Assembly: GCA_021513695.1 (NCBI GenBank)
Contig: CP084166.1
Coordinates: 2,816,001 to 2,880,000 of the forward strand
Direction: 5' to 3'
Source: Candidatus Heimdallarchaeum aukensis
GTDB lineage: Archaea; Asgardarchaeota; Heimdallarchaeia; Heimdallarchaeales; Heimdallarchaeaceae
Length of the DNA: 64,000 nucleotides
In this document: piece after piece, positions 1 to 64,000 of the stretch
Numbering within the stretch: the first letter of the stretch is position 1
How the letters are laid out: each line of letters starts with the position of its first letter
The notes under the pieces: model-generated
The model's database searches: none
The model's input: the letters and a program-made list of their open reading frames with translations, nothing else
Told to the model about the DNA's origin: nothing
Program-made: the position numbers and the translations under genes

Positions 1-406
1 CGAATGGATAGCCCTTTCATCAAAAAGTAAAGAATTGCTAAAAGGAGTACAACTGTTACTGTTAAACTTGGGTATCAAATCAAGAATATTTGATCGAACA
101 AGAAAAAGAAGAGAAAGAACATTCAAGTACATAGATAAAAATGGTTCACTAAAGTATTACAACAGTGATGGAATTCTCTATGAACTGGGAATATTCGGCA
201 AAAATATTGATATATTCAAGGAAAAAATAAATTTCTTACAGAGGGAGAAAAAAGAAAAACTAGCTAACCTTAAACCAAGAAAAAGAAGAGAAGTCATCTT
301 TGAAGAGAAGATAAAGAGTATAAAATATGTTGGAAAGGACGAAGTATATGATTTAACTGAACCAAGAACATTAAGCTTCATTGCTAATGGAATAGTAAGT
401 TTAGAT
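1..406 (+). other. Intein (C-terminal part, LAGLIDADG homing-endonuclease type) inserted immediately before the catalytic-site Cys of NrdJ (extein resumes at CGEQ, Cys codon 407-409)
   Basis: 'LLKGVQLLLLNLGIKSRI' resembles the second LAGLIDADG / DOD block. 'EVYDLTEP...SFIANGIVSLD' resembles intein blocks F/G. The next residue is Cys, followed by the conserved RNR motif (normally NPCGEQ). Confidence 0.55.
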
Positions 407-1783
407 TGCGGAGAGCAGCCCCTTCTCTCTTATGAGTCTTGTAATCTAGGATCAATTAATCTTGTAAGGCATGTTAAAGATGGAGAGATAGATTGGTCTT
501 TACTTGAATCAACTATCCGTACAGCTGTTCGCTTTTTAGATAATGTTATCGATCGCAATGTTTACATTATTCCTGAAATAGAAGAGATGACCAAAGCCAA
601 TAGAAAGATAGGCCTTGGGGTAATGGGTTTTGCTGATCTACTTGTTGAGCTCGGTATAAAATATGATACAGAAGAAGCATTGGAAATAGCTGAAAAAGTT
701 ATGTCTTTCATTCAAAAAGTTGGTCGAGATGAATCTGTTAAATTAGGTGAAGAAAGAGGTAGCTTTCCTAACTTTGATAGAAGTATTTACAGAGGAAAGT
801 ACAAAGCCATGAGAAATGCAACAATCACAACAATCGCTCCTACAGGAACTATTTCTCTTATTGCTGGGTGTTCAAGCGGTATTGAACCTTATTATGCAAT
901 AGCTTTTGTGCGAAATATACTAGGTGGAAAGAAACTTTTTGAAATTAATCCCATCTTCGAAAGAATAGCTAAAGAGAAAGGATTCTACTCTGAAGAGCTC
1001 GTAGAAAAAATTTCTTCTGTTCATTCAATACAGAAATTGGATGAAATACCTGAAGAAATAAGAAAGTTGTTTGTAACAAGCCAAGATATTTCTCCAGAGT
1101 GGCACGTAAGAATCCAAGCAGCTTTCCAAAAATACACTGATAACGCTACTAGCAAAACAATTAATTTTTCGAGAGATGCTACAAAAGAAGATATCGCCAA
1201 AGCTTACAAACTCGCCCATAAACTAGGTTGTAAAGGTGTTACTGTTTATCGTGATGGTTCAAGAAAGTATCAAGTATTATCAACAAAGACAAAAAAGAAA
1301 AAGAAAGAAAAGCCAGTAGTTACTTCAGCAAAAGTTGTACCTAGAGCAAGACCAGAAATAACAACAGGTAGAACCCATAAAGTTAGAAGTGGTTGTGGTA
1401 ATCTTTACGTTACTGTTAATCAAGATGAAAATGGAGATATTTTTGAGGTATTTGTTCAAGTAGGTAAATCTGGAGGGTGTATCACCTCTCAAAGCGAGGC
1501 GATTGGAAGATTAATTTCTCTTTCACTTCGTTCGCAGGTTTCAGTTGAATCCATTGTGAGACAACTGTCAGGGATACGCTGTCCTAACCCTAGTTTCTAT
1601 AAAGGAAAAAGTATTCTCTCTTGTGCTGATGGTATAGCTTTAGTGCTTGAACAATATATACAAGGAAATCCTAACGTACGTGAATCTAATGGTTCTATCG
1701 TTTGTCCTGACTGTGGAGGAGTTTTAGCTTTTTCAGAGGGTTGCTATACTTGCACAAGCTGTGGTTATAGTAAATGTAGTTAA
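1..1783 (+). CDS. nrdJ: Class II (adenosylcobalamin-dependent) ribonucleotide reductase NrdJ, 3' portion. The ORF continues past the 5' window edge. The first ~135 codons are the C-terminal part of an intein
   Basis: Frame 2 is open from position 2 (the track's TTG at 35 is not the real start). Extein motifs: CGEQPLLSYESCNLGSINL, TTIAPTGTIS, GCSSGIEPYY, SKTINF, KGVTVYRDGSR. C-terminal CPDCGG...CTSCGYSKC zinc ribbon typical of monomeric NrdJ. Confidence 0.85.
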   Translation, partial: EWIALSSKSKELLKGVQLLLLNLGIKSRIFDRTRKRRERTFKYIDKNGSLKYYNSDGILYELGIFGKNIDIFKEKINFLQREKKEKLANLKPRKRREVIFEEKIKSIKYVGKDEVYDLTEPRTLSFIANGIVSLDCGEQPLLSYESCNLGSINLVRHVKDGEIDWSLLESTIRTAVRFLDNVIDRNVYIIPEIEEMTKANRKIGLGVMGFADLLVELGIKYDTEEALEIAEKVMSFIQKVGRDESVKLGEERGSFPNFDRSIYRGKYKAMRNATITTIAPTGTISLIAGCSSGIEPYYAIAFVRNILGGKKLFEINPIFERIAKEKGFYSEELVEKISSVHSIQKLDEIPEEIRKLFVTSQDISPEWHVRIQAAFQKYTDNATSKTINFSRDATKEDIAKAYKLAHKLGCKGVTVYRDGSRKYQVLSTKTKKKKKEKPVVTSAKVVPRARPEITTGRTHKVRSGCGNLYVTVNQDENGDIFEVFVQVGKSGGCITSQSEAIGRLISLSLRSQVSVESIVRQLSGIRCPNPSFYKGKSILSCADGIALVLEQYIQGNPNVRESNGSIVCPDCGGVLAFSEGCYTCTSCGYSKCS

Positions 1784-1863
1784 GCTAATAAAGATTCAAA
1801 ATTTTTTTCTATATTTTCCTATTTTTCCAAAGATTTTTAATTATAATAGTGAAAGAACGTTTA

Positions 1864-2928
1864 ATGTTGATTTGGTTTGATGCAGTAACAGCAAAAGAGC
1901 CATTGTTGTTTGACGCAATAGCTAAAGAATTGGAAAAAGAAGGACATGAAGTATTTTTCACTTGTAGAGAATATGATTATGTTTCTTCACTTTTTGAACT
2001 GTTAGGACGAAAAGTAGAAGTGTTTGGTAAGCACGGAGGAAAAACACTATATGGAAAGCTCATTGCAGGAAATGAGAGAATAAAGTTACTTGCTGAATAT
2101 ATTAATAATTTAGATAAAAAACCAGATTATCATATATGTTTTGGCTGTCCAGAGTCAACAAGAGTAGCGTTCGGGTTAGGTATCCCTGTAATTAATATTA
2201 ATGATTCTCCACATGCTTGGGCAGTAGCTAAATTAACTGTGCCTTTATCGAAATATTTAGTGTATAGTGGTTGTATAAAAGAAGAAGAGTGGTTAAAGTT
2301 AGGTGCAGTAAAAGAACAATTGTGCCCATATAACGGGATAGATGAAGTTGCTTGGTTAAAATCGTTTGAACCTAATGAAGAAGTTCTTTCACTGTTGGGT
2401 CTATCTAAAGAAGATCACTTTATTGTTGCAAGACCAGAAGAAAGCAGTGCAGCTTATATGTTAGACGATAACATTACTTCTTCAACTTATTTAGATGTTA
2501 TTCTGGATGAGTTATTAAAAACATATAAAGGAAAGGTAGTAGTTTTTCCAAGATATCAAAAACAAAAAGAATTGTTACAAGAACGCTATGAAGAAAAAAT
2601 CATTGTACCACCGAAAGCTGTAGATACTCTCTCACTTTATTATTATGCTGATTTATGTATAACAGGTGGGGCAACAATGGCACGGGAATCTGCAGCTATA
2701 GGAACTCCAGCGATATCTTATTTTCCTAGAGAACTCGATGTGCTGAAATACATATCAGAAACAGGAATCCCTCTTTATAATGAATACACAATCTCTGATG
2801 CAATAAAAAGGGCAAAAGAGTTATTATCATCTAAAAATATTAAGGATAAATTGAGACAAAAGACTAAGAGCATATTATCTCAAATGGAGTCTCCTATAGA
2901 TAAAGTGATAGAATTGATTAAGAATTAA
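1864..2928 (+). CDS. GT-B-fold protein, DUF354-like (archaeal glycosyltransferase/epimerase-like family). Start could also be 1849
   Basis: 353-359 aa. The N-terminal 'MLIWFDAVTAKEP' resembles the DUF354 start. C-terminal 'GGATMARESAAIGTPAISY' resembles the GT-B nucleotide-sugar binding motif. Confidence 0.4.
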   Translation: MLIWFDAVTAKEPLLFDAIAKELEKEGHEVFFTCREYDYVSSLFELLGRKVEVFGKHGGKTLYGKLIAGNERIKLLAEYINNLDKKPDYHICFGCPESTRVAFGLGIPVININDSPHAWAVAKLTVPLSKYLVYSGCIKEEEWLKLGAVKEQLCPYNGIDEVAWLKSFEPNEEVLSLLGLSKEDHFIVARPEESSAAYMLDDNITSSTYLDVILDELLKTYKGKVVVFPRYQKQKELLQERYEEKIIVPPKAVDTLSLYYYADLCITGGATMARESAAIGTPAISYFPRELDVLKYISETGIPLYNEYTISDAIKRAKELLSSKNIKDKLRQKTKSILSQMESPIDKVIELIKN

Positions 2929-3014
2929 AGAAACAAAGTAAAAGTCTTATTTCTTTCTTTAAAAAAATAAATCCGTTGCAAAAAATTTAATTTATCTTTG
3001 TTTATTTACAAAAC

Positions 3015-4175
3015 ATGAAGTTTTTTTCTGAAAAACTAAGCAATATAAAACCAAGTGGAATAAGAGAACTTTTCGCTAAAGCACAAGGAATAGAAGGCGC
3101 AATTTCTTTAGGAATAGGCGCACCAGATATAGAAACCCCAAAGAAATTGAAAGAAGCTTTAATTGATGCCGTATTAAATAATTTCAACAATTATGATCAA
3201 ACACCTGGTAATGCCCAGTTGAGAGAGGAAATAGTTCAGCAATATAAGCAAGAGTATAACATGGACTATGATACAAACAACGGGGTAATTGTAACTTCTG
3301 GGGGAGTTGAACTAATCTATATAGCTTTACAAGCTTTTTTGAAAAAAGGAGAAGAAGTAATAATTCAAGATCCATGTTTCCTTACATATCCTCGCCAAAT
3401 AATCCTTGCAGGAGGAAAACCTGTCTGGGTTAAATCCACACCTGATTTTAAAATGGATTTGGAATCAGTTAAAGAGAATATTAATGAAAAAACCAAGATT
3501 ATCACGATTAACTTTCCTAATAATCCAACTGGTGCAATGATGGAAAAACATGAGTTAAAAGCAATAGTGGATTTAGCTGTCGATAATGATTTAATTATCC
3601 TCAGTGATGAAGTCTATGAATATTATGTGTTTGATAATAAAAAACACGTGCATGTCGCTTCTATAGGTGATGCTTATCATAATACAATTACAATTAATTC
3701 TTTTTCAAAATCCTTCTGCGTACCAGGGTGGAGAATGGGTTATGGTGTCTCAACACCTGAACTGATGGGCCCAATATTAGGTTACCACTCTTTTGTTGTT
3801 GCTAATGCCACGACTCCTACTCAAGTAGCTTTAGCCAATTATATAAACACAGATGATGCAAGAAACTTTAGAGAAAAAATCAGAGAGACTTTTCAGAAAA
3901 GAAGAGATAAAATTGTAAAGGGTCTAAATTCTATTTCAGGAATTAAAGCTTATAATTCTGCTGGGTCCTTCTATACTTATTTTGATGTTTCTGGGCTAAA
4001 TATGACTGGAGAAGAATTTTCTAATTTCGCATTTGAAAAAGCAAAAGTGGTTTTTGTACCCGGGACAGAGTTTGGACAAGAAGAAAGCCAAAAAACCTTC
4101 CTAAGGGCAAGTTTTGGTTCTGTAAATGAAGAAAAAATAGAGCAAGTAATTGAGAGACTAACGAAACTTTTATGA
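3015..4175 (+). CDS. PLP-dependent aminotransferase, class I/II (aspartate/aromatic aminotransferase-like)
   Basis: 386 aa. 'NSFSKSFCVPGWRMGY' carries the PLP-lysine motif (SxSK). N-terminal 'AISLGIGAPD' and 'NNPTGA' are class-I aminotransferase hallmarks. Confidence 0.85.
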   Translation: MKFFSEKLSNIKPSGIRELFAKAQGIEGAISLGIGAPDIETPKKLKEALIDAVLNNFNNYDQTPGNAQLREEIVQQYKQEYNMDYDTNNGVIVTSGGVELIYIALQAFLKKGEEVIIQDPCFLTYPRQIILAGGKPVWVKSTPDFKMDLESVKENINEKTKIITINFPNNPTGAMMEKHELKAIVDLAVDNDLIILSDEVYEYYVFDNKKHVHVASIGDAYHNTITINSFSKSFCVPGWRMGYGVSTPELMGPILGYHSFVVANATTPTQVALANYINTDDARNFREKIRETFQKRRDKIVKGLNSISGIKAYNSAGSFYTYFDVSGLNMTGEEFSNFAFEKAKVVFVPGTEFGQEESQKTFLRASFGSVNEEKIEQVIERLTKLL

Positions 4176-4194
4176 CCTTAAACGAGAAAGGAGT

Positions 4195-4389
4195 ATGAAA
4201 AAGATGAGTGAAAAAAAGCAAGAACTAGAGTTCTATTGTAAATTTTGTGATAAAGTGACAACTCAAGTATTCGTTAGAGAAGATAGAAAGAAAACCTTTA
4301 CTTTAATGTTTTATTGCCCCAGCTGTGGAAGCTACCACACATTCGAGTTTTTTGGGTCACAGTTTGAACAACCCACAGATTTAGAGTAA
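4195..4389 (+). CDS. Small zinc-ribbon protein (hypothetical)
   Basis: 64 aa with CKFC...CPSCGSY (CxxC-x20-CxxC). It follows the aminotransferase stop by 20 bp. A T-rich tract follows the ORF. Confidence 0.4.
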   Translation: MKKMSEKKQELEFYCKFCDKVTTQVFVREDRKKTFTLMFYCPSCGSYHTFEFFGSQFEQPTDLE

Positions 4390-4484
4390 TATTCTTTTTT
4401 TTATTATTATTAAGAAAACCATTGTAGCTATCGATATCGCTAGGTTTATATTCTAGAAAAGACATACATTCTATTAGAACCTTA

Positions 4485-7400
4485 ATGGGGTTTGAACTTA
4501 TGAAAAAAAGGATATTTTTAGCGATAGCAATAATTATTGCTCTATTTCCGATTTATCATTCTGGAGTTAATACTCAAGCAACAACTCAACCGGTTGTTAA
4601 TAATAATCAAATAACTCCTGAAGAAATCGGAGTAGGAAGTAAACTAACCTATCAAATAACACAATTTGAATTAGGTTCTGGTTTTGATCAATTATTACAA
4701 GACATAACACAAGATCCAGAAGCACCTGATATCGAGTTTGGTTATGACGGCAGTTTAGTAGGAAGTGAAATATGGTTTTATATCAGTCTTGAAGACCAAC
4801 TGCAATTCTTCCAATACAATTACTCTGACTGGGAGTGGACTAAAGAAAACATTACTCAAAAGAATGTAATGCAAGTTTTAGCTGGAATAAAATTAAGTGA
4901 AGACTTTTCAGCTTTTGCAAACCTATCCCAACTTAATTATCCAGAAGATGCAGTAAGACAAGATGAAGCTTATTATTATGATTCTTGGCCAATGTCTCAC
5001 TTTGAAACACCAATAACAAGTGACGATTTCTGGAATCCATTCAACGAAGGTTTTATAGACGGATTTAATTGGGGATTTTCAGATGAGATAAATGAATATG
5101 ATTGGGCATGGTTCAATTGGCCTAGTCCCGATGAGTATTATGACATGTATTGGTTTGCTCGAGACTTTGGACAAATGTGGGGATATGACACTGGAAGAGA
5201 AGCAGCTATGAATGCAAGAAATGAAAACCCTGGTGATCCTTGGGGAACAGCTTGGAATGATGCTAACTCTGCTAGTGGAGCTTTTAAAGTAGGTTTCTTA
5301 GAAGGCAGAGATGATGGATATAATGAAGGAAAAGATGATTATGTAAATAATAATAGAATCCCAGATAAAACCTTTAGTAATCCTTACGACGCAACTAATG
5401 ATATAACTGATATAGGTAAAAGGCGTGGATATGACGCTGCTTGGCCAGTATATTATGATGCAGGATACTTATATGAAGGAGCACAAGAATATTTCAATGA
5501 CAGACTCTACTGGGAACTATATTGTGATACTTGGGATACCTATCCTGGTGGTTACCTAGACGGATTTAGAGATGGATATTATACTGGTGTTTGGGATGGA
5601 CAATATGACCATGACTATGGAAGCTATGGAGATAACTTCTATCCTCCAGAGGGATATTGGGATCCTCGTGATGAATATCAATGGGGATATAATGATGGTT
5701 TAGCAGAAGGGTATCAATATGGATACGATGACGGTTACAACCAAGTAAATGATTATGAACAATATATCTGGGGTATGGAATCTTATATCTGGAATGCACA
5801 TGAAGATGGTTTTCAAGTTGGAGCTCAAGATTATATAAATAATATTGGTTATGATAATTCAACATTTACATTGCCATTTTCTAGTCCAGCTGATATGTAT
5901 GAAGAGGGAGCTAATTTCATTTATGAAATGATGTATCCTAAAGCTTATGATGATGGATGGAAATATGCTTTTCTTGTAGATAGAGATGGAGACGATTTGA
6001 ATTGGTTAATGCATGAAGGACCATTCTATTACATGTATTTACCTGATGTGATTTTAACTTTACAATCTGGTTCAGTTCTACCTGTACCTACAGATATGAC
6101 AATGTTCAAAGAATTGAACATTAGCATGATGGATTACGAAATCGATTATGATTATGGTGAAAACACAGATCTCTTTACAGAACACTTTACACCTTTCAGT
6201 ATATATGCTCCTGAAAGTGATTGGGCAGAGCTAGATACTTGGGATTGGGCTTTTGACCCAGAAAGTGACATGCCAGGAGTTGCAACAACTATAGATGGAA
6301 ACATATTTGAAATGGTATTCTATTGGGAAGAAGAAAGTGGAGATATTACTTTCGAGCTTACAATTCGTTATGATATGACTACTGGAGTTTTGCAATATTC
6401 TGGTTTTAGTGTAGATTTCACAACAGAAGCAGATATGTACATTAATGTTGCAATGGAGTATGAATCAGATACACAAATCAATCTACCAACACCTGATCCA
6501 ACTTCATGGTCTTACTTAATAGATACATTTAGCTTTACTTATGAATTACCTGATGACGCTCCACCTGAAGTTATAGATGGACTAAATAATTTCAAGAATG
6601 GGGGAGAAGATGCTGTTGGAAACGCATTCATGGACGTCGATTGGATTCAACATCTTGGTCTATGGAATGAATATAACGTTACATTCAAAGATCCTAACAA
6701 CCCAACTGATGCATCAGATCCAGTTACTATAATGCAACCAACTTTATCTCCTGGAATACAAATATTGCCTGATTGGGACCTTTGGGGCGGAATTATGCAA
6801 ACTGGAGATTCTTATTTGGCTATGTCTGAATGGATAGGTAATGCTGTAGATATGTTAAGCGATGCTAACCCAACTTTTGATGCATTTAGAAATGAACTGT
6901 ACTATGAAGTGAGTTCATACCATGATTCAACCAATAATATAATGTATCTCTATGCAGGTATATCTGGAGGATATGAATTACGTGTTGAAATGCTAAATGG
7001 AGATTGGGAATGGGAAGAAACAACAGTCTCATTATACTTCAAACTTGTTTTATGGACAGCCTATGATTATACCACTGGTATTTTCTTAGGAGCTGGTGTA
7101 GAAGGAACAATAGATGAAACATTCACTTCAAATATTCCAACCTCACCTCAGTTCACACTCTATGCAGATATTGATATCAGAATCAGAGCAGATTTAATAT
7201 CAAGTATAACAAGTATAACTGACATTCTAACCTTTGCTGAAATGCCAGAAAAAGACACCGAAGCACCAATCATTTCAGATGTAACTTACAGTCCAGATAA
7301 ACCAACAGAAGAAGATGTTATTACTATTAGTGCTAATGTAACAGATGATAATGGAGTTTGTTCAGTAATCTTACACTACAAGAATGACACATCTGAATGG

Positions 7401-7676
7401 CAAGAAGTAGAAATGGTAGATGATGGAACAGGAATCTACAGCGCTGAAATAGGTCCATTTGCTGCTGATACTGTTGTAGAGTTTTATATTACTGCAACAG
7501 ATATGACAGCTGCACAAAATGAAGCAACAGCAAATAATGGCGGAACAAACTATACAATTGAAATCAAAGGAAAAGGTGTTCTTGGAATTGGATTCAATTT
7601 TGTAGATGTTCTCATTATGGGTCTAGGATTGATCAGCATAGCTTCTCTCCTTACATTAGTAAAGAGAAAGAAATAA
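4485..7676 (+). CDS. Large secreted/cell-surface protein, extremely rich in D/E/Y/W/G quasi-repeats, with an Ig-like domain and a C-terminal TM anchor
   Basis: 1063 aa. N-terminal signal peptide (KKRIFLAIAIIIALFPIYHSG). Repeated 'GYDDGY', 'GYxYGY', 'DGFxDG' and 'WxW' segments. C-terminal beta-rich 'DVTYSPDKPTEEDVITISANVTDDNGV...' Ig-like module. Terminal hydrophobic helix plus KRKK. Confidence 0.6.
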   Translation: MGFELMKKRIFLAIAIIIALFPIYHSGVNTQATTQPVVNNNQITPEEIGVGSKLTYQITQFELGSGFDQLLQDITQDPEAPDIEFGYDGSLVGSEIWFYISLEDQLQFFQYNYSDWEWTKENITQKNVMQVLAGIKLSEDFSAFANLSQLNYPEDAVRQDEAYYYDSWPMSHFETPITSDDFWNPFNEGFIDGFNWGFSDEINEYDWAWFNWPSPDEYYDMYWFARDFGQMWGYDTGREAAMNARNENPGDPWGTAWNDANSASGAFKVGFLEGRDDGYNEGKDDYVNNNRIPDKTFSNPYDATNDITDIGKRRGYDAAWPVYYDAGYLYEGAQEYFNDRLYWELYCDTWDTYPGGYLDGFRDGYYTGVWDGQYDHDYGSYGDNFYPPEGYWDPRDEYQWGYNDGLAEGYQYGYDDGYNQVNDYEQYIWGMESYIWNAHEDGFQVGAQDYINNIGYDNSTFTLPFSSPADMYEEGANFIYEMMYPKAYDDGWKYAFLVDRDGDDLNWLMHEGPFYYMYLPDVILTLQSGSVLPVPTDMTMFKELNISMMDYEIDYDYGENTDLFTEHFTPFSIYAPESDWAELDTWDWAFDPESDMPGVATTIDGNIFEMVFYWEEESGDITFELTIRYDMTTGVLQYSGFSVDFTTEADMYINVAMEYESDTQINLPTPDPTSWSYLIDTFSFTYELPDDAPPEVIDGLNNFKNGGEDAVGNAFMDVDWIQHLGLWNEYNVTFKDPNNPTDASDPVTIMQPTLSPGIQILPDWDLWGGIMQTGDSYLAMSEWIGNAVDMLSDANPTFDAFRNELYYEVSSYHDSTNNIMYLYAGISGGYELRVEMLNGDWEWEETTVSLYFKLVLWTAYDYTTGIFLGAGVEGTIDETFTSNIPTSPQFTLYADIDIRIRADLISSITSITDILTFAEMPEKDTEAPIISDVTYSPDKPTEEDVITISANVTDDNGVCSVILHYKNDTSEWQEVEMVDDGTGIYSAEIGPFAADTVVEFYITATDMTAAQNEATANNGGTNYTIEIKGKGVLGIGFNFVDVLIMGLGLISIASLLTLVKRKK

Positions 7677-7725
7677 ACAATTTTTCTTTTTATTTTTCTT
7701 TTTTTATTCTTGTTTTTGTTCTCAA
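7677..7725 (+). terminator. Oligo-T tract (archaeal intrinsic-terminator-like) after the surface-protein gene
   Basis: Successive T5-T7 runs ('tttttctttttatttttctttttttattcttgtttttgtt') begin directly after the TAA at 7674-7676. Confidence 0.35.
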
Positions 7726-7792
7726 TTACATTAAGCTATAATTTCTAATAAAAATTGTAAAAAAATAAATATGAAAAATAGAATTAAGTGTC

Positions 7793-9250
7793 CTAAATAA
7801 ATGGATTCTTTACAAGTTTCAATGCCATTAGAGTTTTTAGTATTTTCATTCCAATTCTAATTTTGAAATCCATTTTTTTAGCGGCTACACTTAGTTTAGA
7901 AACACGAAAATAAGGAACCTCGTTGTTTAGTCCTTTTTTGCGTTCTTTGGAAATTAAATCAATGTTTTGAATAAGATCTGGTATTGTTCCTGAAATAGTT
8001 ATATCTTGAACAGGGAATGCTATCTCTCCATTTTTTATGTACCATCCAGAACCAGTAACAGAAAATCTTCCTGAGGAAAAGTCACTCATGTGTATTCCCA
8101 TGAAATTTTGTAACATAAAACCTTCTTTTGTTTCCTGTATCATCTCTTCTTTTGATGAATCACCTGGTTCGATTATGGTAGCATAACTGCCAATAGATGG
8201 AGATCTTTTCACAGGATTTCCACCAAAGAATCCTCCTCGTGTTGCTTTACCATTACTTTCCATGTTTAACTTGTTGGCATAATACGAATCTAAGTAGTAG
8301 GTTTGTAGTATTCCGTTCTTAATTAGAGTTGTTTTTTGAGTGGGTATTCCTTCAGCATCGTAGTTTGTACTTGTTATCATATCTGGATGAAGAGGGTCGT
8401 CAATTAAAGTGAAATTGTCAGCAGCTATCTTTTCTCCTATTTTATCAGAAAAGACCGTTTCTCCTCTTGAAGCCTTGTCACCTTTCAATAAATCTGTAAG
8501 TATCATAAACAATCCACCGAAAAGACCATATGATCCTTCTGGAGGAATAATAATAGGATATTCTCCTGATAAAGACAAAGTTTTAGGTTTTGCTACAGCT
8601 AGTGTTTTTTCAATGGCTGTTTTTGTTATTTCTTGTGGATCAATTTTTCCCCACTCTCTAGCACCTTCAAAATGAAAGTCATAGATTGGAAAACCATGGA
8701 TAGATAGAAATCCAATTCCAAGGCCATATCCTGCCTCTTGCTTGTAAATGTCTATTCCAGAAGTGTTTTTTAGAAAAGTTTCACCTGATCCTATATTTCC
8801 CATCGCAGCCAAGAAATACAGATTCTTGGGAAGATCGGTGGGAAGAAGCTGTTCAAAAGGTTTTACAGATTCGTCTATATTCATCTCTATGAATTTTTTA
8901 TCCAATTTAAGGGTATACTCTGCTTTTTTACTTTCTGGAAAAGGAACAATATCTGGGTCAGGTTTCTTGGTTTTGGCATTTTGAATAGCTGCTTTTACTG
9001 TTTGTTGAATGTCTTCACTTCGGAAGGAAGATGTATAAGCAAATCCATATGCATTATTTGCTATAACTCTAAAAGCTATTCCATGTAAAATTCCTAAATT
9101 ATGTTTAGGTTTATTTTTCTCTAATTCAAGATTAAATGTTCTTTCTAGAACTCCAAAACCTTCCGCGTGTTCTGCACCATTCTTTTTTGCATATTCTAAA
9201 CCAATATCTAGAGATTTTTGTATTTTTTCTTTTAAATCGTTACTTACCAT
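7793..9250 (-). CDS. pmbA: PmbA/TldE-family protein (partner of TldD metalloprotease)
   Basis: 485 aa. C-terminal 'GRFSVTGSGWYIKNGEIAFPV' is typical of the TldD/PmbA (PF01523 / PF19289) fold and there is no HExxxH. It lies immediately downstream of TldD in the same orientation. Confidence 0.8.
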   Translation of the reverse strand: MVSNDLKEKIQKSLDIGLEYAKKNGAEHAEGFGVLERTFNLELEKNKPKHNLGILHGIAFRVIANNAYGFAYTSSFRSEDIQQTVKAAIQNAKTKKPDPDIVPFPESKKAEYTLKLDKKFIEMNIDESVKPFEQLLPTDLPKNLYFLAAMGNIGSGETFLKNTSGIDIYKQEAGYGLGIGFLSIHGFPIYDFHFEGAREWGKIDPQEITKTAIEKTLAVAKPKTLSLSGEYPIIIPPEGSYGLFGGLFMILTDLLKGDKASRGETVFSDKIGEKIAADNFTLIDDPLHPDMITSTNYDAEGIPTQKTTLIKNGILQTYYLDSYYANKLNMESNGKATRGGFFGGNPVKRSPSIGSYATIIEPGDSSKEEMIQETKEGFMLQNFMGIHMSDFSSGRFSVTGSGWYIKNGEIAFPVQDITISGTIPDLIQNIDLISKERKKGLNNEVPYFRVSKLSVAAKKMDFKIRIGMKILKTLMALKLVKNPFI

Positions 9251-9259
9251 TTAATTCAC

Positions 9260-10702
9260 CTATCCTACAACAATGTTTTTTACTGCGAGCCAACCTCCAG
9301 AGACACCAACAGGTGCAGATTGACCATCTTTTCCACAAAAGCCTATACTATCTAATGGGTTCTCAAATTCTGGAGAAACGCCAATTATTTTGTTTAAAGT
9401 CTCTAAAGTATTCCCAGCTAAAGTGGTAGGACGATATCTTTTTCCTATTTCACCCTTTTCGATTTTATACAATTCTGCGACTCCAAAATTGAAAGTACCT
9501 TTTATAGGATCTACTTGTCCTCCTCCACCTTGCATAAGGAGAAAACCTTCTTTAGTTAATTCTAGTAACTCTTCAGGTTTCATTGGGTCTTTTGCTGGAG
9601 CAATATAAGTATTAGTCATTCTTACAATTTGAGGAACATTGTAAACCTCTGCTCTTGCATTGCCTGTAGGTTTGAGATCAAAATGCGCAGCTGTAGCTCT
9701 GTCAGTAAGGTATGTTTCAAGAATTCCGTTTCTTATGATGTAAGTTTTCTGACCAGGTACTCCCTCATCATCATATTTAATATAACCAAAGGTGTTGATA
9801 CCGTTAGACTTAATCATTGAACCATCATCTATAAGATTTACAACAGGATTAGCTATCCTTTTTCCTAGTTTGTTTCGAAAAACTCCAGCTACCTGAACAA
9901 AATCTCCTTCTGCTGAATGTCCTGCAGCTTCGTGGGCGAATAAGTGGTTAATTGTACCATCTAAAACTACAGGATATCTCCCAGATTTAACTTTAGGGGC
10001 TTTTAACCCCTCTATTGCTCTCTCCTTTGCTTGTTTTCCTGTTTCTTCTGGAGAACGAATATCAAATAATTCAAGTCCGCCTATATGTCCAATTCTACTT
10101 CTACCTTCAATTGTTTCTGTTCCTTCTCTAGCAACGCTTGTGCAGCCCATCATTACATAAGGAACTTGATATTCAATTCTCAATCCTTCAGTAGTAACAA
10201 GAATTTGGTCTCTCATGATTTCACGATACATGGTTTTACGAGATTTTATTCTCTCGTCTTCTTGAGCTTTATCTGCTTCAAGAGTCAATTTTATTTTTTC
10301 ATCAAAACCAAAGTCTTTAATCTTCTTTTTTTGTTCTCCGATAAATTTATCTTTAACGATCTTGATTTCAGCAAGTTTAATGTCTTCCTTCTTTTGTTTA
10401 ATGTTTAACTTGTTGGCTTGTAAAGCCATGGACACTACTTCTTCATACTTCTCAAAAGGACCATATGCAAAACCCCAAGCATTTTGGTTAAGAACTCTTA
10501 CTCCAATTCCTGATTCTATTCCAGTACTTGAAGTTTCAATTCTACCGTTGACAGCTTTTATTTCTGTCATAAGAGAACTTTCTGCTCGAATGTCTGCATA
10601 GGTTACTCCTTTTTCCTCTAAAATTTTTAAAACTTTAGAAATTGTTTCTTCTCGCATTGTAATCAGATGTAACTCAGAATATTCATTAATAAACATATTC
10701 AA
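9260..10702 (-). CDS. tldD: TldD-family zinc metalloprotease
   Basis: 480 aa. 'HEAAGHSAEGD' (HExxxH), 'GGGGQVDP' and a GxC motif near the C-terminus. The true start may be the internal Met (MREETISK...). Confidence 0.8.
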   Translation of the reverse strand: MNMFINEYSELHLITMREETISKVLKILEEKGVTYADIRAESSLMTEIKAVNGRIETSSTGIESGIGVRVLNQNAWGFAYGPFEKYEEVVSMALQANKLNIKQKKEDIKLAEIKIVKDKFIGEQKKKIKDFGFDEKIKLTLEADKAQEDERIKSRKTMYREIMRDQILVTTEGLRIEYQVPYVMMGCTSVAREGTETIEGRSRIGHIGGLELFDIRSPEETGKQAKERAIEGLKAPKVKSGRYPVVLDGTINHLFAHEAAGHSAEGDFVQVAGVFRNKLGKRIANPVVNLIDDGSMIKSNGINTFGYIKYDDEGVPGQKTYIIRNGILETYLTDRATAAHFDLKPTGNARAEVYNVPQIVRMTNTYIAPAKDPMKPEELLELTKEGFLLMQGGGGQVDPIKGTFNFGVAELYKIEKGEIGKRYRPTTLAGNTLETLNKIIGVSPEFENPLDSIGFCGKDGQSAPVGVSGGWLAVKNIVVG

Positions 10703-10762
10703 ACATTTTTGATATCATTGGAAAGATTAATCTACTAGGTATTTTATTTAATCACGAATAAA

Positions 10763-11479
10763 ATGAGCCAAAATCAACATATTGATATTGTAAAAAATTA
10801 CAACAACGTGTTATCTAATATCGAAAAAAGCGCAAAGAAAGCAGGCCGAGACCCTTCTGAGATTACATTAGTTGGAGTCACAAAGAGAATAGAGATTGAA
10901 AGAATTATTCCAGTTTTAAAAGAAGGATTAAAAATAATTGGAGAGATAGTTGGAAAAGAACTAAAACAGAAAATTGATGTGTTAAAACAAAATAATGCTA
11001 CTATTCATGTTATTGGAAAATTACAATCAAATAAAGTTAAGTTCGCTGTAGAAAAATGTGATCTTGTTCAATCCGTTCATAATGAAAAAATACTTTCCTT
11101 AATTAATAAAAGAGCTAAAATGAATAAGAAAGTTTTTCCAATATTTTTACAGATCGATTTTAGTAATCTTGAAGTTAGGAAAGGGTTAAACCTCGAAGAA
11201 ACAAAAAAAATTATTCGTTTAATTAATACTAAATACAATAATGTAGAAATACAAGGTTTTATGACTATTGCTCCTTTGCAGTACATGGAAAATAAAAAGA
11301 TACTAGCGAAATTCTTCCAAAAAACAAGAGAATATGTTGATAACGAATTAGCTCCAATGATAGAATATGATAACTTACAACTCTCAATGGGTATGACAGA
11401 TGCATACCAACTCGCAATTGAAAATGGCTCAACAATGGTTAGAGTTGGAACAGCGATATTTGGGCCTCGGAATAAGTAA
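10763..11479 (+). CDS. YggS/PLPHP-family pyridoxal-phosphate homeostasis protein (alanine-racemase N-terminal-domain fold)
   Basis: 238 aa. 'LVGVTK' (PLP Lys) near the N-terminus and C-terminal 'SMGMTDAYQLAIENGSTMVRVGTAIFG' characteristic of UPF0001/YggS. Confidence 0.8.
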   Translation: MSQNQHIDIVKNYNNVLSNIEKSAKKAGRDPSEITLVGVTKRIEIERIIPVLKEGLKIIGEIVGKELKQKIDVLKQNNATIHVIGKLQSNKVKFAVEKCDLVQSVHNEKILSLINKRAKMNKKVFPIFLQIDFSNLEVRKGLNLEETKKIIRLINTKYNNVEIQGFMTIAPLQYMENKKILAKFFQKTREYVDNELAPMIEYDNLQLSMGMTDAYQLAIENGSTMVRVGTAIFGPRNK

Positions 11480-11559
11480 TTGCTGATTTATGTTTAAGAG
11501 TATTATTTTTATAACAGTAATTCATTATCTTTTAATAGTAGTTAAAGTAGGTTTAATCA

Positions 11560-12774
11560 ATGGCAATCTGGAGATTAATAAAAAATTCCATAAGATTCGC
11601 TTTCAGAGCAAAAAAAAGATGGGTAACTTTTGTTATTATATTTGCTCTCTTGTCAGCTTTTGTAACACTTTTTGTAAGTACTTTCAATGGTTATACAACA
11701 GAAAAATTAATGTCTCAGAAAGGGTTTTATATTAAAGCTGCAGGAACAAGTGAAAACACAGGTACAGTAACTGAGCAACAAGGAATTAACTTCCGCAATG
11801 ACATAATTGCTCTTCCTCAAGTAGAAAAAGTAACTCTATTTCGTTATTTTGATTTAGGGGATTCAATACGTATTTTCAGTGTTGAACCTGATTCACGATG
11901 GATGTTTTTAGAAGCAAAACCTTCAAAGATTGTGGATGGTAAATATATTACAAAAAATAATGAAGCTTTAGTTTCTCTTGACGCGTCAATTACTGCAGAT
12001 ATTGGAAATTTATCAGCATCATTGACTGCAACATTACATAGAGGAGAGGTGTTAAGTTTCAAAAAGGATAACAATGAACTTGATATAGCTATTGTTGGAG
12101 AAATAGAAGATACAATAAACGCTCCAGGAAAATTTAAGTTATTTGTATCGGATACAACTTTTGATCAAATCCAAGAGTATTATAGTGACAATTCTCCAGT
12201 ATTTTGCTATAGTATCGCTATTTTAGTTAAAGGGGACTTGTTTAAACCATTCAATCATGATATAAAGAATAATATTGAAGCTCTTTCTCCCCAAACAAGT
12301 ATAATATGGATTAATCCTGATGACCCTGTAGAAACAAGTCAATATGGTGTGTGGGGAGAACCCATTGTTCCAGATGCTAGAGCATCAGAAAAGCAAAGGT
12401 TAACTGACTTTTTATATTTCTTTGTAGGCATTCTAGGGGGTATGGTTCTTGTTCTTCTGTATAATGCCTTAATTGTATGGTTTAGAAAAAGAGAGATAGC
12501 TGTTTTACGTGCAATGGGCTATAAGAAAAGAGAAATAAGAATAAACTTGCTAGGTGAAAGCTTAACGATAAGTTTGTTAGGTTTCATAATTGGTCTTTCA
12601 GCTATGTTAATTTATTTCTGGACACAAGGATTCACTTTTACAAATCAAGTAATCACACCACTGACATTATTGATGTCATTTGGTATTGTAGTAGGGTTGT
12701 CAATTCCAGGATTATTAATTGCAAGTGTATCTTTTACAAGAGTTAATCCGATTCTATTGTTTAAAGCAAGGTGA
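11560..12774 (+). CDS. ABC transporter permease, MacB/FtsX-like (N-terminal TM, large extracytoplasmic domain, C-terminal FtsX 3-TM module)
   Basis: 404 aa. 'AVLRAMGYKKREIRINLLGESL' is the FtsX-domain signature. One TM at residues ~20-40 and three at the C-terminus. Confidence 0.75.
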   Translation: MAIWRLIKNSIRFAFRAKKRWVTFVIIFALLSAFVTLFVSTFNGYTTEKLMSQKGFYIKAAGTSENTGTVTEQQGINFRNDIIALPQVEKVTLFRYFDLGDSIRIFSVEPDSRWMFLEAKPSKIVDGKYITKNNEALVSLDASITADIGNLSASLTATLHRGEVLSFKKDNNELDIAIVGEIEDTINAPGKFKLFVSDTTFDQIQEYYSDNSPVFCYSIAILVKGDLFKPFNHDIKNNIEALSPQTSIIWINPDDPVETSQYGVWGEPIVPDARASEKQRLTDFLYFFVGILGGMVLVLLYNALIVWFRKREIAVLRAMGYKKREIRINLLGESLTISLLGFIIGLSAMLIYFWTQGFTFTNQVITPLTLLMSFGIVVGLSIPGLLIASVSFTRVNPILLFKAR

Positions 12775-13526
12775 AAAAAGTGAGTAGTAATGCAATATTA
12801 AGGTGTGAAAAGGTAACAAAAATTTACCGCAGAGGGCGTTCAGAATCAGTTCATGCTTTGAAAGATATAGATCTCGAAATTCGTCCTGGAGAAATAATAA
12901 TGATCGCTGGTCCTTCTGGTTCAGGAAAAACAACATTACTGAATGTTCTTTCTGGTCTAGATAAACCAACAAAAGGAAAAATATTGTTTAACGTTGCTAA
13001 GGCAAGTGAAAAATTCAAGGTAAAGGGACTAGATGAAGAAACAATCAAAAAACAAAAGTTTATAGATATTACCCAATGGGATGAAAAACAATTAACAGAG
13101 TACAGAAGATATAATGTTGGGTTCATTTTTCAAGCTTGGGAATTGATACCTACATTAAAAGCTATAGAAAATGTTGAATCAAGCCTCTATCCTTTAGATA
13201 TTCCTATAGGAGAAATCAGAGATAGAGCAAAGAAACTGTTTCGAAAAGTGCAACTATTTGACAAAGAAAATGCTTTTCCAGATCAACTTAGTGGAGGAGA
13301 GCAACAAAGAGTAGCGATATGTAGAGCATTAATTAAAGAGCCAAAAATAGTATTTGCAGATGAACCTACTGGAAACCTAGATAGTGAGACTGGAGAGCAA
13401 ATCTTAAGACAAATGAAGTTAATTAGTAGAGAAGGAGCTGCAGTAGTACTCTCTACTCACAATCTAGAATTAAGAAAGTTTGCTGATAGAGTTATTCGAC
13501 TACATGATGGTCAAATAACTTATTAA
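12771..13526 (+). CDS. ABC transporter ATP-binding protein (MacB/LolD-type)
   Basis: Walker A 'GPSGSGKTT', signature '[15 protein letters not shown]', Walker B '[12 protein letters not shown]'. It overlaps the permease stop by 4 bp. Confidence 0.9.
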
Positions 13527-13533
13527 ATTATAA

Positions 13534-15171
13534 ATGGAAGTGAAAAAGATGAGTAATATATTTTTAAAACTAATCAGCAGTGATTTTGCTGGAGAGGAAA
13601 GAGAAAAAGTAGAATATTCTGCAATAGTTGGATTTGCTTTAGACCACTTCAATAAGGGAGAACAGTTAGAAGGTATCTACATGTGTTACCTCCCCTTTTT
13701 TGGAATAAGGGTAAATGAATCAAACTTTGCAATTATTAATGCATTGGATAAAGGAAAGAATCAGCTATCAGTAAATAAAATTCCTGATTCTTCCGACATA
13801 AAGAAAATATTAAGTTCAGATATTTCGATACAAGAAAAATATAAGCAAATTGAATCTAAGCTTCTAAGAAAGAATGTAGAAACAATAGAAGTAAATGGAA
13901 TTCTGAATAGAGATGGAATACAAGGATTAGCTAAACTTTTACCACAACATACAGGAACAGCTGATAATAATTACAAGAAATTAAGTCCTATAATCTCTAG
14001 AGAGGAAGTAACTAACCAGATTCGTAAACTTCAAAATTATATTTTATCCGATATTGAAGTGGAAGAAAGAATAAATGCATTCTTAGAAGATCTTGAGATA
14101 GCAATAACTAAAGAAATCGAGAAGTTAAAGAAAGAGAGAGTAAACACAGAGAAAAAGTATGATGAAAAAATAGCTAAAAAGAAAGCAGAAATTCAACAAA
14201 AACTCAAAGAGATGGAGGTAGAAGAAAAAGCAGAACATGCTAAAATAGATAAAGAAGTAGCAAAAAATCAAGCTAATGTAATAAAAAGTTTACAATCTGA
14301 CACTAGATGGAAGCAATATGAGAATGATATCAAAACTCTAGCATCAAATTATACCAAATTTTTAGCAAAAATTAATGCTGCTAAAGATGAAACTGACTTA
14401 GAACAACTAGTGAGAGAGATAGATAATCTTCAACAAGATGTTCAATCAATAGGTGTAGGTTTAAATTCTGCTTTATCTGAAGTGAAAAACAGACATCTTG
14501 AATACGGAGATTATGAGCAACAAGGAGCAGTAGATAAGAGAAATATTTCAGAAAGACTAGAATCTTTAAGAGAAGAAGAAAGAACAGCATATAATTCAAT
14601 TGAAAATGAAAAAGAAACAGCTTTACAAGATATCGATAGAGAGATTAATGATGCCAAATCCATACTTAAAGACCTAAAAAACAAAAAGAAAGATCTTAAA
14701 AAACAAATTATGCAAAATTATGAAATGCGGGGAACTGATTTTACCTTAAACGCAGATGTATTAGGAGTAGAATCTTCAGTTAATAGTATGAATATATATG
14801 TTCCCCTAGCTATTGCTCGATATAAATACAAGAATAAACTAGGGCACATAGTTATTCCTCCATTTGAAATAGCAAACAATATGAGTAAACCAAAGAAATT
14901 AGCTCTCGTAGGAATAAATGGTAATATAGGGTTTGATTGTATAGGTATTTCCTTACTTTCAAAGGTAAAAAGAAACTTAGAATACTTACTAGATGAAAAC
15001 CAAAATTTGCAAAATGAAATAATAGGAAACAACAATGAAGTAATAGAGACTGGAGACCTGAATAAAATTAATGATGGTGTAGAACTTTTAGAACAGAAAA
15101 AGAAATGGAAAGACAAACATTCTGATAAAATTATACTTCAATATAGAAAAGTTAGAAGCTCAAGGGCCTAA
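13534..15171 (+). CDS. Hypothetical coiled-coil protein, third gene of the ABC operon
   Basis: 545 aa with no TM. A long E/K-rich heptad region (residues ~150-400) is flanked by globular N- and C-terminal segments. It starts 8 bp after the ATPase stop. Confidence 0.5.
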   Translation: MEVKKMSNIFLKLISSDFAGEEREKVEYSAIVGFALDHFNKGEQLEGIYMCYLPFFGIRVNESNFAIINALDKGKNQLSVNKIPDSSDIKKILSSDISIQEKYKQIESKLLRKNVETIEVNGILNRDGIQGLAKLLPQHTGTADNNYKKLSPIISREEVTNQIRKLQNYILSDIEVEERINAFLEDLEIAITKEIEKLKKERVNTEKKYDEKIAKKKAEIQQKLKEMEVEEKAEHAKIDKEVAKNQANVIKSLQSDTRWKQYENDIKTLASNYTKFLAKINAAKDETDLEQLVREIDNLQQDVQSIGVGLNSALSEVKNRHLEYGDYEQQGAVDKRNISERLESLREEERTAYNSIENEKETALQDIDREINDAKSILKDLKNKKKDLKKQIMQNYEMRGTDFTLNADVLGVESSVNSMNIYVPLAIARYKYKNKLGHIVIPPFEIANNMSKPKKLALVGINGNIGFDCIGISLLSKVKRNLEYLLDENQNLQNEIIGNNNEVIETGDLNKINDGVELLEQKKKWKDKHSDKIILQYRKVRSSRA

Positions 15172-15334
15172 TTTTTTTACTTTTTACATTACAATGAAAA
15201 GTTCTTTTTAATTCTTTTTTTAAAAATAGATTATAATTTAATCCAGAATACTCTTATATCTTAATTTTCTATTTTTTCCCATAAGCTCCAAAACAAAGGT
15301 TCAAAAACCTAGTAAGAAGCGTTAATCCTAGAGG

Positions 15335-16255
15335 ATGAAATTTACAAAATTTATTTTTAGTACTCTTAATCTCTCTAGAGAATATTTAGAATCAATTTTT
15401 TCATTAGCAAGCAAAATAGAACAAAACCCTGAAAATTACTTAAACAAGTGCAATGGTAAAATATTGGCAATTCTTTTTTTTGAGCCTAGTACAAGAACAA
15501 TGTTATCTTTTGAAAGTGCAATGTTAAGATTAGGAGGGTCAATATTAGGTTTTGCAAGTGGTAAAACAAGTAGTTCAGCAAAAGGAGAAACAATAGCTGA
15601 TACGCTAAGGATGATTAACGGCTATGCTGATATTGCAGTTATAAGACATTACTTGGAAGGAGTTGGAGAAATAGCTAAAAAATATTCGTCAATACCTGTT
15701 ATCTCAGGAGGAACAGGAACACAAGCTCATCCTACACAAGCAATGTTAGATCTTTATACTATAAAAAAAGCATTTGGTAAAATTGATGGACTTAAAATCG
15801 CTTTAATGGGTGACCTAAAATATGGAAGAACAATTCCTTCTCTTCTATATGGTTTAGCAAAATATGATGATGTTACTCTGTATTTGATATCTCCTAAAGA
15901 GTTAAAGATACGAAGTCATGTAAGACAAAGGTTGAATGGCTTTAATCTAAAATTTTATGAAATAGATGATATCTCTCAAATAATTGATGAATTAGATGTG
16001 TTATATGTTACCAGAATCCAAAAAGAAAGATTTCCAGATCAGCTGGACTATGAAAGGCTAAAGAGTTCATACAAAATATCTCCTGAAACGCTAAACAATG
16101 TAAAGGACTCTTTTATTTTGCTACACCCTCTTCCTCGAGTTGATGAGATAACTCCTGAAGTGGATAGCTTACCTTGTGCAAAATATTTTGAACAGGCAAA
16201 AAATGGAGTATTTGTAAGAATGGCATTAATCCTTAATTTGCTCGGAGTTGAATGA
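15335..16255 (+). CDS. pyrB: Aspartate carbamoyltransferase catalytic subunit
   Basis: 'STRTMLSFESA' (carbamoyl-P site), 'HPTQAMLD', 'HPLPR'. 306 aa. Confidence 0.9.
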   Translation: MKFTKFIFSTLNLSREYLESIFSLASKIEQNPENYLNKCNGKILAILFFEPSTRTMLSFESAMLRLGGSILGFASGKTSSSAKGETIADTLRMINGYADIAVIRHYLEGVGEIAKKYSSIPVISGGTGTQAHPTQAMLDLYTIKKAFGKIDGLKIALMGDLKYGRTIPSLLYGLAKYDDVTLYLISPKELKIRSHVRQRLNGFNLKFYEIDDISQIIDELDVLYVTRIQKERFPDQLDYERLKSSYKISPETLNNVKDSFILLHPLPRVDEITPEVDSLPCAKYFEQAKNGVFVRMALILNLLGVE

Positions 16256-16730
16256 AATGGAAACAGTAGAAGAAAAAAAACTAATTGTAACAAAAATAAA
16301 AGAAGGAACAGTTATAGATCGAATTCCTCCAGGAAAAGCTCTAAAAGTTTTACATGTTCTTGGTATTAATGATAATTATCCTTATACAGTTGCTTTGGCG
16401 ATGAGGGTTAAATCAAAAAAGATGCAATTAAAAGATATAGTAAAAATTAAGGGTAAAATGTTAACTTCCGAAGAAAGCCAAAAATTGTCTCTCATAGCAC
16501 CAAACGCAGTTGTAAACATCATTAATGATTACAAAGTAGAAAAGAAGATAGTACTTGAAATTCCCGAGCAAGTTAGTGAAATAATAAAATGTTTAAACCC
16601 AAACTGCGTTACCAATAATAGAGAACCTGTTTTTCCTAGTTTTTCTGTTATATCTAAAGAACCCTTAATTCTTCAATGTAAATATTGTGACCGATTACTT
16701 GAGGGACAGAACCTTTCTGAACAACTATAG
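16248..16730 (+). CDS. pyrI: Aspartate carbamoyltransferase regulatory subunit
   Basis: 160 aa. C-terminal Zn domain 'CLNPNC...CKYCDR'. It overlaps the pyrB stop, as in archaeal pyrBI operons. Confidence 0.85.
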   Translation: MNEMETVEEKKLIVTKIKEGTVIDRIPPGKALKVLHVLGINDNYPYTVALAMRVKSKKMQLKDIVKIKGKMLTSEESQKLSLIAPNAVVNIINDYKVEKKIVLEIPEQVSEIIKCLNPNCVTNNREPVFPSFSVISKEPLILQCKYCDRLLEGQNLSEQL

Positions 16731-16823
16731 TAAAAGAAAAGAAAAAGAAGATCTAAAACAATATAGAGCAGAAAAAAAGAAAAAATTTTTCTCTTTTTTA
16801 TTACACTACACCTTAAACTTGTC

Positions 16824-19800
16824 TTATTTCTCTTCAGCGGAAATAGATGGATAGTCAGATAATCTAAATATTGCTTCCTTCATAGTTTCTATTAGATCAA
16901 TTACTTTTTTGTCTCCTTGTTCAAGTAAATAGTTTGTTGCTGCTTTAATTCCATCAATTAAAGGTTCTGTCATCTCATCAAACTTATACCTTGCTACGAA
17001 ACGAATTATATCGCTTATAACTACTAACCTATCTAAATGTTTTGTCATCTTTTTAAAGTATTCAGGTTCAATGTAACACTTGACTATCCAGTCTTTTCCT
17101 CCTGATATGACTGAGATATTGTCAAATCTATAAAGTGCAGTTACTTCACTCTTAGTTGAAAAAATTTCTTTAGGAATGGTTCCAAGGTCAATATAGAAGC
17201 CTTTTCTATCTGTTGACAGTTCTAAATCTCGATTTACAAACGAATCATGAATTAAACGGATATAATTGTTGATCAGTTTAATTAGAGTGTTTCCTAGAGA
17301 GCGCATATTAATATATAGATTTGTTTCAAACTCCTTTCTGGTTTTACTTTTTGTCCAGGCTCTTTTAACAGTAAGCATAGCGCTTTTAGCATCTTGTATC
17401 ATTTGATTATAAGAATCATCTATAACATAGTCTGGAATTCTACGATAAAGTAAAATGGAGAGAGCAATCTCTAAGAAGTTTTTAGGTAGCTCTTCTAATT
17501 CTCTTTCTCTTACTTCTTTAATTATTGCATCGATTTTTGTTTTACATTCTTCAACACTAGGGGTGAATTGATTGGGTTGGAGTTTTTTATAATGAAAAGC
17601 GTCATCAATCCAGTTTTCGTAATTCTTCCTAATGTAATCCAAGTGAGTATCAATTGTTCCTATTTTAGATTTTACCCAGTGTTGAATATCTGAAAATATT
17701 TTCTTATTTACAGGTTCCCAAGATTTAATCAACTTTCCTCTTATCTTTTTAAGTTCTTTTTCTGCAGAAGTGTAAAGCTTTTTAGCTTTTTCGTTATAAT
17801 GAATATCATTACTTCTTAATTGTGCAAAGGAAGAAAGCAGATCCTGCAATACTTTTTGAACTCTGCTTGAATTTTTATTCCAAATATCATAACAATTGAT
17901 ATGATAATTTTTACTTGCAAAATTTTCAGGTACATTCTTAAACTCTGGAAAAGATGGAAAAGATTCTTTTATCTCTGGTAGTAAATTGGCATTTCTTAAT
18001 TTTGATACTCTCTCTTTTTGGAATAAAGTAATAAGATTATCTAATTTAGCCACTATATCAGATTCAAATTTGAATATCTTCTCTGGATAGCTACTCATCA
18101 TTTTTCTGATGATTGAATTCTTATAACTTGAATTGAGAATCTTGTGATCAATTAAACAAGCAGTAAGTATCTCTGGGTTGGATTCAGCTTGAGAAAGAGA
18201 GAAAACGCTATTATCATATCTAACTGTTAAACCTGGTTTTAGCAACAATTCATAAACAGAAATAGCTCTCTTATCAAATTTTAATTGTATTTTACCAAAA
18301 AAACTTTTTTTGTAAACTACAGGTACAGACTTGATATATGCTTTTAGAAATCCCGTGTTTATAGCTCCACCTATTAAATCTCTTGCTGTTAGACTTAGTT
18401 GTTTACCTATTTCAAGTTCTCTCTTACGAATATCTTGAATATAGTTGGATATAATTGTTGAAAAAATGTATAATGGGATAATCTTCTTGAAAGAATTGAT
18501 GATATATAAATAGATATTACCAAGAGAAAAATTGAAGAACTGATCCTGAACAATTTTGACCAAAGTTGAGATAATTGCTCTCTCTAATGCTTTAGCAAAA
18601 ATAACAGATTCTTCAATATTTGATATTTGTAACCTTTCTCCCACACCAGCATTTTCTATAATTGAGGTAAGCTCTTTCAGGAGATTTTTGCCTACATTTG
18701 TAAGCTTTTGAATTTTGCCTATAATAAATTCTTTCTTAAGATTAAGCGTTGAACCTCCTTTCTTTGACTTCTTTACAGTTTTGATATTTTCTTCAGTAAT
18801 AATAGCAAAAGTAAAATCATTTATGACACTCCATACACTTGGAGGAAGTTCTCTCTCTTTGAATGAACCTATTAATTGACTAAAGAAAAGTCTCGCTCCT
18901 TGAAGAATCAAAGGTTCAGCATCTTCTGTTAATGCATCACAAATTATGTCTCCTTGATTGATAGGGCTTATCTTCTCTTTAATCGTTTTTTGTAATTTTT
19001 GGTATATTTTAACATCTCTAAAATCTATCAAACCCATTAATGGTTTCTTTTTTGCTATGCTTAGAATAATTTCTTTACTTAACTCATCAGCAATAAAAGT
19101 TTCTGCAGAATGGATAGCAGAAATTGAAAGTTTGGAGTAAATTGAATTTATTTTCTTGTCCAATTTTTTACCTAAATACTCATCAATTAGATCCTCTGCT
19201 TTTGGAGAATGCTTTTTTAGATAATTCTCTATTCTAGAAGAGATTTCATCTACTGCATATCTAGGATTTTTATATTGTAAGATTGCAAAAGGATTCTCAA
19301 GAGAAATAATATTTAATATGTCTTGAGAAAGCATTTGAATAATAAGTTGACGTTTAAATGAATTAATCGTTCCTTTATCCCATGACTGTTCTTCTTCTTT
19401 TAACCATGCTTCTAAGTTTTTCATTTGAAGAAGAGTAGGGTAAATATCAGGTTGTGTAGCTGCTTTTTCTATGTGGTCATTAATCAAGTTGATGAAAACT
19501 GAGCTATTTTCTTTTATGCTGATTTTTTGCCTTGCAATTGTGCAAGCATTAAGAAATGATTTGGATACATAGTCTGGGGAAACAGTTCTTCCCGATTCTA
19601 CATTATCATAAAAATTAGGTGTAAGTGTGATAAATTTACCAAATGATAATGCTAACTCCTGTACTAAACTTTCATCCTCAATAGAAATTGTATTAGCTGT
19701 TTCTGATCGAACAATATATTGAACAACGATATTTGTTTCTTCGCTAGGCATGGTAAAACTACCAAAGCGAACAAATTCGTTCTGACCAGTCATAAATTGT

Positions 19801-19970
19801 GAATCACTGACATTAACTTCTGTAGTCATTAGACTTTGCAAAGATAATAATATTCCTTGCATCATGCTTGAATCTTTAGGCAAATGACCTACTGAAGCAA
19901 AGCTTATTCCCGCATCACTACCAACAGAAATCCATAAATCATAGGGATACTCTTTACTCATATTTCTCAC
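16824..19970 (-). CDS. Large orphan protein (1048 aa), no recognisable catalytic motif. It has an N-terminal ~140-aa alpha/beta region followed by a long helical body
   Basis: A long uninterrupted ORF in otherwise well-conserved gene context. Its codon usage is similar to neighbouring genes. No Walker, HxH, or Cys-cluster motifs. Confidence 0.55.
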   Translation of the reverse strand: MRNMSKEYPYDLWISVGSDAGISFASVGHLPKDSSMMQGILLSLQSLMTTEVNVSDSQFMTGQNEFVRFGSFTMPSEETNIVVQYIVRSETANTISIEDESLVQELALSFGKFITLTPNFYDNVESGRTVSPDYVSKSFLNACTIARQKISIKENSSVFINLINDHIEKAATQPDIYPTLLQMKNLEAWLKEEEQSWDKGTINSFKRQLIIQMLSQDILNIISLENPFAILQYKNPRYAVDEISSRIENYLKKHSPKAEDLIDEYLGKKLDKKINSIYSKLSISAIHSAETFIADELSKEIILSIAKKKPLMGLIDFRDVKIYQKLQKTIKEKISPINQGDIICDALTEDAEPLILQGARLFFSQLIGSFKERELPPSVWSVINDFTFAIITEENIKTVKKSKKGGSTLNLKKEFIIGKIQKLTNVGKNLLKELTSIIENAGVGERLQISNIEESVIFAKALERAIISTLVKIVQDQFFNFSLGNIYLYIINSFKKIIPLYIFSTIISNYIQDIRKRELEIGKQLSLTARDLIGGAINTGFLKAYIKSVPVVYKKSFFGKIQLKFDKRAISVYELLLKPGLTVRYDNSVFSLSQAESNPEILTACLIDHKILNSSYKNSIIRKMMSSYPEKIFKFESDIVAKLDNLITLFQKERVSKLRNANLLPEIKESFPSFPEFKNVPENFASKNYHINCYDIWNKNSSRVQKVLQDLLSSFAQLRSNDIHYNEKAKKLYTSAEKELKKIRGKLIKSWEPVNKKIFSDIQHWVKSKIGTIDTHLDYIRKNYENWIDDAFHYKKLQPNQFTPSVEECKTKIDAIIKEVRERELEELPKNFLEIALSILLYRRIPDYVIDDSYNQMIQDAKSAMLTVKRAWTKSKTRKEFETNLYINMRSLGNTLIKLINNYIRLIHDSFVNRDLELSTDRKGFYIDLGTIPKEIFSTKSEVTALYRFDNISVISGGKDWIVKCYIEPEYFKKMTKHLDRLVVISDIIRFVARYKFDEMTEPLIDGIKAATNYLLEQGDKKVIDLIETMKEAIFRLSDYPSISAEEK

Positions 19971-20088
19971 ATAACCTTAATGTTCCCCAGACACTAGATC
20001 TAATATATAAAGCGTGTCTTATATTCTTTTCGAGTGAAATTACTCCGAGAACTAGTTTGTTTACATCATTTTTAAATGATTTTTTAGA

Positions 20089-20106
20089 TTCTGAATATAT
20101 TCAGAA
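20089..20106. promoter_or_regulatory. Perfect 18-bp palindrome ttctgaatatattcagaa, upstream of the 1048-aa gene and downstream of udp
   Basis: Exact inverted repeat (9+9) read directly from the sequence. It sits ~120 bp upstream of the start at 19970. Confidence 0.25.
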
Positions 20107-20222
20107 AAGATACAGTAAGGTTCAAGTAATTCTCAACAAAGTTTAAAGGAAGAAAAACCAAGAAATAGAAAAAATATGTTATACTTATTTTTCGAGAACG
20201 ATTTATATTCTTTTTTTGATTA

Positions 20223-21056
20223 TTATAACGATTTAAGAGCTCTATACCAATATTTTTTACCTTTTTCTTTCTTTTCTAGATCCATGTCATGTAATATTTT
20301 TACAGCTAAATTAGCTGCTTGAATAGCTTCTTTTTCTCCTTTTGTTGCAAATTCATTAGTTACTCTATTAGCGTAAACCGCACAAATTGCTCCCGTACGC
20401 AATCCATAAATTTGTCCCAAAGTAAATATGTGAGAAGCTTCCATCTCGAAGTTAAGAACACCCATTTTCTGTAAATCGGGGACAATTAAATCTGTTTTAC
20501 TTAATTTGTAATCGTTGACTCCAGGACGTCCTTGACCTAGATAAAAACTAGATGAAGAAGCTGTTATTCCTAAATGGTATCTGAACCCTAATGTTTCACA
20601 AGCTTCGATGAGAGCGAGAACTACTTCATAATGAGCCATTGCTGGATATTCTGGAAGAACATAAAAACCACTTGAACCTTCCATTTTCACTGCTCCACTG
20701 CTAATAATAAGATCCCCTAACTCTATTCCTGGTTGGATAGCTCCTGAAGAGCCCACACGGATGAAAGTATCACACCCTATATTTACCAACTCTGTCATAG
20801 CAATTTCGCAAGCAGGAGTACCAATACCTGTAGAAGTAACGCTTATTGGAACACCATGTACTTTTCCTGTATAAGAGTAATATTGCCTATGCGCTGCAAC
20901 TTGATGCATCTCTTCCCAAGTAGAAGCTATTCTCTTAGCTCTCTCTGGATCTCCTGGAAGTAAAACAGGACCTTTTAAATCTCCTGGTTTACATTCAATA
21001 TGGTATTGCATTCCTTGTTCAAAAATAGGTTTATCAGCAGACACTTTTTTAGACAT
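20223..21056 (-). CDS. udp: Uridine phosphorylase (PNP/UDP family 1)
   Basis: 277 aa. Alignable by eye along its length to E. coli Udp: 'LLPGDPERAKRIA', 'STGIGTPA', 'FIRVGSSGAIQP', 'GITASSSSFYLGQGR', 'GVLNFEMEAS'. Confidence 0.8.
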   Translation of the reverse strand: MSKKVSADKPIFEQGMQYHIECKPGDLKGPVLLPGDPERAKRIASTWEEMHQVAAHRQYYSYTGKVHGVPISVTSTGIGTPACEIAMTELVNIGCDTFIRVGSSGAIQPGIELGDLIISSGAVKMEGSSGFYVLPEYPAMAHYEVVLALIEACETLGFRYHLGITASSSSFYLGQGRPGVNDYKLSKTDLIVPDLQKMGVLNFEMEASHIFTLGQIYGLRTGAICAVYANRVTNEFATKGEKEAIQAANLAVKILHDMDLEKKEKGKKYWYRALKSL

Positions 21057-21060
21057 TCTT

Positions 21061-22326
21061 TCACTTCCTAATACTTTTTAAAATTTCTAAAGCCTTATCA
21101 TATGTTATCTCTTTTAATTCTATAAGTTTACTGGCTACTTTCTTGATTTCCTTTCCTTGAGCTCCTACAGTTACAGCAAGATTACGAGCATGAAGAGACA
21201 TATGACCTGCTTGTATTCCCTCACTTGCAAGTGCTCGAATAGCTGCTAAATTCTGTGCTAACCCTACAGATCCTGCAACAATAGCTAATTCTTCAGCAGT
21301 TGAGACATTAAGAATCTTGAGTAGAGTCTTATAAGTGGGATGAACCCGAATCGCTCCTCCTACAACTCCAACAGAAAGAGGTAATTCTAAATAACCTACG
21401 AGATCTCCATTCTCATCCTTTTCAAATTTAGATAATGAAGAATATTTTCCGTCTTTTGAAGCATATGCATGAGCTCCTGCCTCAATTGCTCGAGTGTCGT
21501 TACCAGTGGCAAGCATAACTGCAGTGATACCATTCATAATTCCTTTATTATGTGTAACTGCCCTAAAAACATCATGTTTAGCAAAGTCATAGGCAAATAA
21601 GATATTTTCAACTGCTTTATCTCCCCCTAGGAGCTCTTTGTCAAATGTAGCTTTGACTTTAACCATACGCTTAATTGCGTAATTAGAAAGAATTCTAAGT
21701 AATACTTTACAATCAACAATACTTTCAATAAAAGGTTGTAATTTTTCTAACATAGTGTTAACAGCGTTTGCACCCATAGCATCTTTAGTATCTACAATTA
21801 GATGCAAAATGAAATATTCTCTTAGATCTCCTTTAACTCTTCTCACTTCTATATCCTTGGCTCCTCCACCCAGCTTTACTAGAAATTCATTCGTAGAATT
21901 GGCTATCTTTAAAATTTTTTCTTTATTTGAATAAATTTTTTGTTTTACTGTTTCAAAAGAATCAGAAGATAAAAGCTGTATTTGTCCAATAACTATTGAA
22001 CCCGTATACTCTGCAGTAAATCCTCCTTTTTTTCTAGCTATCTTTGCCGCATGACTAGCTGCAGCAACAACAGAGGACTCTTCAATAACCATAGGGATAA
22101 GATAGTCCTTACCATTAATCTTGAAATTTGTTGCAATACCAACAGGAAAAGGTATTTTTCCAATAGTGTTTTCAATCATAACTTCAAAGACAGAATCACT
22201 AATTTCTTGATCTTGTAAGGATTTAAAGTCATGCTCATTTAGATTAACCATAGAAGAAATAATTTTCCTTCTTTCTTCTTGAGAATAAGAATAAAATTTC
22301 GGTATTCTTGAATTAAGGGTCATCAA
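21061..22326 (-). CDS. hmgA: HMG-CoA reductase (class I, archaeal type)
   Basis: 421 aa. 'DAMGANAVNTM' plus the 'ELPLSVGVVGG' and 'GAHAYASKDGKY' motifs. Confidence 0.85.
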   Translation of the reverse strand: MMTLNSRIPKFYSYSQEERRKIISSMVNLNEHDFKSLQDQEISDSVFEVMIENTIGKIPFPVGIATNFKINGKDYLIPMVIEESSVVAAASHAAKIARKKGGFTAEYTGSIVIGQIQLLSSDSFETVKQKIYSNKEKILKIANSTNEFLVKLGGGAKDIEVRRVKGDLREYFILHLIVDTKDAMGANAVNTMLEKLQPFIESIVDCKVLLRILSNYAIKRMVKVKATFDKELLGGDKAVENILFAYDFAKHDVFRAVTHNKGIMNGITAVMLATGNDTRAIEAGAHAYASKDGKYSSLSKFEKDENGDLVGYLELPLSVGVVGGAIRVHPTYKTLLKILNVSTAEELAIVAGSVGLAQNLAAIRALASEGIQAGHMSLHARNLAVTVGAQGKEIKKVASKLIELKEITYDKALEILKSIRK

Positions 22327-22406
22327 GAATAGAAACTAAGCAGAAATTAAAAAACTTTTCAAAATAAGATTTAACAAGACAAAAGTTTGAAGAATGGTAA
22401 AAGAAA

Positions 22407-22625
22407 TTATAATTCTTCTAAAACTTGGATTGTTTTGTCTTGGAATTTTCGCATGATGCGAGTAACATAACCTGCAATTCTATTTCTCATGTGTTTTGTC
22501 ATAGGACTGCAAACTTGTTCAACAACATGCTTGTTATTCTGAAAATCTAAATTTAATTGATCATGAAAGTCTCTAACTATTTGTTTAGCGAGTTTTTTGA
22601 TTTGACTTGTTCTTACATTACCCAT
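22407..22625 (-). CDS. rps17e: 30S ribosomal protein S17e
   Basis: 72 aa 'MGNVRTSQIKKLAKQIVRDF...' matches the S17e N-terminal consensus (MGxVRTKxVKRxARxI). Confidence 0.85.
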   Translation of the reverse strand: MGNVRTSQIKKLAKQIVRDFHDQLNLDFQNNKHVVEQVCSPMTKHMRNRIAGYVTRIMRKFQDKTIQVLEEL

Positions 22626-22775
22626 TTAATTCACCTAGGATTGGAATCTATCGTTAGCTTTTCTTGAATTCAATGGAATTGGTAGGAATTTAAAACTTTT
22701 GTTCATTTAGAATTATTAGGTTCAGTGAAAAAGATATTTAACATAATAATTCCGACAGAAAAAGTAAAAATTGGT

Positions 22776-23498
22776 TTAGAAATAAAATTGCTCATCTACA
22801 TGTACAATTATTCCATTTTTTGTAATAGTGAACGGTCTTTCCATCATCTCATGCTTTTGTCCACGCATTTTTCTAATATTAAGACTTCTTACACCTAGTG
22901 TGTTGACAAATTTGTAATTAAGGACAATTACTCCTTGACTCATGAATTCTTCTACACCAAAACGGGAAACTTCGGTTCCTGCCATCTCGCTGGTTAATAT
23001 AGTTGTACAATCCAAGGAACTCATAACTGCAGAAAGCTTAAGTATTTCTCTTCGAATTTGTTGTTCACTAGCCATCGAAAGAGCTAGAGCAGTAATGCTA
23101 TCGATAACTACTCTTTCTGCTCCAATTGCATCTATAGTTGTAATTAATTGATTAATGAGTTCATCTACATCCACAGGAGTTTGATATTTCTCGTTTGAAC
23201 TCACTCCTGCTCTAGGACTAAAACCATCAATTATAACTAATAAATCCTGTTCTTCAAGTTCTCGAAGATTCCAACCAAAATTAAGACACTGCTGTCTTAC
23301 GTGCTCTGGGTGTTCATCAAATGAAACAAAAATACCTGTTTCTCCCGCCGAGACAATACCGTGATAGAGAAATTGGTGACCAAAAGTAGACTTTCCTCCA
23401 CCAGCAGGCCCTGCTAATAATATTGTTCTCCCTTTGGGAAGACCGCCACCCAAAATTTTGTCTAGTCCTGGAATACCTGTTTCTACTAATTCCATCAT
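22776..23498 (-). CDS. KaiC/RecA-superfamily ATPase (single KaiC-like domain). Start trimmed to the internal Met
   Basis: 'GIPGLDKILGGGLPKGRTILLAGPAGGGKSTF' (KaiC-type Walker A) and Walker B 'LLVIIDGFS'. The track's N-terminal extension 'MCKNLLFPIYYFFVV' is probably spurious. Confidence 0.75.
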   Translation of the reverse strand: MMELVETGIPGLDKILGGGLPKGRTILLAGPAGGGKSTFGHQFLYHGIVSAGETGIFVSFDEHPEHVRQQCLNFGWNLRELEEQDLLVIIDGFSPRAGVSSNEKYQTPVDVDELINQLITTIDAIGAERVVIDSITALALSMASEQQIRREILKLSAVMSSLDCTTILTSEMAGTEVSRFGVEEFMSQGVIVLNYKFVNTLGVRSLNIRKMRGQKHEMMERPFTITKNGIIVHVDEQFYF

Positions 23499-23582
23499 TA
23501 CCACAAAAAAATAATAAATAGGAAATAATAAGTTTTTGCACACTGCAAAGTCTTTTCAGAATCAAATTAAATATTCTTAAAT

Positions 23583-25427
23583 TCAGTCTATAATGCCATC
23601 CTCTACTTCATCAACGTTGATTATTTCTTCTCTCTTAGGTAAATGCCAACCTCCTCCTGGAGTTTTAATAACTACCGTTGGTTCACTAGTTTGATCAATA
23701 AAAATTAACAGTTCTACGTTGAATTTCTTCTTTACATATGAAGAAGCTTCCACCACAGTATATTTTCCATCCACTAAATAAATAATTGAGCCTAGTACTG
23801 CTTTTTCCACACAAGAGCTCTTTTCATCTACAATTCCTACCCTCGCGGTTAAGTCCCAGTTCATGGTCCTAATTAAAGGAACAAATCCAATATTCTTGAT
23901 TTTTATTGTTTCTGAAGAAAGAACGTAATAGGGTGATCTCATTTCTTTTGGATATTCTTTAAGAAGTTTTGGCGATGAACTTACAAACTTTTTTAGCGCA
24001 GATTTGGAGCTCCTTAGTTTAAGAACAGGTTTATAGGAATCTTTGATTTTTGGAGATTTTTTAATAAGCTTATTATAATAATCCTCAATGGTTGTTTTCA
24101 ATTCTGGTATTCCAGAGAAAAATAGCCAAGTAAGAAATTCTAAACTTAAAATGCATAATCCATAGTTCTCAGAATTAAGAGCAAGATGAAAAGATTGTTC
24201 AAACATTAATCGTGATTGAAAAGTTTTCCCTTGTTGCATGAACTTAAAACCAATTTGATTAATGAACTCTATGTCTTCATAACTTCTTGGTATAGCTTCT
24301 TCTTCAATTTCTCCATTGCTCAAAACTACAGAAAGTAGAATAAGTGTGTGTACTAAATTAGCTAAATCTGGTCTGTTTCTCCTAACACATAAATCTTCAA
24401 AGGCTGGAGTAAAATAAGAAGGAAGACGGTGAATTTGTTCTGTTAACAAGAGTAAAATTATTCTTAGAAAATGGATTTCCATATCTAAATCAGTAACAAC
24501 AGCAGTGCTCTGGAAGAAGATCATTAAAAGTTCATCCATGTAGACTCTTCCGAGTTCAAGTTCTTTATTTTCAATAAGACAGATACATGCAAGATAAAGA
24601 AGACGACTTAAAAGAACCAAAGAGGAATTGTAAATTGGATGATCTTCTATATCAGAGGAAGCTAAACGCCAATCTACTATAGCATCTATTATCTCTCTTA
24701 CTCGAGAAATCAGTTCTGGTTGTAGTTCTTCGTACTTTTCTTCTCTGAAATCTGTTTCAAAAATACTGAGATCCTCCCACACTTCAGAAATTAATTCTTT
24801 TAGTTGCAAAGCTTGTATAGAAAACTCTTCTTTACTGATGTCTCCTTCTTTGATTTCACTTATCTTTTCTTCATATTCAGCTTTAATTACAGAAATTGCT
24901 GAATCAAAAATTTTAGAGATGCGTTTAACAGGGTCATAACGGTTTGTACTGCTTACAGAATAACGAATCTCGGCACTAAAAAGTTTTCTTTCTAATTCTT
25001 GAAGAAATTTAAGAGAAGAAGAATCATCACACTTCTCAATAAGATAACGAACAAAAGCACTATCAATATAGGATTGAATGTTTACTAATTCTGCAGTTTC
25101 AATAAGTTTAATGTCGCTACTAACTATCTTTGCTTTGAGTTTGTAAGCTACATAAATTACACTCAAATCAGGTTTTTGAGGAACACTAGGTGTGAGTGAA
25201 TAAAGTCTTGTTAGAAATTGGTTAAAATCTTCTGTATCTACCTTTTTAACTGTAATATGTGGTTCAAGTTCTCGAAAAAGAAAGTGTCTCATCTCACCTT
25301 TTATATAAGAAGTGATGACAATCTTTATCTTAAGTTTCTTTACTATTTGAGCAAACTTTGAGTACTTTTGGGGTTCAGATTGAAAACCTGAAATAAAGAA
25401 GTTAGTGTCAACTACAAATGTTTCCAT
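23583..25427 (-). CDS. PIN-domain protein with a large alpha-helical (TPR-like) body and a ~100-aa beta-rich C-terminal domain. Function unknown
   Basis: 614 aa. N-terminus 'METFVVDTNFFIS' (PIN Asp1) ... 'KIVSSDIKLIE' (PIN distal Asp). Its stop is 40 bp upstream of the KaiC-like gene on the same strand. Confidence 0.5.
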   Translation of the reverse strand: METFVVDTNFFISGFQSEPQKYSKFAQIVKKLKIKIVITSYIKGEMRHFLFRELEPHITVKKVDTEDFNQFLTRLYSLTPSVPQKPDLSVIYVAYKLKAKIVSSDIKLIETAELVNIQSYIDSAFVRYLIEKCDDSSSLKFLQELERKLFSAEIRYSVSSTNRYDPVKRISKIFDSAISVIKAEYEEKISEIKEGDISKEEFSIQALQLKELISEVWEDLSIFETDFREEKYEELQPELISRVREIIDAIVDWRLASSDIEDHPIYNSSLVLLSRLLYLACICLIENKELELGRVYMDELLMIFFQSTAVVTDLDMEIHFLRIILLLLTEQIHRLPSYFTPAFEDLCVRRNRPDLANLVHTLILLSVVLSNGEIEEEAIPRSYEDIEFINQIGFKFMQQGKTFQSRLMFEQSFHLALNSENYGLCILSLEFLTWLFFSGIPELKTTIEDYYNKLIKKSPKIKDSYKPVLKLRSSKSALKKFVSSSPKLLKEYPKEMRSPYYVLSSETIKIKNIGFVPLIRTMNWDLTARVGIVDEKSSCVEKAVLGSIIYLVDGKYTVVEASSYVKKKFNVELLIFIDQTSEPTVVIKTPGGGWHLPKREEIINVDEVEDGIID

Positions 25428-25523
25428 TAATACTACTATAAATCATTAGCACATAAAACATTTTTGCAAATATTAGAAAAGTAAAGACTAAAAAAATTAA
25501 TATCAAATGGACAATCTACAAAT

Positions 25524-26432
25524 TTATACTATATTGTAATAAAGCTCTGTTAACCCTTCTTCTAAACGTATTTTTGGATTAAAATTAAGTTCTTTTTGAG
25601 CTTTAGAGATTGAACAATAGCTGTGCTTTATATCTCCAGTTCTTGGCTCGGTGTAATTTATTGGCAGGTCCTTCTTTGCAATTTTGAGAAGTAAATTTGC
25701 AAGTTCTAGTATCGAAGTTTGCTTTCCTGTACCTATATTATAACTTTCTCCGTTGGATTTGTCGTTTTTTAAGACTAGTTCTATAGCAGAAACAACGTCT
25801 TGGACATGTATAAAATCTCGTGTTTGTATTCCATCGCCTTCAATAATTGGTGAAGAATTAAGGTGAATTCGATGTATAAATTTACTAATAACTCCAGAAT
25901 AAGGATCATCTATTTTTTGTAGTTTGCTGTAAAGGTTAAATAGGACAAGAGATGTAGTAGGAAGATTATATAAAGAATGATATAGCATCGTGTAACGTTC
26001 TCCAACAAGTTTAGATAAACCGTAGGGAGAAAGAGGTTCACGTGGATGTTCTTCAGTAATTGGAAGAAATTTTGGTACTCCAAAAGTAGCTGCAGAACTT
26101 AAATAAACGAACTTTTTGATATCTCGTTTTCTGGCAAATTCAAGCAAATTTAGTGTTCCTTCAATATTTGTCTTAGCATCAAATAAAGGCTCTTTCGTGG
26201 ACTTTTTAACTGAAATTTGAGCAGCTGTGTGAATAATGAAATCAACTTCAGGAAGAGAAGAATAAATAGAAGCATCTAATATGTCTCCTTTAATAAATAA
26301 ACAGTCATTAGGAGGTGCAATTTTAGCGTTAGATAAATTATCTAGAAGAACAAACTCATAATCATTTTTTAGATATTTGTAGATATGCGCACCAACCTGA
26401 CCTAGACCTCCAGTCACGAGAATTTTATCCAT
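25524..26432 (-). CDS. NAD-dependent epimerase/dehydratase (extended SDR; UDP-sugar 4-epimerase-like)
   Basis: 'VTGGLGQVGAH' (GxxGxxG) and 'YGLSK' (YxxxK). 302 aa. Confidence 0.8.
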   Translation of the reverse strand: MDKILVTGGLGQVGAHIYKYLKNDYEFVLLDNLSNAKIAPPNDCLFIKGDILDASIYSSLPEVDFIIHTAAQISVKKSTKEPLFDAKTNIEGTLNLLEFARKRDIKKFVYLSSAATFGVPKFLPITEEHPREPLSPYGLSKLVGERYTMLYHSLYNLPTTSLVLFNLYSKLQKIDDPYSGVISKFIHRIHLNSSPIIEGDGIQTRDFIHVQDVVSAIELVLKNDKSNGESYNIGTGKQTSILELANLLLKIAKKDLPINYTEPRTGDIKHSYCSISKAQKELNFNPKIRLEEGLTELYYNIV

Positions 26433-26515
26433 AAATATGGATATTAGAACGTGTAATTAAATTTTTTTATAATGATTCATTTCTTCTTTCTTGAGTAACC
26501 TTTATAATCTTAAAT

Positions 26516-27211
26516 TTGTTGACTAAGCTTATGTCAAAACTTGGTCAATCTATGGTATTAACAAAAATTTTTCAAATCACAGGAGGAATCATTTTAATCT
26601 TGATATCAATTGCTGGTATGATCGATACTGAAAAAACTTTACAAATTATGCGTTGGGTTCTATCTTCTATTCTGATTATATTTTCAATTTCAATAATACT
26701 ATATACTTTCTTGGCAATAGAGAAAACTGAAAAAACAAAGCGCATTCTCTTTATAGTAACTAGTGTTATTGTTCTTGTTCTAGGTATACTTCCTATGATC
26801 TTTGGTTCTGTAGCTAGTCAAATGATAACAATAATTTTAATGGTTATAATGTTTGTAACTGGATGTTTACGTATTTCAATAGGCTTCAAATCATCTACGC
26901 TTCCCAGATGGAAAACTAACATTTACATATTGGTAGGCTCTGTTGCTGCAACACTTTCGTCTGTAGTACTAATCTTTTATTCAAGATCAGTCACTTCTTC
27001 TGTTGTCTTCTTTTTTGCATTTCTCCTTACTTTAACAGGAGGGACTCTTATTCTAGATGGTATAACTAAACCCAAAGAAGGTCATTATAAAATTAGAGAA
27101 GAGAAAGAAGAGCAAAAAGGTGAAGAAAAATTAGAAACTAAAACCGAAGAAAAATTAGAAGAGCCCACTGAAACTGAAACAGAAGATATCAAAGAAACAA
27201 ATGACGAGTAA
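26516..27211 (+). CDS. Integral membrane protein (about 6 TM) with an acidic E/K/T-rich C-terminal tail. Hypothetical
   Basis: Hydrophobic helices throughout. The tail 'EEKEEQKGEEKLETKTEEKLEEPTETETEDIKETNDE' is low-complexity. Confidence 0.5.
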   Translation: MLTKLMSKLGQSMVLTKIFQITGGIILILISIAGMIDTEKTLQIMRWVLSSILIIFSISIILYTFLAIEKTEKTKRILFIVTSVIVLVLGILPMIFGSVASQMITIILMVIMFVTGCLRISIGFKSSTLPRWKTNIYILVGSVAATLSSVVLIFYSRSVTSSVVFFFAFLLTLTGGTLILDGITKPKEGHYKIREEKEEQKGEEKLETKTEEKLEEPTETETEDIKETNDE

Positions 27212-27372
27212 TTTTTACTCTTTTTTCTCCTTTTTTACTTTTTTTGTTATTATAAGAACATGCCAATAGGAAACTCGTTAAACTTATTTACTCCAATTAA
27301 AGCATGGGTTGGGCATTATAGCAAAAATATTAAAAAGGTATGACAAATTGGATTGATGTAGAGAAATAATGG

Positions 27373-28200
27373 GTGGATAAAAAGGTGAAAAAACATTACG
27401 TCCTTGCTTTAGTTTTTATAATTAGTTTGTCATTTAGTTTAACCCCAAAACTAAACATTAGTGCTCAAATAGAAGAGGAAGAAATAGACTGGGACTATTC
27501 AGGGTTGATTAAGTTCCAAGCAGATAGAATAAAATTTGATGAGGATTCTCCAATTAAGTTGAGATACTACTATCATCTTTTCTATAATGAAGAAACAGAG
27601 ACAGTAGAGTCATTAGTTGTTCTTTATGGACTAAGGCCCATTATAAGTGCTCCTTATTATTCAAAATTTTTCAGTGAAGGTGCAACCTATACCCGCTTTA
27701 GCTACTGGTTAAACGATTCCTATGACATTGACTGGATAGATATAACTTATGAATCAGTAACCGATGAGACTTCAGAAAATTATGCTCCTGAATATTTAAC
27801 AGTTTACAATGCTATTGCAAATAATTCCTTATTCAAGACACGATCAGATGTTTGGGAAAGAACAGGAGTTATTAAATTTCCAATTCATTTTGCTAACTTA
27901 TCTAGTGTTATAGGAGAAACAATCGGGTTGTGGGAAATCATCCAAAGAGATGGTACAATTATCCGTGGACAATTTACAACTTATGGCAAAACTAATCCTA
28001 TTTTTGAAGATCCAAAATCAAGCTATACATGGCCTGATTATAATGTGACAGTTGCACAAGACATAGAAAGATCTTCTTTGCCGAGAGAACATTCAGTTAG
28101 AGTTCCTTACTCTCTCACTTCAACAGTATTAGCAAGTTTTGCATTAACTTTATTCCTAAATGTTCTAAAAAGAAGTAAAAAAAAGGAGATGAAAAATTAA
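27373..28200 (+). CDS. Secreted protein with a C-terminal TM anchor. Paralogous at its N-terminus to the next gene
   Basis: Signal peptide 'KKHYVLALVFIISLSFSL'. Mature N-terminus 'EEEEIDWDYSGLIKF' (compare the next gene's 'DESEWDFSGVIRV'). C-terminal hydrophobic helix plus 'KRSKKKEMKN'. Its stop directly abuts the next ATG (taaatg). Confidence 0.5.
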   Translation: MDKKVKKHYVLALVFIISLSFSLTPKLNISAQIEEEEIDWDYSGLIKFQADRIKFDEDSPIKLRYYYHLFYNEETETVESLVVLYGLRPIISAPYYSKFFSEGATYTRFSYWLNDSYDIDWIDITYESVTDETSENYAPEYLTVYNAIANNSLFKTRSDVWERTGVIKFPIHFANLSSVIGETIGLWEIIQRDGTIIRGQFTTYGKTNPIFEDPKSSYTWPDYNVTVAQDIERSSLPREHSVRVPYSLTSTVLASFALTLFLNVLKRSKKKEMKN

Positions 28201-29550
28201 ATGAAATATAAACAAGTTTTTTTTGTATTTACAACTCTAATCTTATTCTCTTCATTAATTGCTAACATCAATCTCATTACTTATGCACAAGATGACGAAT
28301 CAGAGTGGGATTTTTCCGGAGTAATTAGGGTAGATAGTGAATTAAGAAGACCTCCAATTTTTCAAGCTGAAGAACTAGATCAAACTAAACCAACAATTTT
28401 TCCTTTAAATGATGTAAGCTTAGAACTTAATACAACTGAAAACAGTCTTCAATGGTTTGTATCTGATTTGTATCCAGGAGATTTCCCTGATAACTATTCA
28501 ATTTATATGAATGATAGTCTTATTCAAAATGGGAAATGGGAATCAAATCAATATATAACTGTAAATTTGGACGATTTAGAAAATGGGAATTATCGTTATT
28601 CTATAATTATTCAAGATATTAAAGGGAACAAAGCTCAAGATGAAGTTTATGTAAGTGTAGTAAATGAAACTGCTCCATACATAAGACAAGTAGCAGATAT
28701 AGAGTTCTTTGAGGGGAGTAGCATTGGACCAATTGTTTGGCAAGTAACTGATAAAAATCTATCAAGTTATGTAATTCAACGAAATGGAGGAACAGTAGAC
28801 TCGAATACTTGGTCAGAAAATACTAGTGAAAGTGATTGGAACCCAGAGAGCCCAACTATTTCTTACGCTATATCTGCATTAGAGATAGGAGAACATAATA
28901 TTACTCTAATTGTTGAAGATATTTATGGACAGCAAAGTGTTGACACAGTTATTGTAACAGTAAAGGATCCGTCAACTAGAATAAATTATGAAAATTATGA
29001 ACCTCCTAACATAGAAATAGCAGTACTAGGTTTGGACACAAATGATGATGATTCAATGGATACTTACTATGGATTTTATGGAATAATCGAAGATCCAGGT
29101 GTGGAAGGGTACTTTACTAAAATCCTTGAACCATACCTTGGTGCAACTTGGAGAATGAGAATTCCTCAAGATTCCCCAGCTACTTGGGAAGTAATATACT
29201 ATCCTAATCCTATATATGATAAAATAAGGCCTTATTTAGCTTATGAAGCACCAGTATATTTTGTTAACTTAACAGTTGCCACTGGCGTAAATTTAGAATA
29301 TGAAATAGATCTCGGAAGAAACACAACATATGGAAACTTAACAACATATGGTGCTGACAATCCATTGTTCCCAGAAGTACCAGAGTACTCAGGATATAAT
29401 TTTGCCATTCCATACTACACAGGAACAAAAGAAAATGAAGTTACAGTAGAAACTGATTTCTTTAGCAGCCTATCATCAATGATAAGTATTGTATCTCTTT
29501 CATTTTCAGTTTTAGTCCTTTATAATAAAACGAAAAGAAAAATGAAATAA
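28201..29550 (+). CDS. Secreted protein with two Ig-like repeats and a C-terminal TM anchor
   Basis: Signal peptide. Two internally similar ~90-aa beta-rich modules ('LQWFVSDLYPGD...NGNYRYSIIIQD' and 'IVWQVTDKNL...GEHNITLIVED'). C-terminal helix plus 'KTKRKMK'. Confidence 0.5.
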   Translation: MKYKQVFFVFTTLILFSSLIANINLITYAQDDESEWDFSGVIRVDSELRRPPIFQAEELDQTKPTIFPLNDVSLELNTTENSLQWFVSDLYPGDFPDNYSIYMNDSLIQNGKWESNQYITVNLDDLENGNYRYSIIIQDIKGNKAQDEVYVSVVNETAPYIRQVADIEFFEGSSIGPIVWQVTDKNLSSYVIQRNGGTVDSNTWSENTSESDWNPESPTISYAISALEIGEHNITLIVEDIYGQQSVDTVIVTVKDPSTRINYENYEPPNIEIAVLGLDTNDDDSMDTYYGFYGIIEDPGVEGYFTKILEPYLGATWRMRIPQDSPATWEVIYYPNPIYDKIRPYLAYEAPVYFVNLTVATGVNLEYEIDLGRNTTYGNLTTYGADNPLFPEVPEYSGYNFAIPYYTGTKENEVTVETDFFSSLSSMISIVSLSFSVLVLYNKTKRKMK

Positions 29551-29620
29551 CAAAAATTCTTTTTCTTTTTATTTTTATTTCAAAGCATTTTTAAGTTCTA
29601 TTAGTTTACAACTAATTAAA

Positions 29621-30286
29621 ATGACTTTATATTCCTCCACAATAGATAGTTTGATTGTTTACATTATTGAAGGAATTGTATTATCATTGTTCGTCTGTAC
29701 TTTTTTTATTAAAAAAAGAAAAATTAGAAAAATAGTAAATGGTGCCGGAGGGCTATTGTTATTCATTCTATTTGTTTTTGGAATATTGTATGATCTTAAA
29801 GATTTTTTAGTCTTATTTTCACTTTCTACTATCATAGTATTTCTTCTAAAAATGATGATTGAAGATAAAAGGGTGAAATACATATGGATTACACTAGCTT
29901 CCTTTGTTTTAATTGCTTTCAGTGTAAAAACACATCTTGAAATAATGTTTTTGTTAAGTTTATGTTTAAGTGTTATCCTGTTTTTATCATTTACTGCAGT
30001 TTCATACTATGAAACAAGTAAAAGAAAAAAAATGGAGAAAGAAGAATTTGAAATTTTTTCTTTAATTTTGGGGGCAGTTTTTTCTCTAACTCTTTGCGCT
30101 CCTCTTGTTTTTTTGATTGTGACTTTTGATTATTCTCAGCTAAATATCGACCTAATGAAGCAAAACAATAATCTAGGAATAGAAGGAAGTCTGGCTATAC
30201 TCTTTGGGATATTCTTGGTGGTTTTTGTTTTCTTATTTATCTATGATTTTGTAGAAGGTAGGAGAGAAAAAGAATGGTATCAGTAG
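29621..30286 (+). CDS. Orphan integral membrane protein (about 6 TM), first of four translationally coupled membrane genes
   Basis: 221 aa, hydrophobic throughout. It overlaps the next ORF by 13 bp. Confidence 0.5.
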   Translation: MTLYSSTIDSLIVYIIEGIVLSLFVCTFFIKKRKIRKIVNGAGGLLLFILFVFGILYDLKDFLVLFSLSTIIVFLLKMMIEDKRVKYIWITLASFVLIAFSVKTHLEIMFLLSLCLSVILFLSFTAVSYYETSKRKKMEKEEFEIFSLILGAVFSLTLCAPLVFLIVTFDYSQLNIDLMKQNNNLGIEGSLAILFGIFLVVFVFLFIYDFVEGRREKEWYQ

Positions 30287-30540
30287 AAACTTATCTTGTT
30301 TTATGTTTAGTAATAATATTCATAGGACTAATTGCTTTTAAATATCATCTGACAAATATCAAATTTATTTACGGAATAACAGTAATTTATATTGGAGCGA
30401 TTTGCTTATCTTTTCTTTTTAATAGTGCCCAAGATGAAATTATCTTTGTCTATACTGGAATATTTTCAATCTTAACTATAATTTTGTTAGCAATAAAATC
30501 ACCTGTATTTGAAGCAAAAATAAAGGAGAATGAACAATGA
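30274..30540 (+). CDS. Small membrane protein (3 TM)
   Basis: 88 aa. 'atga' start/stop overlap with the following gene. Confidence 0.4.
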   Translation: MVSVETYLVLCLVIIFIGLIAFKYHLTNIKFIYGITVIYIGAICLSFLFNSAQDEIIFVYTGIFSILTIILLAIKSPVFEAKIKENEQ

Positions 30541-30995
30541 GTGAAAAAGAAGTTGAAGACATAAAAGAAGTTGAAGACATAAAAGAAGTTGAAGACATAA
30601 AAGAAGTTGAGGAAAGAGAAAAACTTCCAAAAAAAGAAAAAGAAGTTAAAAAAGAGAGAAAAAGTAAATCTTTTCTTCCTAAGATTAAAGAAGTAATCAT
30701 TAAGTCCTCAAATTACTTTTTTGTAGCAATATTATATCTAAAAGTTATCAAACCTGCATTTTATGGCTTAAAAATAGGTGTAAATTTTCTTTTAGAATTA
30801 GGAAAAAATTTCTTTGTAATAGTTTCAAAGTTTTTTTACAAGTTGTATATGGTTATTAAAAAGAACATGGAAGAATTATCATTTTTTGTTCATAGATTTG
30901 AGCGTGCACCGCTTAATCTTCAAATATGGGTTACAAGTGTATTTGTTTTTCTATTAGTTTCAATTTGGATAGCTTTCGGGGGTAGAGTGGGATGA
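30537..30995 (+). CDS. Membrane protein with an N-terminal acidic (EVEDIK)n repeat and a K/E-rich linker, then 2 TM
   Basis: 152 aa. The 18-bp tandem repeat encodes EVEDIK x3.6. 'atga' overlap with the next gene. Confidence 0.45.
   Translation: MSEKEVEDIKEVEDIKEVEDIKEVEEREKLPKKEKEVKKERKSKSFLPKIKEVIIKSSNYFFVAILYLKVIKPAFYGLKIGVNFLLELGKNFFVIVSKFFYKLYMVIKKNMEELSFFVHRFERAPLNLQIWVTSVFVFLLVSIWIAFGGRVG
30549..30613 (+). repeat. Tandem 18-bp repeat gaagttgaagacataaaa x3.6 (in-frame, coding)
   Basis: Exact copies at 30549-30566, 30567-30584 and 30585-30602, then a diverged partial copy 'gaagttgagga'. Confidence 0.85.
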
Positions 30996-32473
30996 TTTTC
31001 TGGGTAATAACAGGAATATATCTTTTTGGAATTGCAGCTATTTTTATATTGGAAAGATCATCACAATTTATAACAAAACTGTTTCCACTACTAAAAGGAA
31101 AAACGAGGATAGTTTTTAACTATATCAGTGTTTTAATTACAATTTGTGCTTATATTGTATATTTGTATACTGTCCATCCATTTAGTCAGAGTACAAAGAT
31201 ATTAGAAAAATTTGCTTTTTCACCATTTTCAAGCATATTTTTGGCATTATCTACTCTATTAATATCAGTCACAGGATTTTTCCTCTTGTCAGATGTAGAT
31301 GAATTTAGCAATAGGAGTAAAGTGGGTTATAGTTCTCTACTCTTTACACAATATTCTGCATTTATTATGTTTTCATCCGTCTCTTGGGTTTTTATTTATC
31401 TAGGATTGCTAGGTATAATTGTGGGCATAACATTTATTTTGCGAAACATATATCTAAAAAAAGAAATTGAAGTAACAAAAGAACTTCATTCTATGTTTGT
31501 TTTTGATATATTTAGCTTGGTTTTTCTTTTTTTGGGGATTTTATTCTACAATTTAGTTTTTAACTCTTTTATAATTCAAATTAAACCAAGAAATGATTTT
31601 TGGGCACTAGAATTATTAAGTTTCATATTCATATTTTGTTCAAGTCTAATTCTCCTTGAGATTCCACCCTTTCATTTCAGAAGCTTTTCTGAAGTTAATA
31701 AGAAATTTAAGACCCCAAAAATAGTAAATTTGTTAAAAAAACTTGTAGGTGTTTTTATGATTCTAAATTTATCACGCCCAATAAGCGTAAATTCTAACTA
31801 TAAGCAATTTTACTTCATAATTTTCTTGACAATTGGTGGAATAGTTTCTTTATGGGGCGTAGTAGGAGCAATAAATAAATTAAATATTAATGAATTACTT
31901 GTGTATATTGACTTTTATTATATTGGTACACTGCTGTTATTTTTGTCAAATAACTTTTCATCAGATGCAACAATTTCTACAAGCATTGAAGGGTATGCCT
32001 TTATTTTATTTTTAACCATCTTTTATTTCATGATGCAAATAGTACAAACAAGTTTAACGAGTTTGATGTCAAGCAAATATTCTTTCAACTCTTTGGATGA
32101 CTTATTAAAAGGAGAAAAACTTGAGAAAATAGAAGTATTCCCTTTTGCTATTTTACAGTTTGTAGAGATAGCTTTTCCACTAGCTTTATCCTATACATAC
32201 ATCTTCTATCTGAATTTCAAGGATATAAGTACATTATACTTCATAATTCTTACATCAATCATTTCTGTAAATTTCTTCTTTGGAATACAAAGTAGTTTTA
32301 GAGTGATATATTACTCATTGAAGAGAACAAGTTTACCACTTGGTTATAAGCGAATTGAACCAAATTTACACATATCAAGCTTCATTTCTATGCTAATTCT
32401 TGTATTTAATGCAGTTTTTATAAAGGAAATAGTGATTGTGTGCCAAAGAGCAGTTTTTCTATTTCCATTTTAG
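30992..32473 (+). CDS. Polytopic orphan membrane protein (about 12 TM)
   Basis: 493 aa, almost entirely hydrophobic helices. No transporter signature that I recognise. Confidence 0.5.
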   Translation: MIFWVITGIYLFGIAAIFILERSSQFITKLFPLLKGKTRIVFNYISVLITICAYIVYLYTVHPFSQSTKILEKFAFSPFSSIFLALSTLLISVTGFFLLSDVDEFSNRSKVGYSSLLFTQYSAFIMFSSVSWVFIYLGLLGIIVGITFILRNIYLKKEIEVTKELHSMFVFDIFSLVFLFLGILFYNLVFNSFIIQIKPRNDFWALELLSFIFIFCSSLILLEIPPFHFRSFSEVNKKFKTPKIVNLLKKLVGVFMILNLSRPISVNSNYKQFYFIIFLTIGGIVSLWGVVGAINKLNINELLVYIDFYYIGTLLLFLSNNFSSDATISTSIEGYAFILFLTIFYFMMQIVQTSLTSLMSSKYSFNSLDDLLKGEKLEKIEVFPFAILQFVEIAFPLALSYTYIFYLNFKDISTLYFIILTSIISVNFFFGIQSSFRVIYYSLKRTSLPLGYKRIEPNLHISSFISMLILVFNAVFIKEIVIVCQRAVFLFPF

Positions 32474-32525
32474 TTATTTTTGACAATAGGCAAGTTTTTT
32501 TAACTACTAAAAAAAGATTTCTACA

Positions 32526-33509
32526 ATGTTTTCTTCCAAGACAAAATTAGATGTAGAGAAAGATATCGAAGAAATAAATAATGAACTTATCAAATTAAAA
32601 GATAACGCTCCTTATGACGAAGAAATCGTAAACTTAATTAATGAGATAATTGAAACAGGAGGAAAACGAATAAGACCATTAATTACTTTATTATGTTACG
32701 AAATGATCTCAAACAAGAAAAGAGATAATACTAGTTTTGCTGCTGCTTGTGCAATAGAAATAATTCATAATGCAAGTTTACTAATTGATGACATCTTTGA
32801 TAAAGATATTTTTAGAAGAAAGAAAAAGTCTTTTTACCTAAAATTCTCGACATTTTCAGCAATATCTATGTCTTACTCTTTGAGTAGTTTAGCATTCGGT
32901 TTGGCATTAAAAACAAAATTGTTAGAAATCGTAGAAGAATTAACAAAAGCAACCCAAAATTTAGCTATCTCTCTGTTTCTTGAACAAAAATTCAGAAATG
33001 CAAATACAAAGATGACACAAGAAGAAGCTTTGTTGCTTATAGATAGAAAAACAACTACACTATTTGAAGCAGCATCAGTAATAGGCGTGTTGTTAAACCA
33101 AGCTACACAAGAAGATAGAGAAAAGATGAAAGATTTTGGTAAATATTTTGGTAGAGCTTTTCAACTGCGAGATGACTTACTTTCAATTACTGCTACGGAA
33201 GAAGAAATAGGAAAGACAAGTGTTATAACAGATATTAAAAATAGAATACAAACATATATTGTTCTTGTAGCAATGGAACAAGCAGCTGAAGAAGACAAAA
33301 AGAAACTAGAAGAATATTATATAGAGAAAAAAGAACTTGATGTAGAAAAAATAAGGACTTTAATAAAAAGGTCGGGAGCAATAAAAACAGTCGCAAAACT
33401 AGTAAATGAGTATATAGAAAAAGCAATGTCAATATTAAAAAGCTACCCTGAATCTACTGCAAGAAATAAATTGATAGAAATAACCAGATTTTTAAGTCTA
33501 AATTTATAA
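32526..33509 (+). CDS. Polyprenyl diphosphate synthase (geranylgeranyl diphosphate synthase-like, trans-IPPS)
   Basis: FARM 'LLIDDIFDKD' and SARM 'FQLRDDLLS' aspartate-rich motifs. 327 aa. Confidence 0.8.
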   Translation: MFSSKTKLDVEKDIEEINNELIKLKDNAPYDEEIVNLINEIIETGGKRIRPLITLLCYEMISNKKRDNTSFAAACAIEIIHNASLLIDDIFDKDIFRRKKKSFYLKFSTFSAISMSYSLSSLAFGLALKTKLLEIVEELTKATQNLAISLFLEQKFRNANTKMTQEEALLLIDRKTTTLFEAASVIGVLLNQATQEDREKMKDFGKYFGRAFQLRDDLLSITATEEEIGKTSVITDIKNRIQTYIVLVAMEQAAEEDKKKLEEYYIEKKELDVEKIRTLIKRSGAIKTVAKLVNEYIEKAMSILKSYPESTARNKLIEITRFLSLNL

Positions 33510-33608
33510 AAAGAGAAATTTAAAACTAATGATTATTTGAAAAATCTCTTCAAGATTATTAAAAAAAGAGAAAAAAGTAATTTTTAATTAATATTTGTTG
33601 ATTTTTCG

Positions 33609-34685
33609 TTAAATAATTCTAGAACCGTTTACAAACTCGTTAAACCAAATATGGGCGTTGTGCCTGTCTGTATAAACAGGAGGAGCTTTAAAACCATAAG
33701 CACAGACGGAAGAAAGAGGACCTCCAACAGCTCGGTTAATAGCTATTTTCACACCTCGAATGACATCAAATAGGGTCGCAGCTCCATTAGGTCCATCTAA
33801 TGTTTCTAAACGAATGTCAATCTTAATAGGTGTTCCAATAAATGTCTCTCCATAGATCCAAAAATGACCAATACGACGATTACCAAGAAACTCAAGATAG
33901 TCAGAAGTCCCAGAAGCAATATTGATCTGACCTTGAAAAGCGTTTTTTATTGTATTTTCTTTTACTGTACGCTTGTAAGCTTTACGGTCGTCATCTAAAG
34001 TGTTTAGAGTTTCTAATCCTCCACTAACATCTAGTTGATAAGTATCTTTAATCCTGATTCCTTGTTCTGTCAAAATTTCTAAAATACCCTTATGGAGAAC
34101 AGTGCCACCATATAGGCTTTGAAGATCGTCTCCAACTAATGGAATATTAGCTTGACGGAATTTACGAGCCCAAAGAGGGTCACTAGCAATGAAAGTGGGA
34201 GTACAGTTAACAAAAGCAATCTCTGCATCTAAAGCAGCTTGAGCATAAAATTCTACAGCTTTTTCTGCACCAGTAGGTAAAGCGCAAATTAACATCTCTG
34301 CTCCAGATTCTCTCAAACGTTGCACAACATCTACCTCAGGGGAGTCAGAAACCTCAATAACATCAGCTAAAGTACCAGTAATGCCATCTAAAACAGGACC
34401 TTTTTCAACAATTACACCAGAAGGTGAAAGTTCAAGAAACTTAGGGGTGCTGTTAATCGATGCAAAAATTGCCTCAGAAAGATCTTTACCTACTTTAGTT
34501 TTATCTACATCGAAAGCACCTACAATATGAATAGTATTCACTCCATAGTTAGCCATTGAGGGATGTAGCAAGTTATTACAAGCATCTTTGTTCTTACGTA
34601 AATATTCAATCCCTTGAACTAAACCAGATGCAATGTTACCAACACCAGCAATAGCGACATTAATACGTTTTTCCATAATAATCAC
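33609..34685 (-). CDS. myo-Inositol-1-phosphate synthase family protein, divergent paralog
   Basis: 358 aa. 'VAIAGVGNIASGLVQGIEY', 'GAFDVDKTKVGKD', 'LVGDDLQS', 'GPLSSVCAYGFKAPP' parallel the adjacent ino1-like gene at roughly 40% identity by eye. Confidence 0.7.
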   Translation of the reverse strand: MIIMEKRINVAIAGVGNIASGLVQGIEYLRKNKDACNNLLHPSMANYGVNTIHIVGAFDVDKTKVGKDLSEAIFASINSTPKFLELSPSGVIVEKGPVLDGITGTLADVIEVSDSPEVDVVQRLRESGAEMLICALPTGAEKAVEFYAQAALDAEIAFVNCTPTFIASDPLWARKFRQANIPLVGDDLQSLYGGTVLHKGILEILTEQGIRIKDTYQLDVSGGLETLNTLDDDRKAYKRTVKENTIKNAFQGQINIASGTSDYLEFLGNRRIGHFWIYGETFIGTPIKIDIRLETLDGPNGAATLFDVIRGVKIAINRAVGGPLSSVCAYGFKAPPVYTDRHNAHIWFNEFVNGSRII

Positions 34686-34690
34686 CTTAA

Positions 34691-35773
34691 CTAATTAGAA
34701 ACCTCCCCTTTGATAAATTTCTCAACAAGATCATGTGCAATAGGGTCAGGAATTTGCTTGGGAGGATGTTTGAAGAAGTAACTAGAAACACTCTCTAATT
34801 TTCCACCTATCCCACGATCTTTAGCAATCTTAAGAGCTCGAACAACATCAATCATAACTCCTGCAGAATTAGGAGAATCTTGAACACTAAGTTTAAGTTG
34901 AACAGTTATTGGTTGTTCACCGAAATTCTTTCCTTTAAGCCACAAATAACAAACTTTCTCATCTTCTAGGAAAGGAACATAATCACTTGGACCAATACGA
35001 GTAGGAACTTCATAAGGAATCATACTAGTAACAGCTTCAGTTTTAGAGACACGTTTTGTTTGTAGTCGATACTCTTTTTTCATATTTTCAAAATCAGTGT
35101 TTCCTCCAACGTTCAATTGAAAAGTTTCATCGATCTTTATTCCTCGCTCATGAGCAAGACGGACAAGCATACGATGAAGAATAGTTGCACCTAATTGAGA
35201 TTTTATGTCATCTCCCGCTACTGGTACGCCTTTTTCTGCAAATTTTGCAGCCCATTCTTCATTACTTGCTATAAAAGCAGGAATACCATTAGCAAAGGCA
35301 ACGTTTGCATCAAGTGCTGCTTGAGCATATATTTTTGTAGCTTCTTCAGAACCAACAGGTAAGAAATTTATTAATACATCTGTTTTAGTTTCTTTCAAAA
35401 CTTTAGCTACATCTACAGGTTTAATTTCGTTCTCATCATAACAATAGAATGATTCTCTCATGTGTGGGGCTACACCATCAGAAATGGGGCCAGGCAATAC
35501 AGTTACTCCCTTGTGTGGTACGTCAGCAAACTTATTGCACACGTTGGGTGGTTGCCAAATTGCTTCAGAAATATCTTTCCCTATTTTCATTTTATTAACT
35601 TCGAACGCTGCTACCACTTCTACATCTCTAATGTGATAAGGTCCGAACTTTACGTGCATGATTCCAGGAACAAAATCATCTTCTTTGGCATTTTTGTAAT
35701 ATTCTAATCCTTGAATTAGCGCTGAAGCGCAATTTCCTAGTCCAGCAATCGCAATTCTTACTTTTTCTGTCAT
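34691..35773 (-). CDS. ino1: myo-Inositol-1-phosphate synthase (bacterial/archaeal Ino1 type)
   Basis: Collinear with M. tuberculosis Ino1 as I recall it: 'IAIAGLGNCASALIQGLEYY', 'PGIMHVKFGPYHIRDV', 'GDDIKSQLGATILHR', 'LNVGGNTDF', 'SPNSAGVMIDVVRALKIAKDRGIGG'. Confidence 0.85.
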   Translation of the reverse strand: MTEKVRIAIAGLGNCASALIQGLEYYKNAKEDDFVPGIMHVKFGPYHIRDVEVVAAFEVNKMKIGKDISEAIWQPPNVCNKFADVPHKGVTVLPGPISDGVAPHMRESFYCYDENEIKPVDVAKVLKETKTDVLINFLPVGSEEATKIYAQAALDANVAFANGIPAFIASNEEWAAKFAEKGVPVAGDDIKSQLGATILHRMLVRLAHERGIKIDETFQLNVGGNTDFENMKKEYRLQTKRVSKTEAVTSMIPYEVPTRIGPSDYVPFLEDEKVCYLWLKGKNFGEQPITVQLKLSVQDSPNSAGVMIDVVRALKIAKDRGIGGKLESVSSYFFKHPPKQIPDPIAHDLVEKFIKGEVSN

Positions 35774-36052
35774 TTAATGTCTTCTCCTTTTTCGAGAATA
35801 ATTTTTAATTTTACTACTTCTTTGTTTTAAAAACTGTATATAAAGTTTTATCAAGTTGATAATTATAGTTTACAAGTAGTTGTTAGTTATGTTTTTTTAT
35901 AAATTAAAATGAAAATGAAGAAAAAATGAAAAGTCAATTCTTATTTGATTTTATTCATCCAAATTTAATTTTTAATAACTATATTCTTTAAAATTTTTTA
36001 AAAAAATGGAAAAAGAAAAACCTTTTTTACGTTAAGCATTTTTTTTAAACAG
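35774..36052. promoter_or_regulatory. 279-bp very AT-rich divergent intergenic region (promoters for ino1, minus strand, and the ABC exporter operon, plus strand)
   Basis: Non-coding in all frames, with multiple TATA-like 'tttaaaa/ttataa' elements. The exact BRE/TATA positions are not resolved. Confidence 0.3.
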
Positions 36053-37852
36053 ATGGCTTGGTTAGAACAAAAAAGAAAGAGAAAACATTCATTTAAGGAA
36101 ATAATGAGTCTTTTGCTTCCTTATTTATCAAGAAAGAAGCTAGGGCTAATATTTGTTAGTGTGATCTCTTTTCTATCTGCAATAGTAGGTCTTGTTACCC
36201 CCCAGTTAATAAAGTACATCATCGATATAGCCATTCCAAGTAATAACGTTAAGCTTGTTTATTTATTAGGTGGAGCGGTTCTCTTAACAGCAATTGTTAC
36301 AGGTTTGTTAGTCTATGCTACACGTTTTTATTCTGCATTATACGCTCAACAAATAGTTATGGAATTGAGAAACGATATTTATGAAACTTTACAGATGTTA
36401 CATCTGGATTACTATAACGAAGAAAACACTGGTCAAATAATGACTAGAGTTACAACGGATTTAAATGCAATTCAAAGTTTAGTTTCTTTTACTCTTCGCC
36501 TACTTATGAATGGCGTAATTTTCTTCATTGGTGCTTATGCAGCTATGATTTCCATGAATGCAAAACTTGGAGGAATATTGTTAGGACTCTTTCCAGGTTT
36601 CTTATGGTTAGTTTATTGGTTTAGTAAAAAAGTTCGTCCTATTTTTTATCAATCTCGAACAAAATTTGGTGAAGTAACATCCATTTTACAAGAAAATGTC
36701 ACAGGAGCTCATGTAGTTAGAGGTTTTGCTCAAGAAGAGAGTGAAATTGAGAAATTTGATAAAGCTAATGCAGAATATAGAGATTTAATAGTTAAAGCTC
36801 GAATCTACCGTTCATTTTATTTCTCCTTTATGCTCTTTCTAATAGGTTTAGGAGCTTCAATTGTTTTACTAGTTGGTGGATTAGCAGTTATGAGAGGAGA
36901 GATGGGAAGAGGAGAATTTATAGCATTTATATCCTATTTAGCAATGCTATCAGGTCCAACAAGACAACTAACTTGGTTGGTAGGAATAATTCAGCGAGCT
37001 TTGGCAAGTGGAGATAGAATAATTGAATTGTTATCTGGTAAGAAAGAAGTACAAGAAGATCCTAATGCCATTGATCCACCTGTTTTTAAAGGTAAAATAG
37101 AATATGAAAACGTTTCTTTTGGTTATGATGAGGTTGTGGTGCTAAAGAATATTAATGTAGTTATTCCACCAGGTCAAAAAGTCTTGATACTAGGTGGAAC
37201 AGGCTCAGGAAAAACTAGTTTTGTAAACCTTATTCCTCGTTTCTATGACCCAGTTACTGGAGTAGTAAAAATAGATGATATTGATATTAAACGCTATAAA
37301 TTGAAGAAAATGAGAAAGCAAATAGGTTTTGTTCTCCAAGAAACCTTTCTATTTAATGCGACAATAAAAGAAAATATAGCTTTTGGGAACCCTGAAGCAA
37401 CAGAAGAAGAAATAATAGCAGCAGCTAAAACAGCAAAAATACACGATTTCATTTCAGAATTGCCTGATGGTTATCAAACAAGAATAGGTGATAGAGGAAT
37501 TACTTTAAGTGGAGGGCAAAAACAAAGATTGTCTATTGCTAGAACTCTTTTAACTAATCCATCTATTCTAATATTTGATGATTCTACAGCTTCTGTCGAT
37601 GCAGAAACAGAGTATCACATTCAAGAAGCTTTAGATATATTAAGCAGAGGTAGAACAACAATTATCATCTCACAGAGGATTTCTTCAGTGAAATACGCTG
37701 ATAGAATACTAGTTTTTGATCAAGGAGAAATAATACAAGATGGAACACATGAAGAACTTATTAAACAAGAAGGAATTTACAAAGAAATATATGAAACACT
37801 TGCAGAAAGCTACGTTATTCCTTCAAAACTTTTAGCAGAAGGGGGAGATTAA
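36053..37852 (+). CDS. ABC exporter, fused permease-ATPase (type I exporter, heterodimer half 1)
   Basis: 6 TM N-terminal domain. Walker A 'GGTGSGKTS', signature 'LSGGQKQRLSIAR', Walker B 'LIFDDSTASVD'. Confidence 0.85.
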   Translation: MAWLEQKRKRKHSFKEIMSLLLPYLSRKKLGLIFVSVISFLSAIVGLVTPQLIKYIIDIAIPSNNVKLVYLLGGAVLLTAIVTGLLVYATRFYSALYAQQIVMELRNDIYETLQMLHLDYYNEENTGQIMTRVTTDLNAIQSLVSFTLRLLMNGVIFFIGAYAAMISMNAKLGGILLGLFPGFLWLVYWFSKKVRPIFYQSRTKFGEVTSILQENVTGAHVVRGFAQEESEIEKFDKANAEYRDLIVKARIYRSFYFSFMLFLIGLGASIVLLVGGLAVMRGEMGRGEFIAFISYLAMLSGPTRQLTWLVGIIQRALASGDRIIELLSGKKEVQEDPNAIDPPVFKGKIEYENVSFGYDEVVVLKNINVVIPPGQKVLILGGTGSGKTSFVNLIPRFYDPVTGVVKIDDIDIKRYKLKKMRKQIGFVLQETFLFNATIKENIAFGNPEATEEEIIAAAKTAKIHDFISELPDGYQTRIGDRGITLSGGQKQRLSIARTLLTNPSILIFDDSTASVDAETEYHIQEALDILSRGRTTIIISQRISSVKYADRILVFDQGEIIQDGTHEELIKQEGIYKEIYETLAESYVIPSKLLAEGGD

Positions 37853-39682
37853 ATGGGTTGGGCAGTAAGAAGACTAGCACGAGAAGAAGAAGAAAGAAAG
37901 AAAATATATTCTGACAGAGAACTTTTTGTTAAGGTAATCAAAATTTTTGGCTACTATAAAGCAGAAACATTTTCAGTTATTGCTATCATAATCACAGTTT
38001 CTGTCTTTTCTTCTCTAATCCCTATAATCATGCAAAGAGCGATAGATTCATTCATCTATGTAGGAATATCTACAGAAAGAACTAAAGGCATTATAATTAT
38101 GGCTTCTATCTACCTTACTTTCATATTGATGAATGCAGCTTTAATATTTATTCGAACTGTATTTTTCTCAAAGCTAGGTCAAAAAATAATCTATAGACTA
38201 CGAACTGAATTATTTAGAAAACTTCAGTATCTATCCTTCAGTTATTTTACAGAAACAGAATCAGGAAGAACAATCTCTAAAGTTACAAATGATGTAGATG
38301 CACTAGGAGAACTGTTGACTACAGGATTAATAGATATCTTTGCTGATTTTTTCAGTTTAATTTGGATAGTAGCGATAATGTTTAGCTACGACATAAAAAT
38401 GACTTTACTCACTTTTACTGTTATACCTATTCTTATTTTTGTAATATTAATGTTCCAACGTAAAGTGAGAGTAGCATATAGAAAAACTAGAGTGGCTATA
38501 GCCAAAGTTACAGCTAATCTACAAGAAAGTATAAGTGGAGTAAAAGTGACAAAGGCATTATCAAGAGAAGAGGAAAATATATCCACATTTAAGAGCATTA
38601 ACCAAGAAAATTATAAGGCAAATGTAGAAGCAGCAGGAGTTTCAGCATTATTTATGCCACTTATACAATTTATCTCAGCTATAGGAACAACCATAATACT
38701 CATCTTTGGTGGAATTTCAATCATTAAATTTGGGACAATAACCATCGGAGAACTTTATGCATTCTTAGAATATTCAAATAGGTTCTTTATGCCAATAATC
38801 AGTTTATTCACCTTCTATACAGTAATTCAATCAGGATTTGCAGCAGCAGAAAGAATATTCGAAGTTTTGGATGAAGAATATACTGTAAAAAACAGTGAAA
38901 ATCCAATTATCCCAGAAAAAATTGAAGGAAGAATAGAGTTTAGAAATGTTCACTTTTCTTATACTCCTGATGTTCCAATACTTAAAAACATAAACTTGGT
39001 AATTGAAAAAGGAGAAAGTGTAGCTCTTGTAGGTGAAACAGGAGCAGGAAAAACAACAATGACTAAACTCCTTTCACGTTATTATGATGTAATTGAAGGA
39101 GAGTTATTAATCGATGGAATAAATATTAAAGATATAGAACTCTCTTTCTTAAGAAAAAATATAGCTGTTGTTCCTCAAGATGTCTTTCTTTTCTCAGGAA
39201 CAATAATGGATAATTTGAAGTATGGAAAGAAAGAAGCAACAGATGAAGAAGTGTATAGAATTTGTAAAACTTTAAGTTTACATAAATACATTCTCAATCT
39301 TCCAGAAGGTTATGAAACAGATGTAAAAGAAGGAGGATCAAGGTTATCTCTAGGACAAAGACAGTTAATCTCACTAGCTCGAGCTTTAATCGCTGATCCT
39401 AAAATACTTATTTTAGATGAATGTAGTAGTTCAGTTGATCCCATTACTGAAGCGCTAATCCAAAAAGGAATAGACATCTTACTTAGAAATAGAACCTCGA
39501 TAATCATAGCTCACAGATTAAGTACAATAAAAAATGCTTCAAAGATAGTGGTTCTTGATCATGGAGAGATAATAGAACAAGGAACACATCAAGAATTACT
39601 TAAGAAAATGGGTAAATATTACTCTCTCTATGAAACACAACTAACAGCGAATACAATAGTAACTGAGGAAAGCAAGAAGTAG
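37853..39682 (+). CDS. ABC exporter, fused permease-ATPase (heterodimer half 2)
   Basis: Walker A 'GETGAGKTT', degenerate signature 'LSLGQRQLISLARAL', Walker B 'LILDECSSSVD'. Its start abuts the preceding stop. Confidence 0.85.
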   Translation: MGWAVRRLAREEEERKKIYSDRELFVKVIKIFGYYKAETFSVIAIIITVSVFSSLIPIIMQRAIDSFIYVGISTERTKGIIIMASIYLTFILMNAALIFIRTVFFSKLGQKIIYRLRTELFRKLQYLSFSYFTETESGRTISKVTNDVDALGELLTTGLIDIFADFFSLIWIVAIMFSYDIKMTLLTFTVIPILIFVILMFQRKVRVAYRKTRVAIAKVTANLQESISGVKVTKALSREEENISTFKSINQENYKANVEAAGVSALFMPLIQFISAIGTTIILIFGGISIIKFGTITIGELYAFLEYSNRFFMPIISLFTFYTVIQSGFAAAERIFEVLDEEYTVKNSENPIIPEKIEGRIEFRNVHFSYTPDVPILKNINLVIEKGESVALVGETGAGKTTMTKLLSRYYDVIEGELLIDGINIKDIELSFLRKNIAVVPQDVFLFSGTIMDNLKYGKKEATDEEVYRICKTLSLHKYILNLPEGYETDVKEGGSRLSLGQRQLISLARALIADPKILILDECSSSVDPITEALIQKGIDILLRNRTSIIIAHRLSTIKNASKIVVLDHGEIIEQGTHQELLKKMGKYYSLYETQLTANTIVTEESKK

Positions 39683-39752
39683 AATAATCTTTGAATGAAA
39701 CAACAACTCCATTTCAAAATCTTTTTTATAAGTTAATTTTTTACCTTCTTGT

Positions 39753-41609
39753 ATGAAACTTAAAGAGCTTATTGCTAATGAAGAAAAAAGAGCTCTGTGT
39801 TTAGGAAATGAAGCCATCGCTCGAGGAGCAATAGAAGCGGGAGTACAAGTTTTTGCAGCTTATCCTGGTACTCCTTCTTCAGAAGTAAGTATGGCTTTAA
39901 ACGCAGCAGCTCCTGAATTAGGTTTTTACGCTGAATGGAGTGCAAATGAAAAAGTAGCTATGGAAATTGCTTATGCTGCTTCAATTAGTGGAAAAAGAGC
40001 TATGACTGCATGTAAACATGTAGGGTTAAATGTTGCTGCTGATGTTTTCTATTCTTTCATGTACATGGGTTGTAAAGCAGGTTTTGTAACTGTTGTGGGA
40101 GATGACCCTCATTGCTTTAGCAGTCAAAATGAACAAGATTCAAGATGGTTAGGTGTATCTGCTAATTTTGTAATAGTAGAACCATCAGATCCTCATGAAG
40201 CGAAAGAATTCACTAAAAGGGCATTTGATATAAGTGAAAAGTTCGGTGTTCCTATACTCTTAAGATCAACAACAAGAATATCTCACGCTCGAGCAGATGT
40301 GAAATTTGAGAAATATGATGTAGATTTTACTTACAACGATGGAACGTTTGAGAAAACAAGGCAATTTGTTTGTCTTCCTGCTTTAGCAAGAGCCAACCAT
40401 CCAAAACTAGTACAAAAAATGAAAGAAATAGCAGAATGGATACCAGAAAGTGGTTTAACAAAAATCGAAGGACCAGAAGAGCACGAGTATGGTATAATAA
40501 CTTCTGGCATATCTTATGCTTATGTAAAAGATGCTCTTCGCAATCTAGGTGTAGACTTGCCTATTTTGAAATTGGGAATGGTCTCTCCACTCGATGAAAA
40601 ATCGATTTTAGAATTTGCTAAAACTAAAAAGCAAATAATTTTCATTGAAGAGGTTGACCCCTATTTAGAAGATAGAATTTCTGCTTTATTTATGAAAAAT
40701 GGGTTACAAGTAAAAGTTCATGGAAAATATAACGGAATAACAAAATATTATCATGAGTTAAATTCTTATCTTGTAGCTCATGCTATCGCTAAAGTAATTG
40801 GAATAGAAACTGAAAATGTTGATAAAATACAACAAGCTGTAGAAGAAACAAAAGAATATGTTCCTATTAGACCACCTTTATTCTGTGCTGGATGTCAACA
40901 TCGAGCTACTTTTTATGAATTGTTGAAAGAAGTAAAGAAAAATAACGCTATTTTTGCTTCAGATATAGGTTGTTATTCTATGGATCCTTGGGTAACAGAC
41001 ACCATAGTATGTATGGGTGCATCAATAGGTATGGGTAACGGTTTTTCTAGAGTTATAACAGATAAACCTGTATTTGCAATTATAGGCGATTCTACTTTCT
41101 TTCACACTGGTCTACCGGCTCTAGCAAACGCAGTTTACAATAATGCAAATCTGAATGTACTAGTTTTAGATAATAGAATGACGGCAATGACAGGATTTCA
41201 ACCAAATCCAACAGAGAGTATACCAATAGAAAATGTTGCAAAAGGAATGGGAATTGACTATGTTGTAGAATTCGACCCATATGACTTTGAGAACTCGAAA
41301 AAAGTAATAAGAGAGGCAATAGAACATGAAGGTCCAACTGTTCTTATAATGAGAAAAATATGCGCAAATGAATGGTGGAGACAAACAAGAAGAAAAGGAA
41401 TAAAAATAGAAACATACGAAATCGACCCTGAATTGTGTACAGCTTGTGGAATATGTTTAGTGCAATATCAATGCCCAGCAATTTCATGGAGTCTCGATAC
41501 CAATTCAAAAGGAAAGAGATACGCAGTAATAGATCCTTCAATGTGTACAGGTTGCAGTGTTTGCTCTCAAATCTGTCCATCCGGAGCAATTTCCAAAAGA
41601 AAGGAGTAA
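39753..41609 (+). CDS. iorA: Indolepyruvate:ferredoxin oxidoreductase alpha subunit
   Basis: 618 aa. TPP-binding 'GDSTFFHTG'. Two C-terminal 4Fe-4S ferredoxin motifs 'CTACGICLVQYQCP' and 'CTGCSVCSQICP'. Confidence 0.85.
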   Translation: MKLKELIANEEKRALCLGNEAIARGAIEAGVQVFAAYPGTPSSEVSMALNAAAPELGFYAEWSANEKVAMEIAYAASISGKRAMTACKHVGLNVAADVFYSFMYMGCKAGFVTVVGDDPHCFSSQNEQDSRWLGVSANFVIVEPSDPHEAKEFTKRAFDISEKFGVPILLRSTTRISHARADVKFEKYDVDFTYNDGTFEKTRQFVCLPALARANHPKLVQKMKEIAEWIPESGLTKIEGPEEHEYGIITSGISYAYVKDALRNLGVDLPILKLGMVSPLDEKSILEFAKTKKQIIFIEEVDPYLEDRISALFMKNGLQVKVHGKYNGITKYYHELNSYLVAHAIAKVIGIETENVDKIQQAVEETKEYVPIRPPLFCAGCQHRATFYELLKEVKKNNAIFASDIGCYSMDPWVTDTIVCMGASIGMGNGFSRVITDKPVFAIIGDSTFFHTGLPALANAVYNNANLNVLVLDNRMTAMTGFQPNPTESIPIENVAKGMGIDYVVEFDPYDFENSKKVIREAIEHEGPTVLIMRKICANEWWRQTRRKGIKIETYEIDPELCTACGICLVQYQCPAISWSLDTNSKGKRYAVIDPSMCTGCSVCSQICPSGAISKRKE

Positions 41610-42218
41610 GTGATGAAAATGACAAAAGAATACAGTATGGTAATTGTTGGTGTGGGAGGACAAGGAATCCTCACTATTTCAGACATTATTTCAATAGCTA
41701 CAAGAAAGAAAGGATGGCATATACTAGGTTCTGAAGTACATGGGATGGCTCAAAAAGGAGGTTCAGTAATAACAAACTTGAAAATAGGTGAAGAACTCTA
41801 TTCTCCAACTATTCCTATAGGAGGGGCAGAACTACTAGTAGGATTAGAACAAAATGAAACTTTAAGGTATATCCAATACCTTAAACCAGGAGGAAAAGTG
41901 ATTTCAGCCAAAACTGTTCTTTACCCTGTAGGTTGGAAGAAAAACAAGAAAGCAGCTGATGAAGCTAGAGAAAAAATAGCAGAGAATCTAGCTAAATTCG
42001 ATGCAAAAGTGATAATGATTGATTCAGAAAAGTTAGCTCTAGAAGCAGGGTTGGCTTTAGCCCAAAACATAGTTATGCTAGGAGCTCTATCACAAGTAGA
42101 AGGATTTCCCTTAACTGAAGACGAGTTAAGAGAAGCTCTAAAAGAAAGAGTTCCACCAAAATATCTAGAACCAAACCTAAAAGCTTTTGAGCTTGGTATT
42201 CAAAGTATGAAATCTTAA
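41610..42218 (+). CDS. iorB: Indolepyruvate:ferredoxin oxidoreductase beta subunit
   Basis: 202 aa. 'IVGVGGQGILT' (PorG/IorB-type Rossmann-like motif). Directly follows iorA. Confidence 0.8.
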   Translation: MMKMTKEYSMVIVGVGGQGILTISDIISIATRKKGWHILGSEVHGMAQKGGSVITNLKIGEELYSPTIPIGGAELLVGLEQNETLRYIQYLKPGGKVISAKTVLYPVGWKKNKKAADEAREKIAENLAKFDAKVIMIDSEKLALEAGLALAQNIVMLGALSQVEGFPLTEDELREALKERVPPKYLEPNLKAFELGIQSMKS

Positions 42219-42313
42219 ATTCTTTTTTTCTTTTAAATTTTTCAATTTTATAATTAATCTAAAAAAATGTAATAAAAAATTGAAGTAAAAGAAAGAGAAA
42301 AATTGTTGTCAGT

Positions 42314-42622
42314 TTATTTTAACAAGTCTTCTTCTTCAGGAAGTCGAACAGTATCAATGATTTGCTCACCAACTACGACTTCATCAACACTGTGGATGGA
42401 ACAACCATAGTCGCGTAAAGTTTCTTCTATTAGTTCATAGTCTAAATCTTGTCCAACCATAGTGACGATTATCCCTTCAGTACTTCTATCAGTTTCAGTT
42501 CGAATGATATTAATAGAATCTAACCCCTCAAGTTTGCCTAGATCAAGAGCTAAGACGTCTATTCTAGGCTGATGAGGTTTCAAAACGTCCAATACTAATC
42601 TTCTAATTCTTGGATCCTTCAT
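42314..42622 (-). CDS. DUF211-like small conserved archaeal protein
   Basis: 102 aa. 'RRLVLDVLKPHQP...IHSVDEVVVG' matches my memory of the DUF211 family pattern. Low certainty. Confidence 0.4.
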   Translation of the reverse strand: MKDPRIRRLVLDVLKPHQPRIDVLALDLGKLEGLDSINIIRTETDRSTEGIIVTMVGQDLDYELIEETLRDYGCSIHSVDEVVVGEQIIDTVRLPEEEDLLK

Positions 42623-42725
42623 TTTCTTTTACCAGTTAAATGTTTAGTAATAAACAAGAAAAAATCAAGAATATAAGTATTATTATTTATAGATAAGCAT
42701 TTTTTATGTATAAGAAAAGAAAAAG

Positions 42726-43496
42726 TTATTTAGAAAGTTTTAGTTTGAAAATTCCTGGAAAGTAATACTGACCCGTTTCTTCATCCTCAACTGCCAAACC
42801 AATCTCTGCCATCTTAGACAAAGTATCAACCGCACGCTCTGAAGACCAACCTAAATGTGATACAAGAATATCTCTAGTCAAAAATTCTAACCCTGTAGCT
42901 AACTGAAGAACAGCGCGAAAATCAGAAGAAGTTTCTAAAGGCTTGAATCTGATTAATACTTCATCATTTCCAAGATCAATTTCAGGTGGAATAACTTTAT
43001 CTTTCTGTAGAGAACGAATAGCTCGAATAATATGACTGGGACTAACTTCCCAGTTAGGACGAGTCTCCTTGAAATAATCAATGAAATTACCTAAAGTAAT
43101 AGCTCCACCAAATTCTTCTAATTCCTCATTACCTATTATTAGTATTTCTTGTCTAAGTTTTTGTTCGAAACCTTTACTGCCAAAAAGAACAGGAGTTTTC
43201 ATTTTTCCTGCAGTACCAATTGAACCAGTAAGTCCAGCTTGTTCTCGCAATTGCATGATTTTGTTAACTAAAAGTTTCGAAGACTTTAGAAGCTTCTTTG
43301 AATCCTTTTCAACTTTAATAATTCCTTCTTTAAGAATCTCTTTTCGTTTTTGTTTATCTTTCTCCTGAGTGGAAACTAAATCAGTATCAAACGCTTTATA
43401 CGCTTGTGAAAGAGAAGAACGAAAATCTTCATCAGAAATTTCTCTAACTTCCTTTTTTTCGTCTTCTGTTTCTTTCTTTCCTTTTCTTTTACCCAT
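42726..43496 (-). CDS. vps22: ESCRT-II subunit Vps22/SNF8 (EAP30-domain, tandem winged-helix) homolog
   Basis: The C-terminal half aligns by eye with human SNF8: 'VSPSHIIRAIRSLQKDK' ~ 'VSQDDLIRAIKKLKALG'; 'AVLQLATGLEFLTRDILVSHLGWSSERAVDTLSKMAEIGLAVEDEETGQYYFPGIF' ~ 'VVLQLAEKNGYVTVSEIKASLKWETERARQVLEHLLKEGLAWLDLQAPGEAHYWLPALF'. Also 'GSKGFEQ' ~ 'SGKGFWSE'. Start set at the internal Met (MGKRKGKK). Confidence 0.7.
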   Translation of the reverse strand: MGKRKGKKETEDEKKEVREISDEDFRSSLSQAYKAFDTDLVSTQEKDKQKRKEILKEGIIKVEKDSKKLLKSSKLLVNKIMQLREQAGLTGSIGTAGKMKTPVLFGSKGFEQKLRQEILIIGNEELEEFGGAITLGNFIDYFKETRPNWEVSPSHIIRAIRSLQKDKVIPPEIDLGNDEVLIRFKPLETSSDFRAVLQLATGLEFLTRDILVSHLGWSSERAVDTLSKMAEIGLAVEDEETGQYYFPGIFKLKLSK

Positions 43497-43751
43497 CAGT
43501 ATCAAGAGAAAATAAACAAGCATTATTTAAAAAACTATTCAATTCGAAAAATGAATGTTTTTTAAAATCTAAAAAATAATTAACCGTTTCTAGCAGCTCT
43601 AACCAATTTCTGTTAAATCCAAACATTAAAAACATTTGTAGCTAAAGAAGCTTTAAGTCTAAAGAATATTAAAATTAGGATTTAAAAATATAAAAACAAA
43701 AATCAAAAATAGTATTAATAAATTAGAACATAAATAAATAAACAATTTATA

Positions 43752-45119
43752 GTGATGCTTATGAAAAATATACAAATTACTGCTTACGGCGCAACCAACT
43801 TCGTAGGAAGAAGTGCTTTTACAATAAGCGATAAAGATAGAACAGTGATGTTAGACTGTGGAATAGAACTAGTGCCAAAGAAACTGTCTATAGCACCAAA
43901 GGGTGTAGATGCAATAGCCAAAAATGTAGACGCTTTTTTGCTCAGCCATGCACATATCGACCATTCAGGATATGTTCCTAAACTAGCTCAGAAAGGGTAT
44001 AAGGGAAAATTCTATATGACCCATCCAACAAAAGATATAGTTTTTAGATTATGGTTAGATCATCTGAAAATAGAGGGAGAAAGACATTGGACAGAAGATG
44101 ATCTGGATAAAACATTCAATAGAATAGTAACGAAAAAATATCATGAAAAATTCAAAATAGTAGATGGAATAACTGCAGAATTCATAAATGCTGGACATAT
44201 TTTAGGTGCAGCACAAATTTTAATAGATTGGGACGGGCAATTAATATTATATTCAGGAGATATAAACGACAGACAAACACCTTTCTTTGATGGATTTGAA
44301 TATCCTGAAGAAGAAGTAGATATACTAATTACAGAAAGTACAAATGGAGATAGATATGTCCCAGAGAGAAAAAAGATAGATGTAGGTTTTAGATTACTTT
44401 CAAAACAAGTAGCAGAAAGCGGAAATAAGATGCTTCTACCCAGTTTTGCAGTAGGAAGATCACAAGAACTACTAACAACTCTAGCTTTTGATGATGACAT
44501 CGACGATGTTCCAATATATACTGATGGAATGATAAATATGATGAATACTTTGACTGAAGCATATTTAACAAAAGATTGGGTGTCTGACAGATTTCTAAAA
44601 GAATTGAAAAGTAGAAAAATGAATTCACCATTTAATAAAGAGAATATTATCCCAATAAATAGAGCTCAATCTCCTCATCAATTCAGAAGACAAATAGCTA
44701 AAAGTAAAGAAGGAGCAATCATAGTAACAACTTCAGGAATGCTAGAAGGAGGACCAATACATACTTACTTGGATTACTGCGCAGGAAATGAAAATAACAC
44801 ACTAGGTTTCACAGGATATCAAGTAGAAGGAACAATAGGAAGAGAATTATACGATGGAGCAGAAGAAATAACAATATTTAACGATAGAAGATTCAACAAC
44901 CCGAAAAAAATAAAGGTAAAATGTAAAATAATGAAATTCCCGTATTCAGGACATAGTTCAGCAGAAGGACTAGCAAAATATGTGAAAAAAATAAATGCAA
45001 AGAAAGTTATTCTTGTCCATGGAATAGAAAAAAACCAATTGTATCTAAGAAACTTAATGAAAGAATATTCTCATCCAATAACTCTGGAAGAAAAAAAGCC
45101 AGAAACAATTAGAATATGA
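43752..45119 (+). CDS. Metallo-beta-lactamase-fold beta-CASP ribonuclease (aCPSF2/RNase J-like, no KH domains)
   Basis: 455 aa. 'LSHAHIDHSGYVP' (HxHxDH), a later 'HxxGA' motif, and C-terminal 'HGIE' (beta-CASP motif C-like). Confidence 0.75.
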   Translation: MMLMKNIQITAYGATNFVGRSAFTISDKDRTVMLDCGIELVPKKLSIAPKGVDAIAKNVDAFLLSHAHIDHSGYVPKLAQKGYKGKFYMTHPTKDIVFRLWLDHLKIEGERHWTEDDLDKTFNRIVTKKYHEKFKIVDGITAEFINAGHILGAAQILIDWDGQLILYSGDINDRQTPFFDGFEYPEEEVDILITESTNGDRYVPERKKIDVGFRLLSKQVAESGNKMLLPSFAVGRSQELLTTLAFDDDIDDVPIYTDGMINMMNTLTEAYLTKDWVSDRFLKELKSRKMNSPFNKENIIPINRAQSPHQFRRQIAKSKEGAIIVTTSGMLEGGPIHTYLDYCAGNENNTLGFTGYQVEGTIGRELYDGAEEITIFNDRRFNNPKKIKVKCKIMKFPYSGHSSAEGLAKYVKKINAKKVILVHGIEKNQLYLRNLMKEYSHPITLEEKKPETIRI

Positions 45120-45260
45120 TTTCTACTATAATTTTAATAATTTTTCTTTTAGAAATGAGTTAGATTTTTGTTCTCTTTCTAATTATAAGCCACTTTTTTA
45201 AGTTTAAAATAAAAACGAAAAAATCGCAGAATAAACAGTAAGAAAGTAGATTCTTGTTGA

Positions 45261-45307
45261 TGTTTACAAATAACTGTATACTCAACTCACATTTGTTTAC
45301 AAATAAC
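45261..45307 (+). promoter_or_regulatory. Two exact 14-bp direct repeats tgtttacaaataac (45261-45274 and 45294-45307), 33 bp apart, 110-155 bp upstream of the TSP3-repeat protein gene
   Basis: Read directly from the sequence. A third, partial 'catttacaa' lies at ~45379. Confidence 0.3.
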
Positions 45308-45416
45308 AGAAAAAGTTAATTATTGATTTATTCATTATCAAGTGATTCAAATTTAAAAGCTTGAAAATGTTCAATAAACATTTACAATTTAATGTTAGAG
45401 TCTGTAGGGTTGAAAA

Positions 45417-48068
45417 ATGAAAAGAATAACAACATATAGACAGTTAGGTTTGGTGCTAATATTAATAGCAACTACAACTTTCTTACTTTATCTTTCGACT
45501 CATAAAGAGGAAAATATGGTCCTGCAATCTAATAAAATAACAATAGATTCAATGTCTGGCGTAAATTCAGATGAAAATAGAACTGTAAAAAAAGCTTATT
45601 CAGTTCATTCTCCTATTCTTATTGAGTCTGATGATGATCTTACAGGTTTTCCAGGTTTAGGAACAAAGGATGACCCCTATGTCATTGAAAACTACAATAT
45701 AACTGACTCTACAACTCATGGTATAAAGATATCTGGGACTACAAAGTATATTCTTATTCACGATTGTTATCTTAATGGGGGAGGTTCAGGTTCATCATTT
45801 TATGGTATTTATATTGACTCTACTACAGATGGAACTATAACTGTGACTAACAACACAATAAGCAACTATGCTACTGGTATTTACCTTTCTTCTTGTTCTA
45901 ATAACTCCTTTACTTTTAATATAATAACGAATAGTAATAATGACGGCTTATATCTCTCTTCTAGCTCTAACAATACTTTTTCTTCTAATACAATAACAAA
46001 CAGTGACGATGATGGAATAACTATCTCTTTTAGTTCTGGTAACACACTCACATTTAATAATATAACAAATAATAACGGTGAGGGAATTTATTTTTCTTTT
46101 AGTTCAAATAATAACCTTGCTTCAAATATTATAGCAGAGAATATTAATTATGCAATAGATCTCTATTCTAGTTCAAGTAATACTTTTGTAAAAAACTTAT
46201 TTATCAAAAATAATCAAGGAGGTTCGTCTCAAGCTAGTGATAGTGGAACAATTAATAAATTCTATACTGATATAACTGGAAACTATTGGTATGATTGGAA
46301 TGGAACAGGAATATATGCGATAGATGGTTCAGCTAACAACTTTGATCCTTATCCTATGCATGTAGACCTTGATCGAGATGGTATGCCTGACAAATGGGAA
46401 GAAGATAATGGATTAAACACTAATATCAATGATTCTGCAGAAGATCTCGATAGTGACGGTTTAACTAATTTAGAAGAATACACTAGCAACACTAATCCTA
46501 ACTACTCTGACACTGATTCAGATGGCTTATCAGACGGAGAAGAGGTTCACACTTATTTTACTGATCCACTTGATTTTGATACTGACGATGATGGATTATT
46601 GGATGGTGAAGAAGTTAAAACCTATTCTTCAAATCCCAACAATCCAGATACTGATTCGGATGGTATGCCTGATGGTTGGGAGGTGAATTATGGTTTAAAC
46701 CCCTCAAATGATGAGTCTACAGAGGATTTTGATGGTGACGGTTTAAGTAACGTTGCTGAGTATTCTCACAATACTGACCCTACTAACCCTGATACTGATA
46801 ATGATGGCTTGTTCGACGGTCAGGAAATTAATACTTATGGTACTGATCCTACTAACCCTGATACTGACGGCGATGGTTTATCTGATGGCGAAGAGGTTGA
46901 TGTTTATGGTACAGACCCTCTTAATCCAGATACAGATAATGATGGTGTATCTGATGGTGAAGAAGTAAGTAAAGGAAAGAATCCAAAAGGTTCTTCTCTT
47001 TTTGCATATTTGTTCTCTTCACTTGCTAGTTCTATAATTACTATAATAGTTTTAGTGTTAGTAATTACAATCATTATCGCTTCTATAGTCGATATAATGA
47101 AGAAAAAAAAGAATAAACAGATGGATGAAACAAAGAAGCAAAAGATAACGAAAATAACGAAAAAAAAGAAAATAGGGTTGAAGTTCTTTAATGAGAAAAT
47201 AGATTCACTCGAAAATGAGTGGTCATGGGTAGAAAGAGAACAAAAAAGCGGTCAATCTTTATTCGATACAGCTTTTTCTGAGAAAATATCTGAACTATTT
47301 GTAGAATTAATTGAGACATTAATAGGATTTAATTACGCTTTTACAAAAGATGTAAAGTATCTAACAAACCTTGATTGGTTAAGCGCAAAAAAAAGACTAA
47401 ATAGCTTAGTTGACCAATTCAGAGCTTTATTGCTCAAAGAGCTAGAAGAAATTGATATTGATACAAAATTTGAAGAAATAAATAATGAATTGACAAAGAT
47501 AACTTTAGAAAATATTGAGAAACCCTCTGAAGATAAATTATTACAACCATTTGACGTTTTACTTGATACACTTGTAAAAATTGACAAGAATATAAGAAAA
47601 ACTGAGTCATTTATTGACGAATTCACTTTTTCTAAACTGACTTCTTACTGGGGAAAACTGTCTGACATTATAGTTACAGTAAAATCAGAAGTTGAAAATA
47701 AAAGAAGTGAGGTAAGGAAGAATATCAAAGAAGTAAAAGAAGTATTTACTGATAAAAGGATGAACCTTGAAAGGTTAGAGACCCTTAATAAAGTAGTTTC
47801 AGTCTATAAACAGATTTCACTTTCCAAACTAGCTTACTTGCTCAAATTTTCATCTAACTCTGCCCTAATTTACTGGATGTCAAAGCAAAATTTGGATTTT
47901 TCTTATAGGATTGTTGATGATGAGATAATTTTTGAAAAACAGGAAGAAGGAGAAAAAGAAGAAGGAAAAGAAGAAATAGAATACGATAGTGAAGTGGCTG
48001 ATGCAATAGACTCTCTATTAAGACAATACGATGAATGGTCAAAAGGTGATGAAGGAAAAAAGATTTAA
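45417..48068 (+). CDS. Type-I-like transmembrane surface protein: N-terminal anchor/signal, parallel beta-helix (PbH1/NosD-like) repeats, about 9 thrombospondin-type-3-like Ca-binding repeats, single TM, ~320-aa cytoplasmic coiled-coil tail
   Basis: 883 aa. 'TNNTISNYATGIYLSS..NNSFTFNIITNSNNDGLYLSS' PbH1 repeats. 'DTDSDGLSDGEEV', 'DTDDDGLLDGEEV', 'DTDNDGLFDGQEI', 'DTDGDGLSDGEEV', 'DTDNDGVSDGEEV' repeats. TM 'IITIIVLVLVITIIIASIV' followed by poly-K. Confidence 0.7.
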   Translation: MKRITTYRQLGLVLILIATTTFLLYLSTHKEENMVLQSNKITIDSMSGVNSDENRTVKKAYSVHSPILIESDDDLTGFPGLGTKDDPYVIENYNITDSTTHGIKISGTTKYILIHDCYLNGGGSGSSFYGIYIDSTTDGTITVTNNTISNYATGIYLSSCSNNSFTFNIITNSNNDGLYLSSSSNNTFSSNTITNSDDDGITISFSSGNTLTFNNITNNNGEGIYFSFSSNNNLASNIIAENINYAIDLYSSSSNTFVKNLFIKNNQGGSSQASDSGTINKFYTDITGNYWYDWNGTGIYAIDGSANNFDPYPMHVDLDRDGMPDKWEEDNGLNTNINDSAEDLDSDGLTNLEEYTSNTNPNYSDTDSDGLSDGEEVHTYFTDPLDFDTDDDGLLDGEEVKTYSSNPNNPDTDSDGMPDGWEVNYGLNPSNDESTEDFDGDGLSNVAEYSHNTDPTNPDTDNDGLFDGQEINTYGTDPTNPDTDGDGLSDGEEVDVYGTDPLNPDTDNDGVSDGEEVSKGKNPKGSSLFAYLFSSLASSIITIIVLVLVITIIIASIVDIMKKKKNKQMDETKKQKITKITKKKKIGLKFFNEKIDSLENEWSWVEREQKSGQSLFDTAFSEKISELFVELIETLIGFNYAFTKDVKYLTNLDWLSAKKRLNSLVDQFRALLLKELEEIDIDTKFEEINNELTKITLENIEKPSEDKLLQPFDVLLDTLVKIDKNIRKTESFIDEFTFSKLTSYWGKLSDIIVTVKSEVENKRSEVRKNIKEVKEVFTDKRMNLERLETLNKVVSVYKQISLSKLAYLLKFSSNSALIYWMSKQNLDFSYRIVDDEIIFEKQEEGEKEEGKEEIEYDSEVADAIDSLLRQYDEWSKGDEGKKI

Positions 48069-48322
48069 TTTTCCCAAAATCGAAAGATTTAAACTTATTT
48101 TTTGTGTTTTTTTAAATTTCTATAATAATTTACTTAAATGTTTGAAATAATCTACAATATTTATCTTGACAGCAGTAAGTTAATGTATTTTGCCGTTAGC
48201 CAGTAAGTTTCTGATGATTAGCAATGAAAGTTGTGATTATTTTGCTGAAAATAATACAATTTTAATTTCTAGATATATTCTTTCGATAATTTTACATACT
48301 CTCTTGATTTTCGTTATTTAAC

Positions 48323-48967
48323 ATGACATTAACAGATTTTCCTTATATTCAAGTCGCTTTGGATATTATTGATTTAAAATTTCTTGAAAAGGTTTTATCT
48401 CTTCTTCCTAGCAGTAATAAATTGCTTATCGAAGCAGGGACTCCTCTGATTAAAAAATTCGGTTCGGGAGTGATTAATACCATTCGACAATATTTCCCTG
48501 ATTCTTATGTTATTGCAGATATGAAAACTTTGGATGTTGGAGAAATTGAAGTAAAGATCTGTTCAGATGATGGAGCAAATGCTATGGCTGTAAGTGGATT
48601 AGCTCCTTTAGAGACAATTGTTTCTTCTATTAAAGCTGGAAAAGAGAGGAATATTGATATCATTTTAGATTTAATGAATGTAGCTGAACCGCTGAAATTA
48701 CTTTCAGAGCTTCATGAACTTCCTAAAATAGTTCTTTTTCATAGGGGAATAGATCAAGAAGGTAATATGGACCATCCTTGGGATTTAATCCAACAAATAA
48801 GAAAAGATTTTCCACAAGTTTTAGTCGCAGTAGCAGGTGGATTAAACCTTGACTCCAGTGCAAAAGCTCTTTCTAAAGGCGCTCAAATTATTGTTGTTGG
48901 AAGAGCAATAACCGCTTCTGAGAATATAACTAAAAGTTGTAATGATTTCTTGAAGCTTCTTGAATAA
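48323..48967 (+). CDS. 3-Hexulose-6-phosphate synthase-like (OMP-decarboxylase / KGPDC fold), stand-alone
   Basis: 214 aa. 'IQVALDIIDL', 'LIEAGTPLIKKFG', 'IADMKTLDVGEIE', 'GANAMAVSG' correspond to HPS/KGPDC active-site blocks. Confidence 0.65.
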   Translation: MTLTDFPYIQVALDIIDLKFLEKVLSLLPSSNKLLIEAGTPLIKKFGSGVINTIRQYFPDSYVIADMKTLDVGEIEVKICSDDGANAMAVSGLAPLETIVSSIKAGKERNIDIILDLMNVAEPLKLLSELHELPKIVLFHRGIDQEGNMDHPWDLIQQIRKDFPQVLVAVAGGLNLDSSAKALSKGAQIIVVGRAITASENITKSCNDFLKLLE

Positions 48968-48991
48968 AAAAAGTTAATAGAAAAAGAAGTT

Positions 48992-50278
48992 TTATTGTAA
49001 TTTTTCTCCTTTTTTTGAATTATAGATTGTTGCTACGATTATTGTTAAAATAAGTACTACACCCACAATAGATGCATAAAGCCAAGGTAAGTTATAGCTT
49101 ATATTGAAGAGTACTCCTGAAACATAAGAAGTGGAAGCATAACCCAAAAAGAACAGGGTAGTTGAAATGGAGTACAGGAGAGAGAAATGTTCTTTTGGTA
49201 ATTCAAAGGTGTAAATGGTAAAAATTACTGGAAAGAATAGAGCTTGAGCAATATTCTTTACAAATAGAAATGTAGCATAAAGAGCTACTGATTCGTAATA
49301 GAAGTAAAATAAGATCAAATTAAAAGTAGTTAGTAATGAAGCAATCAAAAGAAGGTAGTAAGTTAAATTTGGTCTTTTAGAAACCAATAGCCCTACAAAA
49401 GGAGAAATAACAATAAAGCTCAGTTGTGAAAGTCCTAATAGGGTACCAACTAGACTTTCAGATAAGTTTAGGACATTTTTTCCATAAATAGAAAAAAGAG
49501 GGTTAGTTAAACCTGCAATTACTCCATATAAAGCGAAACCAAAAGAGAAAAAGATAAAAATTTGAGAAGTAAGTAATTTAAACTTAAATTTAGTTTTTTT
49601 CTTTCCTTGTTTTACATCTATTCTTCTAGTGAAATGGCGTAGTTCTGCTTTTCCTTCGATAAATAGCAATTTAAACACAATCATTCCCACGATTGCAACA
49701 GCAACAATGACTATTAAGAGAACAATTGGTGGAAGATAATTTAAAACAAAACCTAAACCCACTGTTCCTACAAGGTTACCTAATCTTCCAAAACTTGAAA
49801 TTAGAGAGTTATATAGTCCTTTATATTTTGATCTCAGGTCAGAAACTATTAATCTGCTACTAAGACTATACATGTTGTTACTTATACGAAGAACAACAAA
49901 CAGTAAAGAAACTAAAACAATGTTAGTAGTAAAAATTAATCCTCCAACACCTATGATCATAAGAACAAATGATGTCATAACAGTTAATTTTCTTCCATAT
50001 TTTTCTAATAACCAAGCTGTAGGAATACGAGCAAAAATACCAGCAAAAGTATAAATTGTAACAATTAATCCCCATTCTAAAGCTATTTGTTCTGCAGATT
50101 TAGTAGTCACTTTTTGTAAATAAAGAGGATAAAGTTGTTGTAGAGCCATTAGGACAAAAAAACCGATGAATTGTGAAACTAAAAAAGGGATGACTTCTCT
50201 TGTTTCCTCTGTTTTCATAATTTTAAATAAAGTTAAATCTATCTCTTCTTCCTCTGTAGGGATAATGGGTTCAGTCAT
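48992..50278 (-). CDS. MFS transporter
   Basis: 428 aa, ~12 TM. 'WLLEKYGRKLTV' is a motif-A-like loop (DRxGRR analogue) between TM2 and TM3. Confidence 0.7.
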   Translation of the reverse strand: MTEPIIPTEEEEIDLTLFKIMKTEETREVIPFLVSQFIGFFVLMALQQLYPLYLQKVTTKSAEQIALEWGLIVTIYTFAGIFARIPTAWLLEKYGRKLTVMTSFVLMIIGVGGLIFTTNIVLVSLLFVVLRISNNMYSLSSRLIVSDLRSKYKGLYNSLISSFGRLGNLVGTVGLGFVLNYLPPIVLLIVIVAVAIVGMIVFKLLFIEGKAELRHFTRRIDVKQGKKKTKFKFKLLTSQIFIFFSFGFALYGVIAGLTNPLFSIYGKNVLNLSESLVGTLLGLSQLSFIVISPFVGLLVSKRPNLTYYLLLIASLLTTFNLILFYFYYESVALYATFLFVKNIAQALFFPVIFTIYTFELPKEHFSLLYSISTTLFFLGYASTSYVSGVLFNISYNLPWLYASIVGVVLILTIIVATIYNSKKGEKLQ

Positions 50279-50399
50279 TAATATAAAGAAAAATATTCAT
50301 TTAAAAAATGTTTTTAACTAGCAAAAAAAAGAAAGACTAGTTTAATTTGAAAACTTAATCTCTCTTAAATATCTTCTACTGTAATTCGAGAAATAAGTA

Positions 50400-51302
50400 T
50401 TAAGCAAGGAGTTCATTAAGAATTCTTGTAGATAATTCATCTGCTTCAGGAGAATCTGTTAGAAAATCTATCTCTGAGGGGTCATTAATGCCTAGGTTAA
50501 GCTCAACAGCTCTTTTTATTTGTTCTTGTTCAAAGATTCTTCCTTGAGAAACTTCTGGGGTTGTCCCGTGAATTCTCAGAATAGCTACTCCAACAGCATC
50601 AATAGCAATCTTATCTGTTCCAGCGATTACTACCTTCGCATGTTTGACAGTACCTTTATCTGGTCCTCCATCAACGAAAATATCTACTCCATCCATTACA
50701 ATGAGATCTGGAGAATATTGAGTGTTTATTTCAGCAATCATCTTTCGTTGATGCGGTGAAGAATGAAGTTCTTTCATGTAAGAATTTCCATCGAGGTTTC
50801 TACGTGGAACTAATCCTGTAGCAAGTTTAAGTGAAAGAGTAAAATGTCCTCCATATTGATGAGTTTTAATACAACCAAATTCAACTATACACTCTGCTTC
50901 ATAATATAATTTAGAGAAAAGAAAACCATTTTTCCAGTGACTATCTTTTGGTGTCACATGAACATACTCTTCTATTGGTACTTCAGCAAGATTAACAAGC
51001 TTTACTCCTAGTTCTTCTGCTATAGGTTGCACTCTTTTTATAAAAGCTTCATTAGTGTCTGCGGGTCCACTTCTCTCGGCTACTGTAATAGATTTTGCTC
51101 CCATATCTTGGAGTTTTTTAAGGAAAACTCTAAGCGCTCCTAAATCAGTTGAAGCGGGGGGAGGATCTGCTGTATTAAAGTTAGGTTTGAAGATAACATC
51201 CTTTCCCTTTACTGGATTAATTCCAAGCAAATCTATTACTTTTAATACTCCTTCTTCTCTATTCTCGGTTACAACAATTGCAACTTTTGTCATTGAAATC
51301 AC
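50400..51302 (-). CDS. DUF362-family protein
   Basis: 300 aa. 'KDVIFKPNFNTADPP' and 'SITVAERSG' match the DUF362 conserved blocks as I recall them. Confidence 0.55.
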   Translation of the reverse strand: MISMTKVAIVVTENREEGVLKVIDLLGINPVKGKDVIFKPNFNTADPPPASTDLGALRVFLKKLQDMGAKSITVAERSGPADTNEAFIKRVQPIAEELGVKLVNLAEVPIEEYVHVTPKDSHWKNGFLFSKLYYEAECIVEFGCIKTHQYGGHFTLSLKLATGLVPRRNLDGNSYMKELHSSPHQRKMIAEINTQYSPDLIVMDGVDIFVDGGPDKGTVKHAKVVIAGTDKIAIDAVGVAILRIHGTTPEVSQGRIFEQEQIKRAVELNLGINDPSEIDFLTDSPEADELSTRILNELLA

Positions 51303-51364
51303 TTTTTCTAGTAAACTAAAATATTAAGAAAACTTCTTTAATCTTGCTGTCTTACAAAACACAT

Positions 51365-52933
51365 ATGAGTAATAAATTATACGCAGATTTTATAATAAAG
51401 AACGCTAATATATGGACAATGGACGATAACAACCCACGGGCTAAACATTTGGCAATATATAGCAACACAATCTGTAAAGTTACCAAAAATTTGAAAGAAA
51501 TTGAACAATTAGTTGGACCTGAAACAAAAATAATAGATGCAGAAAACAAAACAGTTATTCCCGGATTTATCGATTCCCATACTCATATTGCATGGACTGG
51601 ATTAAACAAAATCTATCTCGATTTAGGAAATACTAAAAGTTTAGAAGAAGCTCTATCTTTGATTAAAGAAGAAATACAAAAAAAAGAAGAAGGAGAATGG
51701 ATCATAGGCAGAAACTGGGACCAAAGTAATTGGGTTGAACAAAGGTATATTACTGCTGCAGATTTAGACCCAATAAGTCCAAAAAATCCTGTTCTACTGA
51801 GACATGTTTCTGGCCATTTAGCAACCGTCAATTCTTTAGGTTTTGAGAGGTTGGGGTTAAGTAAGGATTTACAAGGAGTAGACCTTGATAAAGAAGGAAA
51901 TGTAGTTGGTACTTTAAGAGATATTGAGCTTTCAGATTTCAAAGAAATAAGGCCAAGTTTTGAAGATTTTGTTAAAGGGTTAGAGTTAGGAATGGAAGAA
52001 TGTATAAGATTAGGAATAACCTCTATTCACGATAATATTACTTTTGAGCTTTTACCCGCTTACCATTATTTATTCACAAATAATAAGATGAAAATAAGAG
52101 TTTATGGAATAATCTATGAAGATATGGTTGAAGAAGCTATAAAACTCAATCTCAACAAAACAGTCGGTTCTCAGTGGTTTAAAATTGGCGCTGTAAAACT
52201 AATGACCGATGGTGCAATATCAGCAAGAACTGCTTATCTCTTTGAAGAATATGCAGATAAAGAAGGAGAATACGGTTTTGCTCTCTACGATGAAGAGAAG
52301 TTAGATTATATGATTAAAAAAGTGCATGAATCAGGTTACCAAGTAGCAGCACATGCTATAGGAGATAGAGCAGTAGCACAGTTAATTGAAGCTTTTGTAA
52401 GAAATATAAAACCAGAAGAATGCAAAAGAAGATTACATAGGATAGAACACGCTGAAATAGTTAGATTTCAAGACTTAGAAAAAGCAAAAGAATTAAATAT
52501 AGTCTTCTCGATGCAACCCAATTTTGTCTATCGATGGGGAAGAATAGGTATAAATGGAATGTATGAAAAGAGACTAGGCAAAGAAAGAACAATGTTGAAT
52601 AATCCCTTTGGATGGGTGAAAGAAAATGATCTTATTCTTACTTTTGGAAGCGATGGAATGCCTTTAGGACCTTTATACGGAATTTTGGGGGCACTATATC
52701 ATCCAAATGAGAAGCAACAACTAACTATAGAAGAAGCAATAAGGAGCTATACCTTTATTCCTGCAGCTGTTTCAAGAGAGGAGAATATGAAAGGGTCTAT
52801 TACCGAAGGAAAATTGGCTGATGTTGTAATTTTAAGTCATAACCTTGACGAAATTAAGAAAGAAGATTTTGAAAAAGTAAAGGTGGTAAAAACAATAATT
52901 GATGGAAAGGTAGTTTTTGAACTTAAGGACTAA
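51365..52933 (+). CDS. Metal-dependent amidohydrolase (amidohydrolase-3 family)
   Basis: 'GFIDSHTHI' (HxH metal site), 'HAIGDRA', C-terminal 'GSDGMP'. Start placed at MSNKLYAD; the track starts at 51344. Confidence 0.75.
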   Translation: MSNKLYADFIIKNANIWTMDDNNPRAKHLAIYSNTICKVTKNLKEIEQLVGPETKIIDAENKTVIPGFIDSHTHIAWTGLNKIYLDLGNTKSLEEALSLIKEEIQKKEEGEWIIGRNWDQSNWVEQRYITAADLDPISPKNPVLLRHVSGHLATVNSLGFERLGLSKDLQGVDLDKEGNVVGTLRDIELSDFKEIRPSFEDFVKGLELGMEECIRLGITSIHDNITFELLPAYHYLFTNNKMKIRVYGIIYEDMVEEAIKLNLNKTVGSQWFKIGAVKLMTDGAISARTAYLFEEYADKEGEYGFALYDEEKLDYMIKKVHESGYQVAAHAIGDRAVAQLIEAFVRNIKPEECKRRLHRIEHAEIVRFQDLEKAKELNIVFSMQPNFVYRWGRIGINGMYEKRLGKERTMLNNPFGWVKENDLILTFGSDGMPLGPLYGILGALYHPNEKQQLTIEEAIRSYTFIPAAVSREENMKGSITEGKLADVVILSHNLDEIKKEDFEKVKVVKTIIDGKVVFELKD

Positions 52934-53120
52934 AATTCTACTTTTCTCTTTTTTTTTTCCAATATTGTTTGAGTTTAACACTGATTTAAGAAAAAAATTT
53001 TTGTCGATGTTTTTATCGACAGTTTACTTTTTTGTCTATGCTTTTTATCGACAAGTGTATAATTATTGTTATTTATCTTTCTCACTGAAAAAAAAACTAA
53101 AAAACAATAGAATAAGAAAC

Positions 53121-54236
53121 ATGATAATGAGTACTATTGATGAGCAGATACAAGAGCTCGAAGACCAAATCGCAAAGACACAAAAAAATAAAGCTACAGA
53201 GCACCATATTGGTCAGCTCAAAGCAAAGATTGCTAAACTAAGACGAAAGAAACTAGATATTCAGATGTCTAAGTCAGGAAGCGGTTACGGTTTTGATGTT
53301 AAGAAATCTGGAGATGCTACGGTTGTTCTTGTAGGTTTACCATCAGTAGGAAAATCTTCACTTATCTCTAAGATAACAAATAAGGAGAGTAAAGTAGCAG
53401 AATACGCTTTTACAACTTTAGATGCTATACCAGGTATGTTGTTCCATCATGGAACAAAAATACAGATAGTTGATCTTCCAGGTATTATTGAAGGAGCTTC
53501 TGAAGGAAAAGGTAGAGGAAAAGAAATCCTAGCCGTTGCTAGAACTTCTGACATGATAATAATACTAGTTACTCCTGAAAATATTGATAAACAAATTGAA
53601 TTAATAATGAATGAGTTGTATAAAGTAGCTATTCGTCCAGGAATGAAAAAACCATATATTAATATCAAGAAGACAGATAAAGGAGGAATAGCGATATCAA
53701 CTCTCCATAGATTAACTCATATGTCAGAAAAGACTTTTGCAGGGATAATGAGAGAATATAAGATCGCTAATGCAATAGTAACAGTAAGATCTGATCCAAC
53801 AATGGAAGAATTAATTGATGTTCTAGAGGGAAACAGGGTTTATCCGAAGAAACTTATTGTTGTTAACAAAATCGACCAGTATCCTAAAGAAGTAATAGAT
53901 GAGATAAAAGAAAGATATCCTGATGCAGTATTCATCAGTGCATTAAAAGACATTAATCTAGATGTACTTAAAGATGCAATAGTGGATAGATTAGAGTTAA
54001 TCAAAATATGGATGAAAAAACAAGGAGAAAAAACAGATTTTTCAGAACCAATGATTATAAAAAAAGGTTCAACAGTGCGAGATGTTTGTGTGAAAATACA
54101 TAGAAAATTTGTCTCAGAGTTTAGATATGCTGTAGTCAGTGGTCCAAGTGCTAAGCATCCTAATCAACGAGTGGGCATTGAACATGTCCTAAAAGATGGA
54201 GATATTCTAACTATTGTAATTAACAAATATTGGTGA
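53121..54236 (+). CDS. Developmentally regulated GTP-binding protein (DRG/Obg-like GTPase with C-terminal TGS domain)
   Basis: G1 'GLPSVGKSS', G3 'DLPGII', G4 'NKID'. C-terminal TGS-like 'GSTVRDVCVKIHRKF'. The true start is 'MIMSTIDEQ'; the track's 68-codon upstream extension is non-genic. Confidence 0.8.
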   Translation: MIMSTIDEQIQELEDQIAKTQKNKATEHHIGQLKAKIAKLRRKKLDIQMSKSGSGYGFDVKKSGDATVVLVGLPSVGKSSLISKITNKESKVAEYAFTTLDAIPGMLFHHGTKIQIVDLPGIIEGASEGKGRGKEILAVARTSDMIIILVTPENIDKQIELIMNELYKVAIRPGMKKPYINIKKTDKGGIAISTLHRLTHMSEKTFAGIMREYKIANAIVTVRSDPTMEELIDVLEGNRVYPKKLIVVNKIDQYPKEVIDEIKERYPDAVFISALKDINLDVLKDAIVDRLELIKIWMKKQGEKTDFSEPMIIKKGSTVRDVCVKIHRKFVSEFRYAVVSGPSAKHPNQRVGIEHVLKDGDILTIVINKYW

Positions 54237-54464
54237 AATAAGACTCTTTTATAATTGTTTGTTTAATTTACTAATCGTAAATATAGACATCTAACAGTGC
54301 ATTAATTCCAACATATAAAAAAGTAATTTACACTATTTTTGATAAATGTATTAAAGGATTCTTTTAAATTATAAATTATAATTTTATAACATGGTTGTTA
54401 TTTTTTATGTTTCATTCATCAATAAACTTAAATATTATTTAAATAATTTTTTTGTGGGTATACA

Positions 54465-54746
54465 ATGAGCGACGGAACATTGGAAGTATCCAAATCAGAA
54501 GAAATTGTAGCTTTGGCAAAGGCTTTGTCTTCTCCTACAAGGTATCAAATTGTAAAATTGTTAATAGATAAGGAGATGGACATATCAAACATTGCTAAAG
54601 CTATGAAACAAACTGAAGCTAACACTTCAGCCCAGATTAAGTTCCTTGAGAAGGCGAAAATCCTTGAATCAAGGTACGAACCTGGTGCTCACGGTGTTAG
54701 AAAAGTTTGTAAAACAAATGTAAAAAAAGTAATAATCAATCTTTAA
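54465..54746 (+). CDS. ArsR-type winged-helix transcriptional regulator
   Basis: 93 aa. 'LSSPTRYQIVKLL...DISNIAKAMKQTEANTSAQIKFLEKAKIL' fits the ArsR HTH pattern. Confidence 0.55.
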   Translation: MSDGTLEVSKSEEIVALAKALSSPTRYQIVKLLIDKEMDISNIAKAMKQTEANTSAQIKFLEKAKILESRYEPGAHGVRKVCKTNVKKVIINL

Positions 54747-55305
54747 TAGCGTTATCGCTATTTTTCTCTTTTTTTGGTTTGTGAAAAACAATTGCATTAT
54801 CTTCAATTGGAAGCTTCCAACTGTCAATAACTTTACAATAATTATCAGTTAATTCGTGTAGTTTTTCTAGAGAAAAAAGTTTAGCGAGAGCAGTAAGAAT
54901 AACTTTTCCTCCCTCCTTTAATATCAAGTTAAATTGATTAATTGTGTTTAAAGGTTCAGGAACATTTTGAATGACAGAAAAACAAGTGATAATTGATATA
55001 CTATCTCTGCGAATAGGTAATGCGTCACTATCACAAACAATAGTAAAAATTAAACCATTATTTTTTATTCCTTCTTTTAACATATTAAAACTAATATCAC
55101 ATGAAATTACTTGATTTTGTTTTTCTAAAAATTTGGAAAACAATCCTGTACCTGCTCCAACATCTAAAATAGGTTCGTTACTAGGAATTTTAAAATGTTT
55201 GATGATATCTAGATATTTTTTGTTTTGTATTGAAATATAACGACGATCATACATTTCTGCTGTTTCATCGTAACTTCTTCTTACTCTAAACTTCTTTTTA
55301 CGCAT
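54736..55305 (-). CDS. Class I SAM-dependent methyltransferase
   Basis: Motif I 'ILDVGAGTGLFS', post-I acidic 'ISCDIS', motif II 'DSISIITC'. Confidence 0.75.
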   Translation of the reverse strand: MRKKKFRVRRSYDETAEMYDRRYISIQNKKYLDIIKHFKIPSNEPILDVGAGTGLFSKFLEKQNQVISCDISFNMLKEGIKNNGLIFTIVCDSDALPIRRDSISIITCFSVIQNVPEPLNTINQFNLILKEGGKVILTALAKLFSLEKLHELTDNYCKVIDSWKLPIEDNAIVFHKPKKEKNSDNAIKD

Positions 55306-55357
55306 TGATATAACAATTGTAGAAAAGAATTTTAACTATATAGGAAAGTACCTATTA

Positions 55358-56245
55358 ATGCCTATAAGCTTGAATGCAGTAAAAGTGTTAAAAGAATTGG
55401 ACAAAGAAGATATAAGAATACTTCAAATGATTGAAGTACTGTTAAAAGAGGGAGAATATGCACCTCTAGAAAAAATAGCTAAATATGCTGGTTTTACAGT
55501 AAAAGAAACAAATTATAGGCTATCAAAAATTCACAAATTAAAATTAATTGAGAGATGGAAAGGACATTATATAGGTTATACTCTTAAATTTGCAGGTTTC
55601 GATGCTTTAGCTTTAAATGCTCTATACGAAGGGGGGATAATTTCAAGTGTGGGTTCAGCAAGAGGAGTAGGAAAAGAGAGTGATATATACTATGCTCTGG
55701 ATTTTGAAGGGAATGAAGTAATTATTAAAATAAATAGAACTGGTAGAGCAAGTTTTAGAAATGTGAAGAAAAAGCGAGACTTTTTAGAAAAAAGAACTCA
55801 CTATTCAATTTATTTTACTGCCTATTTATCTGCAAGAAGAGAATATGAAATTTTATCTAAATTACAAGGATCAAAATTGCCTGTTCCAAAGATTAGAGGA
55901 TACAATAGACATATAATAGTGATGGACATAATTAAGGGAAAAGAACTGGTGAATATTGATTATATAGAAAAACCACTGAAAGTATTAAAGCAGATCATCA
56001 AATTTGAAAGAAAATTGTACAAGAAGTATAAGCTGATTCATGCGGACTTAACAGAATACAACATTATTTATGACGAAGATAGCAAAAAAATAACAATTAT
56101 TGATTTTCCTCAAGCTGTTACAATTGATCATCCTAATGCTTTGGAACTGTTAGAACGAGATGTTAATCATTTGATGGAGTTCTTTGGTAAGAAGTATGGA
56201 GTTAGTCTTGAAACAGATTCTGTTCTGAAATTTATCACTAAATAA
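55358..56245 (+). CDS. rio2: RIO-type Ser/Thr kinase Rio2 (N-terminal wHTH plus RIO domain)
   Basis: 295 aa. N-terminal winged helix. 'IIKINRTGRAS' (P-loop Lys), catalytic 'IHADLTEYNII', metal-binding 'IDFPQAV'. Confidence 0.8.
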   Translation: MPISLNAVKVLKELDKEDIRILQMIEVLLKEGEYAPLEKIAKYAGFTVKETNYRLSKIHKLKLIERWKGHYIGYTLKFAGFDALALNALYEGGIISSVGSARGVGKESDIYYALDFEGNEVIIKINRTGRASFRNVKKKRDFLEKRTHYSIYFTAYLSARREYEILSKLQGSKLPVPKIRGYNRHIIVMDIIKGKELVNIDYIEKPLKVLKQIIKFERKLYKKYKLIHADLTEYNIIYDEDSKKITIIDFPQAVTIDHPNALELLERDVNHLMEFFGKKYGVSLETDSVLKFITK

Positions 56246-56330
56246 AAGGTAACTAAATAAGAGTGAAAAGAAAAACAATAATTAGAAAAGAAAAAAGTAT
56301 CGTTCAAGAAAAGAAGGAATAATTAGTTCA

Positions 56331-58406
56331 TTGGTGATTGATATAGCTCAAGAGAAGATAATTGTAGGAGCTGACATCGTTCCACAGACATCGGCATCAA
56401 AGAATCCACACTATGCAGTGTGTGTATACGATGGGATTGAAGAAAAAATTATTGATTCATTTGAAAACATTAATTTTCATAAATTAATAAGCATTATTCA
56501 GAAAACACAAGCAAAGTTTTTGGCTACAGATAATGTTTATGAATTGGTTTCTTCTCCCTCTTCTTTGCCTTTCCTTTGTATTCAATTATCTCCAAACACT
56601 AAACTTGTTCAAATCACAGGCAGTCCTTTACATGGTTTTACTCCTCTTACTAAGTTAATGAGAAAATATGGTCTAGATGTTAAAGGGAAGCCTAGTCCTG
56701 TTGAATCAGCAGAAGCATGCGCTATACTAGCAAATAAGAAAATAGGTTACCGTGTAGAACCCTTTGAAGATGAGACAAAAATCGTTGTCTCTCGTTCAAG
56801 GTCTAAAGGAGCTGGTGGATGGTCTCAAGGAAGGTATGGTCGATTATATGATACTAGCGTTCTTCAAGTAGCCAACGAGGTAGAATCAGTATTAAAAGAA
56901 CATGATGTAGATTATGATAGACATATCACAAAAAGTAAATATGGAGCAAAAAAGGTTGTTTTTGACGTTTATAGTTCTTTAAACCAAGTATTATCATTTA
57001 TAAAAAATAAAAAAGGAGAGTTATGTCAAGTAAAAATTTTTCCTGTAAATAAGGAACATGTAGAGTTTATTCCTTTAAGTCAAGAAGTTACTCTTAAATC
57101 TAAACTAAAAAGGCTAATAGTAGGTATTGATCCTGGTTTAACTGTTGGATTATCCATTCTTGATTTGAGGGGGAAAGTTCTAAAAACCTTATCTCTACGC
57201 CAAGCGAGTAGAGGGCAAGTAATAAGAGCAATAACCAAATTAGGAAAACCAACTTTAATTTGCTGTGATGTTTATCCCTATCCTAGTTATGTAGAAAAGA
57301 TAGCAGGAAACCTGAATGGAAAATTATTTGCTCCTAGATCAATTTTAACTGTAGCAGAAAAAAATAGAATAGCAAGACAATTGGCAATAGAGCAAGGAAT
57401 AGTAATAAAAGATGCTCATCAAAGAGATTCTTTAGCTGCAGCTTTTAGTGGATATAGAAAATATAGAGAGCAGTTTTCTAAAGTAGATGAAAAGTATTTA
57501 CACGAGTTTGATAAAAATCTCAGAGATGAAATTAAGGATTTATTAGTTAGAGGAAGAAGTTTAAACGATTCTGTAAACTTTATTAGAAAAGAGCTAGAAA
57601 AAGAGAAGAAGAAAGAAGAACCAATAATTACTATAGAAGAAATTAAAGATATTAAACCAGAGAAAGTTCTTGAAGAAAATAAGATCTTAAAAGAAAGAAT
57701 AGATTGGTTAGAAAAACAACTAGAAGAAGAAAAAAGTAAAAATGCTGAAATCTTTTCTGAGAATGAGGAGCTAAAAAGAGAAATAGACTATCTGAGAGAC
57801 AAACTTGCTCAAGGCAAAGAAAAGTATATCAAGGGACTTTATAAAGAAAAAATCTTTTTACAGAAAGACAGTCTAATCAACTCTTTGAAAGAGAAAAATA
57901 GAGCACTAAAAGAAGAGCTTGACTTCTATGCTACAAAAATTGATGAACTAAAAAGAATAGTGTGGTTACGAGCAAATGAGAATTGGGTAGCTTTAAAGGT
58001 CATAAAGAAATTTACCCAAGAAGAAATAGAAAAAACAAATGAAATTCATGGATTAAGACCTGGAGATATAGTTTACATTTTAAACACAACAGGAGGGGGA
58101 GGGCAAACAGCTGAATTGTTAATAAGCTATAAAATCAAAGCTATAATTGGAGACATAGAAAACCTATCTTATTATGCAAAAACAAAATTCATGAAATACC
58201 AGATCCCTCTAATCGACAGAGAAAAAGTTAATCCTTTAAGAATGGATGAAATTGCAATAATAGAAGAAAAAGAAATAGATAATGCTATAGACATGGCTAG
58301 AAAAGAATTAGAGCAAAAAATCATTAAAGAAAAAGAGTCTATTCTTGAAAATCTAGTAGATGAGTATAGGAAAGAAAGAAAAAGAGAATTAGGAGAAAAT
58401 ATTTAA
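56331..58406 (+). CDS. Archaeal DUF460-like protein: RNase-H-fold (RuvC/YqgF-like) domain plus long E/K-rich coiled coil
   Basis: 691 aa. 'LIVGIDPGLTVGLSILDLRGKVL' resembles the YqgF/RuvC first strand with catalytic Asp. The C-terminal 250 aa are heptad-rich. Confidence 0.5.
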   Translation: MVIDIAQEKIIVGADIVPQTSASKNPHYAVCVYDGIEEKIIDSFENINFHKLISIIQKTQAKFLATDNVYELVSSPSSLPFLCIQLSPNTKLVQITGSPLHGFTPLTKLMRKYGLDVKGKPSPVESAEACAILANKKIGYRVEPFEDETKIVVSRSRSKGAGGWSQGRYGRLYDTSVLQVANEVESVLKEHDVDYDRHITKSKYGAKKVVFDVYSSLNQVLSFIKNKKGELCQVKIFPVNKEHVEFIPLSQEVTLKSKLKRLIVGIDPGLTVGLSILDLRGKVLKTLSLRQASRGQVIRAITKLGKPTLICCDVYPYPSYVEKIAGNLNGKLFAPRSILTVAEKNRIARQLAIEQGIVIKDAHQRDSLAAAFSGYRKYREQFSKVDEKYLHEFDKNLRDEIKDLLVRGRSLNDSVNFIRKELEKEKKKEEPIITIEEIKDIKPEKVLEENKILKERIDWLEKQLEEEKSKNAEIFSENEELKREIDYLRDKLAQGKEKYIKGLYKEKIFLQKDSLINSLKEKNRALKEELDFYATKIDELKRIVWLRANENWVALKVIKKFTQEEIEKTNEIHGLRPGDIVYILNTTGGGGQTAELLISYKIKAIIGDIENLSYYAKTKFMKYQIPLIDREKVNPLRMDEIAIIEEKEIDNAIDMARKELEQKIIKEKESILENLVDEYRKERKRELGENI

Positions 58407-58457
58407 CTTTTTCAAGAATGCTTTTAGAAATTCTGCTCTCTAATTAAAGCTGTGATA

Positions 58458-58484
58458 AACCTAGGAAATAAGTTATCCTAGGTT
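58458..58484. terminator. Perfect 9-bp stem / 9-nt loop hairpin (aacctagga-aataagtta-tcctaggtt) between convergent genes
   Basis: Exact inverted repeat located between the stop of the + gene (58406) and the stop of the - gene (58502). Confidence 0.4.
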
Positions 58485-58501
58485 AAGAAATAAATGTAAA
58501 A

Positions 58502-58747
58502 TTAAGCAGGATAATCTTCTATATTAACTTGAACAAACAAAATATTGTTACCACGAACAAAAATATCTCCGTAAGAAGCTACTTCTTCATCTTCAATGAT
58601 TTCAGTACTTTCACGAAGCCAAACATTCATATTTTGGTCAAAAGAGACTAGTTTTCCTTTATATCTCACGTTATCTTTAAGTCTAATAATCACTTGCTTA
58701 TTTAATGCTTTTCTCAAGCTGTTAACAGGAATGCTACTCATACTCAT
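58502..58747 (-). CDS. Sm-like archaeal protein (SmAP/LSm)
   Basis: 81 aa. Sm1 'VIIRLKDNVRYKGKLVSFDQNMNVWL' and Sm2 'IFVRGNNILFV' motifs. Confidence 0.75.
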   Translation of the reverse strand: MSMSSIPVNSLRKALNKQVIIRLKDNVRYKGKLVSFDQNMNVWLRESTEIIEDEEVASYGDIFVRGNNILFVQVNIEDYPA

Positions 58748-58885
58748 TATTTTTCACTCTCAATAAAATCTAAACAGTAATTATTCACCGACTTTTCAGA
58801 ATCTATAAAAAGCTTTTTGTTAAATACTGATTTTATTTTATACTTACAACCTATTTTATGCTCCTTTTCTTTTGATAAACTTTTT

Positions 58886-60376
58886 TTACAGATCGAAATT
58901 TTTTGCCACTTGTTCTAAATTCTTTGTTTCGAGGTTTTTTGTTATCCTTTCTCTTACTTTTACATAAATTGGATGATTAACTGCATTTCCTACTACAATT
59001 GCTTCTCCTACACCAAGAGTAGTTATCGAGTTCAAAGTATCTCTATCAATACCTTCACTAGTTCTTCCTATGAATTCGAGATCGTAAGGGTTCATTATTT
59101 TCATAATGATTTGTGTATTACACTGACTAAGCGTAGTTGTTGAAAGATTCACAGGCCTTTGACTAATAAGTATCAAAGATATGAAAAATTTTCTTCCTTC
59201 TCTAGCAATAGTGTTTATTATAGGCCTTGAAATAGCTAAACTCAATTTACTTTCAGGAGCAAACTGATGAGCTTCTTCCAAAATTACCGAAACAGGGGGA
59301 ATCTCTGATTTTTTTCTTAATTCGAATAATCTTGAAAGAGTGTATGAAACAATCATCTGTTTCTGTCGTAGGCTAGTAAAATCACTTAAATCAATAATTA
59401 ACAATTTTCCTGGTTTAGTTTTTTCTTTTAAGTCAGGAAATTCCTTTACACCGAAAAGTTTTGTTTTTTTTAGTTCAAACAACCATCCATTAAGGGCATC
59501 TTTAGTTCGTTGATTCATTCGTTCATCGTTTTCTATTTCCTCCATAATATCAGAAATCGTGTAACTGACTCCCTTTTTCACTTTCTCATTGTACATTCTC
59601 CCAAGAATAACATATAGTTCTCTTAGTTGTACTGGACTTATATCTGGTTGAAAATTTGCAAATTGAGCTGCAGAAATAGAGTGTGTTGCAAATTGAATAT
59701 AACTAGCAGATATAACTTCTATTTGTTCACTTAATTCTGCTCCAGTTTCTTTCAGTCCTTTGTATTCTCCATGAACATCGAACAGAATAGTAGCTATTCT
59801 ACCTTGTTCTTTTTTTCTGTTTAGTAGCTCCTCTAAAAGAACAGAAACTGTATACGATTTTCCTGCGCCACTTATTGCAAGTATAGCTAAATGTTTTTGT
59901 AGAAATCTAGTAAGGTTTAATTTTACTTTTACATCATGATGTTCTAACTTTCCGATATACAAACCATTATTTTGATCTAGACCTAAAAATTTTGAAAGTA
60001 GGCTTGCATCTGCTAGAAAAACATTGTCTCCTGGACTAACTGGGTGTTGTAATCGTTTTACACCTTTTTTAGTATGAATGCCTAATGCTTTTGCTTTGGC
60101 AATAATATATTCCCAACTATCAGCAGGAAAAATTGAAGCTAATGTTTTTCCACTTGTTTCATAAGCTTTTACTGCAGATGGAGAAGAAAAATATCTGTTC
60201 GTTTTTATAATATCTTTTACTTGCGCTATTACTTTTCCCTCTTCTTCTGGTGTCTCAACTACGATGTACATATCTCTTTTTAACTGAAAATCCTTACTAT
60301 CTTTTGTTATTACAAAATGGAATTCAGAAGGATTAGGGGTGTTTTGTGTTACTATTACTGTTCCTATCATTTTCAT
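58886..60376 (-). CDS. herA: HerA-like hexameric ATPase/helicase (FtsK-HerA superfamily)
   Basis: 496 aa. Walker A 'AISGAGKS', Walker B 'VILEEAHQFAP' (HerA-type DEAH-like). Adjacent to the nurA-like gene. Confidence 0.7.
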   Translation of the reverse strand: MKMIGTVIVTQNTPNPSEFHFVITKDSKDFQLKRDMYIVVETPEEEGKVIAQVKDIIKTNRYFSSPSAVKAYETSGKTLASIFPADSWEYIIAKAKALGIHTKKGVKRLQHPVSPGDNVFLADASLLSKFLGLDQNNGLYIGKLEHHDVKVKLNLTRFLQKHLAILAISGAGKSYTVSVLLEELLNRKKEQGRIATILFDVHGEYKGLKETGAELSEQIEVISASYIQFATHSISAAQFANFQPDISPVQLRELYVILGRMYNEKVKKGVSYTISDIMEEIENDERMNQRTKDALNGWLFELKKTKLFGVKEFPDLKEKTKPGKLLIIDLSDFTSLRQKQMIVSYTLSRLFELRKKSEIPPVSVILEEAHQFAPESKLSLAISRPIINTIAREGRKFFISLILISQRPVNLSTTTLSQCNTQIIMKIMNPYDLEFIGRTSEGIDRDTLNSITTLGVGEAIVVGNAVNHPIYVKVRERITKNLETKNLEQVAKNFDL

Positions 60377-60380
60377 TTTA

Positions 60381-61523
60381 TTAACTCCATGGATTTCTTG
60401 CTCTTCTTTTTTGGAGCGAAAAACTAGAATAACCTATTCTAGAAGATATTTCATCTATCAAAATATCTGCATCGTCTTCCCTTATTTTAGCTCTAGCATC
60501 AGCTTCTATTATTACGCTAGGCAAACCGTATTCAGGATGAAAAGTTGAAATAGAACAAATTAGAGAAGAAATTGTTTGAGCTAGATTTGTACTGTCTGAA
60601 AATAGTACAGGAAATTCGACTCTAAGGGGTGTATCGTATTCTGCTGTTTTAAGATAAAAAAAGTGAATATCGAAGTCTTCTAAATCTTTTTCGTGCTCGT
60701 TAAATTTGCTCAGATGCGATTCAAATGTTCTCTCATTTATATCTAAAACGTTGAATAGTAAGTCTGTATCTCGTAATTGTTTAATAATAGGTCTATAATC
60801 AATATCTAATAATTCTTTAAATTCTGGTCTTTTACTCAAATGAGGAAGAATTAAAGAGAGTTTTCTAGTTAATATAGCAGACCTAGAATCTTTTATCACT
60901 CCACAGAGTAAGCAACGTTTTTTTCGAGAGAGAGTATACAATCTCCTATAAAGAGCTTTAAGCCTGAGATATTGAGAAAAAAGAAAATCATTGCCTTGGA
61001 TACTTTTAACATCAATGACAGGTAATACAGAACCATCTAAAATAAGAATATCAGGAGAATCGTTTTCCAGTAAATCTATTGCACACCGTATTTCTTTTTG
61101 TATTCGCCATAAAGCAATAAGATAATCTATTTCATTTTGAGCTAAAGGTTCAACACTTGTTAAAATATCAGGAAAAGGATTTTTTTCTGGAAAATACTTC
61201 ACTTTTGGTTTTTCATCTTTGTTGTGATAGAACAGCACACCTACAGCTCTAATAAGAGCAACATCAAAAAAATTCATGCTTCTGTGTATTATCCCTCCGT
61301 CTACTCCTGCATATTTTAAACCTGTAGTAGATGATTGTGGAACTCGAACTATAAAACTTGTGTCCTTTGTATTAAATTGAAAAGCTTCAGGAAAACTAGA
61401 AGGATCCAGTTGATACTTAACTTTTCTAAATAAATCTTGGAATAATTTTCTGTGTTTATTGTATTCCTTAATTACCTTAATTATGTTGCTTATGGCTTGT
61501 TCTAAATTCTTTTTTTCGCTCAA
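60381..61523 (-). CDS. nurA: NurA-like 5'-3' nuclease
   Basis: 380 aa. 'YAGVDGGIIHR' (NurA motif-I Asp), 'ILDGS' and a C-terminal acidic motif. It is 4 bp downstream of herA, co-oriented. Confidence 0.65.
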   Translation of the reverse strand: MSEKKNLEQAISNIIKVIKEYNKHRKLFQDLFRKVKYQLDPSSFPEAFQFNTKDTSFIVRVPQSSTTGLKYAGVDGGIIHRSMNFFDVALIRAVGVLFYHNKDEKPKVKYFPEKNPFPDILTSVEPLAQNEIDYLIALWRIQKEIRCAIDLLENDSPDILILDGSVLPVIDVKSIQGNDFLFSQYLRLKALYRRLYTLSRKKRCLLCGVIKDSRSAILTRKLSLILPHLSKRPEFKELLDIDYRPIIKQLRDTDLLFNVLDINERTFESHLSKFNEHEKDLEDFDIHFFYLKTAEYDTPLRVEFPVLFSDSTNLAQTISSLICSISTFHPEYGLPSVIIEADARAKIREDDADILIDEISSRIGYSSFSLQKRRARNPWS

Positions 61524-61581
61524 TTCTAGTTGTACTACGAGAAAATACTATATAAACTCAACTAGAAAAAGAAAAAAAGAA

Positions 61582-63192
61582 TTAATGTTCTTTGTTTTTT
61601 AAAGCTCTAGAAATAAAGTAATTATAAGGTGGAGAAGGTTTTTTTGGTTTAGAGTTAAATTCAGGATGGAATTGAGTAGCTATAAAGTTGGGATTGTCTT
61701 TATATTCTAAAGTTTCCATTCTTCTACCATCTTCTGATTTTCCTGAAAAATGTAATCCATGTTTTTCTAGATCTTGAATAAATTTAGGATTAACTTCATA
61801 TCTATGTCTGTGCCTTTCTATACAGAAATCAGCGTTATACATCGAATGAAAAATAGAGTCTCTTTCTAAAAGAACTCTGTGTGCTCCTAAACGCATCGTT
61901 CCTCCTTTTTCATGTATATCATGTTGTTCTGGTAAAAGGTCAATTACTGGGTAAAGTGTTTTTTCGTTTACTTCAGTTGTATGAGCTTTTTCCATATTAC
62001 AAACGTTTCTTGCGAACTCAACGACACTTAATTGAAAACCAAAACATACACCCAAAAAAGGTATTTTATTTTCTCTCGCGAAACGTATAATATTGATTTT
62101 ACCTTCTACTCCCCTAGAACCGAAACCTCCTGGAACAAGAATTCCATCGTACTTTAGTAATTCGTGAAATGGTTTTTCTTCTCCCTCAAATCTTTCAGAA
62201 GAAATGAATTCAACGTTAACCTTTGTATTGTTTGTTATTCCTGCATGTTTTAAAGCCTCTTTTATGCTTATGTAAGAATCTGCTAAACGTGTATATTTCC
62301 CAATAATTGCAATTGTAACTTCATTTTCAGCGTTAAGGAGTTTATCGATTATTTTTTCATCTTCCATCCAATTTGCTTTTACATTTTCATAATTTAAAAT
62401 CCAATTAAGAGTTGAACCGAAACCTTGTTTATCTAAATAAATGGGAGCTCTTAAAACTGTGTCTAAATCAGGAAGTGAAAAAACAGCGTTTGCAGGGACA
62501 TCGCAAAACATAACTATTTTCTCTTTGGCTTCTTCAGTAAGGTCTTGTTCACCTCTAGCAATTATAATATCAGGGGTCAAACCCATAGATTGTAATTCTC
62601 TAACTGCATGCTGTGTGGGTTTGGTTTTTAATTCTTTTAGATTTGGAGGTTTCATAACATAAGTGAGAAGAATAAGCGCAGTGTCTTCTTTTGGTGTTTC
62701 TCTTCTCAATTGTCTGATAGCTTCCAAAAATGGTTGTGATTCAATATCTCCTATTGTTCCTCCCACCTCTATAATCAGAACATCAATATCTTTATTGTTT
62801 TCAGCCACTTTTTTTATTCTTGCTTTAATTTCATCTGTTATATGAGGAATAACCTGAACAGTTTTTCCTAGAAAATCTCCTCTCCTTTCTGCTTCTATAA
62901 CAGAGAGATAAACTTGTCCTGTAGTAATGTTTTGCTCTGCATTCATTTCTAAATCTAGCATTCGCTCATAGTGGCCAAAATCCACATCTAATTCTGCACC
63001 GTCAGCTGTAACATATGTTTCTCCATGTTCGAAGGGATTCATAGTCCCTGCATCAATATTAAGATAGGGGTCAATCTTGATAACATTAATTTTTTTTCCT
63101 CTAATTTGTAAATTGCGACCAACAGAAGAAGTAACTATACCTTTCCCTAATCCTGATATCAGAGCTCCGCAAACAAAAACATATTTGGGCAT
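61582..63192 (-). CDS. pyrG: CTP synthase
   Basis: 'YVFVCGALISGLGKGI' N-terminus. Glutamine amidotransferase 'GVCFGFQL' and 'HRHRYEVN'. Confidence 0.9.
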   Translation of the reverse strand: MPKYVFVCGALISGLGKGIVTSSVGRNLQIRGKKINVIKIDPYLNIDAGTMNPFEHGETYVTADGAELDVDFGHYERMLDLEMNAEQNITTGQVYLSVIEAERRGDFLGKTVQVIPHITDEIKARIKKVAENNKDIDVLIIEVGGTIGDIESQPFLEAIRQLRRETPKEDTALILLTYVMKPPNLKELKTKPTQHAVRELQSMGLTPDIIIARGEQDLTEEAKEKIVMFCDVPANAVFSLPDLDTVLRAPIYLDKQGFGSTLNWILNYENVKANWMEDEKIIDKLLNAENEVTIAIIGKYTRLADSYISIKEALKHAGITNNTKVNVEFISSERFEGEEKPFHELLKYDGILVPGGFGSRGVEGKINIIRFARENKIPFLGVCFGFQLSVVEFARNVCNMEKAHTTEVNEKTLYPVIDLLPEQHDIHEKGGTMRLGAHRVLLERDSIFHSMYNADFCIERHRHRYEVNPKFIQDLEKHGLHFSGKSEDGRRMETLEYKDNPNFIATQFHPEFNSKPKKPSPPYNYFISRALKNKEH

Positions 63193-63354
63193 ATTCATCG
63201 TTAACCAGAAACGTAAATAAATTTATCTACAAGGAATTACTTAAGAAAAGGTTTGTTATTTTTTTTGCTTTTTAGTTTTTTAAGCTCTTATTATATAACT
63301 CTGAATGTGAAATATAATAGTTAATAATTTCCCAAAGAATATACAAAGTGTTGA

Positions 63355-63894
63355 TTATCCGACCATTATTTTCCATTTTTCTACGGCATCTGCTACAATA
63401 TCATACAACCATTTTTCTTCAACAGTAAGGTTTCTAATTGTACTTGTAATGTTTTTTGACTTTGTGCTCATATTAATAACTTTATTTAATCTTAAAGTCA
63501 TCAATTCACGTAACTCTATCTCTAAAATCTCTAGTTCTCTAAATGAAATAGTTTTTTGTTCTTTAAACTCTTCAATAGTTTTTTTAGCTATAATATAAAA
63601 AAAAGGATCTATTGGCTGTAGAGCTTTTTTCGCTTTCTCTTTTTCTGTAAGGAAATGAACTGAACTGAGGTTGAATTTTTTCAAAAAGTCATATTCTACT
63701 AAAGATTCCTTGTGAAGAATATATGCAATCCAGAACGGAATCTGAAGAATTGATCCTTTCTGGAGTTTGATTTTTTTTCCTCCTATATCAAATTCTTCTC
63801 TTGATTCTAAGCACTTAACTTCTACTTTTTTTTCTTCGAAATCATGTTGCAATCTTTCAAGTTCTTTTAACACTTCATCTTTTGTTAAATGCAT
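63355..63894 (-). CDS. Possible GINS subunit (Gins23/Psf2-3-like, B-domain then A-domain order). Tentative
   Basis: 179 aa. The N-terminal beta-rich 'VEVKCLESREEFDIGGKKIKLQKGSILQIPFWIAYILHKESLVEY' resembles a GINS B domain, followed by a helical A-like domain. Confidence 0.3.
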   Translation of the reverse strand: MHLTKDEVLKELERLQHDFEEKKVEVKCLESREEFDIGGKKIKLQKGSILQIPFWIAYILHKESLVEYDFLKKFNLSSVHFLTEKEKAKKALQPIDPFFYIIAKKTIEEFKEQKTISFRELEILEIELRELMTLRLNKVINMSTKSKNITSTIRNLTVEEKWLYDIVADAVEKWKIMVG

Positions 63895-64000
63895 GCTAAT
63901 TCTTGAATTGAGTTAATACTTTAGAAGTTTTTGATTAAAAGAAATCATCTAAACTTTTTTGTGAGGAAGTAGAAACTGTTTCTTGTTCAAATTCTGTTTC

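Follow-up and report, generated by a model that had tools for sequence, protein, structure and literature searches.

A predicted Heimdallarchaeia-specific derivative of the complex I membrane arm, encoded next to a pair of anchored surface proteins

Introduction

What is encoded by the six consecutive, co-oriented open reading frames (G1 to G6) found on the + strand at positions 27373-32473 of a 64,000-nucleotide stretch of the Candidatus Heimdallarchaeum aukensis genome (hereafter the window)? GenBank annotates all six products as 'hypothetical protein', in line with an earlier note, made from the sequence alone, that assigned them no function. This note described the genes as one translationally coupled unit, composed of two secreted proteins and four membrane proteins with no recognisable transporter relationship, and proposed a machinery of unknown type; among the findings named there as speaking against it was a confident relationship between the membrane proteins and a known transporter family. 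In this study we compare the locus with its counterparts in related strains and lineages, and with known antiporter-like systems.

Results

Organisation of the locus

An ORF check confirmed the six co-oriented genes at these coordinates. The features of the region are as follows.

27320-27338, + strand: candidate archaeal BRE/TATA-like promoter of the G1-G2 operon (agcaaaaatattaaaaagg), as read from the sequence
27373-28200, + strand: G1 (K9W45_12580), predicted type-I anchored surface protein (from ORF, paralogy and hydropathy)
28201-29550, + strand: G2, paralogue of G1 (common N-terminal motif, C-terminal domain and anchor)
29551-29580, + strand: T-tract directly 3' of the G2 stop, a putative archaeal intrinsic terminator-like element
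29581-29597, + strand: promoter-like motif CAAAGCATTTTTAAGTT, conserved across lineages and lying some 30 nt 5' of G3
29621-30286, + strand: G3 (K9W45_12590), polytopic small subunit with 6-7 transmembrane segments (TM), in the NuoJ position and size range
30274-30540, + strand: G4, 88 aa, 3 TM, in the NuoK/MrpC position and size range
30537-30995, + strand: G5, 152 aa, relic of a NuoL-type subunit (profile matches to the longer protein of other lineages)
30545-30610, + strand: perfect 18-nt tandem repeat, 3.7 copies, encoding (EVEDIK)n in the G5 N-terminal tail
30992-32473, + strand: G6, 493 aa, full-length NuoN/ND2/MrpD-type antiporter-like subunit (profile comparison)
32482-32504, + strand: promoter-like motif (ACAATA..TTTTTTTA), putatively that of the polyprenyl synthase gene downstream of G6

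The four junctions listed in the earlier note are all correct: TAAATG at 28198-28203 between G1 and G2, a 13-nt overlap at 30274-30286 between G3 and G4, and ATGA overlaps at 30537 (G4/G5) and 30992 (G5/G6). The internal starts of the cluster are preceded by GGAG-like ribosome-binding sites. The G2/G3 junction, which went unlisted, is a 70-nt gap (29551-29620) that contains T-tracts, with a TRF row at 29560-29580, and a conserved TATA-like motif. Indeed, CAAAGCATTTTTAAGTT is identical in the window and in the related strains or lineages L002, L003 and L007, though G3 of L007 is only 29% identical. Motifs similar to ACAATA..TTTTTTTA are present in the window, L007, L008, L009 and L011, and this element appears to mark where the G3-G6 operon ends on its 3' side. 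Because a conserved terminator/promoter-like gap separates G2 from G3, the region is best read as two adjacent operons, G1-G2 and G3-G6, and not as one coupled unit.

G6 resembles NuoN from end to end

G6 of the window has no Pfam match of its own, even at E 10. Its family profile matches 59 PF00361 (Proton_antipo_M) proteins, down to E 2.7e-26, and three of the 14 family members match PF00361 directly (best E 1.3e-11). Compared with the PDB, the profile detects NdhB (1.3e-20), E. coli NuoN (5.5e-17), MbhH (4.7e-15) and MrpD (7.9e-11), as well as MrpA (5e-3); NdhB, ND2 and NuoN are the best solved relatives. In a global hhalign comparison, G6 aligns end to end with the NuoN profile (probability 99.94%, E 8e-36, 465 columns) and retains the TM7 'PFH' and 'KLL.YISL..G' motifs, together with the proline of TM12 and, as K or R, the TM8 lysine position. 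Its PPFHF motif comprises P225, P226 and H228, and K250 is the equivalent of the TM8 lysine. The family is small, with 12 full-length clusters among 1.84 billion representatives. These profile comparisons identify G6 as a complete NuoN-type subunit of the antiporter-like superfamily PF00361.

Unlike NuoN, G6 no longer carries the Glu of TM5 or the Lys residues of TM7 and TM12, as read from a profile alignment at 14% identity, and its gene lies outside any nuo or hydrogenase operon. Among the 14 family members, the equivalent of E133 (TM5) is always hydrophobic or Ser and that of K217 (TM7) is always lost, while K395 (TM12) is kept as Lys in only two and is lost in the window. The equivalent of K247 (TM8) is K or R in all 14. 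The importance of these positions is taken from studies of E. coli NuoN, in which E133A is tolerated and both K395 and the TM8 Lys are essential (PMC13073174). Since K or R is retained at the essential TM8 position, some ion conduction is possible.

G5 matches the C-terminal end of a NuoL-like protein

G5 is composed of a charged N-terminal repeat tail, whose 18-nt unit varies in copy number among strains, an amphipathic stretch resembling a lateral helix, and a terminal TM. The hydrophobic moment reaches 0.35-0.5 over residues 41-125, and this amphipathicity suggests a lateral-helix conformation. In other lineages, the G5 gene position is occupied by a NuoL-like protein of 631-659 aa (long G5), which has the size of NuoL (Nqo12) and aligns globally with its profile (probability 97.7%, E 1.2e-11, 573 columns); in L013, the product of the gene preceding G6 passes the Pfam PF00361 cut-off (29.5 vs 21.5 bits). 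The window G5 corresponds only to the last ~55-110 residues of long G5, and a profile of the short form aligns with the final 55 residues of the 650-aa protein found in L008 (hhalign probability 94.9%, E 4.4e-8). The match of the G5 tail to the canonical NuoL C-terminus is not significant (E 0.43), and none was found to MbhI. In contrast to NuoL, the window G5 adds the repeat-rich charged tail. Profile comparison identifies G5 as what remains of a NuoL-type subunit, full-length in sister lineages and shortened in the Heimdallarchaeum lineage until only the C-terminal tail was left. In the sister lineages, long G5 retains Asp in TM5 (3/3) and Lys in TM7 (2/3), so the module may have been active in its ancestral form.

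The confident homology to a known transporter family that the earlier note had named against itself is thus found in G6, a member of the PF00361 NuoN/MrpD superfamily, and in the NuoL-like tail G5. The machinery is not of unknown type, because these two proteins are homologous to NuoN/MrpD and NuoL and it would derive from a complex I/Mrp membrane module; the system as such is nevertheless undescribed.

G3 and G4 occupy the positions of NuoJ and NuoK

In sequence and profile comparisons, neither G3 nor G4 was detectably similar to NuoJ/NuoK, the small subunits of Mrp or any sequence in the PDB. However, the gene order and sizes of G3-G6 agree with the canonical nuoJ-K-L-(M)-N, and all eight lineages share the 13-nt overlap between the end of G3 and the start of G4. 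Position, size, topology and this overlapping junction suggest that G3 and G4 are NuoJ/NuoK-position partners. G3 shows seven helices in an AF2 model of low confidence, and G4 has no intramembrane Glu. Where the earlier note counted 6, 3, 2 and ~12 TM, hydropathy gives ~6 for G3, 3 for G4, a single clear TM at the C-terminus and the amphipathic stretch for G5, and at least 11 peaks for G6.

Conservation of the membrane module

The G3-G4-G5-G6 order is syntenic in 8/8 lineages examined, although the proteins are only 20-34% identical, and the membrane genes form a conserved neighbourhood, not the scattered set that would have spoken against the earlier note. Compared with two related strains, dN/dS values of 0.05-0.43 across G1-G6 (0.05-0.2 for G3, G4 and G6; 0.31-0.43 for G5) indicate purifying selection on all six, which are therefore real genes. 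That the membrane genes are decaying remnants without function is extremely improbable: this selection, the reading frames of G3-G6, intact in all eight lineages, and the conserved G3/G4 overlap geometry and promoter motif weigh against what decay would explain, namely the loss of catalytic residues in G6, the truncation of the NuoL-like gene and the very rapid divergence.

Could G3-G6 instead be a working Mrp-like secondary cation/proton antiporter, serving ion or pH homeostasis with unconventional charged residues? As in Mrp (CPA3), G3-G6 forms a stand-alone module of antiporter-like and small polytopic subunits with no redox arm attached; membership of the antiporter-like superfamily, the TM8 K/R of all G6 family members, the Asp and Lys of long G5 and the purifying selection would all fit. 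We nevertheless consider it unlikely, as G6 has lost residues that include the essential K395 (PMC13073174), the NuoL-like core itself is deleted in the window lineage, and G4 lacks the intramembrane Glu. Furthermore, the module differs from Mrp in the loss of essential acidic and lysine residues, in having no MrpA C-terminal domain, in its two small subunits instead of the four or five of Mrp (MrpB, C, E, F, G), in its link to secreted, anchored proteins, and in the closest relatives of G6, which are NuoN-type, MrpD being a weaker PDB match than NuoN/ND2.

Heimdallarchaeum species encode, at another genomic site, a single MBH, a membrane-bound, complex-I-like [NiFe]-hydrogenase (PMC8813620), and G3-G6 might be a separate set of genes that lengthens its membrane arm at the distal end, adding antiporter-like subunits that the hydrogenase operon lacks; the L-N order and the lateral-helix tail would suit docking on an existing arm. 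This is quite improbable, since no peripheral-arm, NuoH or hydrogenase genes lie near G3-G6 in any of the eight loci, pumping residues are lost in G6, and the J/K-position subunits of G3-G6 would duplicate those of the hydrogenase. Moreover, G3-G6 evolves far faster (20-34% identity across lineages) than is usual for core bioenergetic genes, neighbouring enzymes being 51-88% identical.

A polyprenyl diphosphate synthase gene follows G6 by 42-61 nt in 7/8 lineages, and the conserved surroundings include genes for two inositol-1-phosphate synthases, HMG-CoA reductase and a pair of ABC exporter proteins, which could point to a membrane-lipid role, such as handling or flipping a polyprenyl-linked compound, with an incidental link to G1/G2. 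We regard such a role as very unlikely: the synthase has a conserved promoter-like motif of its own, is absent beside G6 in L019, appears truncated in L003-L006, and lies outside a divergence island that separates the window from the near-identical strain L002. This island, with 4-10% divergence across G1-G6 against 0-1% in the flanks, runs from the spacer upstream of G1 to the G6 stop. To our knowledge, no antiporter-like subunit transports lipids.

G1 and G2, and their association with G3-G6

G1 and G2 are paralogous, as previously proposed (BLASTP E 2e-5, 29% identity over ~109 C-terminal residues; E 1e-3 for the N-terminus including WD[YF]SG). By hydropathy, both have a signal-like hydrophobic N-terminal segment and, as also described before, end in a TM and a basic tail. 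They share the WD[YF]SG core of the reported N-terminal motif, but G2 reads E-S-E-W and not E-x-[ID]-W. The likely true start of G1, from the GenBank annotation and orthologues, is GTG 27385, giving 271 aa. The protein comprises a signal-like N-terminus, the WDYSG motif, an ectodomain rich in beta structure with several N-x-S/T sequons, and the anchor; both G1 and G2 are probably glycosylated. G1 (dN/dS 0.09) has no match in Pfam, NCBIfam or PDB, and its AF2 model is of low confidence (pLDDT 40). G2 contains a PKD/Ig-like insert (~residues 60-270) that stays below threshold (K319L-like_PKD, 23.8 bits vs cut-off 27), and its L008 and L020 orthologues have no such insert.

The pair is only partly attached to the conserved neighbourhood: it lies directly upstream of G3-G6, co-oriented, in four lineages (the window group, L007, L008 and L020) and on the opposite strand at a distance of 5 kb in L009, but a search of 7-10 kb found none in L011 and L019. 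Many further flanking genes are syntenic across Heimdallarchaeaceae, so adjacency alone is weak evidence for shared function. It is a possibility of some weight, though a doubtful one, that the two operons are unrelated systems brought together by this broad gene-order conservation; the intervening gap, the three lineages with a distant or missing pair and the slower evolution of G1/G2 (47-57% identity vs 20-34%) agree with it. On the other hand, the pair keeps its place in four independent lineages despite rearranged other neighbours, and the divergence island covers both operons and nothing else.

Discussion

Our analysis suggests that G3-G6 is a stripped-down relative of the complex I ion-pumping membrane arm, present only in Heimdallarchaea and devoid of a redox partner. 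Its source would be the antiporter-type membrane module common to complex I, membrane-bound hydrogenases and Mrp. We lean, somewhat beyond even chances, towards a fast-evolving Heimdallarchaeia-specific derivative of this module, probably a non-pumping scaffold that cooperates with G1/G2, encoded in two operons. The assembly would resemble the distal membrane arm of complex I, both AF2 predictions being of low confidence. In MBH, helix HL belongs to MbhI, a small subunit in its own right, which is a precedent for a small protein with an HL-like stretch such as G5 (PMC8165549); by analogy, G5 could act as a clamp through its amphipathic helix and its terminal TM. The assembly would no longer be a canonical redox-driven or secondary proton pump; a scaffold function in the membrane is most likely, and the TM8 Lys/Arg might still offer a residual path for ions. 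Cooperation with the C-terminally anchored G1 and G2, encoded just upstream, is probable, and our best guess for the role of the assembly is a membrane scaffold that does not pump and is linked to the cell envelope.

In DAB (DabA/DabB) and MpsAB-type systems, a lone PF00361 subunit outside complex I and Mrp works with a non-redox partner in a non-respiratory task. G3-G6 is conceptually comparable, as a PF00361 subunit in a non-respiratory setting. DabB keeps its ion-translocating residues. Unlike these systems, G3-G6 has no DabA-like or carbonic-anhydrase-like partner, and its partners would be the extracellular type-I membrane proteins G1 and G2.

Gene content and annotation

The earlier note described six co-oriented open reading frames at 27373-32473, and all six are present with the boundaries that it gave. 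The TAAATG junction, the 13-nt overlap of G3 and G4 and the two ATGA overlaps were also confirmed, and GGAG-like ribosome-binding sites lie 5' of the starts at the G1-G6 junctions.

Genes of the locus (coordinates in the window)
27373-28200, + strand: G1, anchored surface protein, 275 aa
28201-29550, + strand: G2, anchored surface protein, 449 aa
29621-30286, + strand: G3, membrane protein, 221 aa
30274-30540, + strand: G4, membrane protein, 88 aa
30537-30995, + strand: G5, membrane protein, 152 aa
30992-32473, + strand: G6, membrane protein, 493 aa

Every product is annotated as hypothetical (G1 is K9W45_12580, with a GTG start at 27385, and G3 is K9W45_12590). Pfam, NCBIfam, PADLOC and PHROGs scans returned nothing significant for G1 and G3-G6, and the PADLOC and PHROGs results led us to reject defence-system and phage-derived readings. 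Compared with two related strains, the six genes are under purifying selection (dN/dS 0.05-0.43), and a pseudogene reading of the locus was rejected on this ground. Rfam found no RNA families in window positions 26000-34000, and the literature searched contained no description of the G3-G6 system.

G6, a predicted NuoN-type subunit

The membrane proteins had been described as carrying no recognisable transporter motif. For G6 this no longer holds, as it shows profile homology to the antiporter-like superfamily PF00361 (NuoL/M/N, MrpA/D). Window G6 alone has no Pfam match, single-sequence or narrow-profile searches of the PDB gave no match, and a word-indexed search recovered two close homologues only; the link to PF00361 emerged only once an exhaustive HMMER search had supplied distant members. 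This search of 1.84 billion cluster representatives yielded 12 full-length relatives, and the family is thus very small.

The family profile matches 59 PF00361 proteins (NuoN, NuoM, MrpD, HyfB), down to an E-value of 2.7e-26, and the PF00361 Pfam model is matched directly by 3 of the 14 family members. Among solved structures the profile matches NdhB (1.3e-20), E. coli NuoN (5.5e-17), MbhH (4.7e-15) and MrpD (7.9e-11), as well as plant ND2. Global profile-profile alignment with hhalign covers 465 of 493 columns against NuoN (probability 99.94%, E 8e-36), with a probability of only 45% against NuoL. From the profile, PDB and hhalign results, G6 is predicted to be a complete NuoN-type antiporter-like subunit.

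Alignment of the relatives reveals the family motifs G-x-PPFH and L-x-KLL-x-Y-I-S-L-x3-G. The discontinuous-helix motifs are kept, with P225, P226 and H228 invariant or nearly so and P396 aligned with the TM12 proline, and Y305 and G312 are conserved in the TM8-9 motif. The hydropathy plot has at least 11 peaks, the PF00361 fold being 14-TM with two inverted 5-TM repeats.

G5 as a putative NuoL tail

The gene between G4 and G6 encodes 120-152 aa in five lineages and 631-659 aa in four others. The long form aligns globally with the NuoL profile over 573 columns (probability 97.7%, E 1.2e-11) and with the NuoN profile (probability 98%, E 9.5e-13), and a partial gene at the same position in the related locus L013 scores above the Pfam PF00361 threshold. 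The short form corresponds to the C-terminal 55 residues of its long counterpart (hhalign probability 94.9%, E 4.4e-8; BLASTP E 4.6e-4), both sharing the motif F-x-R-x-L-E-x3-L-x2-Q followed by a terminal TM. In window G5, the roughly 80 residues before the matched tail are amphipathic (hydrophobic moment 0.35-0.5), like the lateral helix (HL) region of E. coli NuoL. In NuoL-type subunits, the antiporter core is followed by TM15, HL and TM16. The amphipathicity of G5 is compatible with HL; between the tails of G5 and canonical NuoL there is no significant similarity (E 0.43).

Our interpretation is that G5 represents the remaining tail of a NuoL-type subunit, the 14-TM core of which would have been deleted in the Heimdallarchaeum lineage. 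A lateral helix borne on a separate small subunit, MbhI, has been described in the membrane-bound [NiFe]-hydrogenase, MBH (PMC8165549). That both G5 and G6 are homologous to antiporter-like subunits we consider highly probable.

In L013 (2-1159, on a short contig) the gene preceding G6 lacks the LE...Q tail motif at its end; an M-like subunit is its possible product, in which case three antiporter-like genes could be present in some lineages. The (EVEDIK)n stretch at the start of G5 is encoded by 3.7 copies of an 18-nt unit in perfect tandem (window 30545-30610); this region differs in the related strains L002 and L003, and thus resembles a variable-number repeat, here located in a cytoplasmic tail.

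G3 and G4 at the positions of NuoJ and NuoK

G3 and G4 resemble NuoJ and NuoK in position, size, TM number and overlapping junction only. Neither matches PF00499 (NuoJ, Oxidored_q3) or PF00420 (NuoK, Oxidored_q2) in Pfam, and hhalign against the NuoJ and NuoK profiles gave probabilities of 1.2% and 0.3%. Profile searches of the PDB found nothing significant, and hhalign comparisons with E. coli and small NuoJ/K/H profiles, with each other and with G6 were all non-significant. G4 has no conserved intramembrane Glu, of which NuoK has two.

Canonical operons encode J (166-210 aa), K (102-103 aa, overlapping J), L (636-656 aa), M and N (471-476 aa); the heimdallarchaeal order is G3 (213-226 aa), G4 (86-118 aa), long G5 (631-659 aa) and G6 (492-499 aa). 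From this correspondence we infer that G3 and G4 are counterparts of NuoJ and NuoK. The geometry of the 13-nt overlap (ATGGTNNNNNTAR, window 30274-30286) is kept in all eight lineages (window, L003, L007, L008, L009, L011, L019 and L020), with proteins 15-33% identical. The geometry of a purine-rich stretch 5' of the overlap is likewise kept in the eight lineages, and the overlap itself dual-codes the conserved G3 C-terminus (WYQ*) and the G4 N-terminus (MVS).

Pumping residues and comparison with known systems

The central-axis residues of E. coli NuoN were mapped onto the G6 family by profile alignment.

Counterparts of NuoN central-axis residues in the G6 family (n = 14; alignment at 14% identity)
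E133, TM5: hydrophobic or Ser in 14/14 members
K217, TM7: L, F, Q, S or V in 14/14 members
K247, TM8: K or R in 14/14 members (K250 in the window)
K395, TM12: Lys in 2/14 members

G6 belongs to PF00361 by homology, but of the central-axis charged residues of the superfamily (Glu in TM5, Lys in TM7 and TM8, Lys/Glu in TM12) it keeps that of TM8 alone. In long G5 the TM5 Asp is kept in 3/3 sequences and the TM7 Lys in 2/3, and the TM12 Lys is lost. In a 2026 mutational study of E. coli NuoN, K247 and K395 proved essential, whereas E133 was dispensable and K217 partly so (PMC13073174). G3-G6 is probably not a canonical pump; against this stand the retention of one essential lysine position and the low identity (14%) of the alignment.

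A working Mrp-like antiporter is an improbable alternative, to be weighed against the composition of Mrp (CPA3). There, MrpA (about 800 aa) carries a C-terminal NuoJ-like domain and is accompanied by MrpB, C, E, F and G, whereas G3-G6 has two small subunits only and long G5 has the length of NuoL. No Mrp small-subunit families were matched by G3-G6 in Pfam. G3-G6 is therefore not an Mrp system, having neither the C-terminal domain of MrpA nor subunits E, F and G.

Operons of complex I and group 4 [NiFe]-hydrogenases contain NuoH and peripheral-arm genes, and G3-G6 contains neither: none of the eight lineages has NuoH or NuoB, C, D or I within about 10 kb, and these are also absent from the window ORFs scanned. 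Because NuoH and the peripheral arm are missing, G3-G6 is not such an operon itself. It could instead be a detached extension of the Heimdallarchaeum MBH, a reading suggested by reports that heimdallarchaeial complex-I-like hydrogenases have no antiporter-like subunits (10.1101/2024.07.04.601786) and that Heimdallarchaeum has a single MBH (PMC8813620); we hold it to be quite improbable.

Surface proteins G1 and G2

The paralogy claimed for G1 and G2 is borne out by BLASTP over about 109 C-terminal residues (E 2e-5) and, for the N-terminus including WD[YF]SG, at E 1e-3. Each has a signal-like N-terminus, and each has the C-terminal TM with basic tail that had been described. Their C-termini are ...VRVPYSLTSTVLASFALTLFLNVLKRSKKKEMKN and ...DFFSSLSSMISIVSLSFSVLVLYNKTKRKMK; no PGF (or PEF/VPXXXP) signature stands directly before the TM and NCBIfam gave no match, and archaeosortase/PGF-CTERM-type sorting was rejected for these reasons. 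In G2, K319L-like_PKD scores 23.8 bits, below the Pfam cut-off of 27, and Big_13 scores 20.8; PDB matches to Fab chains are not significant, and the G2 orthologue in L008 and L020 has no Ig-like insert. The AF2 model of G1, built on 3 sequences, is unusable (pLDDT 40). A concatenated G1+G3+G4+G5 profile, used as a homologue search, recovered G1 relatives alone.

Transcription units, synteny and allelic divergence

The overlapping junctions agree with the tight coupling that had been proposed for the six genes, but a gap between G2 and G3, with T-tracts followed by CAAAGCATTTTTAAGTT, splits them into G1-G2 and G3-G6. CAAAGCATTTTTAAGTT shows no difference between the window, L002, L003 and L007, despite G3 being just 29% identical in L007. 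The gap between G6 and the following polyprenyl synthase gene has a conserved ACAATA...TTTTTTTA motif. These spacer motifs suggest that G1-G2, G3-G6 and the polyprenyl synthase are transcribed as three separate units.

The neighbourhood check gave a similarly divided answer, G3-G6 being syntenic in all eight lineages but G1/G2 absent from the L011 and L019 loci. Orthologues of G1/G2 lie directly 5' of G3 in the window group, L007, L008 and L020, and in L009 the pair is 5 kb off on the opposite strand. The polyprenyl synthase gene is 3' of G6 in seven of eight lineages, being absent in L019 and seemingly truncated in L003-L006.

Identity to the window in L007, L009 and L011
G3-G6: 20-34%
G1/G2: 47-57%
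Neighbouring enzymes: 51-88%

The window and L002 (jgi 3300033141 Ga0366833_1001731) represent near-identical strains, with 0-1% mismatches in the flanks. Between position 27120, in the spacer 5' of G1, and the stop codon of G6 at about 32470, mismatches reach 4-10%, and the spacer has an indel as well. dS is 0.13-0.24 inside this island and 0.005 in the polyprenyl synthase. Since the island spans exactly G1-G6 and the spacer 5' of G1, the six genes act as one unit of allelic divergence. It looks like allelic replacement or balanced polymorphism of the whole locus, and may stem from a single recombination import. The island is the strongest evidence that G1-G2 and G3-G6 belong together; that they are two unrelated neighbouring operons seems rather unlikely.

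Proposed mechanism and significance

We propose that the G3-G6 proteins may form a small complex in the membrane, with the layout of the distal complex I arm and without redox input. G6 would form the antiporter-fold core, clamped to the G3/G4 layer by the helix and anchor of G5. Its most likely role would be that of a scaffold, in which a residual ion path may run via K/R250, and the anchored surface proteins, G1 and G2, would be its partners. The partnership with G1/G2 has a chance close to even, and the predicted scaffold role is more tentative. More speculative still, and on balance unlikely, is the full proposal that, in the archaeal lineage closest to eukaryotes, a respiratory-type antiporter module was exapted to a non-bioenergetic envelope machine. 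Here the non-pumping, complex-I-derived scaffold would hold, position or conformationally drive G1/G2, two surface glycoproteins that would diversify rapidly and serve in contacts between cells or with viruses; the six-gene locus would be kept as divergent alleles in the population.

If the proposed origin of G3-G6 is right, a complex I/Mrp antiporter module persists without its redox partner and most proton-transfer residues, and G5 has been cut to a lateral-helix tail still under purifying selection. The locus would then show the extent to which antiporter-like subunits can be repurposed, and would be a natural experiment in what the antiporter fold and lateral helix do once pumping is gone. 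This touches the long-standing question of whether the NuoL lateral helix is mainly a structural clamp. The module occurs in Heimdallarchaeia only, close relatives of eukaryotes whose energy complexes and envelopes are studied for clues to eukaryogenesis, and four "hypothetical proteins" would leave the list of unexplained Asgard genes.

Flanking genes

The polyprenyl diphosphate synthase (window 32526-33509) has IHNASLLIDD before the first DDxxD motif, and position -5 is Ala, not aromatic, in 5/5 lineages checked. By the usual chain-length rule, this Ala hints at a product longer than C20; the protein scores below every NCBIfam equivalog cut-off. In L003 (9975-10594; also L005 and L006, H. 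endolithica-like strains) the synthase is called as 118 aa only. In L003 a Cas12f1-like/TnpB fragment follows it and nucleotide homology to the window ends at window 32866; the truncation could be a mobile-element insertion or an assembly break.

Two tandem paralogous myo-inositol-1-phosphate synthase genes (33609-35773, - strand) adjoin the cluster in all lineages, and an ABC exporter pair (36053-39682), an HMG-CoA reductase and an NAD-dependent epimerase are nearby, making this a neighbourhood of lipid and envelope biosynthesis. A lipid-related role for G3-G6 itself is very improbable.

Just 5' of G1, 26516-27211 encodes a membrane protein of DUF308 repeats, whose C-terminal tail is acidic and rich in Glu/Lys. 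This gene is conserved in L002 and L003; L009, L011, L019 and L020 do not have it beside the cluster, and the divergence island does not include it. Two very large ORFs of the window (16824-19970, - strand, 1048 aa; 4485-7676, + strand, 1063 aa) have no Pfam match, and the 1048-aa protein is also kept near the cluster in L009 and L010.

What the first reader, a model, noticed from the sequence alone, without database searches (positions are those of the whole stretch)
42726..43496. Stand-alone ESCRT-II Vps22/SNF8 homolog outside any ESCRT gene cluster
The C-terminal ~150 residues align convincingly by eye to human SNF8/EAP30, including the terminal 'GLAW.D.Q.PGE..YWFP' winged-helix signature (here 'GLAVEDEETGQYYFPGIF'). 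In described Asgard genomes, ESCRT-II genes usually sit with Vps25, ESCRT-III, Vps4 and ubiquitin-system genes. Here the flanks are a DUF211-like gene and a beta-CASP RNase, so this may be a dispersed or paralogous copy. It also fixes the lineage of the contig.
Basis: partly seen in the sequence, partly recalled or inferred. Interest (0 to 1): 0.55.

Follow-up and report, generated by a model that had tools for sequence, protein, structure and literature searches.

The report
Second Vps22-like gene in Heimdallarchaeum
The gene is a real, conserved second copy of the ESCRT-II subunit Vps22 in a Heimdall-group archaeon; it lies far from the genome's ESCRT cluster, almost always next to an RNA-cutting enzyme gene, and its role is untested.

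Summary
Window 42726-43496 (-) encodes a 256-aa EAP30/Vps22-family protein: Pfam PF04157 at 43 bits, a tandem winged-helix model at pLDDT 84.5, and best fold matches to yeast Vps22 and human SNF8. It is identical to GenBank UJG40671.1 of Ca. Heimdallarchaeum aukensis.

It is a paralogue, not the genome's ESCRT-II Vps22. The canonical Vps22 (UJG39578.1, 79% identical to the biochemically studied HeimAB125_14050) lies elsewhere, in a full ubiquitin-ESCRT cluster. The window protein is only 29% identical to HeimAB125_14050.

The paralogue forms its own family, found in Heimdallarchaeaceae, Kariarchaeum and related lineages. Weaker relatives occur in Hodarchaeota and Wukongarchaeota. It has its own conserved TATA-type promoter.

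In nearly all loci it sits head-to-head with a KH-less CPSF73-type beta-CASP ribonuclease gene, even where every other neighbour has changed.

It keeps all Vps22 hallmarks, including the Asp that bridges Vps25 Arg83. The most likely role is an alternative ESCRT-II stalk subunit. A role tied to the ribonuclease is the main rival.

Its AB_125 orthologue is already listed, undiscussed, in a published supplementary table. Interest is moderate.

The parts
42726..43496 (-). Coding sequence of the 256-aa Vps22-like paralogue (EAP30 family). It comprises a basic N-terminal tail, helices at residues 22-86, a conserved linker at 88-106, a helix at 107-125, WH1 at 132-183, WH2 at 191-245 and a C-terminal YYFPG motif.
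43523..43544 (-). Conserved promoter-like block AATTGAATAGTTTTTTAAATA (BRE/TATA type), 27-48 nt upstream of the ATG at 43496. Its last base is the A of the upstream ATG at 43523.
   Evidence: The alignment of 30 orthologous intergenic regions shows the consensus A.TTGAATA.T.TTTTATAT just upstream of the start. Window sequence. Reading it as a BRE/TATA element is an inference from archaeal promoter architecture.
43497..43751 (.). The 255-bp divergent intergenic region shared with the beta-CASP gene. The equivalent region is 119-255 bp in other Heimdallarchaeaceae.
43752..45119 (+). KH-less CPSF73/aCPSF-type beta-CASP ribonuclease (455 aa), the conserved head-to-head neighbour of the paralogue.
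   Evidence: Pfam Lactamase_B_6, Beta-Casp and RMMBL. PDB sequence matches: aCPSF1 core 2xr1 at 6e-59, CPSF73 at 4e-49, plus IntS11. NCBIfam aCPSF1 model matched only at positions 173-630 of 631, so the KH domains are absent. Adjacency.
42314..42622 (-). DUF211 gene 103 bp downstream on the same strand. This neighbour is genus-specific and not part of the conserved unit.
   Evidence: Pfam PF02680. It is present only in the H. aukensis and H. endolithica loci. Other family members have a PNP/uridine phosphorylase gene at this position.

Best explanation
Shown: the gene encodes a full-length member of the Vps22/SNF8 (EAP30) family. It is a second, anciently diverged paralogue of the organism's ESCRT-II Vps22. 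It has been kept as an independently transcribed gene across Heimdallarchaeaceae, Kariarchaeum and related lineages. It lies outside the ubiquitin-ESCRT cluster, head-to-head with a KH-less beta-CASP ribonuclease gene.

Inferred mechanism: it works as an alternative ESCRT-II stalk subunit. The N-terminal helices would pair it with the canonical Vps22, as Vps36 pairs with Vps22 in eukaryotes, or with itself. The C-terminal winged helix would dock a Vps25 through the conserved Asp238, equivalent to yeast Vps22 Asp214. Vps25 would then nucleate ESCRT-III/Vps4. The basic N-terminus would contact membrane, as in eukaryotic Vps22.

On this reading the beta-CASP adjacency is mainly historical. In Hodarchaeales LC_3, a beta-CASP-adjacent EAP30 gene heads a Vps20-Vps24-Vps4-Vps25 operon. 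This suggests the beta-CASP gene flanked the ancestral ESCRT module and that the paralogue stayed behind when the rest moved.

For: Paralogy: 29% identity to HeimAB125_14050. H. aukensis and H. endolithica each also have a 79%-identical orthologue of that protein in a cluster with UEV-Vps23-Vps28, E1, ubiquitin, Vps25, Vps4 and two Snf7 genes. AB_125 has both genes (locus L041).

Selection: 33 species-level loci, 46 invariant columns among 17 family members, and a conserved promoter block.

ESCRT-II competence: Asp238 aligns with yeast Vps22 Asp214, which salt-bridges Vps25 Arg83 (PMC539351). It is D in 16 of 17 close members and D or E in 25 of 30 distant members, against D in 28 of 34 canonical and eukaryotic sequences. 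The charge pattern, an acidic WH core (pI about 5.9) with a basic N-terminus, matches eukaryotic Vps22.

History: the LC_3 arrangement beta-CASP(-)/EAP30(+)-Vps20-Vps24-Vps4-Vps25 appears in Makarova 2024 Table S2.
Against: No interaction was or could be tested here.

Hatano 2022 found that the canonical AB_125 Vps22 homodimerises on its own, so a second stalk subunit is not required.

In Heimdallarchaeaceae, Kariarchaeum and related lineages, the gene is never next to ESCRT genes. In LC_2, the published table lists this stand-alone type as the only EAP30 gene and lists no Vps25 locus, although that genome is incomplete.

I could not establish whether the LC_3 operon-linked EAP30 is the orthologue of this paralogue or of the canonical Vps22.

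The beta-CASP pairing survives complete reshuffling of all other neighbours, which is more than history alone easily explains.
Confidence: 0.5

Rival explanations
1. The paralogue has left the ESCRT pathway and works with the neighbouring KH-less CPSF73-type beta-CASP ribonuclease. It would act as a winged-helix adaptor or scaffold for RNA 3'-end processing, decay or transcription termination. The two genes would be co-regulated from the shared 120-255 bp divergent promoter region.
For: The head-to-head pair is present in about 28 of 33 species-level loci. It is also present in four deeply diverged lineages: L012, L013 (Kariarchaeum), L042 and L043. There, EAP30p identity to the window protein is 31-42%. 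In three of these loci, no other gene within 8 kb has a homologue anywhere in the 64-kb window; L042 has one more, a RIO-type kinase gene.

In L007 the two genes are still within 2.6 kb of each other. The beta-CASP proteins co-diverge with the paralogue at 45-63% identity.

A rearrangement in the genus Heimdallarchaeum replaced everything downstream of the paralogue but left the beta-CASP junction intact.

From my own knowledge, not tested here: conserved divergently transcribed pairs are a recognised predictor of functional linkage. Eukaryotic ESCRT-II (the EAP complex) also has reported links to RNA and to Pol II elongation.
Against: The WH core is acidic, which is not what a nucleic-acid-binding surface looks like. 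No conserved operator or palindrome is seen between the genes, only a promoter block next to the paralogue.

The pairing is absent in L044, L046, and the Hodarchaeota and Wukongarchaeota relatives. In LC_3 the beta-CASP-adjacent EAP30 gene is followed by ESCRT-III, Vps4 and Vps25, which ties the adjacency to ESCRT history. No paper in the searchable library links the two.
Confidence: 0.2
2. The protein is a winged-helix transcription factor of the MarR/ArsR type that regulates the divergently transcribed beta-CASP gene. Its resemblance to EAP30 would be only the generic winged-helix fold.
Against: Homology to Vps22 runs the full length, including the N-terminal helices (E 2.9e-40 over 229 columns). 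No HTH family appears in Pfam at E up to 1. The tandem-WH matches of 117 aligned residues are to Vps22/SNF8. The WH region is acidic, at pI about 5.9. No conserved inverted repeat is found in the intergenic region.
Confidence: 0.05
3. It is the genome's only Vps22, simply dispersed away from the other ESCRT genes.
For: No ESCRT gene lies in the 64-kb window.
Against: The same chromosome encodes P0122 (UJG39578.1), the true orthologue of HeimAB125_14050, inside a complete ubiquitin-ESCRT cluster. The sister species shows the same layout, with the two genes about 1.4 Mb apart.
Confidence: 0.01
4. It is a redundant or decaying duplicate with no function of its own.
For: Its sequence has diverged strongly from the canonical copy (29% identity).
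Against: It is an intact ORF in 33 species-level genomes and many metagenomic contigs. It has 46 invariant columns and a conserved promoter. The family spans several Heimdall-group lineages.
Confidence: 0.03

Closest known systems
Canonical Asgard Vps22 (HeimAB125_14050 type; asCOG cog.002769)
   Same: It shares the same Pfam family and the same asCOG. It has the same overall architecture: N-terminal helices, an IG..P linker, two winged helices and a C-terminal (Y/W)(Y/F)FPG motif. It has the same conserved Asp at the Vps25-contact position.
   Different: Identity is only 29-34%. It forms a separate clade: the core paralogue group has 97.5% bootstrap support and the canonical Heimdallarchaeaceae group has 100%. 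It is never co-directed with Vps23/Vps28 and is not in the ubiquitin-ESCRT cluster. It has a different conserved neighbour, the beta-CASP gene. It carries family-specific invariant motifs such as TRPNW in WH1 and GTAGK in the linker.
Eukaryotic Vps22/SNF8/EAP30 (PDB 3CUQ_A, 2ZME_A, 1U5T_A, 1W7P_A)
   Same: These are the best sequence and structure matches in the PDB. They share the acidic WH core with a basic N-terminus and the conserved Asp214-equivalent residue.
   Different: Identity is 17-26%. Eukaryotic Vps22 groups with itself (81-100% bootstrap), not with the paralogue, and deeper branching is unresolved.
Eukaryotic Vps36/EAP45
   Different: The paralogue has no GLUE/PH or zinc-finger module. 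The paralogue profile gives no sequence hit to Vps36 even at E 10. Its structural similarity to Vps36 is lower than to Vps22. There is no evidence of shared ancestry beyond the family level.
LC_3 (Hodarchaeales) EAP30 gene As_003-p_00309 in Makarova et al. 2024, Table S2
   Same: It is an EAP30/Vps22-family gene placed head-to-head with a KH-less beta-CASP gene.
   Different: The LC_3 gene is followed by Vps20, Vps24, Vps4 and Vps25 in one direction. The window gene is followed by unrelated genes. I could not obtain its sequence, so orthology is undetermined.

Membership tests
EAP30/Vps22 (SNF8) protein family, Pfam PF04157 | Significant match to the family HMM above the curated threshold | tested here: met
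   43 bits against a cut-off of 26.8, E 5.8e-11, profile positions 17-219 of 219. 26 of the 27 family members also carry a precomputed PF04157 hit; P0017 has none on record.
EAP30/Vps22 (SNF8) protein family, Pfam PF04157 | Core of two tandem winged-helix domains | tested here: met
EAP30/Vps22 (SNF8) protein family, Pfam PF04157 | N-terminal helical domain upstream of WH1, homologous to that of Vps22 | tested here: met
   hhalign of the paralogue profile against the canonical plus eukaryotic profile aligns from residue 23 to 254, with probability 100% and E 2.9e-40. The model shows helices at residues 22-86.
ESCRT-II complex subunit (functional membership) | Acidic residue on WH2 that salt-bridges Vps25 Arg83 (yeast Vps22 Asp214) | tested here: met
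   Asp238 aligns with Asp214. The role of Asp214 is taken from PMC539351. The position is D in 16 of 17 close members and D or E in 25 of 30 distant members.
ESCRT-II complex subunit (functional membership) | Physical assembly with Vps25 and a second EAP30-family subunit | not testable with these tools
   Complexes cannot be modelled here and no experiment is available. Hatano 2022 tested only the canonical protein.
ESCRT-II complex subunit (functional membership) | Gene neighbourhood with Vps25, ESCRT-III, Vps4, ESCRT-I or ubiquitin genes, as is typical in Asgard genomes | tested here: not met
   None is found in the 64-kb window. Pfam calls or tblastn with the whole cluster find none in the annotated or distant orthologous loci. 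The remaining species-level loci were screened only for the window's own neighbour genes. LC_3 may be an exception, but its orthology is unknown.
Canonical Asgard Vps22 orthologous group (HeimAB125_14050 type) | Orthologue-level similarity to the characterised protein and co-direction with Vps23/Vps28 | tested here: not met
   29% identity, against 79% for the true orthologues P0048/P0122 and P0049. The canonical loci L009-L011 and L052-L055 all have UEV-Vps23/Vps28 upstream, and the paralogue loci never do.
Vps36/EAP45 | N-terminal GLUE (split PH) domain, and closer similarity to Vps36 than to Vps22 | tested here: not met
MarR/ArsR-type wHTH transcription factors | Match to an HTH regulator family and a basic DNA-binding winged helix | tested here: not met
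   No HTH family appears at E up to 1. The WH region has pI about 5.9 and net charge about -4.

The most novel reading that the evidence does not exclude
The Vps22-like paralogue is a dedicated partner of the neighbouring CPSF73-type beta-CASP ribonuclease. The closest archaeal relatives of eukaryotes would then already use an ESCRT-II-type winged-helix scaffold in RNA 3'-end processing or transcription termination. That would be an archaeal antecedent of the nuclear, RNA- and Pol II-linked (EAP) face of eukaryotic ESCRT-II.

A milder version is also not excluded: Heimdall-group archaea build a heterodimeric Vps22/Vps22-like stalk, analogous to Vps22/Vps36. This would go against the published statement that Asgard genomes encode a single Vps22/36-like protein.
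Probability: 0.12. Interest if true: 0.8.

Novelty: new member of a known kind. Interest (0 to 1): 0.42.

Why it matters
ESCRT-II in eukaryotes is a Vps22-Vps36-(Vps25)2 heterotetramer. The current account is that Asgard archaea have one Vps22/36-like gene, make a Vps22 homodimer, and that the Vps22/Vps36 split is a eukaryotic innovation (Hatano 2022).

AB_125 is the Heimdallarchaeaceae genome used for that biochemistry. It and its relatives carry a second, conserved, full-length Vps22-like protein that was not tested. If that protein joins ESCRT-II, the archaeal complex is already heteromeric in this lineage. If it works with the beta-CASP nuclease instead, it is an early case of an ESCRT-II fold recruited to RNA metabolism.

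Either outcome can be tested directly with recombinant proteins that laboratories already know how to make. As it stands, the gene is a catalogued but uncharacterised paralogue, and there is no evidence of a new kind of system.

Tried and rejected
1. Generic MarR-like winged helix. Rejected on full-length profile homology, the tandem-WH fold and the acidic charge.

2. Sole, dispersed Vps22. Rejected because the canonical copy was found in the same genome.

3. A shared operator in the divergent intergenic region. The alignment of 30 regions shows only a promoter-like block next to the paralogue. The sigma-70 and terminator scan is not informative for archaea.

4. Deep phylogeny. A neighbour-joining tree with 200 bootstraps, rooted on human VPS36, left the deep branches unresolved. 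The whole paralogue-plus-Hodarchaeota/Wukongarchaeota clade has only 36% support and the Heimdall-wide paralogue clade 57.5%. I therefore make no claim about when the duplication happened or about a relationship to Vps36.

5. 'The paralogue occurs in lineages lacking ESCRT.' I dropped this. The sentence in Makarova 2024 that Hodarchaeia and Wukongarchaeia 'have none' appears to refer to accessory families, because those lineages have Vps4 in that paper's own tree list.

6. Classifying the LC_3 operon-linked EAP30 gene. The last contig look-up returned an 828-bp contig. One metagenome scan found nothing. The second returned four canonical loci, all linked to ESCRT-I and none to beta-CASP. No Vps22 alignment is held in the Hatano supplements.

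8. No tRNA or Rfam element is present in the window.

Full report
**1. What is there**

The minus-strand ORF at 42726..43523 encodes 265 aa, and a second ATG at 43496 gives 256 aa. The 256-aa form is identical to GenBank UJG40671.1, 'EAP30/Vps36 family vacuolar-sorting protein' of Ca. Heimdallarchaeum aukensis, which lies on a 3.08-Mb contig. Window 32726-45641 is 100% identical in DNA to a contig assembled from run SRR15988954. The window is 91% identical to the Ca. H. endolithica chromosome. So the lineage is fixed.

The start at 43496 is the likelier one. A block conserved across 30 orthologous intergenic regions (consensus A.TTGAATA.T.TTTTATAT) lies 27-48 nt upstream of it. Its last base is the A of the ATG at 43523. 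I read this block as a BRE/TATA promoter producing a nearly leaderless transcript. That reading is an inference from archaeal promoter architecture.

**2. Family and fold**

- Pfam EAP30 PF04157 scores 43 bits against a cut-off of 26.8, covering almost the whole profile.
- The single sequence finds human SNF8 in the PDB at E 3.9e-5. A 17-member family profile finds SNF8 at 8.6e-10 and yeast Vps22 at 1.6e-6, but no Vps36.
- An AF2 model built on 30 sequences has mean pLDDT 84.5. It shows helices at 22-86, a linker, a helix at 107-125 and two winged helices at 132-183 and 191-245.
- Foldseek ranks human SNF8 and yeast Vps22 first, then human VPS36.
- Profile-profile comparison with canonical Asgard plus eukaryotic Vps22 gives probability 100% and E 2.9e-40 over 229 columns, including the N-terminal helices.

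**3. It is a paralogue**

The sequence of the biochemically studied HeimAB125_14050 Vps22 comes from Supplementary Data 1 of Hatano et al. 2022 (PMC9192718). The window protein is only 29% identical to it over 180 residues.

A search with HeimAB125_14050 returned 79%-identical orthologues. These include P0049 from H. endolithica and the cluster holding P0122 (UJG39578.1) from H. aukensis. They sit in a full ubiquitin-ESCRT cluster, in this order: Arf-like GTPase, UEV-Vps23-Vps28 fusion, a 102-aa protein, Vps22, E1 (ThiF), ubiquitin, a 132-aa protein, Vps25, Vps4 and two Snf7 genes.

None of these has a homologue in the 64-kb window (Pfam scans). In H. endolithica the two EAP30 genes lie at about 3.09 Mb and 1.71 Mb of a 3.33-Mb chromosome. 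AB_125 also carries both genes (L041).

**4. The paralogue family**

- The word-indexed search found 27 proteins at 41-100% identity. All those that carry an organism name are from Heimdall-group or unclassified Asgard MAGs.
- The exhaustive HMMER search found 226 representatives at E below 1e-3. A graded series of them scores well above the canonical Heimdallarchaeaceae Vps22, which scores 76 bits.
- A scan of GTDB species representatives returned 33 loci.
- Named members include Ca. Kariarchaeum pelagius. More distant relatives include Hodarchaeota and Wukongarchaeota MAGs.
- A neighbour-joining tree with 200 bootstraps gives these supports:

| Clade | Bootstrap support |
|---|---|
| Core Heimdallarchaeaceae paralogue | 97.5% |
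| Hodarchaeota-like subgroup | 94% |
| Canonical Heimdallarchaeaceae Vps22 | 100% |
| Eukaryotic Vps22 | 81-100% |
| Heimdall-wide paralogue | 57.5% |
| All paralogue-like sequences together | 36% |

The family is therefore distinct, but the age of the duplication and any relationship to Vps36 are unresolved.

**5. Genomic context**

The beta-CASP gene lies immediately upstream and divergent in about 28 of the 33 species-level loci. It does so too in loci whose paralogue is only 31-42% identical to the window protein: L012, L013 (Kariarchaeum), L042 and L043.

In L012, L013 and L043, no other gene within 8 kb has a homologue anywhere in the 64-kb window. L042 has one more, a RIO-type kinase gene.

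In L007/L040 the nuclease gene is 2.6 kb downstream on the same strand. In L044 and L046 only a PNP/uridine phosphorylase gene is retained. The Hodarchaeota and Wukongarchaeota relatives lack the pairing.

The nuclease is a CPSF73/aCPSF-type core without KH domains. From reading its translation, I note an intact HAHIDH motif.

In the genus Heimdallarchaeum, the genes downstream of the paralogue were replaced by DUF211, POR and ABC-transporter genes. The ancestral neighbours are now at window 20223-26432. The beta-CASP junction is untouched.

**6. What was already recorded**

Makarova et al. 2024 (PMC10936438), Table S2, lists the AB_125 orthologue As_001-p_00607 as 'cog.002769 EAP30/Vps22 family protein' and flags it as an ESCRT component. 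It sits between an arCOG00541 beta-lactamase-fold exoribonuclease and a uridine phosphorylase. It shares its asCOG with the canonical As_001-p_01331. The main text says only that ESCRT-II proteins vary in number of paralogues.

Hatano et al. state that Asgard genomes possess a single Vps22/Vps36-like gene and show that the canonical AB_125 protein homodimerises. No paper in the searchable library discusses the second copy or its nuclease neighbour.

The same Table S2 shows three further things:
- In LC_2, the only listed EAP30 gene is stand-alone and lies 3.7 kb from an arCOG00541 nuclease gene. No Vps25 locus is listed, but that genome is incomplete.
- In LC_3 (Hodarchaeales), a 465-aa beta-CASP gene lies head-to-head with an EAP30 gene that is followed by Vps20, Vps24, Vps4 and Vps25.
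- LC_3 has a second EAP30 gene next to Rpo6 and S17e.

**7. Mechanism**

Shown: this is an intact, conserved, separately promoted, full-length Vps22-family protein. It keeps the Asp that corresponds to yeast Vps22 Asp214. Asp214 salt-bridges Vps25 Arg83 in ESCRT-II (PMC539351). The charge pattern is an acidic WH core with a basic N-terminus, as in eukaryotic Vps22.

Inferred, best reading (about 0.5): it is an alternative ESCRT-II stalk subunit that binds Vps25. It pairs either with canonical Vps22, as Vps36 does, or with itself. On this reading the beta-CASP adjacency is a relic of the ancestral position of the ESCRT-III/Vps4/Vps25 module, as still seen in LC_3.

Main rival (about 0.2): a function coupled to the nuclease. 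The persistence of the pair through complete reshuffling of all other neighbours supports this. The acidic WH surface, the lack of an operator and the LC_3 arrangement count against it.

The transcription-factor, sole-copy and pseudogene readings are essentially excluded.

**8. Verdict**

The gene is already annotated, and its AB_125 orthologue is catalogued in a published table. It has never been analysed as a separate lineage. Its conserved nuclease partner and its absence from the published ESCRT-II biochemistry are worth a specialist's attention, but no new kind of system is shown. Interest is 0.42, and the novelty rating is new member of a known kind.

Noticed in passing
window 2-1783 (+): A ribonucleotide reductase large-subunit gene, cut by the window edge, carries an intein with a LAGLIDADG homing-endonuclease domain (Pfam Ribonuc_red_lgC, LAGLIDADG_3, Intein_splicing and TSCPD).
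   Followed up: no
window 4485-7676 (+) and 16824-19970 (-): Two very large ORFs (1063 aa and 1048 aa) have no Pfam hit at E up to 1e-3.
   Followed up: no
window 27373-32473 (+): A block of six co-directed ORFs has almost no Pfam signal, only weak PKD/Ig-like and DUF5079 hits. It lies between the relocated PNP-to-epimerase segment and the polyprenyl synthase gene.
   Followed up: no
window 45417-48068 (+); L001:1751-8239: An 883-aa protein has a NosD/beta-helix domain, seven TSP3 repeats, a weak pilin/TM-like match near residues 540-585 and a long charged C-terminus. In H. endolithica the same position holds a 2162-aa version. DNA identity drops there to about 76%, against 91-92% in the flanks. 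This looks like a fast-evolving surface protein.
   Followed up: partly
window 20223-26432 compared with L003, L005 and other Heimdallarchaeaceae loci: In other Heimdallarchaeaceae, the segment PNP-HMGR-S17e-KaiC-PIN-epimerase directly follows the paralogue. In Heimdallarchaeum it has been moved about 16-23 kb away and inverted, and DUF211, POR and two ABC-transporter genes have taken its place. The two inositol-1-phosphate synthase genes and the polyprenyl synthase gene keep their position.
   Followed up: partly
Makarova 2024 Table S2, LC_3 contig As_003-n_00006 (no locus held here): In Hodarchaeales LC_3, a 465-aa beta-CASP gene lies head-to-head with an EAP30/Vps22 gene that is followed by Vps20, Vps24, Vps4 and Vps25. 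A second EAP30 gene sits next to Rpo6 and S17e. I could not determine which of the two is the orthologue of the window gene.
   Followed up: partly
P0283 and P0287 (Kariarchaeum-type orthologues; locus L013:8001-8678): Some sources name the Kariarchaeum orthologue 'Holliday junction resolvase'. Nothing in the sequence or fold supports that name, so it is probably an annotation error.
   Followed up: no
window 58502-63894 (-): A run of information-processing genes: Sm/LSM, HerA-NurA, CTP synthase and a GINS subunit. RIO2 kinase, a DUF460 protein and a DRG-type GTPase lie just upstream. Several of these are syntenic with the paralogue locus in other Heimdallarchaeaceae.
   Followed up: no
L048:8708-10563 (Hodarchaeota relative): The distant Hodarchaeota relative of the paralogue is followed on the same strand by a 113-aa protein and a 463-aa Arf/Ras/Roc-type GTPase, with the S17e gene just beyond. 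The canonical Heimdallarchaeum cluster also starts with an Arf-like GTPase.
   Followed up: no
window 1-64000: No tRNA gene and no Rfam family at gathering score is found in the whole 64 kb.
   Followed up: yes

Follow-up and report, generated by a model that had tools for sequence, protein, structure and literature searches.

Within the window, the 64,000-nt stretch of DNA analysed here as a whole, we found a complete gene on the + strand that encodes an 883-aa protein (Table 1), exactly where the original prediction had placed such an open reading frame (45417-48068). The gene appears to be monocistronic, with gaps of 297 bp upstream and 254 bp downstream, and since the adjoining genes are unrelated housekeeping genes, its genomic context provides no functional clue. 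Located 2 kb upstream, on the opposite strand and beyond one unrelated gene, is an ESCRT-II-like EAP30 gene whose synteny is conserved. No tRNA or Rfam elements were detected within the window, and an exact-sequence look-up with the 883-aa protein returned no record. The evidence presented below argues strongly that this Heimdallarchaeaceae (Asgard) gene product is a cell-surface protein that crosses the membrane once, in type I (N-out, C-in) orientation.

Table 1. Gene at the locus and segments of its predicted protein, with positions in the window
Feature	Residues	Position	Strand	Remarks
Complete gene	1-883	45417..48068	+	883 codons plus stop; coordinates identical to those first proposed
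N-terminal hydrophobic segment	9-28	45441..45500	+	Kyte-Doolittle; K2, R3 and R8 ahead; predicted signal peptide or uncleaved signal anchor
Right-handed parallel beta-helix (NosD/PbH1 type)	98-296	45708..46304	+	Pfam, TIGR03804; predicted extracellular head
Nine TSP3-type calcium-binding repeats	317-516	46365..46964	+	Pfam TSP3_bac, regex; predicted extracellular stalk
Membrane-spanning segment	527-563 (core about 539-560)	46995..47105	+	Kyte-Doolittle up to 3.39
Polybasic juxtamembrane stretch	561-589	47097..47183	+	14 K/R in residues 561-590; mark of the cytoplasmic side
Helical region	590-780	47184..47756	+	Predicted bundle of long helices, cytoplasmic
PCI-like winged-helix subdomain	781-840	47757..47936	+	
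Acidic linker of variable length	841-857	47937..47987	+	pLDDT <50 at tail residues 280-290; predicted disordered
Invariant amphipathic C-terminal helix and terminal motif	858-883	47988..48065	+	AIDSLLRQYDEW-SKGDE-GKK-I; hydrophobic moment 0.55

Ectodomain and membrane topology

Profile matching recovered both outer modules of the original prediction, a beta-helix and about nine thrombospondin type-3 (TSP3)-like repeats. The beta-helix matched Pfam Beta_helix (PF13229) at residues 129-277 (E 2e-25, 89.7 bits vs. a cut-off of 25.9), NosD (PF05048) at residues 98-296 (E 6e-23, 81.8 bits vs. 23.6) and, in three stretches, the parallel beta-helix repeat TIGR03804 (47.1 bits vs. 19.45). The protein is not a member of the NosD copper-maturation family (TIGR04247; 29.5 bits vs. 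300 needed full-length), and its common feature with NosD is the beta-helix fold only. The repeats matched Pfam TSP3_bac (PF18884) far above chance (122.9 bits vs. a gathering cut-off of 25, E 3.9e-36, 7 stretches), and a regular-expression search of residues 317-516 identified seven strict D-x-D-x-D-G-x-x-D-x-x-E motifs plus two degenerate ones, nine repeats in all. Calcium-binding TSP3 repeats also occur in the surface adhesion proteins CglD and MtsD of Myxococcus, whose NCBIfam equivalogs were matched partially and through the repeats alone (NF033765 and NF047639; 66.5 vs. 400 and 31.9 vs. 800 bits, respectively); however, CglD/MtsD-type proteins are lipoproteins or secreted and, unlike the window protein, have neither a transmembrane span nor a cytoplasmic domain.

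A Kyte-Doolittle scan revealed two hydrophobic segments in the 883-aa protein, residues 9-28 and 527-563, and since the former is predicted to be a signal peptide or anchor, the mature protein would have one span. The 30 residues that follow this span contain 14 K/R, whereas the 30 that precede it contain 3 K/R and 7 D/E; an equivalent span is present in all full-length homologs, and a K/R cluster follows it in every homolog. Applying the positive-inside rule and considering the nature of the domains, we strongly predict that the beta-helix and TSP3 repeats face outside and the tail inside, because of the K/R asymmetry, the positively charged N-terminus before the first hydrophobic segment, the typically extracytoplasmic TSP3 and beta-helix modules and the same pattern in all homologs. 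The overall layout originally proposed (adhesion-type modules outside, one span, a large folded inner domain) is borne out by these observations. N-glycosylation sequons were discarded as topology evidence: nine lie outside and none inside, yet composition alone predicts 14 and 2.

The tail comprises residues 564-883 and has a pI of 5.2; its length of 320 aa agrees with the first estimate. This layout had been called unusual, and the long tail is unusual relative to two other surface-protein ORFs of the window (4485-7676 and 28201-29550), in which the span is followed by only 4-7 basic residues. With 320 residues after the span, the protein also departs from the conventional archaeal C-terminal anchor (a span plus few basic residues, or PGF-CTERM).

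A tail family in Heimdallarchaeaceae

An HMM search of 1.8 billion representatives returned 13 matches. Eight carry TSP3 repeats, span and tail (some N-terminally truncated, and one, P0008, without the tail end), four others are tail fragments, and the last (P0011) is a spurious repeat protein that we rejected as a repeat artefact. A genome scan placed the tail family in Heimdallarchaeaceae only, with source names in agreement, and a metagenome scan added solely the contig of P0001. When used as queries against the word index, the tail, its alignment (scoring the 8000 candidates with most words in common) and the C-terminal module retrieved only P0001, P0013 and P0014, a sparse yield that probably arose because K/E-rich low-complexity words dominated.

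The original prediction had pointed to paralogs as a check, and at least nine tail-family copies were found in Ca. Heimdallarchaeum endolithica PR6, one of them the syntenic ortholog of the window gene (L001 4388-10876, 2162 aa). All six PR6 paralogs scanned have a beta-helix, as does L003 from another MAG, and five of the six have TSP3 repeats as well; the syntenic ortholog has TSP3 repeats only, more than 40 of them, and its ectodomain differs 2.4-fold in size from that of the window protein. Ectodomains vary widely among homologs whereas tails are conserved: the paralogs are 22-27% identical overall, yet 13 tail columns are invariant, eight of them in the C-terminal motif, and column identity, 0.15-0.45 elsewhere, rises to 0.62-0.77 over the winged helix and the final 20 residues. 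The ectodomain is of an adhesin or coat type and changes quickly, from nine repeats here to more than 40 in the syntenic ortholog. Public annotations describe family members only as 'hypothetical', 'beta-helix repeat' or 'TSP3 repeat' and leave the tail unannotated. The tail defines a small, previously undescribed family, and, judged from sequence, the window gene is not a one-off but one of a set of paralogs that is specific to Heimdallarchaeaceae.

Structure of the tail and its likeness to PCI domains

AlphaFold2 produced a tail model with pLDDT 79.7 and pTM 0.63, built on only 12 related sequences (a model from 2 sequences, with pLDDT 49, was discarded as unusable), in which a helical bundle leads into a winged helix, and an acidic linker then connects to an amphipathic helix at the C-terminus. 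In place of the coiled coil first suggested, we prefer a helical bundle, as AlphaFold2 predicts seven loop-joined helices of 14-46 residues. The winged-helix resemblance first noticed in the segment LSKLAYLLKFSSNSALIYWMSKQNLDFSYRIVDDEIIF (residues 802-839) reappeared in the model, which assigns it the strand-helix-helix-strand-strand order of a winged helix. Its net charge is near neutral (+1).

Pfam PCI (PF01399) was the sole family matched by more than one member (6/16, best E 1e-3), although neither the best member (19.5 bits) nor the window module (14.7 bits, E 0.036) reached the gathering cut-off of 22 bits that defines membership by score; two other PCI-clan families, CSN8_PSD8_EIF3K and Paf67/eIF3L, were matched once each. 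The top PDB profile match was Rpn5, over the winged helix and the following helix, and hhalign of the tail against Rpn5 gave P 1.9e-4 and a probability of 47% over 25 columns, vs. 0.1% in a control alignment of the tail module with the neighbouring EAP30 protein. Kinship of the tail with that protein (ESCRT-II EAP30/Vps22/Vps36) is not supported by this value, nor by Pfam searches of the protein and family members, which gave no EAP30 match. In a Foldseek search against the PDB, the first 16 matches were all COP9 signalosome or 26S proteasome chains or Rpn12, with Csn12 and eIF3 chains lower in the list (best E 2.8e-3, TM-scores ≤0.2). Designer PPR proteins, retrieved with the full-tail profile against the PDB (E 1e-10), had no single significant stretch and were judged a summed-repeat artefact.

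PCI subunits of the 26S lid, the COP9 signalosome and eIF3 are the top structural and profile matches of the tail, and the model of the tail seems to follow these proteins (Rpn5/PSMD12, CSN3, CSN7, Rpn12, eIF3a/k/l) in its order of a helical hairpin or bundle region, a winged helix and a C-terminal helix; Rpn5 has the same order of winged helix, linker and C-terminal helix, and the PCI signature near the first winged-helix helices agrees (KVVSVYKQISLSKLAYLLKF vs. VISEYYSRITLLRLNELLDL). PCI proteins, however, are soluble, eukaryotic and joined with MPN partners in fixed complexes, whereas the module of the window family forms the cytoplasmic tail of a surface protein with one span, scores below Pfam thresholds, has low global TM-scores and carries a C-terminal motif of its own. 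While each of the PCI signals (Pfam, Foldseek, hhalign) is sub-threshold alone, we infer with moderate confidence that the winged helix of the tail is homologous to the PCI type.

We considered whether the protein could be an ordinary coat protein whose long tail is a mere anchor without specific interaction, its PCI resemblance being the chance likeness of a generic helical and winged-helix fold. This appears quite unlikely, as five independent methods give the same domain class, conservation is stronger in the tail than in the ectodomain (the 13 invariant columns persisting at 22-27% identity), and tails of 4-7 residues suffice to anchor the other surface proteins of the window, leaving 320 residues unneeded.

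The original prediction had read the layout as signalling-receptor-like. In a model of this kind, a ligand or calcium outside would alter the tail, and the winged helix would bind DNA or RNA, whether in place at the membrane or once set free by proteolysis. Our analysis confirms a receptor-like layout, and winged helices often bind nucleic acids, but here the winged helix has a net charge of +1 and the whole tail is acidic, Pfam and NCBIfam scans of the protein detected no kinase, cyclase, HAMP, receiver or other signalling domain, and at least nine paralogs with near-identical C-terminal modules argue against specific DNA targets. Membrane-tethered wHTH regulators of the ToxR/CadC type are oriented the opposite way, with an OmpR-type wHTH and its basic DNA-binding surface at the cytoplasmic N-terminus, one span and a periplasmic sensor at the C-terminus, and no Pfam match to Trans_reg_C was found. 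Some PCI winged helices do bind RNA, according to two reports (PMC10378293, PMC3315329), which speaks for such a regulator; we nevertheless regard it as very unlikely. The PCI-type, near-neutral winged helix favours assembly or docking over DNA binding or classical signalling.

The C-terminal motif

Full copies of the family all end in [AS]IDxL[LI]xx[FY]xxW-x5-GKK-x-stop, a motif not found outside the family in the searches run. Invariant throughout the family (tail numbering) are A300, I301, D302, L304, L305, W311, K318 and K319, and G317 is nearly so. The distance from motif to stop is fixed in 12/12 motif matches of the fetched loci, corresponding to 11 distinct genes, while the linker ahead of the C-terminal helix differs in length among homologs. 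The terminus itself varies: the window protein ends in …EGKKI, and subtypes include …GEGKKx and …GKGKKK.

One possibility is that this helix folds onto the inner leaflet, where it would shape or sense curvature, with the remaining tail as a spacer. Its hydrophobic moment (0.50-0.55) and a stripe of five hydrophobic residues (I, L, L, Y/F, W) ahead of GK(G)KK are in keeping with this, but the polar face is acidic (D, D/S, D/E, E) and net negative, which is unfavourable on anionic membranes and unlike known membrane-targeting helices, and the conservation of the winged helix and helical bundle would be left unexplained; we consider such a role highly improbable.

Alternatively, the C-terminal helix and GKKx-COOH common to the paralogs may be a sorting signal, read by an Asgard machinery for trafficking or membrane remodelling (ESCRT-related, adaptin-like or other) that would direct the delivery or uptake of surface-coat proteins. 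In all 12 matches the motif keeps a constant spacing from the free C-terminus, and a variable disordered linker tethers it, as with short linear motifs. Eukaryotic KxKxx signals have lysines at -3 and -5, as does the …GKGKKK subtype; the …EGKKI of the window protein and the …GEGKKx subtype, however, fit neither KKxx nor KxKxx. Among the motif classes compared (KKxx/KxKxx, acidic-dileucine, MIM, LIR and WH2), none fits all subtypes, and we retain them as leads only. The nearby EAP30 gene, with its conserved synteny, also favours a sorting role, but it is on the other strand with an unrelated gene between, and hhalign found no sequence relation between tail and EAP30. PCI-like winged helices have been proposed to contact ESCRT winged-helix proteins (PMC10936438). 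Internal vesicles in a Heimdallarchaeaceae culture are lined with the coat of the cell surface, yet the preprint that describes this culture reports a genome without classical endocytic machinery (10.1101/2025.11.06.686947). Sorting as the role of the tail is, in our estimation, unlikely.

Discussion

We propose that the locus encodes a surface protein with a PCI-type tail for assembly or docking, which on balance we hold to be a probable, and the best, explanation of the whole. The protein would most likely serve as an adhesin or coat component at the surface, with a tail that forms oligomers or docks to a common partner in the cytoplasm. Outside, nine calcium-binding TSP3 repeats would form the stalk that carries a NosD-type beta-helix head; inside, a helical bundle would lead to the PCI-type winged helix, from which a flexible acidic linker would extend to the invariant amphipathic helix ending in GKKx-COOH. 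By analogy with the proteasome lid, the COP9 signalosome and eIF3, whose PCI subunits assemble through contacts between the edges of their winged helices and through bundling of their C-terminal helices, the tails may join surface proteins into homo-oligomers, or hetero-oligomers among paralogs; alternatively, they may dock them onto one common cytoplasmic partner. In either role, the non-crystalline coat of S-layer-less cells would be organised and anchored from inside. This analogy gives weak to moderate support to assembly or docking as the function of the tail.

Similar modules are found in other membrane proteins. DDRGK1/UFBP1 has an ER membrane anchor and a scaffold built jointly with a partner. 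Like the window protein, it is anchored in the membrane and has a long, charged helical region as well as a PCI-like winged helix on the cytosolic side (annotated as PCI-type in PMC3071830), but its anchor is N-terminal, it has no ectodomain and it functions in UFMylation. In archaea, a small PCI-like winged helix has been noted before at the C-terminus of membrane-associated proteins from ESCRT neighbourhoods, with oligomerisation or contacts between winged helices as its proposed role (membrane Ser/Thr kinases and Asgard HTH/PCI proteins; Makarova et al., 2024, PMC10936438). Judged by these descriptions the window family is set apart: whereas the earlier proteins are encoded in ESCRT loci and join an N-terminal span to Ig-like repeats and a kinase domain, it has no kinase, bears a beta-helix/TSP3 ectodomain and lies outside ESCRT operons. 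Thrombospondin/COMP type-3 repeats have their repeat chemistry in common with the window protein, and integrins and cadherins offer a works-like analogy only, with a calcium-dependent ectodomain, one span and a scaffold-recruiting cytoplasmic tail; none of these shows head or tail homology to the window protein. An integrin-like or cargo-like type I family, in which PCI-type tails and a C-terminal signal would be read by a cytoplasmic scaffold, the cytoskeleton or ESCRT-related trafficking, seems to us quite improbable.

Asgard archaea are without S-layers and bear an undefined coat of surface proteins, none of which, to our knowledge, has been characterised. In cultured members of Heimdallarchaeaceae and Lokiarchaeia, an amorphous coat of protein takes the place of an S-layer (bioRxiv 10.1101/2025.11.06.686947; PMC9834061), and in a Heimdallarchaeaceae culture the internal vesicles are lined by the same coat as the cell surface (10.1101/2025.11.06.686947). 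This coat is thought relevant to the cell-cell contacts invoked in eukaryogenesis, and the tail family supplies named, testable coat candidates in the lineage closest to a cultured Heimdallarchaeaceae strain. The family stands out in that its most conserved part is predicted to face the cytoplasm, which makes it a candidate link between the unusual surface coat of the lineage and the cytoplasm, and in that a PCI-like module, otherwise emblematic of eukaryotic complexes, is here fused to a surface protein. The PCI-like tail and strictly placed motif in at least nine paralogs suggest an inside-outside coupling or sorting mechanism undescribed in archaea. If the tails are read by cytoplasmic machinery, the coat would be coupled to the inside of the cell and to the vesicles seen within cultured relatives; if true, the logic of eukaryotic receptor tails and sorting signals would have a forerunner in archaea, and the PCI scaffold an early use outside the proteasome.

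Domain architecture and membrane topology

We found the gene exactly at the position originally predicted, and its product carries the two modules that had been read in its outer part, a PbH1-type beta-helix and about nine TSP3-like repeats (features listed in the table; a motif scan of residues 317-516 gives nine repeats, seven strict D-x-D-x-D-G-x-x-D-x-x-E and two degenerate). Both are ordinary modules and are recognized as members by their families' own tests. A parallel beta-helix repeat was also matched in NCBIfam; the NCBIfam matches to CglD, MtsD and NosD were all sub-threshold and driven by repeats, and these scores rule out an ortholog of any of the three. The single span and long tail were likewise recovered, with 3 K/R and 7 D/E in the 30 residues before the span and 14 K/R in the 30 residues after it, and we strongly infer an N-out/C-in topology, with an extracellular ectodomain and a cytoplasmic tail. 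The window encodes two further predicted surface proteins (4485-7676, +, 1063 aa, no Pfam match; 28201-29550, +, 449 aa, weak PKD-like match); each starts with a signal segment and has, at its C-terminus, a span with just 4-7 basic residues behind it. These short ends are conventional archaeal anchoring, in contrast with the 320-residue tail.

Features of the surface-protein gene and its product
Feature	Position	Strand	Details
Surface-protein ORF	45417..48068	+	883 aa
N-terminal hydrophobic segment	residues 9-28		K2, R3, R8 ahead (hydropathy)
Right-handed beta-helix	residues 98-296		Pfam Beta_helix E 2e-25, NosD E 6e-23
TSP3 repeats	residues 317-516		Pfam TSP3_bac 122.9 bits vs 25-bit cut-off, E 3.9e-36, seven stretches
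Second hydrophobic segment	residues 527-563		very hydrophobic, then MKKKKNKQMDETKKQKITKITKKKKIGLKF (hydropathy)
Tail	residues 564-883		320 aa; includes winged-helix-like segment at 802-839
Winged helix	residues ~799-840		strand-helix-helix-strand-strand after helices (AlphaFold2)
Final helix	residues 858-876		AlphaFold2 model

Distribution of the tail family

The G+C content of the window is ~31%. Word-index searches with the tail returned one fragment only, and an HMM search run exhaustively over 1.84 billion representatives returned 13 proteins, one of which (P0011) was rejected as a repeat artefact. In eight of the other 12, TSP3 repeats, one span with a K/R cluster behind it and the tail occur together, with N-terminal truncation in some and no tail end in P0008; four are tail fragments. 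P0008 (UJG45006.1, from Ca. Heimdallarchaeum endolithica PR6) has 290 residues: TSP3 repeats, the span and the tail's first half are present, the winged helix and the C-terminal motif are absent, and truncation or decay of a paralog may be the reason. With one genome per prokaryotic species, the tail occurs in two genomes only, at three loci in PR6 and in a Heimdallarchaeota MAG; every member in the database is named as coming from 'Candidatus Heimdallarchaeaceae/Heimdallarchaeum', their annotations are merely hypothetical, beta-helix-repeat or TSP3-repeat protein, and a scan of JGI metagenomes for the tail gave no new member. The tail-bearing gene is real, and its family is real and narrow.

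The window holds one copy, and paralogs were found in PR6, where a 35-kb region (overlapping loci L002 and L004) contains eight more, all with span and tail and with rve integrases between them; among five cluster copies scanned, all have a beta-helix and four have TSP3 repeats as well. The rve-type integrase/transposase genes (L002 6005-6793, +, and 13267-14205, +; PR6, ~605-640 kb) interspersed among the eight paralogs, together with near-duplicate copies (1063 vs 1061 aa), suggest recent duplication or mobile-element shuffling of the cluster. Beside it, a radical SAM/SPASM protein with a PqqD-like region (L004 14014-15402, -) adjoins a 562-aa ORF ending in GGGGGGGCACACACACACAGGGR (L004 15329-17017, -), and the two may form a peptide-modification (RiPP-like) pair.

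A third PR6 locus, L001, shares the gene order of the window (POR gamma, EAP30, beta-CASP, surface-protein gene, OMP-decarboxylase-like, MFS, DUF362, amidohydrolase). Its ortholog (4388-10876, +) is 2.4-fold longer (2162 vs 883 aa); 43 TSP3-like motifs were counted in it, and a beta-helix was not detected. This argues that repeat expansion quickly alters the ectodomain and leaves the tail intact; span and tail are ~65% identical to those of the window protein. Ortholog and paralog comparison together mark the ectodomain as plastic and the tail as the conserved, family-defining part. Two genes upstream of the surface-protein gene, between a DUF211 gene and the beta-CASP nuclease, lies a gene for a stand-alone EAP30/Vps36-family (ESCRT-II-like) protein (42726-43523, -; Pfam E 5.8e-11), which keeps its position in PR6 (L001 1847-2662, -). 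The presence of such a gene suggests that the DNA is that of an Asgard archaeon. No ESCRT operon is visible around the gene, and hhalign found no profile similarity between its product and the tail module (probability 0.1%). Also in the window, a 1048-aa ORF (16824-19970, -) with no transmembrane segment and no Pfam match at E 1e-4 encodes a large uncharacterised cytoplasmic protein.

Conservation and predicted fold of the tail

Through most of the tail, column identity is 0.15-0.45; it rises to 0.62-0.66 in the winged helix and to 0.77 in the last 20 residues. The 12 aligned sequences share just 24-27% overall identity, with 13 invariant tail columns (including A300, I301, D302, L304, L305, W311, K318 and K319). 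All 12 motif matches in the fetched loci, which come from 11 distinct genes (L002 and L004 overlap), read [AS]IDxL[LI]xx[FY]xxW, exactly five residues, GKK, one residue and stop. A sorting signal is an attractive but unlikely reading of this motif: it is locked to the free C-terminus, and relatives have internal vesicles lined with surface coat (bioRxiv 10.1101/2025.11.06.686947), but known dilysine rules are not met in all subtypes and there is no known reader protein.

AlphaFold2, run on the 12-sequence alignment (mean pLDDT 79.7, pTM 0.63; pLDDT 49 with two sequences only), predicts helices of 46, 27, 26, 14, 22, 39 and 17 residues with loops between, then the winged helix that had been suspected from residues 802-839, an acidic linker of low confidence, and the final helix. 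Of the features first described, the coiled coil alone was not supported; the upstream part is modelled as a helical bundle, with no demonstrable coiled coil. The final helix is amphipathic (hydrophobic moment 0.55; stripe I, L, L, Y/F, W), but its polar face is acidic, which makes it very improbable that it binds membrane. Another tail alignment (A4, profile positions 118-161, ~690-735 in the window protein) matched designer pentatricopeptide-repeat proteins in PDB at E 1e-10 with no stretch significant by itself; this is most likely a summed-repeat artefact, and could hint at helical-hairpin repeat character around residues 690-735.

Likeness of the tail to PCI proteins

When 16 C-terminal modules were compared with Pfam at permissive thresholds, PCI (PF01399) was the sole family matched by more than one member (6/16; best E 1e-3, 19.5 bits vs cut-off 22), and CSN8_PSD8_EIF3K and Paf67/eIF3L of the PCI clan had one match each. 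Among all PDB sequences, the best match of the module profile was yeast Rpn5 at residues 349-425 (E 0.17), which cover its PCI winged helix and the beginning of its C-terminal helix, with eIF3a also among the matches; hhalign with Rpn5 (a three-sequence alignment from PDB matches) gave P 1.9e-4 and 47% probability over the signature 'KVVSVYKQISLSKLAYLLKF / VISEYYSRITLLRLNELLDL'. The first 16 Foldseek matches of the model in PDB were only COP9-signalosome/26S-proteasome entry chains and Rpn12, with Csn12 and eIF3 chains lower down (best E just 2.8e-3; TM-scores <=0.2). These signals are each weak and all point in the same direction. Judged from sequence and model, the tail appears to resemble PCI proteins both in fold and in the order of its parts (helical region, winged helix, linker, C-terminal helix), and we infer with moderate confidence that it is related to PCI scaffolds by homology or convergence. 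PCI proteins are its closest likeness, yet the tail falls below the curated PCI sequence threshold and stands in a wholly different context. The nearest published precedent is that of archaeal membrane kinases and Asgard ESCRT-associated proteins, some of which end in a PCI-like winged helix, for which a role in oligomerisation has been proposed (PMC10936438), though their architectures are unlike that of this family.

That the tail is a passive anchor resembling PCI by chance is quite unlikely, given its conservation pattern and the short tails of the two other surface proteins encoded in the window. A membrane-tethered regulator binding nucleic acid is more doubtful still: the winged helix is near-neutral and the tail acidic, the window protein has no signalling domain, and there are many near-identical modules.

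Proposed role

In the proteasome lid, CSN and eIF3, PCI subunits are joined where the edges of their winged helices touch and where their C-terminal helices form a bundle. The PCI fold itself is bipartite (PMC1274264, PMC9467303). A C-terminal helix that is nearly identical in otherwise divergent paralogs would suit a shared bundle as well as a shared partner; most economically, the tails would oligomerise the surface proteins or attach all of them to a single cytoplasmic partner. In place of an S-layer, Heimdallarchaeaceae and Lokiarchaeia carry an amorphous coat of protein (bioRxiv 10.1101/2025.11.06.686947; PMC9834061), and paralogous beta-helix/TSP3 proteins with plastic ectodomains would be natural candidates for coat and adhesion. 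The receptor-like layout first proposed stands, and we would sharpen its reading, leaning somewhat towards an adhesin or a protein of the surface coat whose PCI-like tail would serve assembly or docking in the cytoplasm.

No description of the tail family was found in full-text literature on Asgard/Heimdall surface proteins, nor does the Heimdallarchaeum genome paper refer to it. Familiar modules are arranged here in an undescribed, lineage-specific way, and the conserved C-terminal motif is new; the family bears on Asgard cell biology and supplies candidates that can be tested directly.
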